DNA of 46,696 nucleotides from a virus. Taxonomy: Duplodnaviria > Caudoviricetes. The stretch covers positions 1-46,696 of the IMG/VR virus record IMGVR_UViG_3300005323_000059; one strand, given 5' to 3'. The notes beneath the pieces are model-generated. The model was not told the origin of the DNA and did no database searches. It worked only from the letters and a program-made list of their open reading frames with translations. A program made the position numbers and the translations under genes. Shown in pieces: positions 1 through 46,696 of this stretch. How positions within the stretch are numbered: the first letter of the stretch is position 1; each line of letters starts with the position of its first letter.

Positions 1-146
1 AGACGAACCAACAACACCTGTCGCGCCGGTAACAAGAACCGTCTTGTCAATCCAAAATTTATTCATGCGCCTCCCTGCGCTATGCTATTCTTCCTTCGGC
101 TTTTTGTCTAATTCGGAAGGTTTTACATCCGGTCTTTTCGCGTCTA
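1..146. repeat. Terminal overlap with 46551-46696 (circular contig)
   Basis: 146-nt direct repeat, mismatches only at positions 2, 15, 16, 42; joining the ends links the portal region to the dehydratase gene. Confidence 0.95.
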
Positions 147-252
147 TCTCCGAATCCTCGCGCCCGCAGACACAACGATAGCGTTTAATTACAACGCCAG
201 ACATTTTAGTAGTCTGCCACAGTTCCATTTCAAGTCCGCATTTACATTTCAT
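85..252 (-). CDS. Small Cys-rich protein, 55 aa (not in ORF track)
   Basis: MKCKCG...RYRCVCGRE...KEE*; ATG overlaps portal TGA (ATGA). Confidence 0.65.
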   Translation of the reverse strand: MKCKCGLEMELWQTTKMSGVVIKRYRCVCGREDSEIDAKRPDVKPSELDKKPKEE

Positions 253-1619
253 AATTGGCCTCTGTCAAAATTCTTCAATAACTGATCTCCCAGGTTGGTT
301 TCTTGCTCTTGCTCCCCTTCCATGCGCTCGCTTTCCTGTTCCCAGTCATAGCCCTTCATCACGCTGGCGGTCTGCTTTGACAACAATCCGGTCTCAACGT
401 CAGTCTTCAACTCCTGTGATTCTTCTGTGCCGTTTACGGGCAGGTTATCTTTCCAGATGATCTCGCCTGGGTCGGGGGTCATGTTGTTCATTTCCAGCAA
501 ACGCCGGTTGATCTCCAGCAGCGCATCGCCATATAATCTCTGTTTGGTTTTGATCTTATTGACCGCATCCTGATACAACACGCGCAGACCAAAGTTAGTC
601 AATGCGCCCAGTTTGTCAGCCACAGAATCTATGTCAACGGTGCGGGTAACGTCAAAGAACGCCTGTCTCATGGTCGTGAAGAACGTAGTGGATGAAGCCA
701 AGTCAGAGTTCAATTCAACCGTTTTCCAGAACGCCTCGGGATTATTGGCGGTCAGAATTTCGCCAACGTCCATGCTGACAACCTCTTTGTTGTCTGTCCC
801 CAACCCGTAAGTATAGGACTTCGGGTGCGCCCATAGCCTGACGATCTTGTTGATGTTGGATGCCAGGAAGTTTAGTTTATCCTGCAATCTGATAACGTCC
901 TCTGTCAAATCAGGTGTTCCATACACGTCATCAGCAGACGGCAAGTTCTGAAAGTGTAATATCTGCGCCCACGTATAATCCCATACCTCCGACTGCATCA
1001 ATACCCACTTCCCGCCCGTCGCAGATGATAGCTGGTAGTCGCTGATTAGCCAATTGTTATCCTGTGCTTCGTGTACTTGTTTGCGCAATAACTCTTTTCC
1101 ATCCAGCCCAACGGTGGCAAACTTGATCGTATAGCGTATGACCTGCTCGAAATCCTCCGGGTTGGTATCCATCTCAACCCACTTTGGGTCAACCAAGACA
1201 AAGCGCGGTAGTTCAACGTCATCTTTTATCAATCCGGCAGGAACGATCTTGACATACCCCGTCCCATCTTCACTGGCCAACATAGCCATGCGGTGCAGGA
1301 ATATCTGCTTTTTGTTGGCCTCCCACACAGAATTGATGTACTGATCTTCGGGCGTGTCGTCCGCTTCGCCCGGCAGGTCAAATTCCGGTTCTTCCCCGAA
1401 TAGCATAGAGATAGAGCGGTCAATCACCAACCCAGAGAAGTTGATATAGATGTTGTCATCCGTCTTACCTGGTCGCGCCTTGATCTGCTGCTTGTGTCTG
1501 CCCTCGCGGTAATCTCGGCGTTGCTGCATGCTCGCGATCCTTTGTGTCGCAGGTTCATCAAACAGCCCGGCAAACAACCAGTTCAGCGCGCCATTTCTTA
1601 GGTTATCAAATATGCCCAT
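249..1619 (-). CDS. Portal protein (SPP1 gp6-like)
   Basis: 456 aa, directly after TerL; YINFSGLVIDRSISMLFG and W..NLP.N segments typical of SPP1-type portals. Confidence 0.85.
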   Translation of the reverse strand: MGIFDNLRNGALNWLFAGLFDEPATQRIASMQQRRDYREGRHKQQIKARPGKTDDNIYINFSGLVIDRSISMLFGEEPEFDLPGEADDTPEDQYINSVWEANKKQIFLHRMAMLASEDGTGYVKIVPAGLIKDDVELPRFVLVDPKWVEMDTNPEDFEQVIRYTIKFATVGLDGKELLRKQVHEAQDNNWLISDYQLSSATGGKWVLMQSEVWDYTWAQILHFQNLPSADDVYGTPDLTEDVIRLQDKLNFLASNINKIVRLWAHPKSYTYGLGTDNKEVVSMDVGEILTANNPEAFWKTVELNSDLASSTTFFTTMRQAFFDVTRTVDIDSVADKLGALTNFGLRVLYQDAVNKIKTKQRLYGDALLEINRRLLEMNNMTPDPGEIIWKDNLPVNGTEESQELKTDVETGLLSKQTASVMKGYDWEQESERMEGEQEQETNLGDQLLKNFDRGQL

Positions 1620-1625
1620 GTTGCC

Positions 1626-2861
1626 TCACATATCAAAAGGATTCTCCCGTACTTGCGCGCGCGTCCCGGCTGCGCGTAACATCAAAGCCCTTGCCATTAC
1701 CGTGTCATCGTGCATCCCCTCTGGCGCTGAATACTGGCTTCGGCCCGTATTGGGCGATACCTTGCGTTCGTATGCTTCTAACTCGCCAGTCCATACAGGG
1801 TCGGCCTGAAACTGCCACTCCTCGATTTCCAAAGCCAACGCCAGATTTTCAATTAGGGGCGGCTTGCTCTGCGCGGTGGTTACAAAACTCGCCACCGGGA
1901 AGCCCGACCGCGCCAGTTCCTCAAAGTTCGGTTCGCCGATGGAGTTAGTCTCTAACAGGATGTGTCGAGTATTCCAACGCTTGCAGATTGACATCAAGCG
2001 CTCGCGCTGAAAGACGTAGTCGATCTTGTTGAATCTATCCCTTGCCAGTTCTACATGACAGGTGGCACACCCGATTGATATTGCGGTAAAGTCGGCTTGT
2101 TTAGCCCAGTCCACGCCAGCAACGATGTAATGACCCTTGTGCGCGTCCGGCGTTGTATTTTTGGCGTGCATGCAAGCATTAATATTTCTGAATACTGCGC
2201 CCTCGCCCTCCAAGAATTCAGCCATGATCTCTTGACGGTAGGCTTCGGCAGTCATGTCTGCGGATAATTCTGCCAGCGCTTCTTTGCTCAAATGCGGGTT
2301 ATCATGGCTGGTAAAGTGCCATGCTCTCCAAAGACCGGTTGTATCTGCTACCGCTTTTTGATAAGCAAGGTACGCATGATTCCTGCGGTTAGGGGTAAAG
2401 ATAAAAACCGCATCGCCGTTGTTGTCTAACAACATCGGCATACCCACCAACTCCCACGCATCCGGCTCCATGAAGCTGTACTCGTCCAGAATCAAAAGGT
2501 CGGCAAAATCCCCACGTAAAGTATCTGCGTCATGTGCCGTTTTGCAACGTATACGCCCACCATTGGGAAACTCAATCATGCGGTCGGTCTCGTTTTTCCG
2601 AATGACTTTGTTTGATATGGGTTCTGAAAAATAACCCTTGACTGCTTCCCAAAAGGCATTGGTCTGATCTGCCACCGGCGCAGCCTCTAATACTCTGCGC
2701 CCATTCAGTGCGCTCATGGCCGCCAGCATAGACGCTCCGGTAGTCTTTCCACCGCGCCGACCGGCCACGATGATCTTGCGTTTGGCTGTCGAGTAGATAA
2801 ACTCGCGTTGTTTGTCATGTGGTCTCGGTAGGGTTATCTTGTAATCCATCAGCGTAGTCAA
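1626..2861 (-). CDS. terL: Terminase large subunit
   Basis: Walker A GRRGGKT, Walker B LLILDE, FTPN motif, nuclease GVDWA and HDDTVMARAL. Confidence 0.95.
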   Translation of the reverse strand: MTTLMDYKITLPRPHDKQREFIYSTAKRKIIVAGRRGGKTTGASMLAAMSALNGRRVLEAAPVADQTNAFWEAVKGYFSEPISNKVIRKNETDRMIEFPNGGRIRCKTAHDADTLRGDFADLLILDEYSFMEPDAWELVGMPMLLDNNGDAVFIFTPNRRNHAYLAYQKAVADTTGLWRAWHFTSHDNPHLSKEALAELSADMTAEAYRQEIMAEFLEGEGAVFRNINACMHAKNTTPDAHKGHYIVAGVDWAKQADFTAISIGCATCHVELARDRFNKIDYVFQRERLMSICKRWNTRHILLETNSIGEPNFEELARSGFPVASFVTTAQSKPPLIENLALALEIEEWQFQADPVWTGELEAYERKVSPNTGRSQYSAPEGMHDDTVMARALMLRAAGTRAQVRENPFDM

Positions 2862-3120
2862 CCAGGAATCTAATCAATCCATCATGTTCAACGTCTACTT
2901 GCTGTGGTGGCTTGCCCATCAGGTATTGAGATAACCACTCGCGCGCGCGTGGATCGCCACGCTTTGCCTGAAAGACCGCTTTGTCGATGATCTCGCGCCA
3001 GTCTTTAGCGGTAACAGCAGCACCCATGCGCTTAAGATATTTAAATTGGTCAATTGGCCGCCCGGTCGGGTTGCCAGACTGCCCCTTAAGAAATCTCCCT
3101 TTGTCGTCACGCTCCGCCAC
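2815..3120 (-). CDS. terS: Terminase small subunit (DUF5681-like)
   Basis: GRFLKGQSGNPTGRP N-terminal motif, overlaps start of terL. Confidence 0.8.
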   Translation of the reverse strand: MAERDDKGRFLKGQSGNPTGRPIDQFKYLKRMGAAVTAKDWREIIDKAVFQAKRGDPRAREWLSQYLMGKPPQQVDVEHDGLIRFLVDYADGLQDNPTETT

Positions 3121-3319
3121 TCAAAACCTCACCAAACTGATCGTCATCATAAATAACTACCCGCAACACGCGCCCGTCTGTTTTAATCCTGTGCATGGTG
3201 GTCAATATCTCCGCCTCTGTCTCCGGCAGGTCTAACTCAATCCTGATGCCATTATCCATCAGCGTCTTGACCCGGCAGACAGTGGCCGGAAAATCACATA
3301 GTGCGGTTAGTTCAGACAC
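3107..3319 (-). CDS. Hypothetical protein
   Basis: 70 aa, overlaps both neighbours in a tightly packed operon. Confidence 0.6.
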   Translation of the reverse strand: MSELTALCDFPATVCRVKTLMDNGIRIELDLPETEAEILTTMHRIKTDGRVLRVVIYDDDQFGEVLSGGA

Positions 3320-3495
3320 ATCACTCCCGGCACTACCTTGAACCAGTTACTCATGTGTACCAACGCATCCGCATACTTGTGCTGATAGCGCGAGACATAG
3401 GTAAGAGATGGGTACTTATCATCCCCGCGTATGCAGTAGGGTAGGGTTCGCTCGTGCATGCGTTCCCACGTCCACAAGACGGTTTTATCTGTCAT
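3307..3495 (-). CDS. Hypothetical protein
   Basis: Likely start MTDK coupled to endolysin stop (TAATG). Confidence 0.55.
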   Translation of the reverse strand: MTDKTVLWTWERMHERTLPYCIRGDDKYPSLTYVSRYQHKYADALVHMSNWFKVVPGVMCLN

Positions 3496-4265
3496 TAATG
3501 CCGCGCCCACCACGACCAACTGTTCATACCTTCCTCGCGCGATTTCTTCCAGATAACCAACGCGCGTTTGTACGCCTCTGACACAATGGGCTCAATTGGT
3601 ACGACCGGTTCAGGCATTACATCATGCCCGGCCATCTCTAACAATTCTGATTCAGATTTCAGCCAGTAGTTACCATCCAGCGCCACCCCAATGCCCGGTA
3701 ATTTGAGTTTATCGGTGTACTGCCACATAACTACATTTCTCATGTCTGCTGGTTTGCGAGTTAGTTCTGTGTTGTACTGCGCCAGCCACAGTTTATAACC
3801 ATCATCCTTGTCAGTCCCCAACCAGGCCGGGTTGCCGTAGTCGTTGTACAACATGCCCCAACGACTGTAAATGATGGGTTTGCGCCCGGTCTCGCGCTCC
3901 AGGTAATCAAGCATGGACTTAAGCACATTCGCACAGTCCGCCGGTTTCATGCCCCCGTCCGTGGTCTCCACGTCAACAACCCATAGATCGGGTTCGCCAT
4001 ACGCATCAACAATCTTGATAAAATGCCGCGCCTGATTGCTTGCCCCGATGGAGGGGTGGAAGAAATAATATGCCCCCGAGATTAGATCGTATTCTCGCGC
4101 TTCCCGGATGTTGCGCTGGTACATGTCGTCTAGGTACTCTTTTTTGCTACTGGTCAGGATTTCGCCGGCCTTGAAGATGCCTCCCCGGATATTATTTGCA
4201 ACAAGTTTAGCGAAATCTACTTTTCCGCTCCAGTGCGAGATGTCAATAATATTGATGTATGCCAT
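3495..4265 (-). CDS. Endolysin, GH25 muramidase
   Basis: IDISHW, GAYYFF, catalytic DVE, LWLAQY, MWQYT motifs. Confidence 0.92.
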   Translation of the reverse strand: MAYINIIDISHWSGKVDFAKLVANNIRGGIFKAGEILTSSKKEYLDDMYQRNIREAREYDLISGAYYFFHPSIGASNQARHFIKIVDAYGEPDLWVVDVETTDGGMKPADCANVLKSMLDYLERETGRKPIIYSRWGMLYNDYGNPAWLGTDKDDGYKLWLAQYNTELTRKPADMRNVVMWQYTDKLKLPGIGVALDGNYWLKSESELLEMAGHDVMPEPVVPIEPIVSEAYKRALVIWKKSREEGMNSWSWWARH

Positions 4266-4380
4266 AACTAATCCTTATAATTGCAGAGACTGGCCGGCGC
4301 GCTATCCTATGCAGGTCGAGGAGGGCGACCACAAAAGCGCCTTTGATCGATCCGGCCAGTCAGGGGAGATGAAAGATGAT

Positions 4381-4653
4381 TTACTTTTTCAGCGCATCGT
4401 ATACGCCAGTAACCGTCAGCCCTAACAATAGCCCCTGGAATACAAAGGCCAGATAGTCTACAACGATACCGGTTTCGGGGATCACAAACAGAAATGACAG
4501 CGCGAACGCGGCTACGGTCAGCATCCAGGACTTGCGCCACGCAAAACTCTCCGATACCTTTTTGACATAGGCCATGATACCCATGACCATGACAGCAATG
4601 CCAGCATTGGTTTGCACAAACTCGATTCCTAAATTAATTAATTTCAACAGCAT
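4381..4653 (-). CDS. Putative holin
   Basis: 90 aa, about three hydrophobic segments, C-terminal TGVYDALKK, upstream of endolysin. Confidence 0.7.
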   Translation of the reverse strand: MLLKLINLGIEFVQTNAGIAVMVMGIMAYVKKVSESFAWRKSWMLTVAAFALSFLFVIPETGIVVDYLAFVFQGLLLGLTVTGVYDALKK

Positions 4654-4677
4654 TTCAGTTCCTTTCTAATTTCTCCC

Positions 4678-4706
4678 AGTATACCATATTTCAATTCTAT
4701 ATTCAA
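4678..4706 (-). promoter_or_regulatory. Sigma70-type promoter for lysis/packaging operon
   Basis: TTGAAT-N17-TATACT with TG extended -10. Confidence 0.6.
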
Positions 4707-4756
4707 CGACTGAATTATGATCTTGACACTGTCCAGATTGCGCGTGATAGCAGGGG

Positions 4757-4784
4757 AAATAAAAACCCCGCCGGTTAGCGGGGC
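4757..4784 (-). terminator. Intrinsic terminator ending early/middle operon
   Basis: GCCCCGC-TAACCG-GCGGGGT followed by TTTTATTT. Confidence 0.8.
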
Positions 4785-5344
4785 TGTTTGTTATACTTTT
4801 CCAGGAGGGCGCTGTGATTAATAATTGCCTCTTTAGTGCATTCCCACTTTTCAATGTCATGCGTCAGGCCAATCATCTTAACGTACTTGGCCAGCCTCTC
4901 CGCGTCCTCCCACCACTCCCTGATCTGCTCGTCCTTCTCGGCGGATTCCTGCTTTAGTTTTTCATGGTCATAGGTGATAAAATCCTCGCCCTCATGCGCA
5001 TCCCAATATAAAATCCCATGAGATTTTCCGTCCCTCCGCTCCTCTTGTTTTGCAGCCTCATATTTTCTGTCAAAACATCTCATGCACAAAACGCCACCAA
5101 GATTTTCAAAGCCCGAATACTTTAACCACAAATCGTCCGAAGTATGCCAAACGCTTTCTACCATGCACCCACATTCCATGCATTTTTCAGTTCCATCGTC
5201 TATGCCTCTTATCTCGATGGATTCCTTGCGGAGGCGGAGAAGCTCACTTAGAGCGCTCATTACATCCTCTGTATCTTCATGCGCATACGCAAGGCTTCTG
5301 TTGAATTTGCTTATTAAATCTCTCAACCGTTCATCTGTAATCAT
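4775..5344 (-). CDS. Hypothetical protein with two CxxC motifs and coiled coil
   Basis: CMEC...CMRC; 189 aa; ATGA-coupled. Confidence 0.65.
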   Translation of the reverse strand: MITDERLRDLISKFNRSLAYAHEDTEDVMSALSELLRLRKESIEIRGIDDGTEKCMECGCMVESVWHTSDDLWLKYSGFENLGGVLCMRCFDRKYEAAKQEERRDGKSHGILYWDAHEGEDFITYDHEKLKQESAEKDEQIREWWEDAERLAKYVKMIGLTHDIEKWECTKEAIINHSALLEKYNKQPR

Positions 5345-5595
5345 TTGTCCTCCCAGCCTTTAGGAAGTTCGGCAAAGGCGATAACAATTGATCTATCTTC
5401 AACATGCCAACAGCTATCGTCATTTCCCCAAAACGCTCTTATTGGGCCACTACTTACATAGATATTTCCATGTACGGCAACCTTCGTAGTAACCCAATAG
5501 TCGCCTGATTCCTCCGGCTTATTCTCCGGGTAGCGCTTCCAGACAATCGTTTCGGTCTGGGTCATGTCCTCTTGGGGTTTGCTATTTGGGGTCAT
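5341..5595 (-). CDS. Hypothetical protein (DUF551-like)
   Basis: W..YPENKPEESGDYWV...VIAFAELP pattern. Confidence 0.55.
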   Translation of the reverse strand: MTPNSKPQEDMTQTETIVWKRYPENKPEESGDYWVTTKVAVHGNIYVSSGPIRAFWGNDDSCWHVEDRSIVIAFAELPKGWEDK

Positions 5596-5779
5596 TATTC
5601 ACCTCCTTTTCAGCTTCCGTCTTTATTCCTTTTGCGTAATCTATCGCAAGCCACATGGAATCAACTCTCCCATCATAGTAGGTTATTCCTCGGTTCAAAA
5701 CCCCATGTCTCTCGACAAACTCCAATTCGATTTTTAGTTTGTCGATAAGCAAGTCAATGGGAGATTTCTTTTTCTTCAT
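5582..5779 (-). CDS. Hypothetical protein
   Basis: Likely start MKKKK coupled to upstream TGA. Confidence 0.55.
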   Translation of the reverse strand: MKKKKSPIDLLIDKLKIELEFVERHGVLNRGITYYDGRVDSMWLAIDYAKGIKTEAEKEVNNDPK

Positions 5780-6063
5780 TCCTCTCCTTTCGCTTCGGGG
5801 AGGACTTCGGGAATGAGACGGTCGAGAATCTGCATACAAGTGCGGATTCCGCCAGTCATTCCGAGTAGCATATCGCCCTTACTCTCCACATCTACCGTTA
5901 GCGGTCGCGCAACATCCCCATACGCTTCTACAATCTTCTTCCTCACCTCCCCAACCCGCCGGAGTAGGTCGGTATAATCGCCATCTTTCTTTGTACACTC
6001 AGGACATTTCCCGCGAACAACATCAATAACTTCGCCGCATTCGCTACAAGTAAATTTGCTCAT
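5776..6063 (-). CDS. Zinc-ribbon protein
   Basis: Start MSKFTC after GGAGG; CSECG...CPEC. Confidence 0.6.
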   Translation of the reverse strand: MSKFTCSECGEVIDVVRGKCPECTKKDGDYTDLLRRVGEVRKKIVEAYGDVARPLTVDVESKGDMLLGMTGGIRTCMQILDRLIPEVLPEAKGEE

Positions 6064-6523
6064 TCTTCCTCCTTTGAAACAGCAAGCGTCGTACCGATCC
6101 AACAACTATCAGCCATGCCTTAGCGATGGCTTGCCAGAGTTCTTTGGTTTCCTCGTTTGGGCCGTAGTTGATTATATGCAGCGGATAACCACCGCTGTAA
6201 TTCCAATACATTCCACAGGCATCAAAGTCTGCCACTCTATCCTTCCCCCAAATCTCCGTCATCAACGCCATGTACTCTCTGGGATCGGAGAGGTCGGGGA
6301 GATACTTCAAAAAACCCGCAATCTTATTTGTGCGCAGTTTTGCAATCGGTTGTTTTTGGGGAGAAAGGAGAGCATATTCCCTAATCACTGAATCTAAATA
6401 ATTTTCCCCAAACCCGCTAAAAACATCCCTTTCTTCAAGTAGCTTTACCTTCCACCCCTTCCTCTCCGCCACTCTGATACGGAGTTCTTCGGGGGTCAAT
6501 GCCAAGATTTCATCGGGGGTCAT
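6044..6523 (-). CDS. NinX / ABA-sandwich-like phage protein
   Basis: EL...VA...GW...PDLS.P...AIAKAWL pattern. Confidence 0.5.
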   Translation of the reverse strand: MTPDEILALTPEELRIRVAERKGWKVKLLEERDVFSGFGENYLDSVIREYALLSPQKQPIAKLRTNKIAGFLKYLPDLSDPREYMALMTEIWGKDRVADFDACGMYWNYSGGYPLHIINYGPNEETKELWQAIAKAWLIVVGSVRRLLFQRRKNEQIYL

Positions 6524-6634
6524 TTATTCGCATCCTTTCCCATTATCTGAACCTATACTATCTGACGTTAATATACTGATTAATATTCCAATCATTACTG
6601 CACACATACAAATAGCCACACCAATTCCTATCAT
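6524..6634 (-). CDS. Small membrane peptide, 36 aa (not in ORF track)
   Basis: MIGIGVAICMCAVMIGILISIL..., fills gap exactly with ATGA coupling. Confidence 0.5.
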   Translation of the reverse strand: MIGIGVAICMCAVMIGILISILTSDSIGSDNGKGCE

Positions 6635-7017
6635 TTCTCCACCTCCTTCAGCGTCAGGTACAACGCTTCTGCCTTTTGACGGGCAGTGGCGTGGATAATA
6701 CTTCCAAGATCGTTTTGAATTATCTTTTGCAATATCTCCCTGTATTTCATAAAAGGCGGTATGGTGTATTTTCTCGGCGCAATCTTATCTGGCAACTCTA
6801 GAAGATACCCCTCAATCTCGTGGCACTGGTCAAGGGACTGGGTGGGATGCCACGCCAAGATAGAGATTTGGCCATCGATGCTATACACGCACTTATCGTT
6901 TTCATCCATCCACCAAATCATGGTCGCCCCTGGAGTGATTTTCCCCTTGTGCCATCCCCTCAATAGCGCCAGAGCTTCATCCAGTTCACTATCAATCATT
7001 TCAGATACGGGTTTCAT
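6631..7017 (-). CDS. NinX / ABA-sandwich-like phage protein
   Basis: ELDEALALLRGW...WHPTQSLDQC...ATARQKAEALYL. Confidence 0.5.
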   Translation of the reverse strand: MKPVSEMIDSELDEALALLRGWHKGKITPGATMIWWMDENDKCVYSIDGQISILAWHPTQSLDQCHEIEGYLLELPDKIAPRKYTIPPFMKYREILQKIIQNDLGSIIHATARQKAEALYLTLKEVEK

Positions 7018-7217
7018 TTTTCCTCCTGCTCAATGGTTACTTTCAATGGCCTTTGAGATTGAAACAAATTCACCAGTTTTCTTTCCGTCTTTTTTATCTT
7101 TTTATCACCAAAGTAAAATACAACTTCGATGGTTAAGTGGACGATTTCTTTTGAAAAATTTTCGTGTGTCTCTGATCCCAAGTGGCATCCGGTAAGAATA
7201 AGTTTGTCTCCCATCAT
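7014..7217 (-). CDS. Hypothetical protein
   Basis: SD GAGGA, ATGA coupling downstream. Confidence 0.55.
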   Translation of the reverse strand: MMGDKLILTGCHLGSETHENFSKEIVHLTIEVVFYFGDKKIKKTERKLVNLFQSQRPLKVTIEQEEK

Positions 7218-7222
7218 TCCTC

Positions 7223-7411
7223 CTAATCAATCACCGGCAAACCATTAGTGCACCGCCGATAGTCATCGTAGTACGCCCAGTTCAGCGGTTCGGGGTCGTC
7301 CTCAACAACTGGCAGAGTCTGACCATACAGCCAATCATCAAAGCCAGGCACATCACTGATCTTGACCAGCTTCATGCCCTGCCAAATCTTGATTGTTGGC
7401 TCTTTCATCAT
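7223..7411 (-). CDS. Hypothetical protein
   Basis: Start MMKEP after GGAGG; FDDWLYGQTLP...AYYDDY. Confidence 0.55.
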   Translation of the reverse strand: MMKEPTIKIWQGMKLVKISDVPGFDDWLYGQTLPVVEDDPEPLNWAYYDDYRRCTNGLPVID

Positions 7412-7683
7412 TCCTCCTTGCGCTGCCAGAATTTGCAACCCCAGGTTCTTGCTGTTTCATCGTCCATATCCATAATGGGAGTGCGTATTTCCACACATTT
7501 GTTCCAATCAGGAAAAGATGCGCGCAACCATCTACACGTCTTGCAGCACCAATCCTGCGGGTTTTGAATTACTGCTTCAAAGAACTCTTTATTGACTGGT
7601 TCAACGCCAACAATATGAGTTTGGATACCGTTATCATAAATTGGTTTTACTTGCACTTCTAACATCTCATACCCTCCGATCAA
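7408..7683 (-). CDS. Hypothetical Cys-rich protein
   Basis: CCKTCRW...C...GCKFWQ. Confidence 0.55.
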   Translation of the reverse strand: MIGGYEMLEVQVKPIYDNGIQTHIVGVEPVNKEFFEAVIQNPQDWCCKTCRWLRASFPDWNKCVEIRTPIMDMDDETARTWGCKFWQRKEE

Positions 7684-7865
7684 TCATCACACACGCAATG
7701 ATCTGACAATGCATAATACGTGCCAACAAATTTAAATTCTCCCGTAGATAAATCTTTATAATAATAGTCTACTTTTTTGCTGTTTTTCCTTTTCACCAGT
7801 TTTACATTGTTTTCGCCAAACTTTTTGATGTCGTATTGATGACAACAGTAATTGCAATCTCCCAT
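7680..7865 (-). CDS. Hypothetical Cys-rich protein
   Basis: 61 aa, CNYC...HCVC, SD GGAGG. Confidence 0.55.
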   Translation of the reverse strand: MGDCNYCCHQYDIKKFGENNVKLVKRKNSKKVDYYYKDLSTGEFKFVGTYYALSDHCVCDD

Positions 7866-7866
7866 C

Positions 7867-8190
7867 TCACACCTCCTGCTTTCCTTGTCTCTTTCCGCCG
7901 ACCCACAAGTCTCTTTCCGGCTCGGCTATCAAATATCTTTTGCCACACACGCACGTAATGATTATCTGATACGGCATGTCCGGCGACATCTCAAACGACC
8001 GCATGTATAAACCATTGCCCCATTCGTCCTCGTGTTCGATCACCAACCCACAATGAGGACAGGTAACACCATGAAAGCCCTCAAAGTCATACCGCGATGT
8101 TACTTGCTTGCCTTTGTATTTCTGGATTAGGCGGGCAGCTTCGGCCTGCACTTCGACTTCATTCGGAAACGTACCTGGTTGATACATCAT
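7867..8190 (-). CDS. Hypothetical zinc-ribbon protein
   Basis: CPHCG...CVCG. Confidence 0.55.
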   Translation of the reverse strand: MMYQPGTFPNEVEVQAEAARLIQKYKGKQVTSRYDFEGFHGVTCPHCGLVIEHEDEWGNGLYMRSFEMSPDMPYQIIITCVCGKRYLIAEPERDLWVGGKRQGKQEV

Positions 8191-8528
8191 TTCAGCACCC
8201 TGAATTCATACTGTAATCCGTGTTGCAGCAGGAATAGTTTGCGCTTGATTTTAAAGACGGCGGTCTCAACTCCTTTGACGTCCTCAACCACCATCCGCCC
8301 GATTTTGCAATCCCAGTACATGAAGTCGGCCTCATAGTATGTCGGTCTGATTTTCTTCCCGTCAATTTCAAAGCCCTTGATGATCTCAAAACGCGGGTGT
8401 ACTTTGAGTAGATGAACCTCTTCGGCTTTCTGAAGCAAGCATAGCTCATTGTACCTTTCGGCCTCGCGAAGCGAATCAAAGCGGATCCCGTCAGTTGTGG
8501 TCGCCCGTGCATTGTATTTATTTGTCAT
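8187..8528 (-). CDS. DUF1064 family PD-(D/E)XK nuclease (putative resolvase)
   Basis: NKYNA...DGIRFDSLREA.RY...YEADFMY...VVEDVKG...FKIKRKLF. Confidence 0.85.
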   Translation of the reverse strand: MTNKYNARATTTDGIRFDSLREAERYNELCLLQKAEEVHLLKVHPRFEIIKGFEIDGKKIRPTYYEADFMYWDCKIGRMVVEDVKGVETAVFKIKRKLFLLQHGLQYEFRVLK

Positions 8529-8923
8529 CTGAATATTTGAACCCCATTAATTGTTCGCTTGTTTTTATCAGCATCCAAAATCCCAACAACAAATGCTCGC
8601 GCAGATGTATAAATATCGCTTATGGCATCTTTTGCGTTTTTATCATCGCCCCCATTTAATAGCAATGCACAAAGGCTTTGCCACAAAGAGATTAAATACC
8701 GGCGCACGTCTGGATGATTCAGCGACTGTATGTCACGAACCTTTTTATAAAACTCGTCAAAATTGTCAGACGCAATCTTTGTTTTTAGATTTAGTGGAAA
8801 TACAACAAGATTACTTCCGCTTGTTTCAATGAATCCATTTGTAACCGCGCTTATTCTATTGCCCTCCATATTCTTGATCTGGCATAGTTCAAAATCGTGA
8901 TAAACAAAATCTCCAACGTTCAT
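8525..8923 (-). CDS. Hypothetical protein
   Basis: 132 aa, SD GGAGG. Confidence 0.6.
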   Translation of the reverse strand: MNVGDFVYHDFELCQIKNMEGNRISAVTNGFIETSGSNLVVFPLNLKTKIASDNFDEFYKKVRDIQSLNHPDVRRYLISLWQSLCALLLNGGDDKNAKDAISDIYTSARAFVVGILDADKNKRTINGVQIFR

Positions 8924-8932
8924 CCCAACCTC

Positions 8933-9247
8933 CTAAAACGCTTCCGGTTCTTCGGCAGTGCCCTGCTTGTTGAATACCTGGATTTCCTCGACCGTGATAT
9001 TGCGGTAGATTTTCTCATTGTAGATACGATCTGAATATCTCCCACGCACCATCACAGCCATGCCCTTAGCCAACCAGTCGAAATTATTGGCCATCGGTTC
9101 CCAAATAGCGCAGTTGAACCACATCGGCTCACCGTCTTTAGTCGGATTGTGTGCAACGGAAAACTCAATTATCTTTTTCCCGTCCGGCGTGTACTTAGGC
9201 TTTGGTTCGCCGATAAAACCGCATACTGTAATTTTTGCCATGCTCAT
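8933..9247 (-). CDS. ssb: Single-stranded DNA-binding protein
   Basis: OB-fold pattern (FSVAHN...WFNCAIW...KGMAVMVRGR), acidic tail EEPEAF. Confidence 0.85.
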   Translation of the reverse strand: MSMAKITVCGFIGEPKPKYTPDGKKIIEFSVAHNPTKDGEPMWFNCAIWEPMANNFDWLAKGMAVMVRGRYSDRIYNEKIYRNITVEEIQVFNKQGTAEEPEAF

Positions 9248-9648
9248 TAGTTATTCTCCCAACTGGTTTCCAAATCAATGTCAGGGACGATTGTTTCGGG
9301 CTTGAAGATAACTTTATAGTGGTATACATCGGCCTTTGATGCTTCAATCTGTTCTGCAAAATAGGTAACGTTATCTGACAAGCCGAGAAAGTGTTTTTTG
9401 TAAGAGTCTTCTCCGGTTTTACATGTTACCGACAATTCGCCGTCTATATCGTTGTTTCCGAGAGAGCATAGCCCCTCGATGGTCAGAATATAATCAGCCG
9501 TTATCCCGTTATAAAACACGATGCGCCGATTCACCCTAAACATATCGGCGTCTTGCGATAGATTGTATGACGCAACATCCGCGTCTGTGCTACAAGCCGC
9601 CGCAAAAACAAACAAAATCACAAGCACGATCAAAAACGACTTTTTCAT
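9247..9648 (-). CDS. Conserved phage lipoprotein
   Basis: Signal peptide with lipobox AAAC; ADVASYNLSQDADMF...RRIVFYNGIT family pattern. Confidence 0.7.
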   Translation of the reverse strand: MKKSFLIVLVILFVFAAACSTDADVASYNLSQDADMFRVNRRIVFYNGITADYILTIEGLCSLGNNDIDGELSVTCKTGEDSYKKHFLGLSDNVTYFAEQIEASKADVYHYKVIFKPETIVPDIDLETSWENN

Positions 9649-9649
9649 T

Positions 9650-10114
9650 TCAATTCTCCTTCATCCACTCAAAGAATGCCTTCTCAAATTCGCGCTCGGT
9701 AGGCAGGAGTTTTTCAGAAACGCGCGGATATTGTGCCAACTCACAGATTGTGTAGGATGTGAGACCATCGCCATAGAAAACAAGCGTTGGCTTTTCGCTC
9801 CCAAGGTTTTCTTTCATCTTCCCAAACGCCTTGCGCTTGCCTGTCATTTCATCCCACTTGTCTTTGGGGTTGAAAAATGACGCTCCTTGCGCAATGATCT
9901 TGTGCTTGATTTCTTCCCCATCCCGAATAGTGATCTTCGCCACGCAGGAGGTCAGCGGCTCTGTCTGTGAGAAATACACGTGTACAGTCTGCCTGCCTTG
10001 CGCCCTTACTGCAAAATGATTTTTATCCATTGATTCCTTGCTAACGACTTTTTCCGGCTCGCCGGTTCGGATAGGAATCTTTACTACATAATGATTACCC
10101 ATTCTTTCCTCCAA
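9650..10114 (-). CDS. Hypothetical protein
   Basis: 154 aa; AQGASFFNPKDKWDEMTGKRKAF resembles a common phage motif. Confidence 0.6.
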   Translation of the reverse strand: MEERMGNHYVVKIPIRTGEPEKVVSKESMDKNHFAVRAQGRQTVHVYFSQTEPLTSCVAKITIRDGEEIKHKIIAQGASFFNPKDKWDEMTGKRKAFGKMKENLGSEKPTLVFYGDGLTSYTICELAQYPRVSEKLLPTEREFEKAFFEWMKEN

Positions 10115-10325
10115 TCAAAAAACTTGTCTTTCCCGAACAGTCCAAAGCGATTAATAGCTGAAGCATACCGATGATGTCCGTATGTCTCAGCCCGCTACTT
10201 AATTCGCGCATGGCTTTGTCGATCATGGCCTTTTCATTCATCGGCAGTTCACCGTACCACTCTTTGACGATGTTGTCGCGTTGTTTCCCGCGTTGGCGTT
10301 GTTGATATTTAATCTCCATCATCAT
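10095..10325 (-). CDS. Hypothetical protein
   Basis: 76 aa, overlaps neighbours. Confidence 0.55.
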   Translation of the reverse strand: MMMEIKYQQRQRGKQRDNIVKEWYGELPMNEKAMIDKAMRELSSGLRHTDIIGMLQLLIALDCSGKTSFLIGGKNG

Positions 10326-10719
10326 CTCCGACTTTTATAAAATTAACACTCTCACTATAATACCCATTGGATTCTCCGTACCACCTAATAGTAACACTTC
10401 CATTTATGGTTGAAATTTTATAAAATGTCCAAGTAAAACTATCTTGATATTCTTTTTCTGCCACGCATAATGGATTTTCATTTTCGTGTTTGGCTTCCTC
10501 ACATAGCAATATCGGTTCTCCAATCAAATCATTTAAATCTCCGGCTATGTCCTCGATTTCAACCGATTCACAACAATCTTGTTCATGAAAAAACTTATAG
10601 ACCTCTCCCGTTTGGCACGTCAATATTAACTCTTGATTATCAACATTTTTAATGTCGGCCAGTGTCTTTCCAATCAAATCTTTATATTCCGTGTATTTAT
10701 ACATGCATGTTTCCTCCAT
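10309..10719 (-). CDS. Conserved phage hypothetical protein
   Basis: HEQDCCESV...GDLNDLIG...WTFYK...WYGESNGYYSE family pattern. Confidence 0.7.
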   Translation of the reverse strand: MEETCMYKYTEYKDLIGKTLADIKNVDNQELILTCQTGEVYKFFHEQDCCESVEIEDIAGDLNDLIGEPILLCEEAKHENENPLCVAEKEYQDSFTWTFYKISTINGSVTIRWYGESNGYYSESVNFIKVGDDDGD

Positions 10720-10736
10720 TCACATCATACTATTTT

Positions 10737-11039
10737 TTACGCTGTATTTATATTACAATCTGTTAATGTCGCCTGATAATCCACGCTAACCAGGCTGTTT
10801 TCAACCTCGCGCCGAATCTTGGCTACTGACCCTTCCAGCCCTAGCAACATCATGTCGTACTCAAATTCTGCGCCCAAAATATAGTTGATTGCTTCCGCCC
10901 GGCCTTCGGTTGCTTCCTTGCGCCAGTAACGACCAAGAGAGATCGTATAAAGAGTTTTCCCTTTGGCAAAGTCAACCGCCTGTTCGATGGAGGCGCACAT
11001 CATTTTGCGGTAGGAAAGGTCGATTTCGTCTTGGGTCAT
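10737..11039 (-). CDS. Hypothetical protein
   Basis: 100 aa, operon packing. Confidence 0.55.
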   Translation of the reverse strand: MTQDEIDLSYRKMMCASIEQAVDFAKGKTLYTISLGRYWRKEATEGRAEAINYILGAEFEYDMMLLGLEGSVAKIRREVENSLVSVDYQATLTDCNINTA

Positions 11040-11040
11040 T

Positions 11041-11223
11041 TCACATCCTCTCCCATCTATCCATCAAGCAGTCCGCATTAGTGGGCATATCCGCTGCCCG
11101 AAAGTCGGCGGCCAGTTTCTCCCATTCTTCTTTGGGCGGCTTGTGGCCGGCATAGGTGGCGTCCAGCAGTTCCTTGCGCCGCATAAATAAGCTTTGATAA
11201 TCTTCCTGGTTGATCTTGTTCAT
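11041..11223 (-). CDS. Hypothetical protein
   Basis: 60 aa, SD GGAGG, ATGA coupling. Confidence 0.55.
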   Translation of the reverse strand: MNKINQEDYQSLFMRRKELLDATYAGHKPPKEEWEKLAADFRAADMPTNADCLMDRWERM

Positions 11224-11435
11224 TTGTCCTCCACTATAGAACCAACTAAATCACATTGATTGCCTATTCTTTTTATTGTGTTTCCAAGTGTTTTGCACAA
11301 AGAAATTAGCCATTCGTCCGATCTTCCAGCAAGCACCAAGTCCATTTCTTCCTCGGTTAAATCCGAAAAACAAAAAGCGTCATATTCGCCATCCCTTTTT
11401 ATTCTGAAATAAACACCATCCAATTCCCTGTTCAT
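11220..11435 (-). CDS. Hypothetical protein
   Basis: RELDGVYFRIKRDG...CFSDLTEEE; SD GGAGG. Confidence 0.6.
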   Translation of the reverse strand: MNRELDGVYFRIKRDGEYDAFCFSDLTEEEMDLVLAGRSDEWLISLCKTLGNTIKRIGNQCDLVGSIVEDK

Positions 11436-11512
11436 TTTTCCTCCATTCTCATTTCATCAGCTAATTTTTTGATACCATCAGTTACTTGGTTCTGATAGTT
11501 CTCCGCAAACTG

Positions 11513-12775
11513 CTAATCCTTATATGGTAGCGCAAAATTGGGTGTGTCATTCGCGCACTTAAAAGCCGGGAAGCCATCATCCCGGATTAGCCGAATATAT
11601 TTCTCTGGCGTGTCCTCGCGGAATTTTGAGAAATGCAATTTTAGGTTCTTCCCATCTTCAACCAAAAAGAAAACTACATCCGCATCATAAATTAACTGTG
11701 CTGATCCCTTTTGTGCAGCCATCGATGGTTTGTCTGATTCCATTTCCGCTTTTGTCATTGAGTTAATAACCAACCCCGATAATTCAAGGTCTTTACAGAT
11801 ATTTTTTATCTGCCGGCTTACATAGGCGGCTTTTTCAGAATCATCTTTCCCATATCGATCATTAAGAAGCTGTACATAATCCAGTACAAACCATTTAATG
11901 TTGTGCTGTGCTTTTAACCTGGCTAAGTCTGCCCTTAAGCTCGCTGTCGTCCAACCGGTATAATCACTTACAAATATTGGCTTATTTTCCAGATAGCCGA
12001 TAGCATCCATAAATTGCGTCCAGTCGTCCGCTGTCATTTTTCCGGTTTTTAATTTTCTAACAATAACCCTTGATTGCGTTGACACTTGTCTGCGCACAGT
12101 TTGAATCCGCCCCATTTCCATTTCGTAAATTACGCCAGGACAATCATTAGACATTCCAAATGCCATTTGAATTGCAAGGATACTTTTACCAAGTCCGGGT
12201 TTTCCAGACAATAGCGTAACCTCCCCTTGTTGTTGGCCGCCCGTCATTATGTCATATTGATAAAGCCCGGTGGGAATTCCCCAAATGTCTTTTGGATCAT
12301 CGTGCCTTGCCTTTACCTCATCGTAAAGTTCGGAAAGAACCTTGTTAATATTTATTGCCGCGCCCGTTGTTTCCGTGTTGGAAAGCAATCGCGTCATCCA
12401 TTGGGGAATTTCGTCCCCAATATCAGAGCTTTGATTATAGGCAACATTGGCCATTTCGCCAGCCAATAAAACAATATTTCTACGGTGAGCCTTCTCGCGG
12501 ATGATCTCGGCATATTCTTTTGCGTGTAGGCTGGACGGTACGTTTCCAACCAACTCAATCAAATTAATATTCTTTATTCGCTCTCCAACCGACAGGGTAT
12601 CAATCATCCCCCCGGACAACGATATATCTTGATAGACTTTCCAAATCTCCTTGTGCCTATCGACATAAAAATCGCTGTCTTTCAGATCAATAGTTTTAAA
12701 TATTTCCGGGTTGATTAATACCGATCCCAAAACCGCTCGCTCTGCTTCTTGCGAAAAAATAGGCTTAATTTCCAT
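11513..12775 (-). CDS. dnaB: Replicative DNA helicase, DnaB family
   Basis: AERAVLGSVL N-domain, Walker A GKPGLGKS, EMEM, LDYVQL, DADVVFFL. Confidence 0.93.
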   Translation of the reverse strand: MEIKPIFSQEAERAVLGSVLINPEIFKTIDLKDSDFYVDRHKEIWKVYQDISLSGGMIDTLSVGERIKNINLIELVGNVPSSLHAKEYAEIIREKAHRRNIVLLAGEMANVAYNQSSDIGDEIPQWMTRLLSNTETTGAAININKVLSELYDEVKARHDDPKDIWGIPTGLYQYDIMTGGQQQGEVTLLSGKPGLGKSILAIQMAFGMSNDCPGVIYEMEMGRIQTVRRQVSTQSRVIVRKLKTGKMTADDWTQFMDAIGYLENKPIFVSDYTGWTTASLRADLARLKAQHNIKWFVLDYVQLLNDRYGKDDSEKAAYVSRQIKNICKDLELSGLVINSMTKAEMESDKPSMAAQKGSAQLIYDADVVFFLVEDGKNLKLHFSKFREDTPEKYIRLIRDDGFPAFKCANDTPNFALPYKD

Positions 12776-13565
12776 TGGCTAAATACTCCATTGCATTAAA
12801 CTCTTTTGCGCTATCATTTGCTTTCTTCCGCTCGTTTTCCGAAACAGTTGCAGTAAACATTTTTAATAGGCTCTTTGGGTTTGATATTGACAAATGACTT
12901 TTATCAGCCCTTTCTACTGCAACTTTAATTATGCTCTTACAAATTTCAATTTCGTAATTTGTCAATTCAAGCATTTCTCCGATAGGCTCAACCCACCCAA
13001 TATCATAATTACCAGAAGGAATCTTTGGTTTTTTAAATTTCAATTCATCAATAAAGAACATCATTATTGATTGATGAATATTTATTAATTCTTCTGATGA
13101 ATGCGGATATGTGATATGTGATATGTGACTATCTGAACTACAATGAAGAAGTGGCAATAGGTTGCCACCCTGGTTGCCACCCTGGTTGCCACCCTGGTTG
13201 CCACCCTGGGGCACAATTAATGACGCTGGATTGCCACCCTGAAATGACGCTGGATTGCCACCCTGAACCTTTGTTTTTTTCAATGGGGAATGATATTTTA
13301 GAATAGTTATTGTTTGAGAATGTTGTTTTTGTTTGCAATTTATGTATTTTTTTTCTTGTAGTTTTTCCCTTTGATACCTCAAAGTCCTAATCGGAATTTG
13401 TAAAATTTCGGCTGCGTCAACATCTGACCACTGGTCTATTGTTCCCGTTTCCCAATTGACAATATCCAGCATATATAAATAAAGCCAGATAGTCTCTCCC
13501 ATAGCAATTCGGTGTTTTGGGTCAGTTATAAATCCACGGTTCACTTTAATCCATTCCTTTTTCAC
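12765..13565 (-). CDS. Replication initiator (lambda O / replisome organiser-like)
   Basis: N-terminal WIKVNR wHTH-like region, internal QGGN repeats encoded by iterons, directly before dnaB. Confidence 0.75.
   Translation of the reverse strand: MKKEWIKVNRGFITDPKHRIAMGETIWLYLYMLDIVNWETGTIDQWSDVDAAEILQIPIRTLRYQREKLQEKKYINCKQKQHSQTITILKYHSPLKKTKVQGGNPASFQGGNPASLIVPQGGNQGGNQGGNQGGNLLPLLHCSSDSHISHITYPHSSEELINIHQSIMMFFIDELKFKKPKIPSGNYDIGWVEPIGEMLELTNYEIEICKSIIKVAVERADKSHLSISNPKSLLKMFTATVSENERKKANDSAKEFNAMEYLANGN
13106..13266. repeat. Putative replication origin iterons inside initiator gene
   Basis: 4x GGTTGCCACCCT (13160-13207), 2x 24-bp repeat with the same core (13219-13266), 3x GATATGT (13106-13126) next to AT-rich DNA. 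Confidence 0.75.
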
Positions 13566-13567
13566 AC

Positions 13568-13738
13568 TTAAACTCCGATGTAATCAGCAATAATATTCAG
13601 GCAAGTTTTGTATTCTGGTGGACTTAAAACATAATGATTGATCATATATTTCTTGGCTTTTTCGTACTCACTCCAATCTTTAGAATCCTGCCTTGCCCCA
13701 GATGGAACGATAACCATTTTCAAAATCCAAAGTATCAT
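13568..13738 (-). CDS. Small protein, 56 aa (not in ORF track)
   Basis: MILWILKMVIVPSG...IIADYIGV*, SD GAGG. Confidence 0.6.
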   Translation of the reverse strand: MILWILKMVIVPSGARQDSKDWSEYEKAKKYMINHYVLSPPEYKTCLNIIADYIGV

Positions 13739-13754
13739 ATTAGCCTCACAACAG

Positions 13755-13868
13755 AAAAAACCATTAGGTGGCCGTGCCTGTCTGAGTAGCGCTCCCGGTC
13801 AAAGAGCATACAGACACAGCCGCTTAATGGTTCTTTATTAACAAAATTGACCGAACATTTGCTACTCA
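13755..13868 (-). ncRNA. C4/CI-like antisense or attenuator leader RNA
   Basis: Long hairpin 13759-13832 with U-tract; exposed TTGACCG and GCTACTC complementary to upstream CGGTCAA and GAGTAGC. Confidence 0.55.
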
Positions 13869-13876
13869 TACCATCA

Positions 13877-13906
13877 ATCATACCATCCCTCCAGCGCGTT
13901 TGTCAA
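13877..13906 (-). promoter_or_regulatory. Sigma70-type promoter of replication operon
   Basis: TTGACA-N18-TATGAT with TG extended -10. Confidence 0.7.
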
Positions 13907-14256
13907 GCATGTCTGTCCTCTTTCGGTACGTAGTGAAAATTATCTTTTGTTTTCATCGGTATTGATTCCAGCCACTCAACCATGTCATAGCCCAAATCAA
14001 TCTTCTCGCTGAACAGCTGGTTTCTGGTCTCAAATCCGGTCATTCTCCCATGCTGGTTGTCGCATCTCTCACAAACAATCGCGCCGTTCTCTGGCATATC
14101 TAACCAATATTTATATTTTCGATAATTCGTATGCCCTCGCGGGACAACTCCGTGATGCCAATGTCCGTCAGTTATCGGCTTCCCGCAGAACCAGCAGCGG
14201 TTATTCTGCTCCTTCAGCAGCTTTTGTTTGGTCTCTGTGTAGTTCTTCATGGGCAC
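13903..14256 (-). CDS. HNH-type (NinG-like) endonuclease
   Basis: CWFCG...HWHH...ENGAIVCERC...H. Confidence 0.65.
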   Translation of the reverse strand: MPMKNYTETKQKLLKEQNNRCWFCGKPITDGHWHHGVVPRGHTNYRKYKYWLDMPENGAIVCERCDNQHGRMTGFETRNQLFSEKIDLGYDMVEWLESIPMKTKDNFHYVPKEDRHA

Positions 14257-14609
14257 TCAAATAACTTTTCTTGCCTGATTTCGTCATCATACAAATCTAA
14301 CTTGTCTATATCTTGTAGTGAATTCTGCAATCGTATTTTATGTTTTAATAACTCCGCAGAAATTAAATCAATATCGGAAATTATTTTAAGCGTTTGCTCT
14401 TTTGCCCTTTCTTTTGACCCTTCTATAAAAATAGCCCCGCCAAAATAAGCCGTATTAATGGCAATGGTTTCATATTCAACGTCAAAACATAAACGATTAA
14501 GCCCGCGATGAATAAACGGGCCGGCTATTAATACGCCCAAGTGCAATTCTTTGAACTTGTAAGCATGACTTACAAGTTCGGCGCGACTATCAAAAACGAT
14601 ATCTTTCAT
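14247..14609 (-). CDS. Hypothetical protein
   Basis: 120 aa, coupled to neighbours. Confidence 0.55.
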   Translation of the reverse strand: MKDIVFDSRAELVSHAYKFKELHLGVLIAGPFIHRGLNRLCFDVEYETIAINTAYFGGAIFIEGSKERAKEQTLKIISDIDLISAELLKHKIRLQNSLQDIDKLDLYDDEIRQEKLFECP

Positions 14610-14779
14610 TTTGCATTTCCTTGTTTTTTGACTTCTTCAATCTCGCTTGCCTCCACGAATATCATTTCACCACCCACACATATGAGACAGTCATTCTTCC
14701 AGTTCACGAACCAGCCTATGCGCCCCTGGTACTGGATGTCAGTACCAAAGGGGAGTTCTGCGGCGCGGTCAGGGGTCAT
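14606..14779 (-). CDS. Small protein, 57 aa (not in ORF track)
   Basis: MTPDRAAELPFG...GNAK*, ATGA overlaps at both ends. Confidence 0.6.
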   Translation of the reverse strand: MTPDRAAELPFGTDIQYQGRIGWFVNWKNDCLICVGGEMIFVEASEIEEVKKQGNAK

Positions 14780-15465
14780 ATCGGCAGCCTCATCTGTTGC
14801 TGTGCGTCCTTAATCCTCTTAACGGCGATATCAAAATACTTTGGTTCAATTTCAATCCCGATGAATTTTCTTCCAGTCTGAACACAAGCTACACCGGTAG
14901 TGCCGGAACCCATAAAGGGGTCGAGGATTGTTTCGCCTTTCAGTGTTGTTGCTTTTATCAATTCAGAAATTAAACCCACTGGTTTTTCCGCGCCGTGATT
15001 TCTTTGCCCTATCGAGACTGGTTGACATTTTATAACTGACGATATATTTGCTTTTTCTGGCAAGAATATCCCCCTCGTAGCAAATAATATCAACTCATGT
15101 TGTTTGCGAAAAGGATTTCCCATCCCTATTCTTCCCTTGTCCCAAATTACAACTCCGGTGTTGTGCCATTCATAAAATTGAGCGAATAGCACAGGGAAGT
15201 ATGAATCATCACAACAAAAACATATGCGCCCATTATCAGTTAATATCTTTTCAAGATAATCCTTAATAAACGAGGTGTAGCTTTCTTGAATACATAAATC
15301 GCTCAACCTTCTAACTTTTTGGCGACCAAACGCAACGGCTACAGGAGTGGAGTATGGCGGATCAGTTATCACTGCATCCACTGACTTATCCGGCATGTCC
15401 TTCATTACGTCTAAACAATCGCCCAGATATAGAGCACAGTCGCCTAAAACTACTTTATCGGTCAT
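14776..15465 (-). CDS. DNA N6-adenine/N4-cytosine methyltransferase (beta class, orphan)
   Basis: GDCL, TDPPY catalytic motif, H.AEKP, DPFMGSGTT SAM motif. Confidence 0.92.
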   Translation of the reverse strand: MTDKVVLGDCALYLGDCLDVMKDMPDKSVDAVITDPPYSTPVAVAFGRQKVRRLSDLCIQESYTSFIKDYLEKILTDNGRICFCCDDSYFPVLFAQFYEWHNTGVVIWDKGRIGMGNPFRKQHELILFATRGIFLPEKANISSVIKCQPVSIGQRNHGAEKPVGLISELIKATTLKGETILDPFMGSGTTGVACVQTGRKFIGIEIEPKYFDIAVKRIKDAQQQMRLPI

Positions 15466-15809
15466 CCAATCTCCAATTTCATCTGCTCGTCCTTGACACG
15501 TCCCCTGCGCAGCGCCTTGATGGTAGCGGACAGGTCAATGATTCTTGATTCCAGTTCAGCGATAATCACGTCCACCTGGTCAGGGTCGAAACTATATCCC
15601 GCCTGACCGGAAGAAGAAACTATCGGCTGTCCATCTTTGCGTAGTAACCGGATTGCTTCTCGCAGATAGCGGTCATTCGAATCTGTGTTCGGCAGACCAC
15701 ACTCTTTCAGCAGTTGTGCACGGCTGATAAACTCTTTAGGTCGGGTGCGGAGCAGATAGATCACATCATCCGGCAACCACGACAATTCTTGCGGGATCTT
15801 GATTTTCAT
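15462..15809 (-). CDS. Winged-helix DNA-binding protein
   Basis: Start MKIK after GGAGG; DRYLREAIRLLRKDGQPIVSS...GY. Confidence 0.6.
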   Translation of the reverse strand: MKIKIPQELSWLPDDVIYLLRTRPKEFISRAQLLKECGLPNTDSNDRYLREAIRLLRKDGQPIVSSSGQAGYSFDPDQVDVIIAELESRIIDLSATIKALRRGRVKDEQMKLEIG

Positions 15810-15997
15810 TTGTCCTCCTCTGATAATTTCACAAATGCAATATCTCCAAGAAAACAAATTTTCGCTTTTTTCTTATGAAGCAAATAGAGCAATGCTGATT
15901 GATCTACAAAACCATCTTTATATCGCCCATCTATAAATCTGATGGGCTCTACTTTTAGAATTTCAAGTACCCTTTCCATTTCTTTTTTTGGATTCAT
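15806..15997 (-). CDS. Hypothetical protein
   Basis: Start MNPKK after GGAGG. Confidence 0.55.
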   Translation of the reverse strand: MNPKKEMERVLEILKVEPIRFIDGRYKDGFVDQSALLYLLHKKKAKICFLGDIAFVKLSEEDK

Positions 15998-16017
15998 TTG
16001 TCCTCCTCTGCCATCTC

Positions 16018-16200
16018 TCAACTATCCTCATTTTTAATAAATGTTTTTACGGCAATGCTTTCGTCATATCCGCAATACAGAATAACCGCACAATCTCCGT
16101 GTCCTGCATAGCCTTTGGTGCATCTTACCTCGTATTCCCCATTACTATTGCAAAGCAACCTTGTTTTAATGCCTGCTATCCATGCACTTTGATCAAGCAA
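16018..16200 (-). CDS. Hypothetical protein
   Basis: 60 aa, fills gap; start uncertain. Confidence 0.35.
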   Translation of the reverse strand: MLDQSAWIAGIKTRLLCNSNGEYEVRCTKGYAGHGDCAVILYCGYDESIAVKTFIKNEDS

Positions 16201-16214
16201 TAAATTATAAATAT

Positions 16215-16430
16215 TTATTTGTCCACCACCGCCGAATCTTCTTTGATTGACTTTCGCAATGCGCTTACAATTTTTCTTGCGTATTCATCGGACGCCTGTA
16301 TTGATTGACCGCCCTTAAACTCAATCGTTACTGGACGCTCTGCATCTGTGCAACCTGCGTATCTGACGATTTGTTTAATTTCGCACAAATTGATTGCATC
16401 GCCATTTTTGTCAAAATAAAACTTATCCAT
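16215..16430 (-). CDS. Hypothetical protein
   Basis: 71 aa, SD GGAGG. Confidence 0.55.
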   Translation of the reverse strand: MDKFYFDKNGDAINLCEIKQIVRYAGCTDAERPVTIEFKGGQSIQASDEYARKIVSALRKSIKEDSAVVDK

Positions 16431-16617
16431 TCTTGTCCTCCATCACTACCCAGAACCTATTTCCTAACCGATAGATTGCCCCCGGCTCCCCGTACTTCTG
16501 TCTGAATTGGCTTATGACTTCCTGCAGTGCGTCCCCATAGTAAGGCGGGGAGTATTCGACCATCTGAACGCCCATAGGCAGGTCTTTACAAGAGGTGATT
16601 GGGGTTATTTCTGTCAT
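16423..16617 (-). CDS. Hypothetical protein
   Basis: 64 aa, ATGA coupling. Confidence 0.55.
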   Translation of the reverse strand: MTEITPITSCKDLPMGVQMVEYSPPYYGDALQEVISQFRQKYGEPGAIYRLGNRFWVVMEDKNG

Positions 16618-16955
16618 GTTATCCTTATCGTTGTTTTTGGATGTTCACAAATCAATTCAAGCAATTTTTTAAGAAATGCAAGCGCACCCTCATAATCTCC
16701 CCAGCCATTCGGCTGATTCATGGCCTTGAATTTGTCCGGTTCAGCCTCCATGTATTTGATGGCGTCATGAACTTTCAGGATTGCTTCATCTGCAAGCATT
16801 CCATTAAGTCCCTTAATGCCGTTCTCTCCAAACGCCTCATAATACATTGGGGAAACATTCCACGTCATATTTCCGACATCAACAACGTGGGTCAATTCAT
16901 TTCCACCAGTAGTGTCAATTGCTAAATCAATATCCCAACTCATTTTTTCCTCCAA
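16614..16955 (-). CDS. Conserved phage hypothetical protein
   Basis: NMTWNVSPM...FKAMNQPNGWGDYEGAL.FL family pattern. Confidence 0.7.
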   Translation of the reverse strand: MEEKMSWDIDLAIDTTGGNELTHVVDVGNMTWNVSPMYYEAFGENGIKGLNGMLADEAILKVHDAIKYMEAEPDKFKAMNQPNGWGDYEGALAFLKKLLELICEHPKTTIRIT

Positions 16956-16976
16956 TTCCTTATTGGTTTCGATAAC

Positions 16977-17438
16977 TTAGCCAAAGCACCCACACCCAGT
17001 CTCTCCGCATCCGCGCCCCTCCGACATGCCAACAAGAGCGGAATCATCCATCGGAAATGGGATGCCATAAGACTCACAAATCTTTCTTAATATAGGAACC
17101 CCATAATTTAAATAATTCTTTTCATTTTCAGCAAAAGAAACCAAATCATCATTTCCATCTAACCATAACCACGCCGTCATGTGATTTATGCTTCTTTCTG
17201 CCGACAATCCTCGATGATCCTCCGCTTTATCTAGAGCAAATGGCATATACTCCTCAATAAGCCGTGCCGGACTCTTTGTTTCTGTCTGCCACTCTTCTTG
17301 TTTTGTGCCATCTTTCAAAAATGGCAAGGCGCTTTGATAATCAAGAAACGATATTAAATCTGTTGCCTGAAATCCAAAGAAGTCCATTTCCCTTATCTTA
17401 TTAATTCTTTCAACAATTTCATCTTGTGTTCTTTTCAT
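16977..17438 (-). CDS. Hypothetical protein
   Basis: 153 aa; HRGLSAERSINH...WLWL...YG.PIL..IC. Confidence 0.65.
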   Translation of the reverse strand: MKRTQDEIVERINKIREMDFFGFQATDLISFLDYQSALPFLKDGTKQEEWQTETKSPARLIEEYMPFALDKAEDHRGLSAERSINHMTAWLWLDGNDDLVSFAENEKNYLNYGVPILRKICESYGIPFPMDDSALVGMSEGRGCGETGCGCFG

Positions 17439-17478
17439 CCTTATCCTCTCTTTCTCTCAATCATTCACCCTGCTCATT

Positions 17479-17553
17479 TGGTTGGATGCCGCGGAGTCGA
17501 ACCGCTCCCCAAGAGAACCGCTCGAGAATGCATCCCGTTACACCAAACATCCA
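17479..17553 (-). tRNA. Degenerate tRNA-like element with encoded CCA
   Basis: 75 nt; acceptor TGGATGT/GCATCCA-A-CCA, T-loop TTCGACT; anticodon loop CGGTTCT non-canonical. Confidence 0.5.
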
Positions 17554-17661
17554 ACCTCCCCGTGCTGATCTTTCGCCGTGGTTGATAGTTACGGACACAG
17601 GGCTTCGCAAAACTTGCGGGGCAGTCTCCTAGCGAATTTATCTGCCCTGCAGTTCTGCTAT

Positions 17662-17863
17662 TGGCTGGGTCAGGATTTGAACCCAATTATCTGAATTTAG
17701 ACCATCACGCCACTTCTCTTGTCGCGGAAGTTACATCCGCCAGGCTCGTTTACGAGTTTGTTGCGCTGGCTCGTTACTCCAGCGTGTCACCCAAAGGGTC
17801 GCCCGACCTGGTTAGGTATCAGATAGCCTTTTAGCCGCGTGTTCCCACCACACCGCCCAGCCA
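17662..17863 (-). ncRNA. About 200-nt tRNA-shaped RNA with large structured insert
   Basis: Acceptor GGCTGGG/CCCAGCC-A, D-arm GTGT/ACAC, T-arm TTGGG-TTCAAAT-CCTGA, helix TATCTGA/TCAGATA closing the insert. Confidence 0.6.
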
Positions 17864-17867
17864 TATT

Positions 17868-17937
17868 TGGGGAAGGGGCGAATCGAACGCCCGTCTTGGC
17901 CGCCGCCTAACGCGCTACCTACGGCGTAGCTTCCCCA
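17868..17937 (-). ncRNA. 70-nt tRNA-like element resembling tmRNA 3' end
   Basis: TGGGGAAG/CTTCCCCA stem, GAC-GGGCG-TTCGATT-CGCCC T-arm; no proper anticodon arm. Confidence 0.5.
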
Positions 17938-18218
17938 TGTTATTAAGGTTCTGCCAATCTCTACTGTTGCGCTTGATCGCCGTGGAGCTTCACCACGATG
18001 CAGTACAGTCTAATTGGCTTGCTCAAGTTTCCTGCCCACAATGCCCCGTCTTGGTCGAAGATAGCCTGTTCACAGGTTTACGAGGTTTAGGCACCAGCTG
18101 GAGACCTCTCGTTGGAAGTCGTCTTTCCGTAGAGGGCATATCGCAGGCTTGTCCAAGTCAGTTATAAAGGTTCTTTTGGTTGGGGCGGTTACCAGCAACC
18201 CCAACACACAAGGAGAAA

Positions 18219-18470
18219 TCAAAGTTTCGCTAAAATTGCGTAGGCTTTTCTCTCCCGCTCTTCTGATTCTCTTTCGCCAGCCGATCTCATTTTTTCCATC
18301 ATCTCTTCGCCTTTTTCCGGCTCATCTCCATCTCTGTGTGTCAAGGCCGCAAGCATAAGCCCACCAAAAAGCCCCATGCTTTTTGCGCTTTCCATCCAGC
18401 ACTTGATTGCCTCTTTGACAAGAGTGAGTTCTTCTTTGGTAAGCAAAATAGAAGTTAAATTTTCGTCCAT
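18219..18470 (-). CDS. Hypothetical protein
   Basis: 83 aa, SD AGGAGG. Confidence 0.6.
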   Translation of the reverse strand: MDENLTSILLTKEELTLVKEAIKCWMESAKSMGLFGGLMLAALTHRDGDEPEKGEEMMEKMRSAGERESEERERKAYAILAKL

Positions 18471-18494
18471 TCATTCCTCCTTTCTACAAAAGTG

Positions 18495-19418
18495 CTATCC
18501 GTTATTCACGTCTCCGTTTTCGTGGATTTCCCCGGACAGATGTTCAATGACCGCCTTGAATTCTGCTTTGGCGATCTTCGCGTTTTTCATCCAGTCCAAT
18601 CCGGCCATGATCTGACCGGCTGTCATGCTCATGTGAGAGGGGTCGTCAAAGACGTACTGACAAAAGGCATGCCGCAGTTCATCGCTATTCTCGGCAAATC
18701 CTTTCACCATCAGCAGGAAGTTCTTGCGCTGATCCTCCGTAACCGCTGTCCTGGTCGCATCATATTTCTCGGCCTTGCTTGCCATTAGCTCTTTCAGCTT
18801 TTCCGGGGAGAGAAGATCGCGGTCTTTGTGGGGGATTGGCTCCAGGATTTCGGTTGACTTTGGATCGGTTTGTTTCCCGGGTTCCCTATATTGTCCCTCG
18901 GTTAGCTCATTATCAAATGGTTTGTCGTCTGGATTCATTTCTTCTGCTGGCGTTGGTGCATATCCGGCCAGTTGCATGATCCAAGAATAGGCTAAGCGAT
19001 ATGCCTTTCCGGTTGCCCTGGTAAGGGCGAACGAATAGCGGGCATATTCATCGCGCTTGCCCCACGTAATATTTCCCTTGCTGTCTTTTTCATCCATGCC
19101 AACCATTGCGGAAGCACGCCCAATAATTGCGCCATCCCCTCGGACAAGTTCAACGGTTCCAACATAGCCGCCATCATCAAGGCGATGACACTCAACCTCG
19201 CGTGGAGTTACCCCTAACAATGCACCCATCGTTGTCCAGCCCTCAACATGCACATATTTACGCCCGCGAATGATCGTATATAACCTTTTCTTTTCTACCA
19301 CCTGGGATACTGCCGTTGCAATCTCGCTTGCTTTATTAACCACGTCCTGCGGGCTTGTGGTTTGGATTACCCCAAGTTGGACTGCCTCGCTAATTACAAC
19401 TGCATTTTCATCACTCAT
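18495..19418 (-). CDS. Putative single-strand annealing / recombination protein
   Basis: IRGRKYVHVEGW...ALTRATGKAYR...TPAEEM N-domain, early-region position; start MSDEN after GAGGAGG. Confidence 0.45.
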   Translation of the reverse strand: MSDENAVVISEAVQLGVIQTTSPQDVVNKASEIATAVSQVVEKKRLYTIIRGRKYVHVEGWTTMGALLGVTPREVECHRLDDGGYVGTVELVRGDGAIIGRASAMVGMDEKDSKGNITWGKRDEYARYSFALTRATGKAYRLAYSWIMQLAGYAPTPAEEMNPDDKPFDNELTEGQYREPGKQTDPKSTEILEPIPHKDRDLLSPEKLKELMASKAEKYDATRTAVTEDQRKNFLLMVKGFAENSDELRHAFCQYVFDDPSHMSMTAGQIMAGLDWMKNAKIAKAEFKAVIEHLSGEIHENGDVNNG

Positions 19419-19517
19419 TTCTTCCTCCTCAATCCTCATGATTTGTAATTGCGATCCACATCAGACCGCAAGCGATACCCGCCGAGAAAAATATTATGCC
19501 TAAAATTTGCAGTCCGT

Positions 19518-19715
19518 TCATTTTATCCTCGTAGACTTCAAATCAAACAGTTTCGACTTCGCCACGTACCCGCTCCGGCTGGTTGCATATCCCCATTGAA
19601 AGGGAAAAATAGCCTGGGCGCACATAACCCGCTTTAAATGCCGGCTCTGATGCTCGACCACATACACAATGACGGGCTTGGTACACAAGTCGGGTACACA
19701 CTTGGCATAAATCAT
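19518..19715 (-). CDS. Hypothetical protein
   Basis: Start MIYAK coupled (ATGA). Confidence 0.45.
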   Translation of the reverse strand: MIYAKCVPDLCTKPVIVYVVEHQSRHLKRVMCAQAIFPFQWGYATSRSGYVAKSKLFDLKSTRIK

Positions 19716-19924
19716 TCGTCCTCGCAATGGTCACAATATTCACAGTGCCAGTAATAAGAGTGTTCGGTTTGGTCATATTCGCCGTTGATGAAGTTCTCTG
19801 AATATCCGCCATCCTCTTTGACCATCTCGTGGTCGCATAGGGGACAGAGAACACGCTTGATGCCGTTCTGATCACCGGCGCAAAGGATTTGTTTTTCCAT
19901 CGCATCACTCGCAATATCCATCAA
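19712..19924 (-). CDS. Zinc-ribbon protein
   Basis: CPLC...CEYC. Confidence 0.55.
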   Translation of the reverse strand: MMDIASDAMEKQILCAGDQNGIKRVLCPLCDHEMVKEDGGYSENFINGEYDQTEHSYYWHCEYCDHCEDE

Positions 19925-20375
19925 TGCACTTAAGAGAGGCGATCATTTCTGCCCGTGCCGCAGCGCAGACTTTATCGTACTCTGCCCATGCCGCAGCGCG
20001 GACTTTCTCTGCCCATGCCGCAGCGCGGACTTTATCGTACTCTGCCCATGCCGCAGCGCGGACTTTATCGTACTCTGCCCATGCCGCAGCGCGGACTTTA
20101 TCGTACTCTGCCCAGATAGGTTTTACTTCGGCCAGTTTCTCAAGGCAGATTTTCTTTGCAGATTCATCTACCCATGCCGGTTTGCAGACCGTGTCCCACT
20201 CAAACTTACTCTTCTTCCATCCCGGGATTTGAAAAGGAACCAGATCAGATTCGTCTATTCCTTTCGGCAATCTGCCGGCCGTCTCATGATGACTGCAATC
20301 GCCACCATTGTCCGGTTCGCAAAAATAAACCTTTCCGCTCTTATGATAAAAACCGCCAAATCCTTTACACATCAT
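19905..20375 (-). CDS. Protein with tandem 11-aa (AEYDKVRAAAW) repeats
   Basis: About five 33-bp tandem repeats at 19948-20114, one with an in-frame 6-bp deletion. Confidence 0.7.
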   Translation of the reverse strand: MMCKGFGGFYHKSGKVYFCEPDNGGDCSHHETAGRLPKGIDESDLVPFQIPGWKKSKFEWDTVCKPAWVDESAKKICLEKLAEVKPIWAEYDKVRAAAWAEYDKVRAAAWAEYDKVRAAAWAEKVRAAAWAEYDKVCAAARAEMIASLKCIDGYCE

Positions 20376-20572
20376 TCCTCCTTGTTGTTATTCTCGGCTT
20401 CCTGCAACGCGTCATAAAATACTTCTTTGACCCCGACCTTTGGGATGCGTTCCATCAGGTGATTGTTGCGGATAAGCCCCCGGATGTACGCACTATAATT
20501 TCCTTCCGGCGCATCCTCACTAAGCATATCAAGCTCTTCTTCTCCCAACGATATGGATGTTCTTATTTTCAT
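20372..20572 (-). CDS. Ribbon-helix-helix (CopG/Arc-like) regulator
   Basis: RTSISL...LDML...NYSAYIRGLI; first gene after main early promoter. Confidence 0.65.
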   Translation of the reverse strand: MKIRTSISLGEEELDMLSEDAPEGNYSAYIRGLIRNNHLMERIPKVGVKEVFYDALQEAENNNKEE

Positions 20573-20590
20573 ATTGCCTCCACCAATCTA

Positions 20591-20624
20591 TGATAATATT
20601 ATCACAACGTAATACCAATGTCAA
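20591..20624 (-). promoter_or_regulatory. Early promoter with palindromic operator
   Basis: TTGACA-N17-TAATAT; perfect palindrome TGATAATATTATCA (20591-20604) over the -10. Confidence 0.75.
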
Positions 20625-20640
20625 GCGTTTTAGGAAATTG

Positions 20641-21009
20641 GTTTTGGGGAGTTTATATTGTTTCACGTGATACATCTGTGGGGTTGGTATACAAACCGGT
20701 ATACTTCGTTGACGTTGAGAAAATGACGGCAACAAAAACACCGCCCATAGATATAGGATGCTCGCAAGCATCTCACGGCGCGCGGCCGATTTTAGTCTAT
20801 GGGTCGGTCTCTGTCCGCCCCAGTCTGTTACGACTAGTGAGCCATGCTGGCCCGAATGATTGGCGGAGTTTATCCGCTTACTGATACGGAAACGTCATTT
20901 CAACGTCAGTCTATCCGTTAGGGCGTTTGCATCCCCTTTGGCTTTCCAGGTCGCTCGGTTGATAATGCGGACGCCGAATCTCTCGGCCAACGGTCACCTT
21001 CTCCAAAAC
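20641..21009 (+). ncRNA. Candidate roughly 370-nt structured RNA
   Basis: Nested long-range helices; G-U pairs favour plus strand; no credible ORF. Confidence 0.35.
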
Positions 21010-21042
21010 GTCTTAAGAACGAACCGCCCTCGATGAAGCCAA

Positions 21043-21114
21043 AGCTACAGAGTGGGATCGAACCACTAACAAACGCCTTACGAGGACATTGCTCTGCCAT
21101 TGAGCTACTGTAGC
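21043..21114 (-). tRNA. tRNA-Thr(CGT), CCA not encoded
   Basis: GCTACAG/CTGTAGC acceptor, D-arm GCTC/GAGC, anticodon loop CT-CGT-AA, T-arm AGTGG-TTCGATC-CCACT. Confidence 0.9.
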
Positions 21115-21212
21115 TAGTGACCCGCTGTTAGTCATGGCCGCGGGTCGCCTCGCCTGTCAAGACCCACCTCGGTGCGCTTGCAAGCATAGGCGTGGTGGGT
21201 ACTGTTACTCAT

Positions 21213-21226
21213 ATTTTACCACAAAT
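21213..21226 (-). promoter_or_regulatory. Extended -10 element upstream of tRNA
   Basis: ATTTGTGGTAAAAT, near-identical to ATTTGTGGTATACT at 36610-36623. Confidence 0.45.
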
Positions 21227-21319
21227 GATACACAAGACTGGTAGTTTATCAAAAGCGAGAGATAAACGCCTCTCCATCAAAGCTAAAGCGCTTTAGCAGG
21301 GCGATTTATTGAGAATAGC

Positions 21320-21346
21320 AAAAATGCCCCTATTGCAGGGGCATTT
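21320..21346 (-). terminator. Intrinsic terminator at end of late operon
   Basis: AAATGCCCCT-GCAAT-AGGGGCATTT followed by TT. Confidence 0.75.
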
Positions 21347-21369
21347 CTAATTCCGTCTGTGTGACGGGT

Positions 21370-22008
21370 TTATTCCTCGTCCAGCGGTTCCAATATTACC
21401 GTTCCGGTAATTTCGAGCGGGCTCCCCATCAGTTGCCCGGACAGGTTGAATGTGTACTTCCCACTTGTCAGCGAAACAAGAGTAGTGCTATCCGTAGTAT
21501 CATCTGATGCGTCGGTGGAAGTGTCATCGGTCGATCCACTTGACGGTTCGGTATATTGATACGCATCCACTTCTTCCTTGCTGACCCTGCGGAAGCGATA
21601 TCCCAGCCCGTCTGCGGTGTAATTGGTGTAATACAACCAGTCCTTGTGATCGCCGATCGGATTGCAGACGATACCGCCAGAACCATAATCAAACCATAAA
21701 TTAGACGGCAACTTATCCCCGGTAAAACCGGATTTATAAAGTAGCAGGTAGCTTTTGGGCGAAAATGCTTTTTGCCACGTTTCCGGCAGATTGTATACTT
21801 GCGCGTCTGTTAGAAGCAGGGTCGGTTTCCAGTTTTGGTTTGATGGTTGCGTTTCCACAATGCCATCCGCGGCGGTTTCGATTGCTGTGTTGAACACGCT
21901 TTCGTTTCCTGCTGGTCGCTTGACAGGGCACACGTCAAAATACAAACCGCTTTCGTAGTCGTCAAAAACAAAGCGGTCTTTCAAAAAGTGAATTTTCTTT
22001 AGTGTCAT
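21370..22008 (-). CDS. Hypothetical protein with D/S/T-rich linker
   Basis: 212 aa; SSGSTDDTSTDASDDTTDSTT segment. Confidence 0.65.
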   Translation of the reverse strand: MTLKKIHFLKDRFVFDDYESGLYFDVCPVKRPAGNESVFNTAIETAADGIVETQPSNQNWKPTLLLTDAQVYNLPETWQKAFSPKSYLLLYKSGFTGDKLPSNLWFDYGSGGIVCNPIGDHKDWLYYTNYTADGLGYRFRRVSKEEVDAYQYTEPSSGSTDDTSTDASDDTTDSTTLVSLTSGKYTFNLSGQLMGSPLEITGTVILEPLDEE

Positions 22009-22242
22009 TTATTGCTCCTTTTTCCCGTAAACATTTATCCAGTTTTGCCCGGACTTGATTTTTCTCATGGCAAGTTTTCCGTCCCTGACTTTCTTGTTCA
22101 GAAAACATCGCGCTCCGTTTGTTGAATACCCCGTCCGTTCAATGAACATCTCGGTAGTGAATTCGTCCGGGCGTATGGGTTCGCTTTTTGTTTCGTTTGC
22201 CAGTTCTTCCAATAAACTGTATTCCTCTTGTGTTACTTTCAT
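22009..22242 (-). CDS. Small winged-helix-like protein
   Basis: FTTEMFIERTGYSTNGARCFLNKKVRDGKL. Confidence 0.55.
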   Translation of the reverse strand: MKVTQEEYSLLEELANETKSEPIRPDEFTTEMFIERTGYSTNGARCFLNKKVRDGKLAMRKIKSGQNWINVYGKKEQ

Positions 22243-22889
22243 GCTTCCTCCATATTTATATTTAGAATGATATTTGTAAAAAATAGTATTTTAATTGCCG
22301 CCATTCTCCCGAAATATTTTTTTCTTCCCTCAATTATTTTTCTTTTGTGTTCCTCCGAGTGCGGGCGACCTTTTCCGAGAGCAATTTTGTTTCCAAGCAT
22401 TCTCAATCTCGCCTTTTCTCTTGTTTCTTTAGTTGGTACATAGCCGAGAGTGTGCTTATTTCCCAGCATTCGCAAAGAATTATTTCTCTTCCATTCCTCA
22501 GTTCTTTTATGTCCAAGAAATGGCTTTCTTCCTGCACAAGCCAACCTTAATTTCTCCCTCGTTTTTGGGCTTGGATGCAGTCCTTTTTGAGATGCGCGCG
22601 CACATGTTGCGATATTGTATTCTGGACTTAACGAATCAATCGCTCTTTGTTCAAAATAAATCAACATGGGCACATCTGTTAAAAACAATATATTAAATTC
22701 AAAGTTGCATTCACCGTGTTTATTCCACGCCCCTTGAAGATATGTTGAGTGGTGTTTATTGTTTTTAAGAAGCCCGATATGCTTTTTAATCCTATTGCGG
22801 ACATTACAAGAACTGCCAATATATCTGTGTTCATTAAGCTTGTTTTTAATCTCGTATATTCCGGGAGCTTTTCCAATATCAAAATTCAA
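22239..22889 (-). mobile_element. Free-standing GIY-YIG homing endonuclease with NUMOD3-like repeats
   Basis: GIYEIKN...YIGSS...R...H; HPSPKTREKL, HSEEHKRKI repeats; visibly AT-rich. Confidence 0.88.
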
Positions 22890-23772
22890 CTAATTCCTCC
22901 TGGCGCACTTCTATTTTGTCAACATAATCATTAGATTTGCCGTCTTTTTCAACAACAATCCAAACAACTCCAATGTCGGCCTGTTTTGGATCGTAGTTTA
23001 TTTTTTTGTAACAATAGCCGGTTCGCGCCTGAAATCCTGGAAGCATTATTCCAGTAATAATTCCGCGCCTTCCCCCATATTCAGCACGAATATATTGGTG
23101 ATTATGTCCTCTTATCCAATAGCGCGGCAATGGCAAATTGTTTTCTAGGCACGACCAGTAGATTGATTTGATTTTGTTGTATAGACTATTCTCGGTCGTC
23201 CATGCTCTTTGCCCGACCGACCCGCCGTGATGGGAAACGTCAAACACTACCCCGTTGATCTCGCGGTAAAGCCTGTTCCACGTGAAACGCCCGTTGATGT
23301 GTTCGCCCTCTTCGTCAAAAACTTTTTGCGTCCATTGAGGGACAACGTGGTCAAGGTCTTTGGCGACACGTTCCTCGGAGGACGACCCATTTCCGGCGTG
23401 TTCTTCCGTTCCGCTGATTTGATAGTATTTGTCATTCGCCCCCATCTTGACAATTCGAAAGGCTTTATCCATACAAATAGATGATATGGTTTCGTGGTCA
23501 TCTACTCGCGGGGAAACAATCTGCGTAGATTCGTGGTGTATGCCCTCCACCAAATCCCCGCAATGCACGACTATCAGGTCGGACTTTTTGCGTTCTTCCG
23601 CAATCAGGTTCCAACCGTATTCCCATTGTTTCCAGATTAGTTTTTGTATGGGGGTCGGGTCATAGAAGCCGCCGTCTTTGAGTGCAAATTGTTTGGGCGG
23701 CATTAAACCCAATGATGAGCCAGAATGGCTATCCGATGGGAAAGCAAGCACAATTCGTCTATCCAAATTCAC
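22879..23772 (-). CDS. Calcineurin-like metallophosphoesterase
   Basis: SDSH, GDLVEG, GTEEH, HHG, GHNH metal-binding motifs. Confidence 0.8.
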   Translation of the reverse strand: MNLDRRIVLAFPSDSHSGSSLGLMPPKQFALKDGGFYDPTPIQKLIWKQWEYGWNLIAEERKKSDLIVVHCGDLVEGIHHESTQIVSPRVDDHETISSICMDKAFRIVKMGANDKYYQISGTEEHAGNGSSSEERVAKDLDHVVPQWTQKVFDEEGEHINGRFTWNRLYREINGVVFDVSHHGGSVGQRAWTTENSLYNKIKSIYWSCLENNLPLPRYWIRGHNHQYIRAEYGGRRGIITGIMLPGFQARTGYCYKKINYDPKQADIGVVWIVVEKDGKSNDYVDKIEVRQEELVEF

Positions 23773-23793
23773 CTCCTGCTTTTATTTGCACTT

Positions 23794-23822
23794 ATACTAT
23801 CATTTTTGATAACTTAATGCAA
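23794..23822 (-). promoter_or_regulatory. Sigma70-type promoter
   Basis: TTGCAT-N17-TAGTAT with TG extension, then SD GGAGGTG. Confidence 0.5.
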
Positions 23823-23827
23823 TGCAA

Positions 23828-24097
23828 TTATCCCTTGACAAATACCAATCCCAGGACTGCCAGGATAACTGCTCCGACTATCAAGCGCACTAACCACTTT
23901 AGTGTGTCCTCGATACTGGTCAACCGTTTATCGATAGTGTTGAATTTTTCTTGCAGGCTTTGCACGTCATCACATAATCCGCCCTTGCCCTTATCACCAA
24001 AAACAGCATACCAGACATCGTGTAATTTTTGGTCAATTTTTAGTTCGTGTCTTTGCAGATGATCTTTTAGTGTGATTCGTGGTTCAATAGCTGCCAT
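23828..24097 (-). CDS. XhlA-like membrane protein (possible holin or lysis accessory)
   Basis: Coiled coil then C-terminal TM KWLVRLIVGAVILAVLGLVF. Confidence 0.6.
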   Translation of the reverse strand: MAAIEPRITLKDHLQRHELKIDQKLHDVWYAVFGDKGKGGLCDDVQSLQEKFNTIDKRLTSIEDTLKWLVRLIVGAVILAVLGLVFVKG

Positions 24098-25606
24098 TTA
24101 ATCTCCGGTTCTTTTAAGATTTATTTTTGTCATGAAGATCGAGTAATCAGATGAGCTGGCGTGCTTGCCGTTCACCCGCAGTTCAAGCGTGTGAATCCCG
24201 TTATAGGCGATATCCAGGCTTGCGGATGTTAGCACCTTATTATTGACCGAGCCGGATGTGTAGGTATCAATGGATGATGCGCTGACCAGAACGTCATCAA
24301 TGTAGATGTCGAATTTTCCTCTGGAAGTCCCGGATGTTCCCAAAAAAGTCAGGGTATACGTGCCGGCTTTGGCAAGCCAGTTATACCAGATGTACTTATC
24401 CCCATCATTGGCGTTCGCGTTGGAAATGCCCGTGTACTGATTAAAATACTGTCCGGTATCAACCGAGTAGTAGGTGGTGACGGCAGCACTTGCCGAGTTC
24501 AGCGTGGTCACGTCATAGCCCCACAGGTTTACCTCGGTGGGATAAAGGCCGTTTGAACACTCGACCCCGTCATCGCCGAGCCAGAGTTTTTGATTGACGG
24601 TTACTTCTTTTGCTGAAATTGAATCAAAAAACACCGCGCCGGTTAATATACTTTTTTGCAGGGTAATTAATGTCTCGAAACTTAGCGCGCCAGTTGGCGC
24701 AGATATTGTTGTTTCATAATCATTTGTTATGACGCCGGCGGCAACAGTATTTATTTGCCCCAATATATCGGTTTGCAGAAGCGCCCCCCCGGATGCAGCG
24801 TCATACCATTTGATCTCTATTTTTGCCAATAAAGTTCCTGATAAAACGTTGTCTCTTTTTATGGAGCCCGTAAAAATGATTGATTTATCGGCCACTCCAG
24901 TCACTCTGTCGCCCGTTAACAAAAGCGATTGATTGACGTCGGACGCGTCCATGCCGAGAGAGTATGCGCCAGCGATGACATAACTCGGGTCGTCTTCTAT
25001 GATCCACGCCCCATTTGTTTCTGTAGTCTTCGTCCAGCCCGTAAAATCACCGGTCTCAAAATCACCGTTTGTTATTAATTCTGCGCCCGCATCATTTTCG
25101 TATGACATTTGCCAAGCCGGAATAACGCCACCGCCCTCTTTTAGGGCAAAGCCAAGTTTTCCGGTTCTCGTGTAAATATCATTGGTGGCCGTCTGCTTGA
25201 CCAGCCATTTCAGCAAATCCGTGCCTGTTATCCCATCGATGTCAATCCAGGCATTACCCCCGCAGAACATGAATTTGCCGGTACTCGAATTCCCCGCCCA
25301 CATCAGCACCCCGTCTAACATGCCGCCGATGTGATAGGTCTCGCCGTTGATCGTGAAGCCATTGGCGGACATGAAGCAGCCGGTGTAATTTGCTCCATCG
25401 GGGTCGCCGTCTCCTTGCGTAGCCAAAAAGTCGCCCATGCGAATCTGTCCCAAATCCGTAAATATTTCATCACCGGTATCGGCTTCTACCGATGATGTTT
25501 GCAGGTTGTTAACTTTTGATTCCAGCGCCTCGATTCTAGACAAAATGTCATTCGGGGTCTTTAATCTATCCAAGTCATCATTAGGGGTTGTCACTATATT
25601 CCTCAC
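24098..25606 (-). CDS. Tail fibre / receptor-binding protein with carbohydrate-binding modules
   Basis: NGDFETGDFTGW CBM-like start; C-terminal GTYTLTF...HTLELRVNGK jelly-roll pattern; last tail gene. Confidence 0.65.
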   Translation of the reverse strand: MRNIVTTPNDDLDRLKTPNDILSRIEALESKVNNLQTSSVEADTGDEIFTDLGQIRMGDFLATQGDGDPDGANYTGCFMSANGFTINGETYHIGGMLDGVLMWAGNSSTGKFMFCGGNAWIDIDGITGTDLLKWLVKQTATNDIYTRTGKLGFALKEGGGVIPAWQMSYENDAGAELITNGDFETGDFTGWTKTTETNGAWIIEDDPSYVIAGAYSLGMDASDVNQSLLLTGDRVTGVADKSIIFTGSIKRDNVLSGTLLAKIEIKWYDAASGGALLQTDILGQINTVAAGVITNDYETTISAPTGALSFETLITLQKSILTGAVFFDSISAKEVTVNQKLWLGDDGVECSNGLYPTEVNLWGYDVTTLNSASAAVTTYYSVDTGQYFNQYTGISNANANDGDKYIWYNWLAKAGTYTLTFLGTSGTSRGKFDIYIDDVLVSASSIDTYTSGSVNNKVLTSASLDIAYNGIHTLELRVNGKHASSSDYSIFMTKINLKRTGD

Positions 25607-26597
25607 AAATCAGGCGCACTACGCCTTTATTCTCTAAAAAGGTCATGCCGGTGATACGAACATCGGCGGTTGTTCCCAGCCCGTCCCCGTTGAAACCGCA
25701 CACGGAAAGGTTGACATGCAGCACATTCCCACAATCCAGATATTTAAATGCGTTGGTATCTGAATCATCAACGACACTAATATCGAATGCTTTTTCGGGT
25801 TGTTTGGCTTTCTTTAATTGCTTTTTGGTGGCTTCCTCTACAGTAGCCACATCTTTGCTATCGACTTGTAGCGCCCCCTCGCGGTAGCTGTATTTGCTCC
25901 CGGATTCTGCGTCATTGTCAAAATATTTGACGCGCGAACCCCACGAAGACCCTTTCCCAATTCCGGTATAGTTGTTATAGATAAACCCATCTTCCGTGAG
26001 CGTGTCTTCGCCCAGCTCAATGTTGATTCCCTCTGATAGCGTGAAATCTAAAGGTCTGATAAATTTTTCGTAAAGGCTGGCTTCAAAATGGATTCTGTTG
26101 CTTTCCACCACCGGAACGATGCGCCACTCATAAGTCAGCTTGTCCCGCAGATACTCGTAAATCTTCTCGTAACACAAGGCATAGCTGACTACCGCGCCGG
26201 TTGCATCAATCGGGGCGGCTTTAAACAACCTGGTAGCGTCTACTTTATTTGCCAGGTCAATTGCATGGGCGTACAAGCCCCCCTCTGTCAGGGTCAGGTT
26301 GTCATAGCCCATCGTGCGAAAATTCAGGATGTATTCAGGTGTGTAAGCCGAGATAGTTACTTCGTTATTTCCCCACTTGCGCGGAGTATCGATCATGCCG
26401 CCCCATGCCGGTAGTTTGGGGTGTTCGATCATCACGAAGTTCCCGAATTGCAGGTACTGTGCTTTACATATAGCGCTTATCACGGGTATGGTGAATGCAC
26501 ACCGCCCGAATTTACTTATCAACCAGGAGCGGTCTGCATCTGCTATTGCTTCGGTAAGTCTGTAACCATCACGCGAGAAAATCTGAATCCGGCTCAT
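25581..26597 (-). CDS. Baseplate hub / Tal-like tail protein
   Basis: 338 aa after Dit; WGGMID pattern; synteny. Confidence 0.6.
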   Translation of the reverse strand: MSRIQIFSRDGYRLTEAIADADRSWLISKFGRCAFTIPVISAICKAQYLQFGNFVMIEHPKLPAWGGMIDTPRKWGNNEVTISAYTPEYILNFRTMGYDNLTLTEGGLYAHAIDLANKVDATRLFKAAPIDATGAVVSYALCYEKIYEYLRDKLTYEWRIVPVVESNRIHFEASLYEKFIRPLDFTLSEGINIELGEDTLTEDGFIYNNYTGIGKGSSWGSRVKYFDNDAESGSKYSYREGALQVDSKDVATVEEATKKQLKKAKQPEKAFDISVVDDSDTNAFKYLDCGNVLHVNLSVCGFNGDGLGTTADVRITGMTFLENKGVVRLICEEYSDNP

Positions 26598-28543
26598 AAT
26601 GCGCTTTCACGCCAGAAGATTGTTATGCCAACGTCAGTCAAGCCTTCTTCTGTGACCACGATTTGATTGACGCCCGGAACCAGCTTTAGCCAATAGTCTC
26701 TGGCCGTGTTGGTTGTTATGGCAGAGTTTGCGGGCGTGCCGTCATCATATATGTACGCGTTATTGCTCGCACAAAGAATATCTAACTCCTGTCCTATCCC
26801 CATAGTAAGGTCAATGTCGATGGATTCGCCGGTGGTTACATTCTCGATGGTCATATCAAGGCGATAGTTATCTTCCTCGGCGCGCATGGTCACTACCGGT
26901 ACTTTGGCAGTCGCAAGATTGAGCGTAAAGTCGTTCATTTCCGCGTATGCGGCATTATCAGCAATCGCAGATAGACCGCCGTACAAATCCCATTTGAAGC
27001 GCGTGTAAGTACCTCCCAAAGCAGACGTTCCGGCAAATGCAGTCCACGACCCCGCGTTGGTTGGGGTTCCAATGTTAACCACTTCGACATACTTATTCCC
27101 GGCGTTTGATTTTTGGATCCTGCGCAATTTCGGGTATGAGTTGGTTCCGCGATATGTTTCTCCGGCATAAATGATCTGCGTTCCACCAGCGGGATGATAT
27201 AGATTCCATTCCAATACACACGATTCGGCCTGCGCTCGGCTCCCGACCGAATATCCGATAGCGGCCATGCCCATTTCGGTGTATGGGTCGGTATCTTTTG
27301 TGCCTTGATTTCCACCATAGGTATAGGATTCTTTGCCGCGCGTGGAAACTACGGACGGGAACCACTGCAACGGGCGTAATCCGTCAATCTCCCCGAACAC
27401 AGCCCATTTGTGCGAAATATTATTCGAATCCGTAAGGCTGATCGCCGGCTCATAATTATCATCTTGGTCTGGCGCAATGGCGGACGCGTTGCCGTACATC
27501 AAATACGCATCGTGTTCGATGTACAAAAGTGTTCCTTTGGCCGCTGCTGTGCCAATGGGCGAGTTTCTGGTTCCCCTGGTGATTCCGGTTACTTTCCAGC
27601 TTTTCGGTTCAACAGCAGAGTAATAGATATATTCAGTTCCGGCGGTTTTCAATATGCCGGAGGATGGGAGCTTTACCAGAGCATTGTAGTTATTTTTCTT
27701 GGCTTCCCTGGTGCTTTTGTCAAATTCAATAGCGTCCGGCGTTGTCGTTCCCAGCGCAGACGCGAGAGTTAGTTCTACTTTTGGTTGTAATGAAATGTTT
27801 GACCAAACTTTGGTAGTTCCGGTATTGAAATTTCCAAACCATCTATCAACTTCCGTGTTATCCAGGACAAGGCGCACGTCATAACCGGATGCGCTTGAAA
27901 TCGTGCCTCCTGCCACCAATGCGGACGAAGCCCACGAAGCAGTACCCGAACCGTTGTCAACGATGTTGAGCGGATATGAAACGTAAGCGATTTCATCGGA
28001 CGGGTTGTAAATTTCTATGAATCTTTTTACCGCATATCCACCAGACTTGGCACCGCCCGGAATAATGTTTATCTCCGGGTAGGCAATCCTGTTTCCACCG
28101 ACAGTTCCCAAAACAGTGCCGGGCGAAGCTGTTGCTGATAGGGCTGCGCTGCTACTATCTACCGCCCGCCAAATCGGGTCAGCGGCATATAAAACATACT
28201 CGGCATTGTTCGGGCCGTAATCAATCTGTTTTTGCACGACCGCATTGACGTACCATTGTTTATTGTTTTCATCCTTGACTACAAACGCGTGCATGGTTTT
28301 GTCGGTTGTGTCAAGTATCCCGTTCAGGGTGTCGATCAATCCGGTAGCCGTACCTATCTGTACTTGTAACGGGAGCAATTTGGATTCAAATTCTTTTCCG
28401 GCGTATTCAGGAAAGTTATTTGTTCTTTCGACCTCGATGATATTTGTGGACGGGATTAACTGCCCCTCTGTTTCCAGCGTGGGCGTAAAATTGGCGTTGT
28501 TTATCGTTGCGCCGTTATAGGTGAATGGTGTGTATGTTTTCAT
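26594..28543 (-). CDS. Distal tail protein (Dit) with large insertion
   Basis: AADPIW N-domain and LKLVPGVNQI C-terminal Dit motifs; 649 aa. Confidence 0.65.
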   Translation of the reverse strand: MKTYTPFTYNGATINNANFTPTLETEGQLIPSTNIIEVERTNNFPEYAGKEFESKLLPLQVQIGTATGLIDTLNGILDTTDKTMHAFVVKDENNKQWYVNAVVQKQIDYGPNNAEYVLYAADPIWRAVDSSSAALSATASPGTVLGTVGGNRIAYPEINIIPGGAKSGGYAVKRFIEIYNPSDEIAYVSYPLNIVDNGSGTASWASSALVAGGTISSASGYDVRLVLDNTEVDRWFGNFNTGTTKVWSNISLQPKVELTLASALGTTTPDAIEFDKSTREAKKNNYNALVKLPSSGILKTAGTEYIYYSAVEPKSWKVTGITRGTRNSPIGTAAAKGTLLYIEHDAYLMYGNASAIAPDQDDNYEPAISLTDSNNISHKWAVFGEIDGLRPLQWFPSVVSTRGKESYTYGGNQGTKDTDPYTEMGMAAIGYSVGSRAQAESCVLEWNLYHPAGGTQIIYAGETYRGTNSYPKLRRIQKSNAGNKYVEVVNIGTPTNAGSWTAFAGTSALGGTYTRFKWDLYGGLSAIADNAAYAEMNDFTLNLATAKVPVVTMRAEEDNYRLDMTIENVTTGESIDIDLTMGIGQELDILCASNNAYIYDDGTPANSAITTNTARDYWLKLVPGVNQIVVTEEGLTDVGITIFWRESAL

Positions 28544-30060
28544 GCCCTCAATTGCTCCGAAAGGTTGGACATCTTATAGCTCTTGTCCAGTTGAAAAGTT
28601 ACTGGCCCATAGAATTTGTTAACCGCCCCCTCGCTGTTAACCGACTTGTTCCCGGCTGGCGTTACGTCCACCCTCTCCCCGCTGGATACCCAAAGCGGCA
28701 TACCATCATTCGAGAATCCGGGCGGGACAACGCCGCCGTGAGCCATGCCGATGAATGAACCGCCGTGCATGCTGCCACTTTGCTGACTTTGCCATTCATA
28801 ATATTGCCCGTACCAGCGGGCAGCTTCAGCGGACATTGATTTGGTTCTCTGTTCAATTTCGATGATGATCTTTTTGTAAGATGGCATCGCATTAATAGCG
28901 TCTGCCAATGACTTGCTGGATTTCCACGCTTGCTCTAACATGGAATCAAAATCGCCATAGTCTTTAATAGAATCTGAAATGGTTTGTTGGCTTGTTGATA
29001 ATTCAATTTTTATGTCACCAAAAATACCAACCATGTTTTGGGCTTCTTCTGCCGCCTTTCTATATGCTTCCGCTTGCGCCGTCCATCTTTCAGATTCGGC
29101 AAATTCTCCGCGAGTTAAATAATCAGACGGTTCAATTCCCATTCTGCGATCATATCCAGAAACCCCGCGACTTACTGCCTTTATATACGAATCATAACTA
29201 TTCGATAAAAATGCGTATGATTTGGCTTGTTCATTAATTTGTTTGAGTTCTGCCCCGGATGCAATGAACGGAACAAATGTATAGGCCGCGCCGGTTTTTA
29301 CATTATTCCAAAATTCCTCAACGATGGTATTTAATCTCTGATAGGGGGTTGAAATGTCGGCAACCAGCCCCCCTTGTTTTGCCAATTCAGAATTCCCCTC
29401 TTTTAGAATCTGCTCAAACAAAGCGCGGACTTTCATATCATCGGTTAGAGCATCAACGGACATCCCAAGAGAATCCGCGTATTCCTTGTTGGCCGAAATT
29501 GCGTTGGCGGTGAAACCGAGATCATCCAGTATCTTTGTGCTTCTGCGACCTATGCCTCTTGTGATGCGATCAAAAGCATCCTCTGTGGTAAGTCCAAATG
29601 CGCGCCCGCGCTCAATGGCAATTTGCATTAGTTGGGAGATTTCCGTGGCGTTGGTAGTAATGCCCATCGTCAACGCGAGATTCGCGCCTTTCATGATGTC
29701 GTATTGGCTGATGGTATTGAATGAGGCTTTTTTTGTCGCGGCAACAATATCTGCCATATTCGCGTCATAGTTTTGCGCGAGCTTGCTTGATGCTTGCGAC
29801 AAACTTAATAATTGCGCGCCCTCTTCTGAAAACTGAAATACCTCTGCCGCGATTTTTGCGGCAGAAACTATAGCGCCAATGGAAGATGCAACGGCCATTA
29901 TAGATGGAATCATGTCAAGAAAAGAGGCGTTTGAAACGGCGGTGGATTTAGCCGCCTCTTTTCCAATGCTGTTCAATGAATTTTTAGCATCTTGCGTAGC
30001 CGCTTTCAGCCCCGAAGCATCCCCGCCAATATCAGCCCATACTCTACCGATTAGACCCAT
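28540..30060 (-). CDS. Tape measure protein
   Basis: Ala-rich helical, GIGRRSTKILDDLG motif, C-terminal AHGG...SSGERVDVTP; after TAC. Confidence 0.85.
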   Translation of the reverse strand: MGLIGRVWADIGGDASGLKAATQDAKNSLNSIGKEAAKSTAVSNASFLDMIPSIMAVASSIGAIVSAAKIAAEVFQFSEEGAQLLSLSQASSKLAQNYDANMADIVAATKKASFNTISQYDIMKGANLALTMGITTNATEISQLMQIAIERGRAFGLTTEDAFDRITRGIGRRSTKILDDLGFTANAISANKEYADSLGMSVDALTDDMKVRALFEQILKEGNSELAKQGGLVADISTPYQRLNTIVEEFWNNVKTGAAYTFVPFIASGAELKQINEQAKSYAFLSNSYDSYIKAVSRGVSGYDRRMGIEPSDYLTRGEFAESERWTAQAEAYRKAAEEAQNMVGIFGDIKIELSTSQQTISDSIKDYGDFDSMLEQAWKSSKSLADAINAMPSYKKIIIEIEQRTKSMSAEAARWYGQYYEWQSQQSGSMHGGSFIGMAHGGVVPPGFSNDGMPLWVSSGERVDVTPAGNKSVNSEGAVNKFYGPVTFQLDKSYKMSNLSEQLRA

Positions 30061-30259
30061 GCCTGTCCTTTAGTGATTTAATGGCTTTCGCCTTGCCATC
30101 TTCAATCTGCAAATATTCATGAATCCTGCTCAATGGCAGGCTCTCAACGTAATCAATAGTCCATCCAAACTTTTCAGCCATTGTCCACGTCAATAGCTCA
30201 AATGGCTGTGAATCCCCCCACGCCAGCGCGTTATATACGCGTTGGCTTAGGTAGGGTTT
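30044..30259 (-). CDS. Tail assembly chaperone -1 frameshift extension (G-T type)
   Basis: Open -1 frame from A-AAC-CCT encoding ...MAEKFGWTIDYVESLPL..., fills gap before TMP. Confidence 0.7.
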   Translation of the reverse strand, partial: KPYLSQRVYNALAWGDSQPFELLTWTMAEKFGWTIDYVESLPLSRIHEYLQIEDGKAKAIKSLKDRHGSNR

Positions 30260-30522
30260 GTTAGCGGCTGCGCCCCCGCCTTGATAAAGGCATCAACAAG
30301 AATTCTGTAATTCGGCCACTCCATAGCGGAGAGTTCTTCCGGTTTCAACCCGGTAGACTTTGACACAATTCTGTATTCTTCATCATCGGTTGTTCCGGGC
30401 TTCAGTACGGTTTTCCATTCCTGGGTTGACACTTTCATCAAGTCAATAACTACGGTTTGACCAGATAGTAATTCAACCGTAACCTTAAAGTCGTTAGCCA
30501 CCTTATATTTTTCTTCAGCCAT
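30247..30522 (-). CDS. Tail assembly chaperone
   Basis: 91 aa between tail tube and TMP, ends ...NPT. Confidence 0.75.
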   Translation of the reverse strand: MAEEKYKVANDFKVTVELLSGQTVVIDLMKVSTQEWKTVLKPGTTDDEEYRIVSKSTGLKPEELSAMEWPNYRILVDAFIKAGAQPLTNPT

Positions 30523-30541
30523 TCATGCCTCCCATAATTGA

Positions 30542-30967
30542 TTAAGTAGCCGTGCCGTCACTGCGAGCGCCGTTTTGCTGCCCGTTGGCAGTAACTTCAA
30601 CCACATTGTCATACGGCCACGAAAACGCCGCGCCCTGTGCAATACTCGGTAAAGCGATCTTCGATTTTCCGGCGGCAGTTCCCTCCGGGTAGATTTCCAG
30701 AGTTCCGATGTTGCCCTCTGACAAGGTGCTGAATGTTGCCGTTCCGCCGGCGTTGGTTCCGCCTTGCATGTTGGCGTTGAATGTCCACGTCCCGTCTTTT
30801 ACACCGGGAATATAGGACTTGTTGGTGGCTGCCCCGGCCGTCTTGTCAATCAGATTGATTGACGGCGTATAGGTGCAGCTTTTGTGATCACCCGTTAGCG
30901 TGGTGGTGGCGGCTGCCTGAACCCATTTACACACCAAAGATGACCCTGCGAATGTGTTATCGTTCAT
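30542..30967 (-). CDS. Major tail (tube) protein
   Basis: YIPGVKDGTW...IYPEG...YDNVV pattern; synteny. Confidence 0.75.
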   Translation of the reverse strand: MNDNTFAGSSLVCKWVQAAATTTLTGDHKSCTYTPSINLIDKTAGAATNKSYIPGVKDGTWTFNANMQGGTNAGGTATFSTLSEGNIGTLEIYPEGTAAGKSKIALPSIAQGAAFSWPYDNVVEVTANGQQNGARSDGTAT

Positions 30968-30979
30968 TTTTGTAGCTCC

Positions 30980-31390
30980 TTAACTTGTTTTTCCGATTCT
31001 TAATCTGTAATAACCGCCGGCCATCCATACCTTTTCGCCGGATGGAAGATTGTCGATATTTTCTAAATCCTGTTCGCGGCATAGCCAAAAATTATTCCAG
31101 CCGGTTACGGTCAGCGTTCCGGCATGTAGAAGAGCGTCTACTTGGGCGTCTATTGAACCGGCGGCCAGCGCGCTTACATTCGAATATCCGCGCACAAATA
31201 CCAGGTTATTCTTCCTGCGGATTGGCGTTTGATTTTCATCGCCTCCGGCTGCATGGCTGAATACCACGTAGGGCAGGGTGGCATTATCCGGCGCTTGCAA
31301 ATGATATATTGAGGTCGTCCCTGCCAATAACGCAGTGAGCGCCGTTCCAGCGGATAACTTGGAGTAAATAGCGGTATTAATCTCGTTCAT
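30980..31390 (-). CDS. Tail terminator (DUF3168 / gp17-like)
   Basis: AIYSKL...APDNATLPYVVF. Confidence 0.75.
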   Translation of the reverse strand: MNEINTAIYSKLSAGTALTALLAGTTSIYHLQAPDNATLPYVVFSHAAGGDENQTPIRRKNNLVFVRGYSNVSALAAGSIDAQVDALLHAGTLTVTGWNNFWLCREQDLENIDNLPSGEKVWMAGGYYRLRIGKTS

Positions 31391-31728
31391 ACGTCAATCA
31401 ACGGTTTCCATGTTTCGCCCGATAAAAATTGGCTTGCGACAGATTCAATTGCCGGCGAAAGGAACGGATGCGCGGCCATCTTGTAAGTTCCAAGTTCCTG
31501 ATAGATGTCATAATCAGCATCTGATTGAACCCGCGCCAGCGCCTGTTCGATCATGGTTGTCTGCAAGCTATCCCTAAGCCATCCGGTATCAACCGGCGCA
31601 AATCCCTTAGCTAATCCCTCAACCGCGAACCCAAACCCCTGCACGATTTCGGGGGTTTTCATGTCGCAATTTAGCCTGATTTTTTCAAGTCCGGCTGTGT
31701 CAGTTCTTACTTGTATGGTTATCTGCAT
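31387..31728 (-). CDS. HK97 gp10-like tail completion protein
   Basis: APVDTGWLRDS...YQELGTYKMAAHPFLSPA. Confidence 0.85.
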   Translation of the reverse strand: MQITIQVRTDTAGLEKIRLNCDMKTPEIVQGFGFAVEGLAKGFAPVDTGWLRDSLQTTMIEQALARVQSDADYDIYQELGTYKMAAHPFLSPAIESVASQFLSGETWKPLIDV

Positions 31729-32102
31729 TATGTTTTCTCCACAACGCAGCGCTTCGAGGCGATCCAGCTTTTACCACTATCTACGCTGGTTACGTTGTAA
31801 ATCACGCCATCTTTATCTTTGAACCTGTTTTCAGTTGTGATGGTAGCCCCATAAGGCAGGGTCAGCATAAAAGTATGGAATGGCTGAAGCGCTCCAGCAG
31901 TGATTTTTTCACCGGAACTTAACATTGTCATTACTTTTGCATCAAGTCTGTAAGTAGTCGTTCCGGCCGTTCCAACCGATTCTGATTGCCCGCCCGCGCC
32001 ATTAGCTGTTCCCGTAACAGATAAGATATATCCGGTATCTGGCAGAAGATCAGAGACATCGTTTCGAATGGCGGTCAGTTCGGTATCACTTAACAAACTC
32101 AT
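31728..32102 (-). CDS. Head closure / stopper protein
   Basis: Synteny; NGAGGQ and TLPYGATITTENRF pattern. Confidence 0.6.
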   Translation of the reverse strand: MSLLSDTELTAIRNDVSDLLPDTGYILSVTGTANGAGGQSESVGTAGTTTYRLDAKVMTMLSSGEKITAGALQPFHTFMLTLPYGATITTENRFKDKDGVIYNVTSVDSGKSWIASKRCVVEKT

Positions 32103-32674
32103 GTCGTGTCGTCCCTGTCAAACTGGATTTTCTTCATGCGCCCCATTCCGGCATAGTAGTCCGCCATCATGGTATCGTTTTTTATCAACTGCCCTTTTTT
32201 GATGCTCATGTTATCGGTTGACCAGTCTATACTTACGGCATGATGTCCGGCTTTCATTCTCCACACATCGGCAGCGGCGCGGTTCACGTCATAGGAATAT
32301 CCGGTCAGATAGTACGGGGTTCCGGCTGTGTCAGCGGCAAAAGTGAGTACGCCATTGACGTAGTCCATTGACCAATTGGTTGTCCCGATGGTAGACCCGA
32401 CAGAATCTTCAATTTCGAATATGGCAGTGCCACCGCTGGTTTCTTCATAGTTCCCATATTGGGAACGGTATTCTTTATAGACCAGCGTCCCACCGACATA
32501 CGATTCAAACGATAGCAATTGTTCGCGCAGAACGGTTAATTTATTGCGATCAAGCACGGTTTGAAGTTGGTTATCAGACCAGTATGAGGTTGTGCCAACG
32601 GTGTAGTCCGCGGTTCCTGCGATAGTGTAATCCCGCAGCAGGCTGATTAAATTTGTCATTCCGGTTCGTGCCAT
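32099..32674 (-). CDS. Head-tail adaptor protein
   Basis: WSDNQLQTVLD...DVNRAAADVWRMKA; synteny. Confidence 0.6.
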   Translation of the reverse strand: MARTGMTNLISLLRDYTIAGTADYTVGTTSYWSDNQLQTVLDRNKLTVLREQLLSFESYVGGTLVYKEYRSQYGNYEETSGGTAIFEIEDSVGSTIGTTNWSMDYVNGVLTFAADTAGTPYYLTGYSYDVNRAAADVWRMKAGHHAVSIDWSTDNMSIKKGQLIKNDTMMADYYAGMGRMKKIQFDRDDTT

Positions 32675-32675
32675 A

Positions 32676-33335
32676 TCAAACCCTATAATCCAGATGGTCG
32701 TTTATCAACTTTTCTTTCATTTGCAAAAATCGCTCGTGCATTGGTACACCATGCCAACCAACCACAACTGGCTTTTCCACCATGTTCACATTTACAGTCG
32801 CATTCCACTTGTCGTCAATGACAGTAACTGCGCCGGGTAGTTCTTCCATCAACTTATTGAATGCGCCCTGGTCAGCCCAGCGTTTCGGCCCCGGCCAGCT
32901 ATCAAACCACTTATCAACAAAAGTCTTTGTTAAGTCGGTATTCCTGAAATAAAGCACGCCGACATTGATATGTTTATCGATCTTGTTCTGTTTCAGCCAG
33001 ACCGACTTAGCAGGGTCATGCACGCACCCGCCGATTCCGGTACAGGCTTCCCTTAGATCAGTTTCAAAGTCCACAATGGCTGCGTCAACGTCCAGCCAGA
33101 TAACGTATTCGTAATCTTGCAGGGCTTCTTTTACCAACCCGACTTTAGCCCATGCGCCGGATTCCCCGGTCATTTTCGGGTATTTGCCGCCCTGTAATGA
33201 CCAGTAGTCGATATTGTGGGCTGCGCAGTAAGCCGAATGTCGTGAGTAAGTAAGTCTCTGCATGTCAACAAACGTTGGACCAAAGACGTTATTATTCGAA
33301 TAGGTGTGCTGGATCAAAACCGCATTGTTTATCAT
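32676..33335 (-). CDS. GT-A glycosyltransferase (GT34/Mnn10-like)
   Basis: WAKV...WLDVDA (DxD), NVGVLYFRN, DQGAFN. Confidence 0.8.
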   Translation of the reverse strand: MINNAVLIQHTYSNNNVFGPTFVDMQRLTYSRHSAYCAAHNIDYWSLQGGKYPKMTGESGAWAKVGLVKEALQDYEYVIWLDVDAAIVDFETDLREACTGIGGCVHDPAKSVWLKQNKIDKHINVGVLYFRNTDLTKTFVDKWFDSWPGPKRWADQGAFNKLMEELPGAVTVIDDKWNATVNVNMVEKPVVVGWHGVPMHERFLQMKEKLINDHLDYRV

Positions 33336-34516
33336 TGGCGCACCTCCGCGACTTCCTGGTATCTTTTGGCTTCTTCTTGCATCCGCTTTTCAATGTCTAC
33401 AATAGTCGGCAGCAAATGTTTATCAAAAACGACTTGTGCGTCGTAGTTGTTGACCATGCCTTTGCGTGCCGCGTCCCTGGATGATGGTTTGGCGTATTCG
33501 AGATATAGTTTTCTCTCAATCGCCTCAACCTTTGCGATAAACTGGTTGCTCGCAATTCCCGTCCAGATCGGGACAGCATCCGACTTTTCGATAACGTGTC
33601 CAGAATGCACCAGTTCCGGCATGGCAGTCCATCCACCAACAATTACGGGGCATCCACATGCTTGCGCTTCGATGATCGGGATCCCGAAGCCCTCGCCCAT
33701 TGAAGCCAGCAAATGCACATCCATTGACGAATAAATAGCCGCCATGATTTCATCAGAGAACCCCAACATCATGTTGTATGGATTGGGAAGCAGAACGTCT
33801 TTTCCGTATCTCAATCCTAACAACTGGCATATTTCTGGAATGTTCACGCCGCCCAGTCCATCCCGTCCGGTTCCCTCTTGTGTATGCAGGTAATAAATCG
33901 CATCGGTGTGTTTCCGCTTGAAGTTTGCGAACGCCTTTAGCATGTCGGGGAAGTTCTTGCGTGATGGCTGCCCCTTGTTCATGGCTACGGTTCCAACAAT
34001 CCAGGCATCCTCTGGAAAGCCCATGATCTTGCGTGCTTCTTTTTTGTCTATTGGTTTGTAAATGTTCGTGTCAACGCCGTGCGGAACATAATAACAATCC
34101 AGCCCGGCCTTGTGGGATTCTTCGACCCCAAACTTGCTCATGGCAATCCGGTAATTTGCCCGCGCAATTGCTTCGCGTACTTTTCCCGGCATTGGTTCGT
34201 GATCGACCGGATACCACGCAATCCACTTGAACGGCTGGAAGCTCTCCGGCGTTATCACCCACGTATCCATCAGGGTGAAAATCGCATCCGCCCCGATGTT
34301 AGCTGCGTGGGCATTGGCAATATCCATTCCATACGGATGTTGGGCTTTTGGAAGGTGCAGTACGCCATTGTAATTAAATCCGCCACCCTCCAAGCCATAA
34401 TATCCAAGTACAGTGGTCTGGTGTCCGGCATCAATCAAGCGCTTTGCAAACATATTGGTTTGCACGCCGTATCCGGTTTTCGTCCAGGCCGCGTTGCTGA
34501 TCCAAAGTAATTTCAT
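33332..34516 (-). CDS. GT-B glycosyltransferase, GT4 family
   Basis: TGYG N-motif, VPHGVD, RKNFP, EGFGIPIIEAQACGCPVI. Confidence 0.9.
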   Translation of the reverse strand: MKLLWISNAAWTKTGYGVQTNMFAKRLIDAGHQTTVLGYYGLEGGGFNYNGVLHLPKAQHPYGMDIANAHAANIGADAIFTLMDTWVITPESFQPFKWIAWYPVDHEPMPGKVREAIARANYRIAMSKFGVEESHKAGLDCYYVPHGVDTNIYKPIDKKEARKIMGFPEDAWIVGTVAMNKGQPSRKNFPDMLKAFANFKRKHTDAIYYLHTQEGTGRDGLGGVNIPEICQLLGLRYGKDVLLPNPYNMMLGFSDEIMAAIYSSMDVHLLASMGEGFGIPIIEAQACGCPVIVGGWTAMPELVHSGHVIEKSDAVPIWTGIASNQFIAKVEAIERKLYLEYAKPSSRDAARKGMVNNYDAQVVFDKHLLPTIVDIEKRMQEEAKRYQEVAEVRQ

Positions 34517-34518
34517 GT

Positions 34519-34603
34519 TCTCCCTTTCATGTCTCCCTTAGAAAGCGCGGGAAAAGCGGCGGGAGGATTCCGCTTTGTCGGCCACGTGAGCCTATCCCCG
34601 CGC
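34519..34603 (-). promoter_or_regulatory. Structured 5' leader of GT4 gene with anti-SD loop
   Basis: GCGCGGG/CCCGCGC closing stem, GGC/GCC and AAAGCGG/CCGCTTT arms, loop CCTCCC complementary to two downstream GGGAG. Confidence 0.5.
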
Positions 34604-34610
34604 ATTTCGA

Positions 34611-35012
34611 TTATTTACCCATTACGTACTGCACGGAGCAGTTAAGTATGGGAATATCGGCGCTCGCGGCAGTCTGCTTCCACTGCGCGAAAACGCCGTA
34701 ACCGGCATCCACGAAAGCAGTCGAAACAGTTCCAACGCGCGAAGTACCCGCCGTCCAGTTTGCTGAACCTAACACGCTGGTGATTGTGCCATTCAGCACC
34801 CCGGCTGATGTTTTGGTAACCAGCTCAAAAACAGGGGCGGAAGCAGCGGTCAGTGCAATATTCGAACAAAAATCAACGCGGGTGATGGTAATGCCACCGC
34901 CCACCGCATCAGTCGGCGCATAGAAGCCAAAAATGGTTGTGGTTCCTACGGCCATAGTTCCCGGCTGACTCAACAGCGGGATGCAAACATTCATTACATT
35001 AGCGTTTCCCAT
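34611..35012 (-). CDS. Putative capsid decoration protein
   Basis: 133 aa, T/S/A/G-rich, immediately after major capsid gene. Confidence 0.5.
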   Translation of the reverse strand: MGNANVMNVCIPLLSQPGTMAVGTTTIFGFYAPTDAVGGGITITRVDFCSNIALTAASAPVFELVTKTSAGVLNGTITSVLGSANWTAGTSRVGTVSTAFVDAGYGVFAQWKQTAASADIPILNCSVQYVMGK

Positions 35013-35022
35013 TATTCACCTC

Positions 35023-35865
35023 TTAGCTGTATGCGTTCTTGAATATTCCATACACACCAAAGGTCGGGCGGTATAGTCCATAACCGTAAACCATCGAGGC
35101 ATTAAGCTCGTAGCCACGCCGTGAAGGATCGCGGTCAGGCTCAATTCTGAACGGTCTGCGAATATCAAGCCCAATTGCAGCGCGGGAGAACATGCCCGCG
35201 TAGGCATCGGTTGAAGATTCCTCGCAGTTCTCGGTTACGTAGATTTCAACGCCAGCCACGTTACCAACATAGAAGTTATCGGCCAGCGCGTTCTGTTTTG
35301 CGGGAGCGTTGGTAACGGTTGCCCCAACAGATGCAGCCTTGCCAAGCGAGAACCAGTGGGCGGGCTTGCAAACAAACACATAGGGCATCGGCGCGTATTT
35401 GGTGCGCAGTTTGCTCATCAACTCAAAGAAGTACGCCCAGGTTGCCAGCGATCCTGACGCCCCAGCCGAGCCCCCAGTAAAGCTGTTGAACAGTCCGCAC
35501 AAATTGACATCAACGTGATTGCCCATGCCGGCACCAAGTTCCTGCGCGGCATCCTCGCGAACGGCATTCCAGTCGGAAGCCACGCGCTGATCGGTCAGGA
35601 AGTATTGCGCGCCGTATTCTGCGGGAGTGATCGTGCCGAGAATTGACGGGGTGAATGCCTGCGAGGTCATATCGTCAGATTCACCTAGCGTATTGATGGT
35701 TACGGCAGAGTATTGGTAAAACTTGCGGTCTTCCGACCCTTCCGCAGAGAAGGGCGTTACAAGACCGGCCATGACATTATTATCGCGTGCCACAGCCAGA
35801 GAACGTTCCAGGATGGGATTTACGATAGTGCTAATGTCACTAAATGTATTAAGTTGAACAGTCAT
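35023..35865 (-). CDS. Major capsid protein (HK97 fold)
   Basis: 280 aa after scaffold; G.VAGVEIYVT and IEPDRD...YGYG pattern. Confidence 0.8.
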   Translation of the reverse strand: MTVQLNTFSDISTIVNPILERSLAVARDNNVMAGLVTPFSAEGSEDRKFYQYSAVTINTLGESDDMTSQAFTPSILGTITPAEYGAQYFLTDQRVASDWNAVREDAAQELGAGMGNHVDVNLCGLFNSFTGGSAGASGSLATWAYFFELMSKLRTKYAPMPYVFVCKPAHWFSLGKAASVGATVTNAPAKQNALADNFYVGNVAGVEIYVTENCEESSTDAYAGMFSRAAIGLDIRRPFRIEPDRDPSRRGYELNASMVYGYGLYRPTFGVYGIFKNAYS

Positions 35866-35880
35866 GTTTCCTCTTGATTA

Positions 35881-36471
35881 TTATTTTGGTGCCGAGAAAA
35901 CCCCGCCTCCGTGTTCTTGTACCCATTTGGGGCTAAACGGGTCTATATCGGCATTCAAGCGCGTTGCAGGGGTTTCGGTGGCTTGCGCCCCAGGATTGGT
36001 TACGCCGGTCTTTGGCGCAGCCTTTGGCAGGGATTCAAACAACTGTCTTGCATCAGCTTCCATTTCTTCGGGTGTCTCACCCTTGATTCTGTCGGCCAGC
36101 ACAAACGGCAGTTTTACCTTTTCCGCTATTTCGCGCTGTTGCTTTTCGCGCCCAAGTTTTGCTAATTTCTGGTCGGCTTCTTGCTTTTCCAGTTTCAGGC
36201 GGTCAATCTCTGACAGCTCGGCTTTCTTGCGCTCGTTTTCTTCTTTCTCTAACTTTTGTAACTTTTCGTTTGCCTTATTGAAATCTTTTTCAAATTGGCG
36301 TTGTTTTTTGATAAGTTCGAGAGCTCTTTCGGGATCATATTCCTCATCATTGATGATGATTTTTTTGTCCTTTATTTCAAACTTATCTTCTTGTGGTACT
36401 TCGACTTTCTTTTCCTCGGCCTTTTCAGGTTCTGGGGTTTCGACCGTCTCGGTCTTTGTTTCGTCAGACAT
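35881..36471 (-). CDS. Capsid scaffolding protein
   Basis: Charged coiled coil, LADRIKGETPEEMEADA, TNPG; start MSDET. Confidence 0.8.
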   Translation of the reverse strand: MSDETKTETVETPEPEKAEEKKVEVPQEDKFEIKDKKIIINDEEYDPERALELIKKQRQFEKDFNKANEKLQKLEKEENERKKAELSEIDRLKLEKQEADQKLAKLGREKQQREIAEKVKLPFVLADRIKGETPEEMEADARQLFESLPKAAPKTGVTNPGAQATETPATRLNADIDPFSPKWVQEHGGGVFSAPK

Positions 36472-36504
36472 CTCGTCTTTTCCTTTCGTGATTAACAACA
36501 AAAA

Positions 36505-36538
36505 ACCCGTCTCTTGCGAGAACGGGCTTTAGTAAGGC
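36505..36538 (-). terminator. Terminator-like hairpin in scaffold leader
   Basis: GCCCGTTCTC-GCAA-GAGACGGGT followed by TTTTTGTT. Confidence 0.6.
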
Positions 36539-36609
36539 GGTTCTGTTATTTTATGGCGTAGCTATTGCGAAGCCACAAAATCAAAATTCAGTTGTTGAAT
36601 ATCAGATAT

Positions 36610-36623
36610 AGTATACCACAAAT
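36610..36623 (-). promoter_or_regulatory. Extended -10 element upstream of scaffold/capsid genes
   Basis: ATTTGTGGTATACT. Confidence 0.5.
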
Positions 36624-36698
36624 CATTTTAACTTGTGTTTGCAAATAGCTTCTAAAATACCCTTTAGGTGGCGAGTTATTTCCTGCCAAAATTCTTTT

Positions 36699-37685
36699 TC
36701 ATCCATTGATTAAATCCTTTAGCGGTGTTTCAGATCGCATATCTCCATAGACCGGGTCGTTATAAATCCTGCTCAATTTGTCGAATGTGAACAGGCCGTC
36801 TTTATAGGCTTTGTATCTCCCGATTCCCATCCGCTCTGTTTTCTGCGCTTCCGATAGGGCATTAAACCATTCTTCTGCGTTCTGTAATCCATAATCAATG
36901 CCCTCCAATTGCGGGATCATGGTACAGCGTCCATTGTGATGATCCGACATGGGTTCATCAAGCGGGTGAACAGTCCCATGCATCGCTATACACGACAGGC
37001 AGGTGCGCGGATCATCCAAAGAGGCAAACCAAATCCAGCTCTTTACGATGTCTGAATTGGCAAGATAATTCAGCCTGGTAGATTCTCTGTAAGCCCACAA
37101 TTGCGCGGTTCTGGTCGTGCGCATGGCATCGTTCAGCCCAGCTCCAAAAGCTTTGCGAATGTCAACCGCTATTGCTTTTGGATTCCTGCCAAGAGACACG
37201 CCCTCGATTATAGACTTGCCGATTTGCGCAGAAGCGTTGGGTGCCCATAGCTCAATACGTTTCGATAGTTCCCCGCCGGATTTCAGCAAATCCGAGAGAA
37301 CATCTATCCCGGTCGGCGCGGCAATTTTGGCCGCAATGCCCGAATACGAATAGAAATCCTTTAAGTGTATGATTGCCAACTCCGCCGCCATCAAACCGGC
37401 CGTGTTCAATTCAATCTTTACGTATTTGGAGAAGTCGTCTATTTCGGATTCGGCTACATCCAATAGCTCAATATACGCGGACAACTTTTTGATCTGCGCG
37501 GTTGTTATTTTCGGGTTGGCCTGAATGGTCAATATGACATTGTTGATGTATGGTTGCAACTTCCGATACAGCGCCCCGTAATTGTTTATCAAGCGCAATA
37601 ACAACTTATCGTTTATGCCCTTGATTTCCTTTTGCTGCTTCAGAAAAAGATTCAGTAAATCTGCCGGCGTGATTTTATTTGCCAC
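36699..37685 (-). CDS. Minor head protein (SPP1 gp7 / Mu gpF family)
   Basis: RTTRT...WIWFASLDDPRTCLSCIAMHG...HHNGRCTMIP. Confidence 0.88.
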   Translation of the reverse strand: MANKITPADLLNLFLKQQKEIKGINDKLLLRLINNYGALYRKLQPYINNVILTIQANPKITTAQIKKLSAYIELLDVAESEIDDFSKYVKIELNTAGLMAAELAIIHLKDFYSYSGIAAKIAAPTGIDVLSDLLKSGGELSKRIELWAPNASAQIGKSIIEGVSLGRNPKAIAVDIRKAFGAGLNDAMRTTRTAQLWAYRESTRLNYLANSDIVKSWIWFASLDDPRTCLSCIAMHGTVHPLDEPMSDHHNGRCTMIPQLEGIDYGLQNAEEWFNALSEAQKTERMGIGRYKAYKDGLFTFDKLSRIYNDPVYGDMRSETPLKDLING

Positions 37686-38350
37686 TAATCCACCTCGTCC
37701 ATTGGCGCAGTAACCATCTTGCCATCTACCAACCTAGATTTAACGCGGTGGCGGAGTTGCTGGTTTGGGTCGGCGGTAACATCTATAATAATTGGCGACA
37801 TTTTTGTTATGCTGCATATAGCATTAATTGCATCTCTCCATGTACAAAATTCATAGACATACTCTCCATCATCCTCGTGAACATAGTTTTTGTCGTCAGA
37901 CAAATATCCCATATCTAAACGATAAATTCCAGGGAAACTTCCGGCGTGTGGCAACGTCAATCCGCTGGTATCGTCTGCGCCAGTCAATCGCCCGAAATTC
38001 TTCATCTGCGAATCACGGATAGAAGCATAGCCGTTGTTGTTGATGATGAACATGATGATCGGCAAGTCCAGTCTGCGGATGGTTTCCAGTTCCTGAATGT
38101 TTAACTGAAATCCACCATCGCCCTCAATATGAATGACACGCTTTCCGGTAGCCAGTGCCGCGCCGATGGAGTACGGAAGTCCTGCCCCCATCTCTCCCAA
38201 TACAAAGTTAGTGCAAAATCGCTGTCCAGGCTTTACTTTCCACGTCTGTAAAATAATATTCGCGGCCATGCCGCTTGCAGACAGGTTGATTATATCAGTT
38301 GGTAGACTGGCTTCATTAAGCGCTTCAACAAAGTCATATAGATCGATCAT
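37685..38350 (-). CDS. TPP enzyme, C-terminal diphosphate-binding domain (YerE/ALS-like)
   Basis: GEMGAGLP, GDGG...NNNGY motif; own SD GGGAGG. Confidence 0.88.
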   Translation of the reverse strand: MIDLYDFVEALNEASLPTDIINLSASGMAANIILQTWKVKPGQRFCTNFVLGEMGAGLPYSIGAALATGKRVIHIEGDGGFQLNIQELETIRRLDLPIIMFIINNNGYASIRDSQMKNFGRLTGADDTSGLTLPHAGSFPGIYRLDMGYLSDDKNYVHEDDGEYVYEFCTWRDAINAICSITKMSPIIIDVTADPNQQLRHRVKSRLVDGKMVTAPMDEVD

Positions 38351-38769
38351 CCCATTTCCTCCCGCAATTTGCGCATGAAGTCGAATACATCCATATTGAC
38401 CTTGATGTAATCATCCGGCAATCTATCCAGCTCTGCCTTATCAATATCAACCACAATCTTTTTGGCATTGGGGCAAAAGTCATTGGGGTGGAAGCACGTC
38501 AGGCTATCTTCAACCCTTGCGCCCAACACAAGAATAAGATCCGATTCTGCCATCTTTTTATTAGCCTCCGGCTGTGCATAAAGTCCCGGCCTCCCGGCAT
38601 TCAGCGGATGTCCTTCCGGCAGCAGGTCGATTGCCCGCCATGACAGCATGACCGGGATGTTCATTTCCTCGACGAACCACTCAAATACCGGGCGCTTCAA
38701 TGTACATCCATGACCGGCATAAATAACCGGGCGGCGGGATTTATTGATTAGTTTTGCGATTTCTTTCAT
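38347..38769 (-). CDS. TPP enzyme, central domain (YerE/ALS-like)
   Basis: RPVIYAGHG, GRPG, SDLILVLGAR, VDIDKAEL; start MKEI overlapping upstream TGA. Confidence 0.85.
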   Translation of the reverse strand: MKEIAKLINKSRRPVIYAGHGCTLKRPVFEWFVEEMNIPVMLSWRAIDLLPEGHPLNAGRPGLYAQPEANKKMAESDLILVLGARVEDSLTCFHPNDFCPNAKKIVVDIDKAELDRLPDDYIKVNMDVFDFMRKLREEMG

Positions 38770-39278
38770 ATCTCTGCGCTCTGCACATCTAATGGGATAT
38801 CTATCCAAACGGGGCCTTGACGGGGCTGTTTGGCATACTCAATATAATACGAAAATGGAATGTAATAATTTGTTTTTGGCAGCACTTCGGCTAACTTTGT
38901 TATTGGCTTTACCATACTAATAATATCCAATTCCTGTACCCCATTGAATCGCTGTTCTGGCGTTTTCAGTTGCCATGTGTTGACTTGCCCGCTGATGAAT
39001 AATACCGGCATGGAATTACACCACGCAGACGCGCAGGCGGTTATGGCATTTGTTCCGCCCGGCCCGGATGTTACCAGGCAGACCCCTAATCCATTGAATT
39101 GTGCGTATGCTTCAGCGGCCAGCCCAGCCGCCTGTTCATGCAGGCAGCAGATGTATTGCAGCCGCTTGTTCTGGCCGAGAGAATCCACAAGATGCATAGC
39201 TCCCCCGCCGCTGACCATGAACACGTGTTTTACGCCTTGATCGGCGATGTAAGACCAAATGAAGTCAGATAATTTCAT
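38766..39278 (-). CDS. TPP enzyme, N-terminal pyrimidine-binding domain (YerE/ALS-like)
   Basis: VSGGGAMHLVDS, catalytic HEQAA, VTSGPGGTNA, GPVWIDIPLDVQ. Confidence 0.9.
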   Translation of the reverse strand: MKLSDFIWSYIADQGVKHVFMVSGGGAMHLVDSLGQNKRLQYICCLHEQAAGLAAEAYAQFNGLGVCLVTSGPGGTNAITACASAWCNSMPVLFISGQVNTWQLKTPEQRFNGVQELDIISMVKPITKLAEVLPKTNYYIPFSYYIEYAKQPRQGPVWIDIPLDVQSAEI

Positions 39279-39381
39279 CACATTCTTTCCCACAATACGG
39301 GCAGATAACAGCTTTCTCTACCCACTTTACCATAAATGACTTCCCGCAAGCATGACACAGAACCTCATACCATTCAGTCAT
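39265..39381 (-). CDS. 38-aa zinc-ribbon microprotein (not in ORF track)
   Basis: MTEWYEVLCHACGKSF...ICPYCGKECDEII*. Confidence 0.6.
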   Translation of the reverse strand: MTEWYEVLCHACGKSFMVKWVEKAVICPYCGKECDEII

Positions 39382-39384
39382 CTT

Positions 39385-39621
39385 TCACCACAAATACTCT
39401 CCGATTATAATTATCATAATACACGCCCCGGAAAACACGACAACAACCCTGCTTTTTTCACCAGCATTGGCAAATCCAAAATTATTAGTTCCGCCGTGAC
39501 TAAAATTTTTGCTCAACCCCATTTGAAGAACCCACTCATTGGCATCTCTTTCGTTTTGAAATGATTTTTCTATCGTTTTATCGCCAGAAGCAAGAGATAA
39601 CACGCATTCTGCCTCTATCAT
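39385..39621 (-). CDS. Hypothetical protein
   Basis: 78 aa, ATGA coupling. Confidence 0.5.
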   Translation of the reverse strand: MIEAECVLSLASGDKTIEKSFQNERDANEWVLQMGLSKNFSHGGTNNFGFANAGEKSRVVVVFSGACIMIIIIGEYLW

Positions 39622-40115
39622 TTCACCTCATAATAAATCGTATCGCGCCAGTCGGGGCATCTTAGCCTTTTGGGATTGATGCACTTCGGCACTTCAAGAT
39701 CGAGAAACGGAAAGACGTTGTTCAGCCCAGCCGGGCACAGATGGTTAAGTTTATCATTCATTGGAAACAATAATTTCTGCCCCAAAACGTGCCCATTCGG
39801 ACACTCTCCAACGTTTACCACTTCAGCATAGATTACCCACCAATGAGGCGGAACGTGGCCGAAAGAGTGATTGGGTTCCTCGCGCCTAATCAGCACATCT
39901 ACGCCTTTCTCTGCCGGGCAGCACACCCAAATATCCTGCATGTCAGCATGATAAAGTAGCCCGAGAAAATATGGGTAAAGCGAATGATACAGGAACGGAC
40001 AAATACCGCGCGGCAATATCTCATTGTCTGAATATTCTTTGCCGTCAGCATGGCAACCGTGCCAGGGACAGTCTGATTCGCAAACATGTTGTTTTATAAC
40101 AGGAAATTTGCCCAT
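39618..40115 (-). CDS. Cys-rich protein with two TIGR04076-like repeats
   Basis: CPW...PRGICP...CCP and CPNGH..GQK...LCP...CPD. Confidence 0.55.
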   Translation of the reverse strand: MGKFPVIKQHVCESDCPWHGCHADGKEYSDNEILPRGICPFLYHSLYPYFLGLLYHADMQDIWVCCPAEKGVDVLIRREEPNHSFGHVPPHWWVIYAEVVNVGECPNGHVLGQKLLFPMNDKLNHLCPAGLNNVFPFLDLEVPKCINPKRLRCPDWRDTIYYEVK

Positions 40116-41167
40116 TCTGTCCTATTCCTATACTGTTCCAAAATCTGATTGTTCTTGTATTGGTTACACACCATGCACTCTTCGCCATTTGGGGGCATGT
40201 TCAGTATCCACTTTGTTATCTCTTTGCGCCTGTCTGATTTCCATATCCCCTCAAACGTATGCTCGTGTAGATTGCCAAATGATAGTTCTGGCTTATCCCA
40301 GCCGCGCCAACAGGGGATAACGTCCCCATTCGGAGCTATGACGGTCTCAAAATGAATGCCCTGGCAAAAGCCCGGATAAAACGTTGAGCAAGTTACGCCA
40401 GTTTTGGTCTCGCTATTGGGGAATCGAATATGCACCTCAAAGTCATCATCTTTCAATGCCAAAACGTCCCGTTTCATATCCCATATCTGCTGTTCCGTGT
40501 AGTAGTCGGACGTAAACGCCCGCTTTCCAATGGGCGATAGGTCATAGTAAATGGCTTCCATGATGACCAAGTAATCCAACCCCAAATCTTTAAAATAACT
40601 CACAATGTCATAAGCGTAATCAAAACTATACGGTTCGAGATAAACGGTCGCCATGAGCATGGTTTTTGTACGATGTTTGACCGCGTATTTCAGGTTGTCT
40701 ATTAATACGCCGTGTTGTTTTTCCGAACAACCGTGCTGCCGTGCGTAGCGGATGGGATTGCTATCGATCACGCTAAATCTTACGTAATTCAGCTTGTCCA
40801 TGCACTTGTCCTGAAATTCTGGGGTAAACAACACCCCATTTGTGCTGATGGTCTGCGGCAGGCTTGTTGTATTGATCGCGTCCGCCAACTTCTTGTGCAT
40901 GAGCGGGTCGCCATCTCCCTGATACAAAATTGCCTTGACGCCCGCGTTCATTAATTCGTTCGGCAGGCGCATGAGCAAGCCATCATCCATGTGCAGCTTT
41001 TTAACTCGCGTCATAGCATAGCAATATTGGCATTTCTGATTGCAGCGTCCGGTCGGCGCTATCTCTGCCAGTATGGGCGGGAAGTATTCCCCGGCTTCCC
41101 ACTTTGCCAGTCTTTCAGGATGATATAGCGTTCGGGGGTCAAAATAACCGCGCAGGTATTTGTTCAT
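40094..41167 (-). CDS. Radical SAM enzyme with SPASM/Twitch domain
   Basis: CNQKCQYC, GDGDP, C-terminal C...GDVIPC...CMVC. Confidence 0.9.
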   Translation of the reverse strand: MNKYLRGYFDPRTLYHPERLAKWEAGEYFPPILAEIAPTGRCNQKCQYCYAMTRVKKLHMDDGLLMRLPNELMNAGVKAILYQGDGDPLMHKKLADAINTTSLPQTISTNGVLFTPEFQDKCMDKLNYVRFSVIDSNPIRYARQHGCSEKQHGVLIDNLKYAVKHRTKTMLMATVYLEPYSFDYAYDIVSYFKDLGLDYLVIMEAIYYDLSPIGKRAFTSDYYTEQQIWDMKRDVLALKDDDFEVHIRFPNSETKTGVTCSTFYPGFCQGIHFETVIAPNGDVIPCWRGWDKPELSFGNLHEHTFEGIWKSDRRKEITKWILNMPPNGEECMVCNQYKNNQILEQYRNRTEWANFLL

Positions 41168-41967
41168 GGCCTCTCCCATTCAATTGTCTTGGCAAGCGCA
41201 GTGTCAAGATCAGTGTAGTGTTCAAGCCCAAGCGCTTTTGCCTTGCTGGTGTTTGGCTTGTAAATTGGATGCGGGTCGTTATATGGGTCGCTATCAATCA
41301 CTTCTATTGACTGGTTTCCACCAACGCAGTCTGCAACTCTGTGCGCCAAATCAAGCATGGTTACTGCTTTTGCTCCGCCCACGTCATAAACACCAACTTC
41401 CGCAAACAAAATATTCAGCAACCATATCACCAAATCCGCCATGTAGATATAAGAGCGCATACTACGTCCGCCGGAATATACTTTGATCGGCTCATTATTT
41501 AAACAGGATTTAATGTATGCCCCAACCGCAAGCGGTCTCTGACACACGCCGCCGCCGATCACCGTAAAGACGCGCGCAATATTCACCGGCAAGCCAGAGT
41601 TAATAAAAAGTTCCTCATTTTCGCATTTCTCGACCTGAATGGGCGATGGTTTCATGTCATAAACTGCGCCGGATGAAGTAAACAATACGTGCTTGACTTG
41701 CGCCTCTCTAAGCACGTCAATCAATCCGCTCAATTCGCCCTTTGCTAAATGGATGCAGTAATCACCCTCAACCGGATGGGGGTCGCGCATATCCAGTTTA
41801 TCGTACTCACAGCCCATGTGATCCAGCGCGGCACACAGCCACGTTCCAAACCAGCCCTCACAGCCAGTTATGATTCCGCGCATAGACTGCAATCTTCTAA
41901 CATCAACGTGCCGCGCAATCAATCCGAGGTCATCTAATGGGATGGGTTTTTTCAAATCAAATTTCAC
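41164..41967 (-). CDS. NAD-dependent epimerase/dehydratase (extended SDR, YerF-like position)
   Basis: GCEGWFG Rossmann motif, TSSGAVY, RSYIY..D; GTG start after GGAGG. Confidence 0.8.
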   Translation of the reverse strand: MKFDLKKPIPLDDLGLIARHVDVRRLQSMRGIITGCEGWFGTWLCAALDHMGCEYDKLDMRDPHPVEGDYCIHLAKGELSGLIDVLREAQVKHVLFTSSGAVYDMKPSPIQVEKCENEELFINSGLPVNIARVFTVIGGGVCQRPLAVGAYIKSCLNNEPIKVYSGGRSMRSYIYMADLVIWLLNILFAEVGVYDVGGAKAVTMLDLAHRVADCVGGNQSIEVIDSDPYNDPHPIYKPNTSKAKALGLEHYTDLDTALAKTIEWERP

Positions 41968-42871
41968 ACTTCCTCCGCAAATAATCTGGATCAACCGCCA
42001 TCATGCAGGTCGGCACTCTCTCGCTGAATTCTTTATCACCCTGCCTAACAATGTCTGCCAACGGCTCATTGAACACATTTCCAATAGAATACTCTTGCAT
42101 GACAGGACACGGGTTCACATCCCCGAATTTGGTAATGTTTATCATGCGCCTCATTGCTATGCAACTTCCGTCAGGGGTCAGGTGTGAAAACGCGCCATAG
42201 CTTTTAGCCAGCAACTCCACGTAGTCGATTTCTTTTTGCGTAAGTAACACATCTACATTGTTTTTCCATGCCCCCACTGGCTTAGCATATAAAATGCAAA
42301 CCGGCACTTTCCACGCAGAGAAGTATTCCAAAAACCCAACCAGTTCTTGAGAGCGCGCCCGTTGTTTATCAACCACCGTCTGCACGATCACATTTATTCC
42401 AACATTTTTACAGTTTCGCACAGCCCCAAAGGCCAACGACCAGGAGCACGTCTTTCCCCGGAATTCGTCATGCTCGTTGTGGTCAAGACTATCAATAGAT
42501 ACTTGAACCTTATCAACGCCGATTGACTTTAAGTGTTTGGCTCTCTGCTCGTCCAAATACCAACCGTTCGTATCGGTTGTGATGTAAAACTTTTTGGGGT
42601 CGATTGCTTGTACAATTTCATCAAAATTTGGGTAGATCAGCGGCTCACCGCCCGAGATAACAAACTGCGCGAACCCCAATTCGTCCACCTGCCAGGATAT
42701 ACTTTGTATATCCTCAATGGTCATTGAGCGCCCTTGTTCACCCTGTAGTTCCCTGACACAACAATGCTTACAGCGCAGGTTGCAGATGTATGACGGTTCA
42801 ATGCGCACAATCCTCATGCCGTGTTGTACGACCTTATCGTACACGTATGGTTTGTCTTCTTGCAAGGTCAT
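41957..42871 (-). CDS. Radical SAM enzyme with Twitch/SPASM-like C-terminus
   Basis: CNLRCKHC, SGGEP, TNG, C...GDVNPCP. Confidence 0.9.
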   Translation of the reverse strand: MTLQEDKPYVYDKVVQHGMRIVRIEPSYICNLRCKHCCVRELQGEQGRSMTIEDIQSISWQVDELGFAQFVISGGEPLIYPNFDEIVQAIDPKKFYITTDTNGWYLDEQRAKHLKSIGVDKVQVSIDSLDHNEHDEFRGKTCSWSLAFGAVRNCKNVGINVIVQTVVDKQRARSQELVGFLEYFSAWKVPVCILYAKPVGAWKNNVDVLLTQKEIDYVELLAKSYGAFSHLTPDGSCIAMRRMINITKFGDVNPCPVMQEYSIGNVFNEPLADIVRQGDKEFSERVPTCMMAVDPDYLRRKCEI

Positions 42872-43716
42872 TTGATAATTTCCAACCCATCCTCTCTCAT
42901 AACCGCAATGCTCCCATCAAATTGAATTCTGGCCAGTATCTCGTCCGAATACCCAGCGCCCATGATAATAACTGCGTCCGCCTCCCTAAGCCTGTCCGGG
43001 TGATAAATAGGCAGACAGCCAACAGGGGAATACTTGCCTATCTTCATCGGCGAATCGTCCACAATAAACGCCACTTTGGGGTTCAGCGTTGCGATATAAG
43101 CAAATGCCTGATGGCTTGCTCCATAGATCGCCACGCGCTTGAAACATTGCGTGTAATTATCAATCGCGGCTTTCAGGCGCATCCGCTTTGTGTCGAATGG
43201 CAAAACATGAATCAAAGAGCGTTTGCGCACCAGCGCCGACAGAATGTAATCGTTCCAAACTGATTGAATCTGCACGACCTCAAATCCATTGTACTGCAAT
43301 GCAAATCTTAGCGTATCTTCTGTGAAGTACATCAGATGGTCTAACATGATCTCGGCATATAGGGCTTTTGACAGAACCATGTCAAAGTTCGGCACTTCAA
43401 TTATCCCTGTTCCATCAAGTCCGCGCAAATAACCATTCGGGTCAGGCACATGCTCCAATCTGTGCAAGCTGTAGAAATCCGCCTCCGGCAGAGAATCAAT
43501 GCGTCTTTGCATGGCTTCATTATAGGTTCGGATATCCTCTTGCCAATACCAAACAGGGTCGTTGTCCAGCTGAACCAGTCCGCACCCAACACATTGACAC
43601 AACTTCAGATTGACCTTGTGTTCTTCCGGCGTATTTGATAGATGCTGCGCCATAGCCGGCATATCCGGCATGGTCAATAAAAGATGCGTGGGCTGATTAC
43701 ATACGCGACAGTTCAT
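42868..43716 (-). CDS. NDP-sugar C-methyltransferase-like protein (shortened)
   Basis: CRVC...CVGCGLVQL Zn domain, LEHVPDP, IIEVPN, YGASHQ, VDDSPMKIGKY; start MNCRVC. Confidence 0.7.
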   Translation of the reverse strand: MNCRVCNQPTHLLLTMPDMPAMAQHLSNTPEEHKVNLKLCQCVGCGLVQLDNDPVWYWQEDIRTYNEAMQRRIDSLPEADFYSLHRLEHVPDPNGYLRGLDGTGIIEVPNFDMVLSKALYAEIMLDHLMYFTEDTLRFALQYNGFEVVQIQSVWNDYILSALVRKRSLIHVLPFDTKRMRLKAAIDNYTQCFKRVAIYGASHQAFAYIATLNPKVAFIVDDSPMKIGKYSPVGCLPIYHPDRLREADAVIIMGAGYSDEILARIQFDGSIAVMREDGLEIIK

Positions 43717-43894
43717 TTGTCTTTTGTTTTCCAAGTATATGGGATTTACCCAGCATATATGCAGCAACAATCATGGCATCAACATCTTCCTCAATTACCA
43801 ATACTCCATATATCCACCCACCAAGAATTTTGTCTTTGATTTCTTTGGATATTTGAAACATTATCGCCTTACCCATTCCAATATCGCGTTTCAT
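43697..43894 (-). CDS. Hypothetical protein
   Basis: 65 aa, SD GGAGGTG. Confidence 0.5.
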   Translation of the reverse strand: MKRDIGMGKAIMFQISKEIKDKILGGWIYGVLVIEEDVDAMIVAAYMLGKSHILGKQKTNELSRM

Positions 43895-43918
43895 TTATTC
43901 ACCTCCCGATGAATTGTT

Positions 43919-44116
43919 TCATTTTCCAAAAAGATAAAAACCACTACCTGGATTCGCGTAAAGAGAATATGCGTCTATTGAATTATCTTCGGGCGCAGAA
44001 ATAGCGCTTTCTTTATTCGAACCATAATTATTATCGGCCGTTAAGCGTATAACATACGCACAATATAAACAATAACAACCAACAATCTGTATCCCTACCA
44101 ACAAAATAAATAGCAT
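43919..44116 (-). CDS. Small membrane protein
   Basis: Start MLFILLVGIQIVG just after E1 stop; hydrophobic N-terminus. Confidence 0.45.
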   Translation of the reverse strand: MLFILLVGIQIVGCYCLYCAYVIRLTADNNYGSNKESAISAPEDNSIDAYSLYANPGSGFYLFGK

Positions 44117-44117
44117 C

Positions 44118-45305
44118 TTAATTATTTTTTGCCAGATCACGCAATACCTCCAAAACATAATCCGCCATCTCGTCCGTGATGGTCGGCGACAGGAACAGCC
44201 AAAATCCATTGTCCATGATCCAATTCGTGTTTTTCAAATCGCCAATGACGCGATGCTCAATATCCTTGTACGCTGGTTGTCTCAATATATTTCCGGCAAA
44301 CATCCGGCGGTTGCCGATCTTGTACTTTTCTTCCAGTGTCCGGCAGAATGACTGCGTGTCATGTTTCTCCCTGAACGTCAACGGGAAGCCGAACCATGCC
44401 GGATCACTGCCCGGTGTCGCTTCCGGCAGCCAGAACACATCTTCAAGGTCTTTCAGCCCGTCATAGTATTTCTTGAATAGCTGCTTGCGCCTCTCGATGA
44501 ACTCTGACAGCTTACTCATCTGCGCCACGCCCAGCGCGGCTTGCATTTCGGTCATGTTTAGATTGTATCCAATATGCGAGTAGGTGTACTTGTGATCGTA
44601 CTCCCCATCGAACCGATGTCCGCATGAGTTATCCGTATTTGGCGGACACCAGCAATCACGCCCCCAATCCCTGAACGAGCGCATGAGTTTATAGAGTAGT
44701 GGGTCATTCGTGCAAACTGCCCCACCCTCGCCGGTTGTGATGTGGTGAGCGGGATAGAATGAATAGGTGGAAATATCGCCGCAATGACAATCCTTATTGA
44801 TTGCGTCACAATTATCAAATAAAGAATAAGATTCTGTTCGCACCGGAAACATAGAATATATGAGGGGTATCTCATTCCCCAAAAACGCTGGGAAAAATAT
44901 CGCATTATTGCTCTTATGTTCAAATGTTTGTTTTTCTGGAACATAATATGGCAGCTCCACATCCACAAACACCGGCACTAATCCGCATTGGATAATCGGA
45001 TTGACTGTAGTGGGGAAGTTCAGCGCAGTTGTGATGACTTCATCCCCTTTTTTCAAGCGGCGTTCTCCCAGTTCCTCCGCCGTCAATGCAGATAAGGCGA
45101 TCAGGTTGGCCGATGATCCGCTATTGGTCAACAGGCAGTATTTCGCGCCCACAAACTCGCATAGCATCCGCTCAAACTTGCGCGAGAAGTCGCCGTAGGT
45201 GTAACATTCGGACTGGGCTACCTTGTGCAGATTGACCCATTCTTCAAGCCCTACAGACTGGTTGCGAATGGGGATGTGGGTTTCGCCAGGGATGAATTTG
45301 TTCAT
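44118..45305 (-). CDS. rfbH: CDP-4-keto-6-deoxyglucose 3-dehydrase E1 (RfbH/DdhC)
   Basis: NSGSSANL, SFYPAHHITTGEGG (His instead of the PLP Lys), [2Fe-2S] motif GRDCWC...C...DHKYTYSHIGYN, AGNILRQPAY. Confidence 0.9.
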   Translation of the reverse strand: MNKFIPGETHIPIRNQSVGLEEWVNLHKVAQSECYTYGDFSRKFERMLCEFVGAKYCLLTNSGSSANLIALSALTAEELGERRLKKGDEVITTALNFPTTVNPIIQCGLVPVFVDVELPYYVPEKQTFEHKSNNAIFFPAFLGNEIPLIYSMFPVRTESYSLFDNCDAINKDCHCGDISTYSFYPAHHITTGEGGAVCTNDPLLYKLMRSFRDWGRDCWCPPNTDNSCGHRFDGEYDHKYTYSHIGYNLNMTEMQAALGVAQMSKLSEFIERRKQLFKKYYDGLKDLEDVFWLPEATPGSDPAWFGFPLTFREKHDTQSFCRTLEEKYKIGNRRMFAGNILRQPAYKDIEHRVIGDLKNTNWIMDNGFWLFLSPTITDEMADYVLEVLRDLAKNN

Positions 45306-45617
45306 TCAATAATCCGCAAAATCTAAATCGTCAGCGTATTCGCGATCAACCACGTAAAGCCCTTTGTCGGTTTTTATATAATACTTTTCCTCGTGTCCAC
45401 TATATGGGGTAATAAAATTTGGACAAACCAATCTTGTGCAAGAAACATTGATTAAAGACCCATCCCTTGAATTCATAGGTAATACTGGATGTATCTGATG
45501 TGTTTTTTGGATCATTTTTGCGCCGCAATATCTACACCAACGCTCTTTTATTTTATTCGTTTTACTCTTTATATATAAAGTGTCCCCGTTTTTTAAACTA
45601 ATGATTTTTTTTGCCAT
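45306..45617 (-). CDS. Hypothetical AT-rich protein with CxxC
   Basis: 103 aa, CRYCG...CP..H; SD GGGAGG. Confidence 0.55.
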   Translation of the reverse strand: MAKKIISLKNGDTLYIKSKTNKIKERWCRYCGAKMIQKTHQIHPVLPMNSRDGSLINVSCTRLVCPNFITPYSGHEEKYYIKTDKGLYVVDREYADDLDFADY

Positions 45618-45647
45618 TTGTGCCTCCCGCGCTTATAGTACAACATT

Positions 45648-46616
45648 TTACTTATCTTTGCAACCCAAATAATCTTTGTACCAGACAACAGTTTCTTTCA
45701 GCCCGCGAGCAAATGAATACTGCGGTTTCCAATTGAGATTAGTTCGCGCTTTAGTGGAATCCAGCCATTGATATTTTATTTCGTTCTCTACTTTACCCAA
45801 CACATCGTACTTGGTCTTTACGCCCATCTCGTTGCAGATAGCGTCAATCACATCTCTTACAGTCAGTTCTTCGCTCGTGCTGAAGTTATACGCCCCCTGC
45901 GCGCAACATTGCGACATGAGCATATAAGCACTGACTGTATCTTTGACGTAGAAATAATCGCGTGTTTCATCGCCATTGCCGGATATTTCCGGGATCTCGC
46001 CACGTATGATCTTTCGAATAGTGCGCGGTATCAGGCGCGACCAGTTCACGTCCCCGCCCCCGTAAATGTTCCCGCAGCGGGTAATCCCAATAGGCACGCG
46101 ATAGGTATTGAGATAGGTCTGCGCCATCAGATCAGCGGTAGACTTCGAACAATCATACGGGTGTGTGCCATTGACCGGGTCGTCCTCAATGTACATGCGG
46201 CGCTCAAACAACTCCCCATACGCCTTATCGGATGATGCCAAAGCCAGATGCCTTAGTTTCTTGTGGTTTCTGCACGCCTCCAATACATTTAGCGTGGTCA
46301 AGATATTATTAGATAGCGTTGGGTATGGCGCATCATTGGCTATGCCAACGACTGTCTGCGCGGCCAAATGAAAGACTGAATCGATCTCATACTCTGCCAA
46401 CACGCGCTCAATCAGATTACGGTCATACAAATCCCCCTTGACGATATTGCAATAATCGAACGAATCACCATTAATTAACATCGAATCTGGCCGGTGGTCT
46501 CTGATGATGCAGGTAACATTCGCGCCCGCATCCAAAAGACGCTCGACCAGATACGAACCAACAAACCCTGTCGCGCCGGTAACAAGAACCGGCTTGTCAA
46601 TCCAAAATTTATTCAT
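45648..46616 (-). CDS. rfbG: NDP(CDP)-glucose 4,6-dehydratase, RfbG/DdhB-like
   Basis: FW.DKPVLVTGATGFVG, SSDKAYG, YDCSK (YxxxK), RCGNIYGGGD...RLIP. Confidence 0.8.
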   Translation of the reverse strand: MNKFWIDKPVLVTGATGFVGSYLVERLLDAGANVTCIIRDHRPDSMLINGDSFDYCNIVKGDLYDRNLIERVLAEYEIDSVFHLAAQTVVGIANDAPYPTLSNNILTTLNVLEACRNHKKLRHLALASSDKAYGELFERRMYIEDDPVNGTHPYDCSKSTADLMAQTYLNTYRVPIGITRCGNIYGGGDVNWSRLIPRTIRKIIRGEIPEISGNGDETRDYFYVKDTVSAYMLMSQCCAQGAYNFSTSEELTVRDVIDAICNEMGVKTKYDVLGKVENEIKYQWLDSTKARTNLNWKPQYSFARGLKETVVWYKDYLGCKDK

Positions 46617-46696
46617 GCGCCTCCCTGCGCTATGCTATTCTTCCTTCGGCTTTTTGTCTAATTCGGAAGGTTTTACATCCGGTCTTTTCGCGTCTA
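46551..46696. repeat. Terminal overlap with 1-146
   Basis: Direct repeat of window start. Confidence 0.95.

Follow-up and report, generated by a model that had tools for sequence, protein, structure and literature searches.

Why does a phage of ordinary size carry enzymes for an unusual sugar among its head genes, and what is that sugar for? The window (the whole 46,696-nt stretch analysed, IMG/VR record IMGVR_UViG_3300005323_000059) belongs to a small groundwater virus of bacteria that carries a swappable rare-sugar gene set. We propose, with a little more belief than doubt and from sequence comparison, that this cassette makes a C4-acyl-branched 3,6-dideoxysugar for virion glycosylation.

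A sugar cassette between portal and gpF

The phage genome is circular (46.55 kb), and every gene lies on the minus strand. The two contig ends share an overlap of 146 nt (4 mismatches), so that the portal leads, via a 55-aa ORF, to the dehydratase (46616). The cassette measures 8,932 nt between portal and gpF, or 19% of the circle, in agreement with the originally predicted 9 kb and fifth of the genome; its enzyme-coding part takes 7,896 nt (17%). It is coupled into the late head operon, the last stop overlapping the gpF start at 37685, and its GC content (0.44-0.49) resembles that of the remaining genome. The flanks and passenger ORFs are:

249..1619, minus strand: portal, upstream cassette flank on the circle (PF05133, phrog_64)
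85..252, minus strand: 55-aa Cys-rich ORF after the portal, common to contigs L002 and L003
45306..45617, minus strand: 103-aa AT-rich passenger ORF (GC 0.34)
39265..39621, minus strand: two small passenger ORFs, one of 78 aa (hydrophobic) and one of 38 aa (two CxxC)
36699..37685, minus strand: gpF/SPP1 gp7-like minor head protein, downstream flank (above the TIGR01641 cut-off)

Profile searches of the block matched a 4,6-dehydratase, DegT/RfbH, Methyltransf_13 and Methyltransf_14, two radical SAM/SPASM proteins, an epimerase-type SDR, and TPP_N, TPP_M and TPP_C. One TIGR04076-type protein and five small ORFs lie among the enzyme genes. One contig of run X2 (depth 3.2) skips the 103-aa passenger ORF.

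IMG/VR contig L001 is identical over both junctions, and run X1 holds the stretch within a single 39.7-kb contig with zero differences, but either may itself be the source of the window, and no junction-bridging contig was among the 18 of 67 pieces listed for the other two runs. These points would suit an artefact or decaying host DNA, with a chimeric join and a frameshifted thiamine-enzyme pseudogene. Independent support for the join comes from many diverged phages, which have the same cluster in the identical position between portal and gpF, other relatives having an empty site. The best fetched cellular homologues of the dehydratase, E1, SDR and TPP parts are only 29-50% identical, which speaks against a recent host copy. 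In the thiamine-enzyme genes, stops and starts fall at the same positions in the junctions of 16 relatives inspected, and in several of these whole genes separate the pieces; dN/dS between the window and L002 is about 0.1 (pieces 1 to 3: 0.10, 0.15 and 0.11), synonymous sites being saturated in most other genes. We therefore reject the artefact reading, whose chance is next to negligible; judged from these comparisons, the cassette is old and under purifying selection.

A 4,6-dehydratase and an E1-type 3-dehydrase

Two enzymes would open the pathway:

45648..46616, minus strand: NDP-glucose 4,6-dehydratase, CDP type by motif (SDK...YxxxK)
44118..45305, minus strand: E1/DdhC/RfbH 3-dehydrase with catalytic His and [2Fe-2S] motif (PRK15407; 3bcx)

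The dehydratase motif SSDK...YDCSK fits the [ST]DK...YxxxK of CDP-glucose 4,6-dehydratase (DdhB/RfbG), which occurs in PseB and Pen too (PMC8987622). The protein is 43-50% identical to genes of cellular clusters that sit between RfbF and E1, a context favouring CDP. Its description as RfbG/DdhB-like thus holds for the motif and the context of its homologues but not for the NCBIfam models, as it falls below the cut-offs of both TIGR02622 (187 vs 278) and the dTDP model (200 vs 365). Since the dehydratase is absent from 17 of 22 spanned cassettes and, of 401 genomes sampled from the candidate host phylum, only 48 have an RfbF above the cut-off, the nucleotide may be CDP or dTDP.

The expected His-for-Lys and [2Fe-2S] motifs of the E1 enzyme were confirmed. 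It scores 455.2 bits against PRK15407 (RfbH, cut-off 423) and matches PDB 3bcx with an E-value of 1.5e-105, its YPAHH and DCWC..C..DHKY aligning with that structure; 3bb8 carries K in place of the catalytic His, and an H220K variant is described in PMC8987622. Full-length viral E1 ORFs keep the His in 72/72 cases and the cluster motif in 70/72. The notion of a self-made sugar donor has to be narrowed, as the pathway is not self-sufficient: the genome gave no PF00111 match for an E3/DdhD reductase or 2Fe-2S ferredoxin domain (control positive, 12/14), and family searches of it found no DdhA. SpnQ draws on cellular ferredoxin/flavodoxin (PMC8987622).

A thiamine enzyme in three pieces

The predicted TPP carboligase has YerE-like domains but consists of three coupled genes, a split missed earlier:

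38766..39278, minus strand: ThDP carboligase piece 1, PYR domain, 170 aa, HEQ glutamate (PF02776)
38347..38769, minus strand: ThDP carboligase piece 2, stand-alone middle domain, 140 aa (PF00205)
37685..38350, minus strand: ThDP carboligase piece 3, PP domain, 221 aa, GDG...NN (PF02775)

Each ORF encodes one domain, with ATGA overlaps between them, and both the PYR glutamate and GDG...NN are present. Piece 1 has its best PDB match in 5ahk, which we take to be PpYerE, followed by 8xod/8x3x and 8rph, while 8rph and 5ahk are the best matches of piece 3. The CDG motif given for JanthE in an excerpt of PMC12247030 is present in 8rph. The middle piece has 78 stand-alone relatives of 130-165 aa, and in other phages the carboligase has been cut independently at either domain boundary. 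All 69 of 69 cellular matches lie within frames of 445-696 aa, in contrast to the three phage ORFs; one cellular-looking contig, L229, has the N|M split too, beside GtrA and GT2 in a cell-surface context.

A model of the three-piece complex scored 0.85 (best control 0.00), with at least 95% of contacts in agreement between runs and partner pLDDT of at least 89. The mark applied is reached by 116/157 solved pairs and 2/215 mismatched pairs, and the pass is likely owed to likeness with solved intact enzymes. We infer that the pieces would assemble non-covalently into one YerE-like carboligase, predicted to add an acyl unit to a 4-keto sugar. Together with E1 and the dehydratase motif, they support the proposed phage-borne route to a C4-branched 3,6-dideoxy NDP-sugar.

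Degenerate and additional tailoring enzymes

The remaining proteins of the cassette are:

41164..41994, minus strand: shortened extended SDR, Ile for the YxxxK Tyr, start uncertain
42868..43716, minus strand: sugar C-methyltransferase homologue, 282 aa, without SAM-binding motif I
41957..42871, minus strand: radical SAM/SPASM protein 1 (PF04055, PF13186)
40094..41167, minus strand: radical SAM/SPASM protein 2, whose best PDB match by sequence is a weak one to BtrN in the C-terminal domain
39618..40115, minus strand: Cys-rich TIGR04076-type protein

The SDR is of the epimerase type, as anticipated, but reads IQVEK at YxxxK, the catalytic Tyr being replaced by Ile; YxxxK is likewise lost in L003, L174 and L175 and intact in 27/37 homologues (6 not parsed). 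The C-methyltransferase-like protein was assigned correctly in fold and family, with Foldseek best matches to KijD1, MtmC and TcaB9 (E-values 6.5e-14 to 2.3e-11), whose Zn-binding N-domain, His/acid-His residues and C-terminal Rossmann domain it keeps; it has, however, lost some 70 residues, and with them the SAM-binding motif. Motif I was found in 0/41 short homologues and in 68/75 full-length ones. Two of the ten enzymes may accordingly be non-catalytic. Both radical SAM enzymes were recovered, and the TIGR04076-type protein accompanies the second of them in L105, L174, L175, L228 and L248.

Given the missing SAM-binding motif and catalytic Tyr, yersiniose is but one possible product, and YerE-like enzymes accept donors from C2 to C8 (excerpts of PMC9306805 and PMC12247030). 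From the full yersiniose A set (ddhA, ddhB, ddhC, ddhD, yerE, yerF), ddhA and ddhD were not found and yerF is doubtful. The virion might instead receive an unbranched or rearranged 3,6-dideoxysugar, or the ThDP and radical SAM enzymes might make a tailoring group in place of the C4 branch. The degenerate SDR and methyltransferase would fit this, as would the variable cassette partners (NeuB, short-chain reductase, radical SAM proteins) and a third phage group that has E1 with an epimerase and an RmlD-like reductase, without a thiamine enzyme. We nevertheless regard it as distinctly unlikely, given the YerE-like best structural matches of the ThDP pieces and the replacement of the YerE type beside E1 by other keto-sugar-branching classes: 80 viral E1 loci include 56 with a YerE-like neighbour, 5 with a split transketolase and 1 with a dehydrogenase-E1 pair, the same three ThDP classes that PMC12247030, as excerpted, lists for keto-sugar branching.

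Glycosyltransferases behind the capsid gene

The sugar was thought to serve two glycosyltransferases behind the capsid genes, a use that remains probable, and both were matched:

35023..35865, minus strand: major capsid protein, candidate acceptor (PF25209, phrog_267)
34611..35012, minus strand: conserved gene following the capsid gene, 133 aa with 20% Ser+Thr
33332..34516, minus strand: glycosyltransferase of GT4 type (GT-B), found behind the capsid gene throughout the family
32676..33335, minus strand: GT34-like (GT-A, DxD) glycosyltransferase, travels with the cassette

The 133-aa protein, with zero family matches in profile searches, is by position probably a decoration protein and a candidate acceptor. 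Neither transferase has a membrane segment, so both are phage-encoded soluble enzymes. The capsid gene is followed by GT4 in 60/61 contigs with 1.8 kb visible; the single miss is an ORF-calling error. The close GT34 subfamily occurs in 15/15 cassette contigs vs 2/18 empty-site contigs, but the link is not significant after phylogenetic correction (4 independent pairs, 3-4 in the same direction and 0 opposite; sign test p 0.125-0.25). In relatives that lack the cassette, the slot behind GT4 holds other transferases and tailoring enzymes, suggesting that the cassette is one choice within a hypervariable system that coats the particle.

That corrected statistic, and the absence of the cassette from 42 of 72 contigs of known status, which makes it dispensable, could be taken to mean a metabolic or counter-defence role apart from GT4 and GT34, in which NDP-sugar pools are drained or diverted or a diffusible inhibitor is made. 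Zero pairs contradict the GT34 link, however, and a ten-gene pathway is a costly sink, making such a role very improbable.

Spread of the cassette and probable destination of its sugar

E1, ThDP enzyme and SDR occur together in 22/22 fully spanned portal-to-capsid cassettes, a set gathered mostly through E1 and including near-copies. The cassette occurs with two head types that are unrelated, and both have a glycosyltransferase behind the capsid gene: in an HK97-type head family it likewise follows the portal, and a GT-A-like gene lies behind the capsid genes. Outside any recognised head module are 42/80 viral E1 loci. The cassette is common in uncultured phages and not peculiar to this one; nor is this the first small tailed phage with sugar-donor genes, since Tetrasphaera phage TJE1 has a nucleotidyl transferase, epimerase, methyltransferase and glycosyltransferase.

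Cellular surface-glycan clusters of the order RfbF-dehydratase-E1-SDR-MT-TPP-NeuB mirror the gene set of the cassette. The sugar could hence enter host envelope glycans (S-layer or lipid-linked), blocking superinfection or altering the receptor, as has been proposed for large cyanophages with such genes in excerpts of PMC12801897; the split enzyme of L229 next to GtrA and GT2 is in keeping with this. Against it, the genome yielded no tyrosine integrase and the scanned ORFs no GtrA/flippase or membrane GT, the cassette is coupled into the late head operon, and in two head families the glycosyltransferases keep a fixed site behind the capsid gene. We consider host-surface remodelling unlikely.

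The glycosyltransferases might also attach the sugar to a modified base ahead of packaging. According to excerpts of bioRxiv 10.1101/2023.12.21.572611, phage GT clusters, some with sugar epimerases and near terminases, glycosylate DNA, a system that requires a 5mYOX/C5-MT or thymidylate-synthase-type enzyme; near E1, one locus has a 2OG-Fe(II) oxygenase and another a C5 methylase. The present genome has phage GTs with sugar-modifying neighbours as those clusters do, but searches of it found no ThyS (control positive), no C5-MT or base-hydroxylating oxygenase (the Tet_JBP search having no positive control) and no DNA polymerase, and the sole methylase is of the N6/N4 type. DNA hypermodification is quite improbable on these grounds.

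Virion glycosylation with the branched sugar remains the reading we favour. The genes are shown, with their motifs, order, conservation, selection and co-occurrence; the chemistry throughout, like donor, acceptor and benefit, is what we infer. The host would supply NDP-glucose, most likely CDP-glucose, and a reductant of the ferredoxin/flavodoxin type. The phage dehydratase would form the 4-keto-6-deoxy sugar, E1 would remove the C3 hydroxyl, and the joined thiamine-enzyme pieces would transfer an acyl branch from a 2-oxo acid onto C4. The radical SAM enzymes, SDR and SAM-less methyltransferase homologue may tailor or bind the product. In the cytoplasm, GT4 would start a glycan on a protein of the head (or tail), to be capped with the branched sugar by the GT34-like enzyme.

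Comparison with known systems

Bacterial acyl-branched sugars include yersiniose A (DdhABCD, YerE, YerF), erwiniose (ErwE/F), caryophyllose and gastriose (excerpts of PMC9306805, PMC5399914 and PMC12247030). The phage shares with these pathways a CDP-type 4,6-dehydratase, an E1 with His and [2Fe-2S] motif, a YerE-like ThDP enzyme and a neighbouring SDR. It differs in its place in a head operon, in having no DdhA, DdhD, flippase or polymerase, in the three chains of its ThDP enzyme, in the SDR without catalytic Tyr, and in the addition of a SAM-less methyltransferase homologue, two radical SAM proteins and a TIGR04076-type protein.

Mycobacteriophages Che8, Corndog and Myrna, also tailed phages with their own soluble GTs, are proposed to glycosylate capsid and tail tube (Freeman et al. 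2023, as cited in excerpts of PMC12363180 and PMC12619734). The excerpted reports mention transferases, not donor pathways, whereas a rare-sugar pathway is encoded here. Their GT genes are not tied in position to the capsid gene (excerpt of PMC11256854), unlike the fixed ones here, whose position is therefore suggestive only. Megavirinae likewise have virus-encoded, clade-specific nucleotide-sugar and GT clusters and produce rare bacterial-type sugars for fibrils on the particle surface, but these are giant eukaryotic viruses with amino sugars (excerpts of PMC10117803), in contrast to bacterial viruses of 40-60 kb and a branched dideoxysugar. GT4 homologues lie directly behind the capsid genes of Microcystis phage Mae-JY09 (PP395641; 42%, same head module order) and Pontimonas phage phiPsal1 (MG835450; 32%); in both, the portal adjoins the head-morphogenesis gene (empty site), and the regions read hold no E1 or thiamine enzyme.

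More broadly, and with slightly less belief than doubt, small tailed phages of uncultured hosts may share a widespread, swappable "particle antigen" system, in which a fixed capsid-linked GT is served by exchangeable donor cassettes. One of these would make a C4-branched dideoxysugar, which until now has been known only in bacterial envelopes and antibiotics, by means of a thiamine enzyme repeatedly cut into two or three subunits and a SAM-free C-methyltransferase descendant with a new job. If true, autonomous viral glycosylation with rare sugars would extend from giant viruses to ordinary-sized phages, raising the question of what selects a sugar coat in groundwater, where antibodies are absent. 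For enzymology, the locus offers a ThDP enzyme of the decarboxylase superfamily that naturally comes as three chains, one of them a free middle domain, along with SAM-less C-methyltransferase homologues that form a family under selection and, if the predicted activity is true, new ketone-accepting carboligases. Genes that viromics would count as "acetolactate synthase" or LPS auxiliary genes would likewise gain a non-metabolic meaning. The middle piece of the carboligase is annotated by JGI as "acetolactate synthase".

Genome organization and recurrence of the sugar-gene block

The window is an entire phage genome with minus-strand genes and a terminal overlap of 146 nt. Read as a circle, the genome runs from endolysin through terminase, portal, an 8.9-kb block, gpF, scaffold, major capsid protein, a gene of 133 aa, GT4 and a GT34-like gene to adaptor and tail genes. 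In the block, 10 enzyme-like genes are interspersed with five small passenger ORFs, and overlaps couple most of them. The features considered are:

37685..46616, minus strand: sugar-gene block (cassette) between portal and gpF
33332..34516, minus strand: GT4 glycosyltransferase gene
32676..33335, minus strand: GT34-like glycosyltransferase gene
39618..40115: Cys-rich TIGR04076-type protein with two repeats
13160..13266: direct repeats of 12 nt and 24 nt within a DnaD-like replication gene, likely origin iterons
19948..20135: tandem repeats of 33 nt within a 156-aa ORF without a known family
22239..22889: GIY-YIG homing endonuclease
24098..25606: tail fibre with a weak CBM6 match

Six-frame searches of the window, in which the controls worked, found no integrase or thymidylate synthase, and the scanned window ORFs included no DNA polymerase, flippase or oxygenase. 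Promoter matches in the window were at chance level.

The original prediction of a sugar-gene block between portal and gpF was borne out, and the phenomenon proved wider than first noted, the same cluster recurring in diverged IMG/VR phages. Scanning IMG/VR with E1, the DdhC/RfbH-type 3-dehydrase, gave 84 relatives, 80 of which were retained; 16 of these loci lie in an SPP1-type head module as in the window, 22 in a head module of HK97 type that is unrelated to it and 42 elsewhere. Capsid-protein scans of IMG/VR, the second taking the best 80 of 228 matches, yielded 109 contigs with the capsid type of the window, of which 30 carry the cassette, 42 have none between portal and capsid gene and 37 were not scorable; 30/72 is no frequency, because some of these contigs were found via E1. 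The deposited phage Mae-JY09 has an empty site, with portal and gpF adjacent.

Both block junctions are continuous and without differences in the IMG/VR contig L001, and sequencing run X1 holds the block within one contig. Since either may be the window's own source, independent proof is comparative: relatives carry the same arrangement, which rules out a chimeric join. In runs X2 and X3 the stretch is represented by short pieces only. The runs containing the block are groundwater metagenomes from three studies, one possibly the source, with no RNA dataset among those listed. Comparison of the window with relatives L002 or L105 revealed mostly saturated synonymous sites and protein identities of 44-86% (except for the SDR against L105, which aligned poorly), with dN/dS of 0.06-0.25 where measurable. 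These ratios, and identical stops and starts in relatives, rule out a pseudogene, and a recent host copy is ruled out by the best cellular homologues fetched, which are 29-50% identical. In the capsid tree (72 rows), cassette presence switches at least 5-6 times. Recurrence at the same site, these switches, the dN/dS values and the distance of cellular homologues together argue that the cassette is old, mobile and under selection.

A thiamine enzyme in three pieces

The YerE-like thiamine (ThDP) enzyme is encoded by three genes that end and start at domain boundaries and are joined by ATGA overlaps; its N (PYR) and C (PP) pieces have 5ahk and 8rph as best PDB matches. A search with the middle piece (M), restricted to 77-245 aa, gave 83 other clusters, 78 of them of 130-165 aa, all Met-initiated, and 66 with the same terminal motif. 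Relatives have stops and starts at the same places, often with complete genes inserted between the pieces, so frameshifting or sequencing error is excluded as the cause of the split.

Among 71 viral rows, duplicates included, the enzyme is divided as N/MC in 33, NM/C in 21 and N/M/C in eight, and is intact in nine. An N-domain tree was built from 64 rows, leaving out six duplicate loci, identical rows and matches shorter than 120 aa. N/MC arises by five changes (three forced) and NM/C by three (two forced), and the three-piece form is a single clade (99/94), sister of an NM/C pair (99/95). This is consistent with stepwise fission, in a tree whose root is not fixed. The 401 genomes of one phylum, Chloroflexi, gave 69 matches, every one within a reading frame of 445-696 aa. 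Of 80 metagenome loci, 49 are intact (phage marker in one), nine NM/C (marker in six), eight three-piece (marker in two; six are shorter than 2.4 kb) and 14 unscorable.

Two metagenome contigs, L229 and L248, have the split enzyme without phage markers. L229 (7.7 kb) has the N/M split of the window, a middle piece 68% identical, and cellular-looking neighbours (Fe-S protein, NBR1-Ig protein, mutator transposase, GtrA and GT2), which suggests that phages and cells have exchanged the split form. GIY-YIG homing endonuclease genes lie between or beside the pieces in three contigs (L004:7579-8565, L048:335-1006 and, upstream of the TPP gene, L174), as do NeuB or small ORFs in L074, L002, L105 and L107; fissions may arise, or be exploited, through insertions into the linkers between domains.

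The three-piece complex model scored 0.85 (best control 0.00), with contact agreement of at least 95% between runs and partner pLDDT of at least 89; the score mark was reached by 116/157 solved pairs and 2/215 mismatched pairs. The model likely passes through its likeness to intact enzymes and so speaks for retained interfaces, not binding; the three pieces likely keep their interfaces.

Proposed chemistry of the cassette

The dehydratase carries SDK/YxxxK, a signature that PMC8987622 gives for CDP-glucose 4,6-dehydratases. Its cellular homologues, 43-50% identical, lie between RfbF and E1 genes, and an RfbF-like gene is present in a few phage cassettes. Signature and homologues thus favour the predicted DdhB-like assignment, although the score falls short of the NCBIfam cut-off. 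E1 agrees with its predicted identity, passing the RfbH cut-off with the His and cluster ligands kept. A partner must supply this enzyme with two electrons. The window genome encodes no ferredoxin domain, which points to host carriers as the probable suppliers of these electrons, by analogy with SpnQ, for which cellular ferredoxin or flavodoxin serves as reductant (PMC8987622).

YerE-like enzymes add a branch to CDP-4-keto-3,6-dideoxyglucose, and their donors range from pyruvate to 2-oxo acids that are long and hydroxylated (PMC9306805, PMC12247030). Aldolase and NeuB are absent from the window, so a simple 2-oxo acid such as pyruvate is the default guess for the donor. Of the 80 viral E1 loci, 56 have a YerE-like gene alongside E1, five a split transketolase and one a dehydrogenase-E1 pair; many of the remainder are truncated or come from a group whose route is unbranched. 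All 22 fully spanned head cassettes encode E1, the ThDP enzyme and the SDR, with a methyltransferase-like gene in 19, rSAM in nine, dehydratase in five, short-chain reductase in four, and RfbF and NeuB in two each.

The C-methyltransferase-like protein is a short form. A stretch of about 70 residues including motif I is missing, so the homologue cannot be called a methyltransferase; the short form occurs in 41/119 listed relatives, none with the motif, which is present in 68/75 long ones. Its model (pLDDT 92) resembles KijD1, MtmC and TcaB9, and one might speculate about a sugar-binding, enolising or scaffold role for this SAM-less protein. The SDR is without its catalytic Tyr, and rSAM 2 bears a weak likeness to BtrN. 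The TIGR04076-type protein, which travels with rSAM 2, has a confident predicted fold (pLDDT 92.8) that matched nothing at Z ≥ 5 among 48,161 chains; it may carry electrons for rSAM 2 or be its metal partner.

The cassette resembles the yersiniose and erwiniose pathways in its working, but its gene content does not make it a member, and the genes do not establish a specific product. We infer on good grounds that the chemistry is as proposed, with specific product and acceptor as candidates only.

Among the matches listed from 50,697 deposited phage records, none had both an E1 orthologue and a YerE-like gene. E1 matched cyanophage proteins at about 32% and one 2.6-kb unannotated Salmonella record (best 40 of 79), and the TPP matches read as host acetolactate synthase (best 30 of 32). 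Searches of mostly open-access main texts gave no paper on the cassette or a three-gene ThDP enzyme; supplementary AMG tables could list such genes.

Glycosyltransferases and the likely acceptor

GT4 lies behind the capsid gene in 60/61 contigs with enough sequence, and likewise in two deposited phages (Mae-JY09 and phiPsal1). The close GT34 subfamily occurs in 15/15 cassette contigs and 2/18 empty-site contigs, a count leaving out 37 contigs of unscored cassette status and 39 too short; of four independent pairs, 3-4 agree and none opposes (p 0.125-0.25). Five empty-site records, the GT34-bearing L165/L167 among them, yielded no E1, four of the five being fragments. In the HK97-type family, too, a GT-A-like gene lies behind the capsid genes, a lead with Pfam support in fewer than half of Atlas cluster members. 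Together with mycobacteriophage and Megavirinae precedents, this placement and co-occurrence make the particle the likeliest acceptor of the sugar; transfer to DNA or to the host envelope instead would be less likely.

In empty-site phages, GT2s and tailoring enzymes fill the slot behind GT4. Across related contigs L082-L184, this hypervariable slot, extending to the head-tail adaptor, holds GT2, O-methyltransferases, formyltransferase, acetyltransferase, UDP-galactopyranose mutase, sulfotransferase, epimerases, radical SAM, beta-helix and glycoside hydrolase domains.

Candidate host and other phage groups

The genome-contig scan had as its closest match a phage-like contig from a Chloroflexi MAG (52%); two further phage-like contigs lay in a Saccharibacteria MAG (39%). 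Similar cellular clusters occur in 15/401 genomes of Chloroflexi, the one phylum sampled and a candidate host phylum; the count of 48 genomes over the RfbF cut-off excludes unpublished genome G039, which a tally of 61 includes. Mae-JY09 is filed under Microcystis.

Related sugar genes occur in two other phage groups. The second group (L009, L011, L015, L016, L018, L019, L021, L023-L029, L035, L039-L041, L070, L071, L076-L079; contigs to about 67 kb) has GT10, GT2 and Anp1-like transferases and E1 with a YerE-like enzyme (intact or NM/C) or split transketolase, some members adding GDP-mannose dehydratase and fucose synthase; these genes adjoin a gene of 1,800-2,000 aa on the opposite strand. 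The third (L033, L034, L044, L045, L053, L072, L073) has RfbF, dehydratase, 3,5-epimerase, E1, RmlD-like reductase, several GTs and a sulfotransferase, with no thiamine enzyme, a set suggesting an ascarylose-like unbranched route. L005, a putatively viral contig of 46.8 kb that may be cellular DNA, carries at 2883-12896 RfbF over the cut-off, dehydratase, intact ThDP enzyme, HpcH aldolase, short-chain reductase, a DHQ-synthase-like gene, E1 and GT2, which resembles a caryophyllose-type set.
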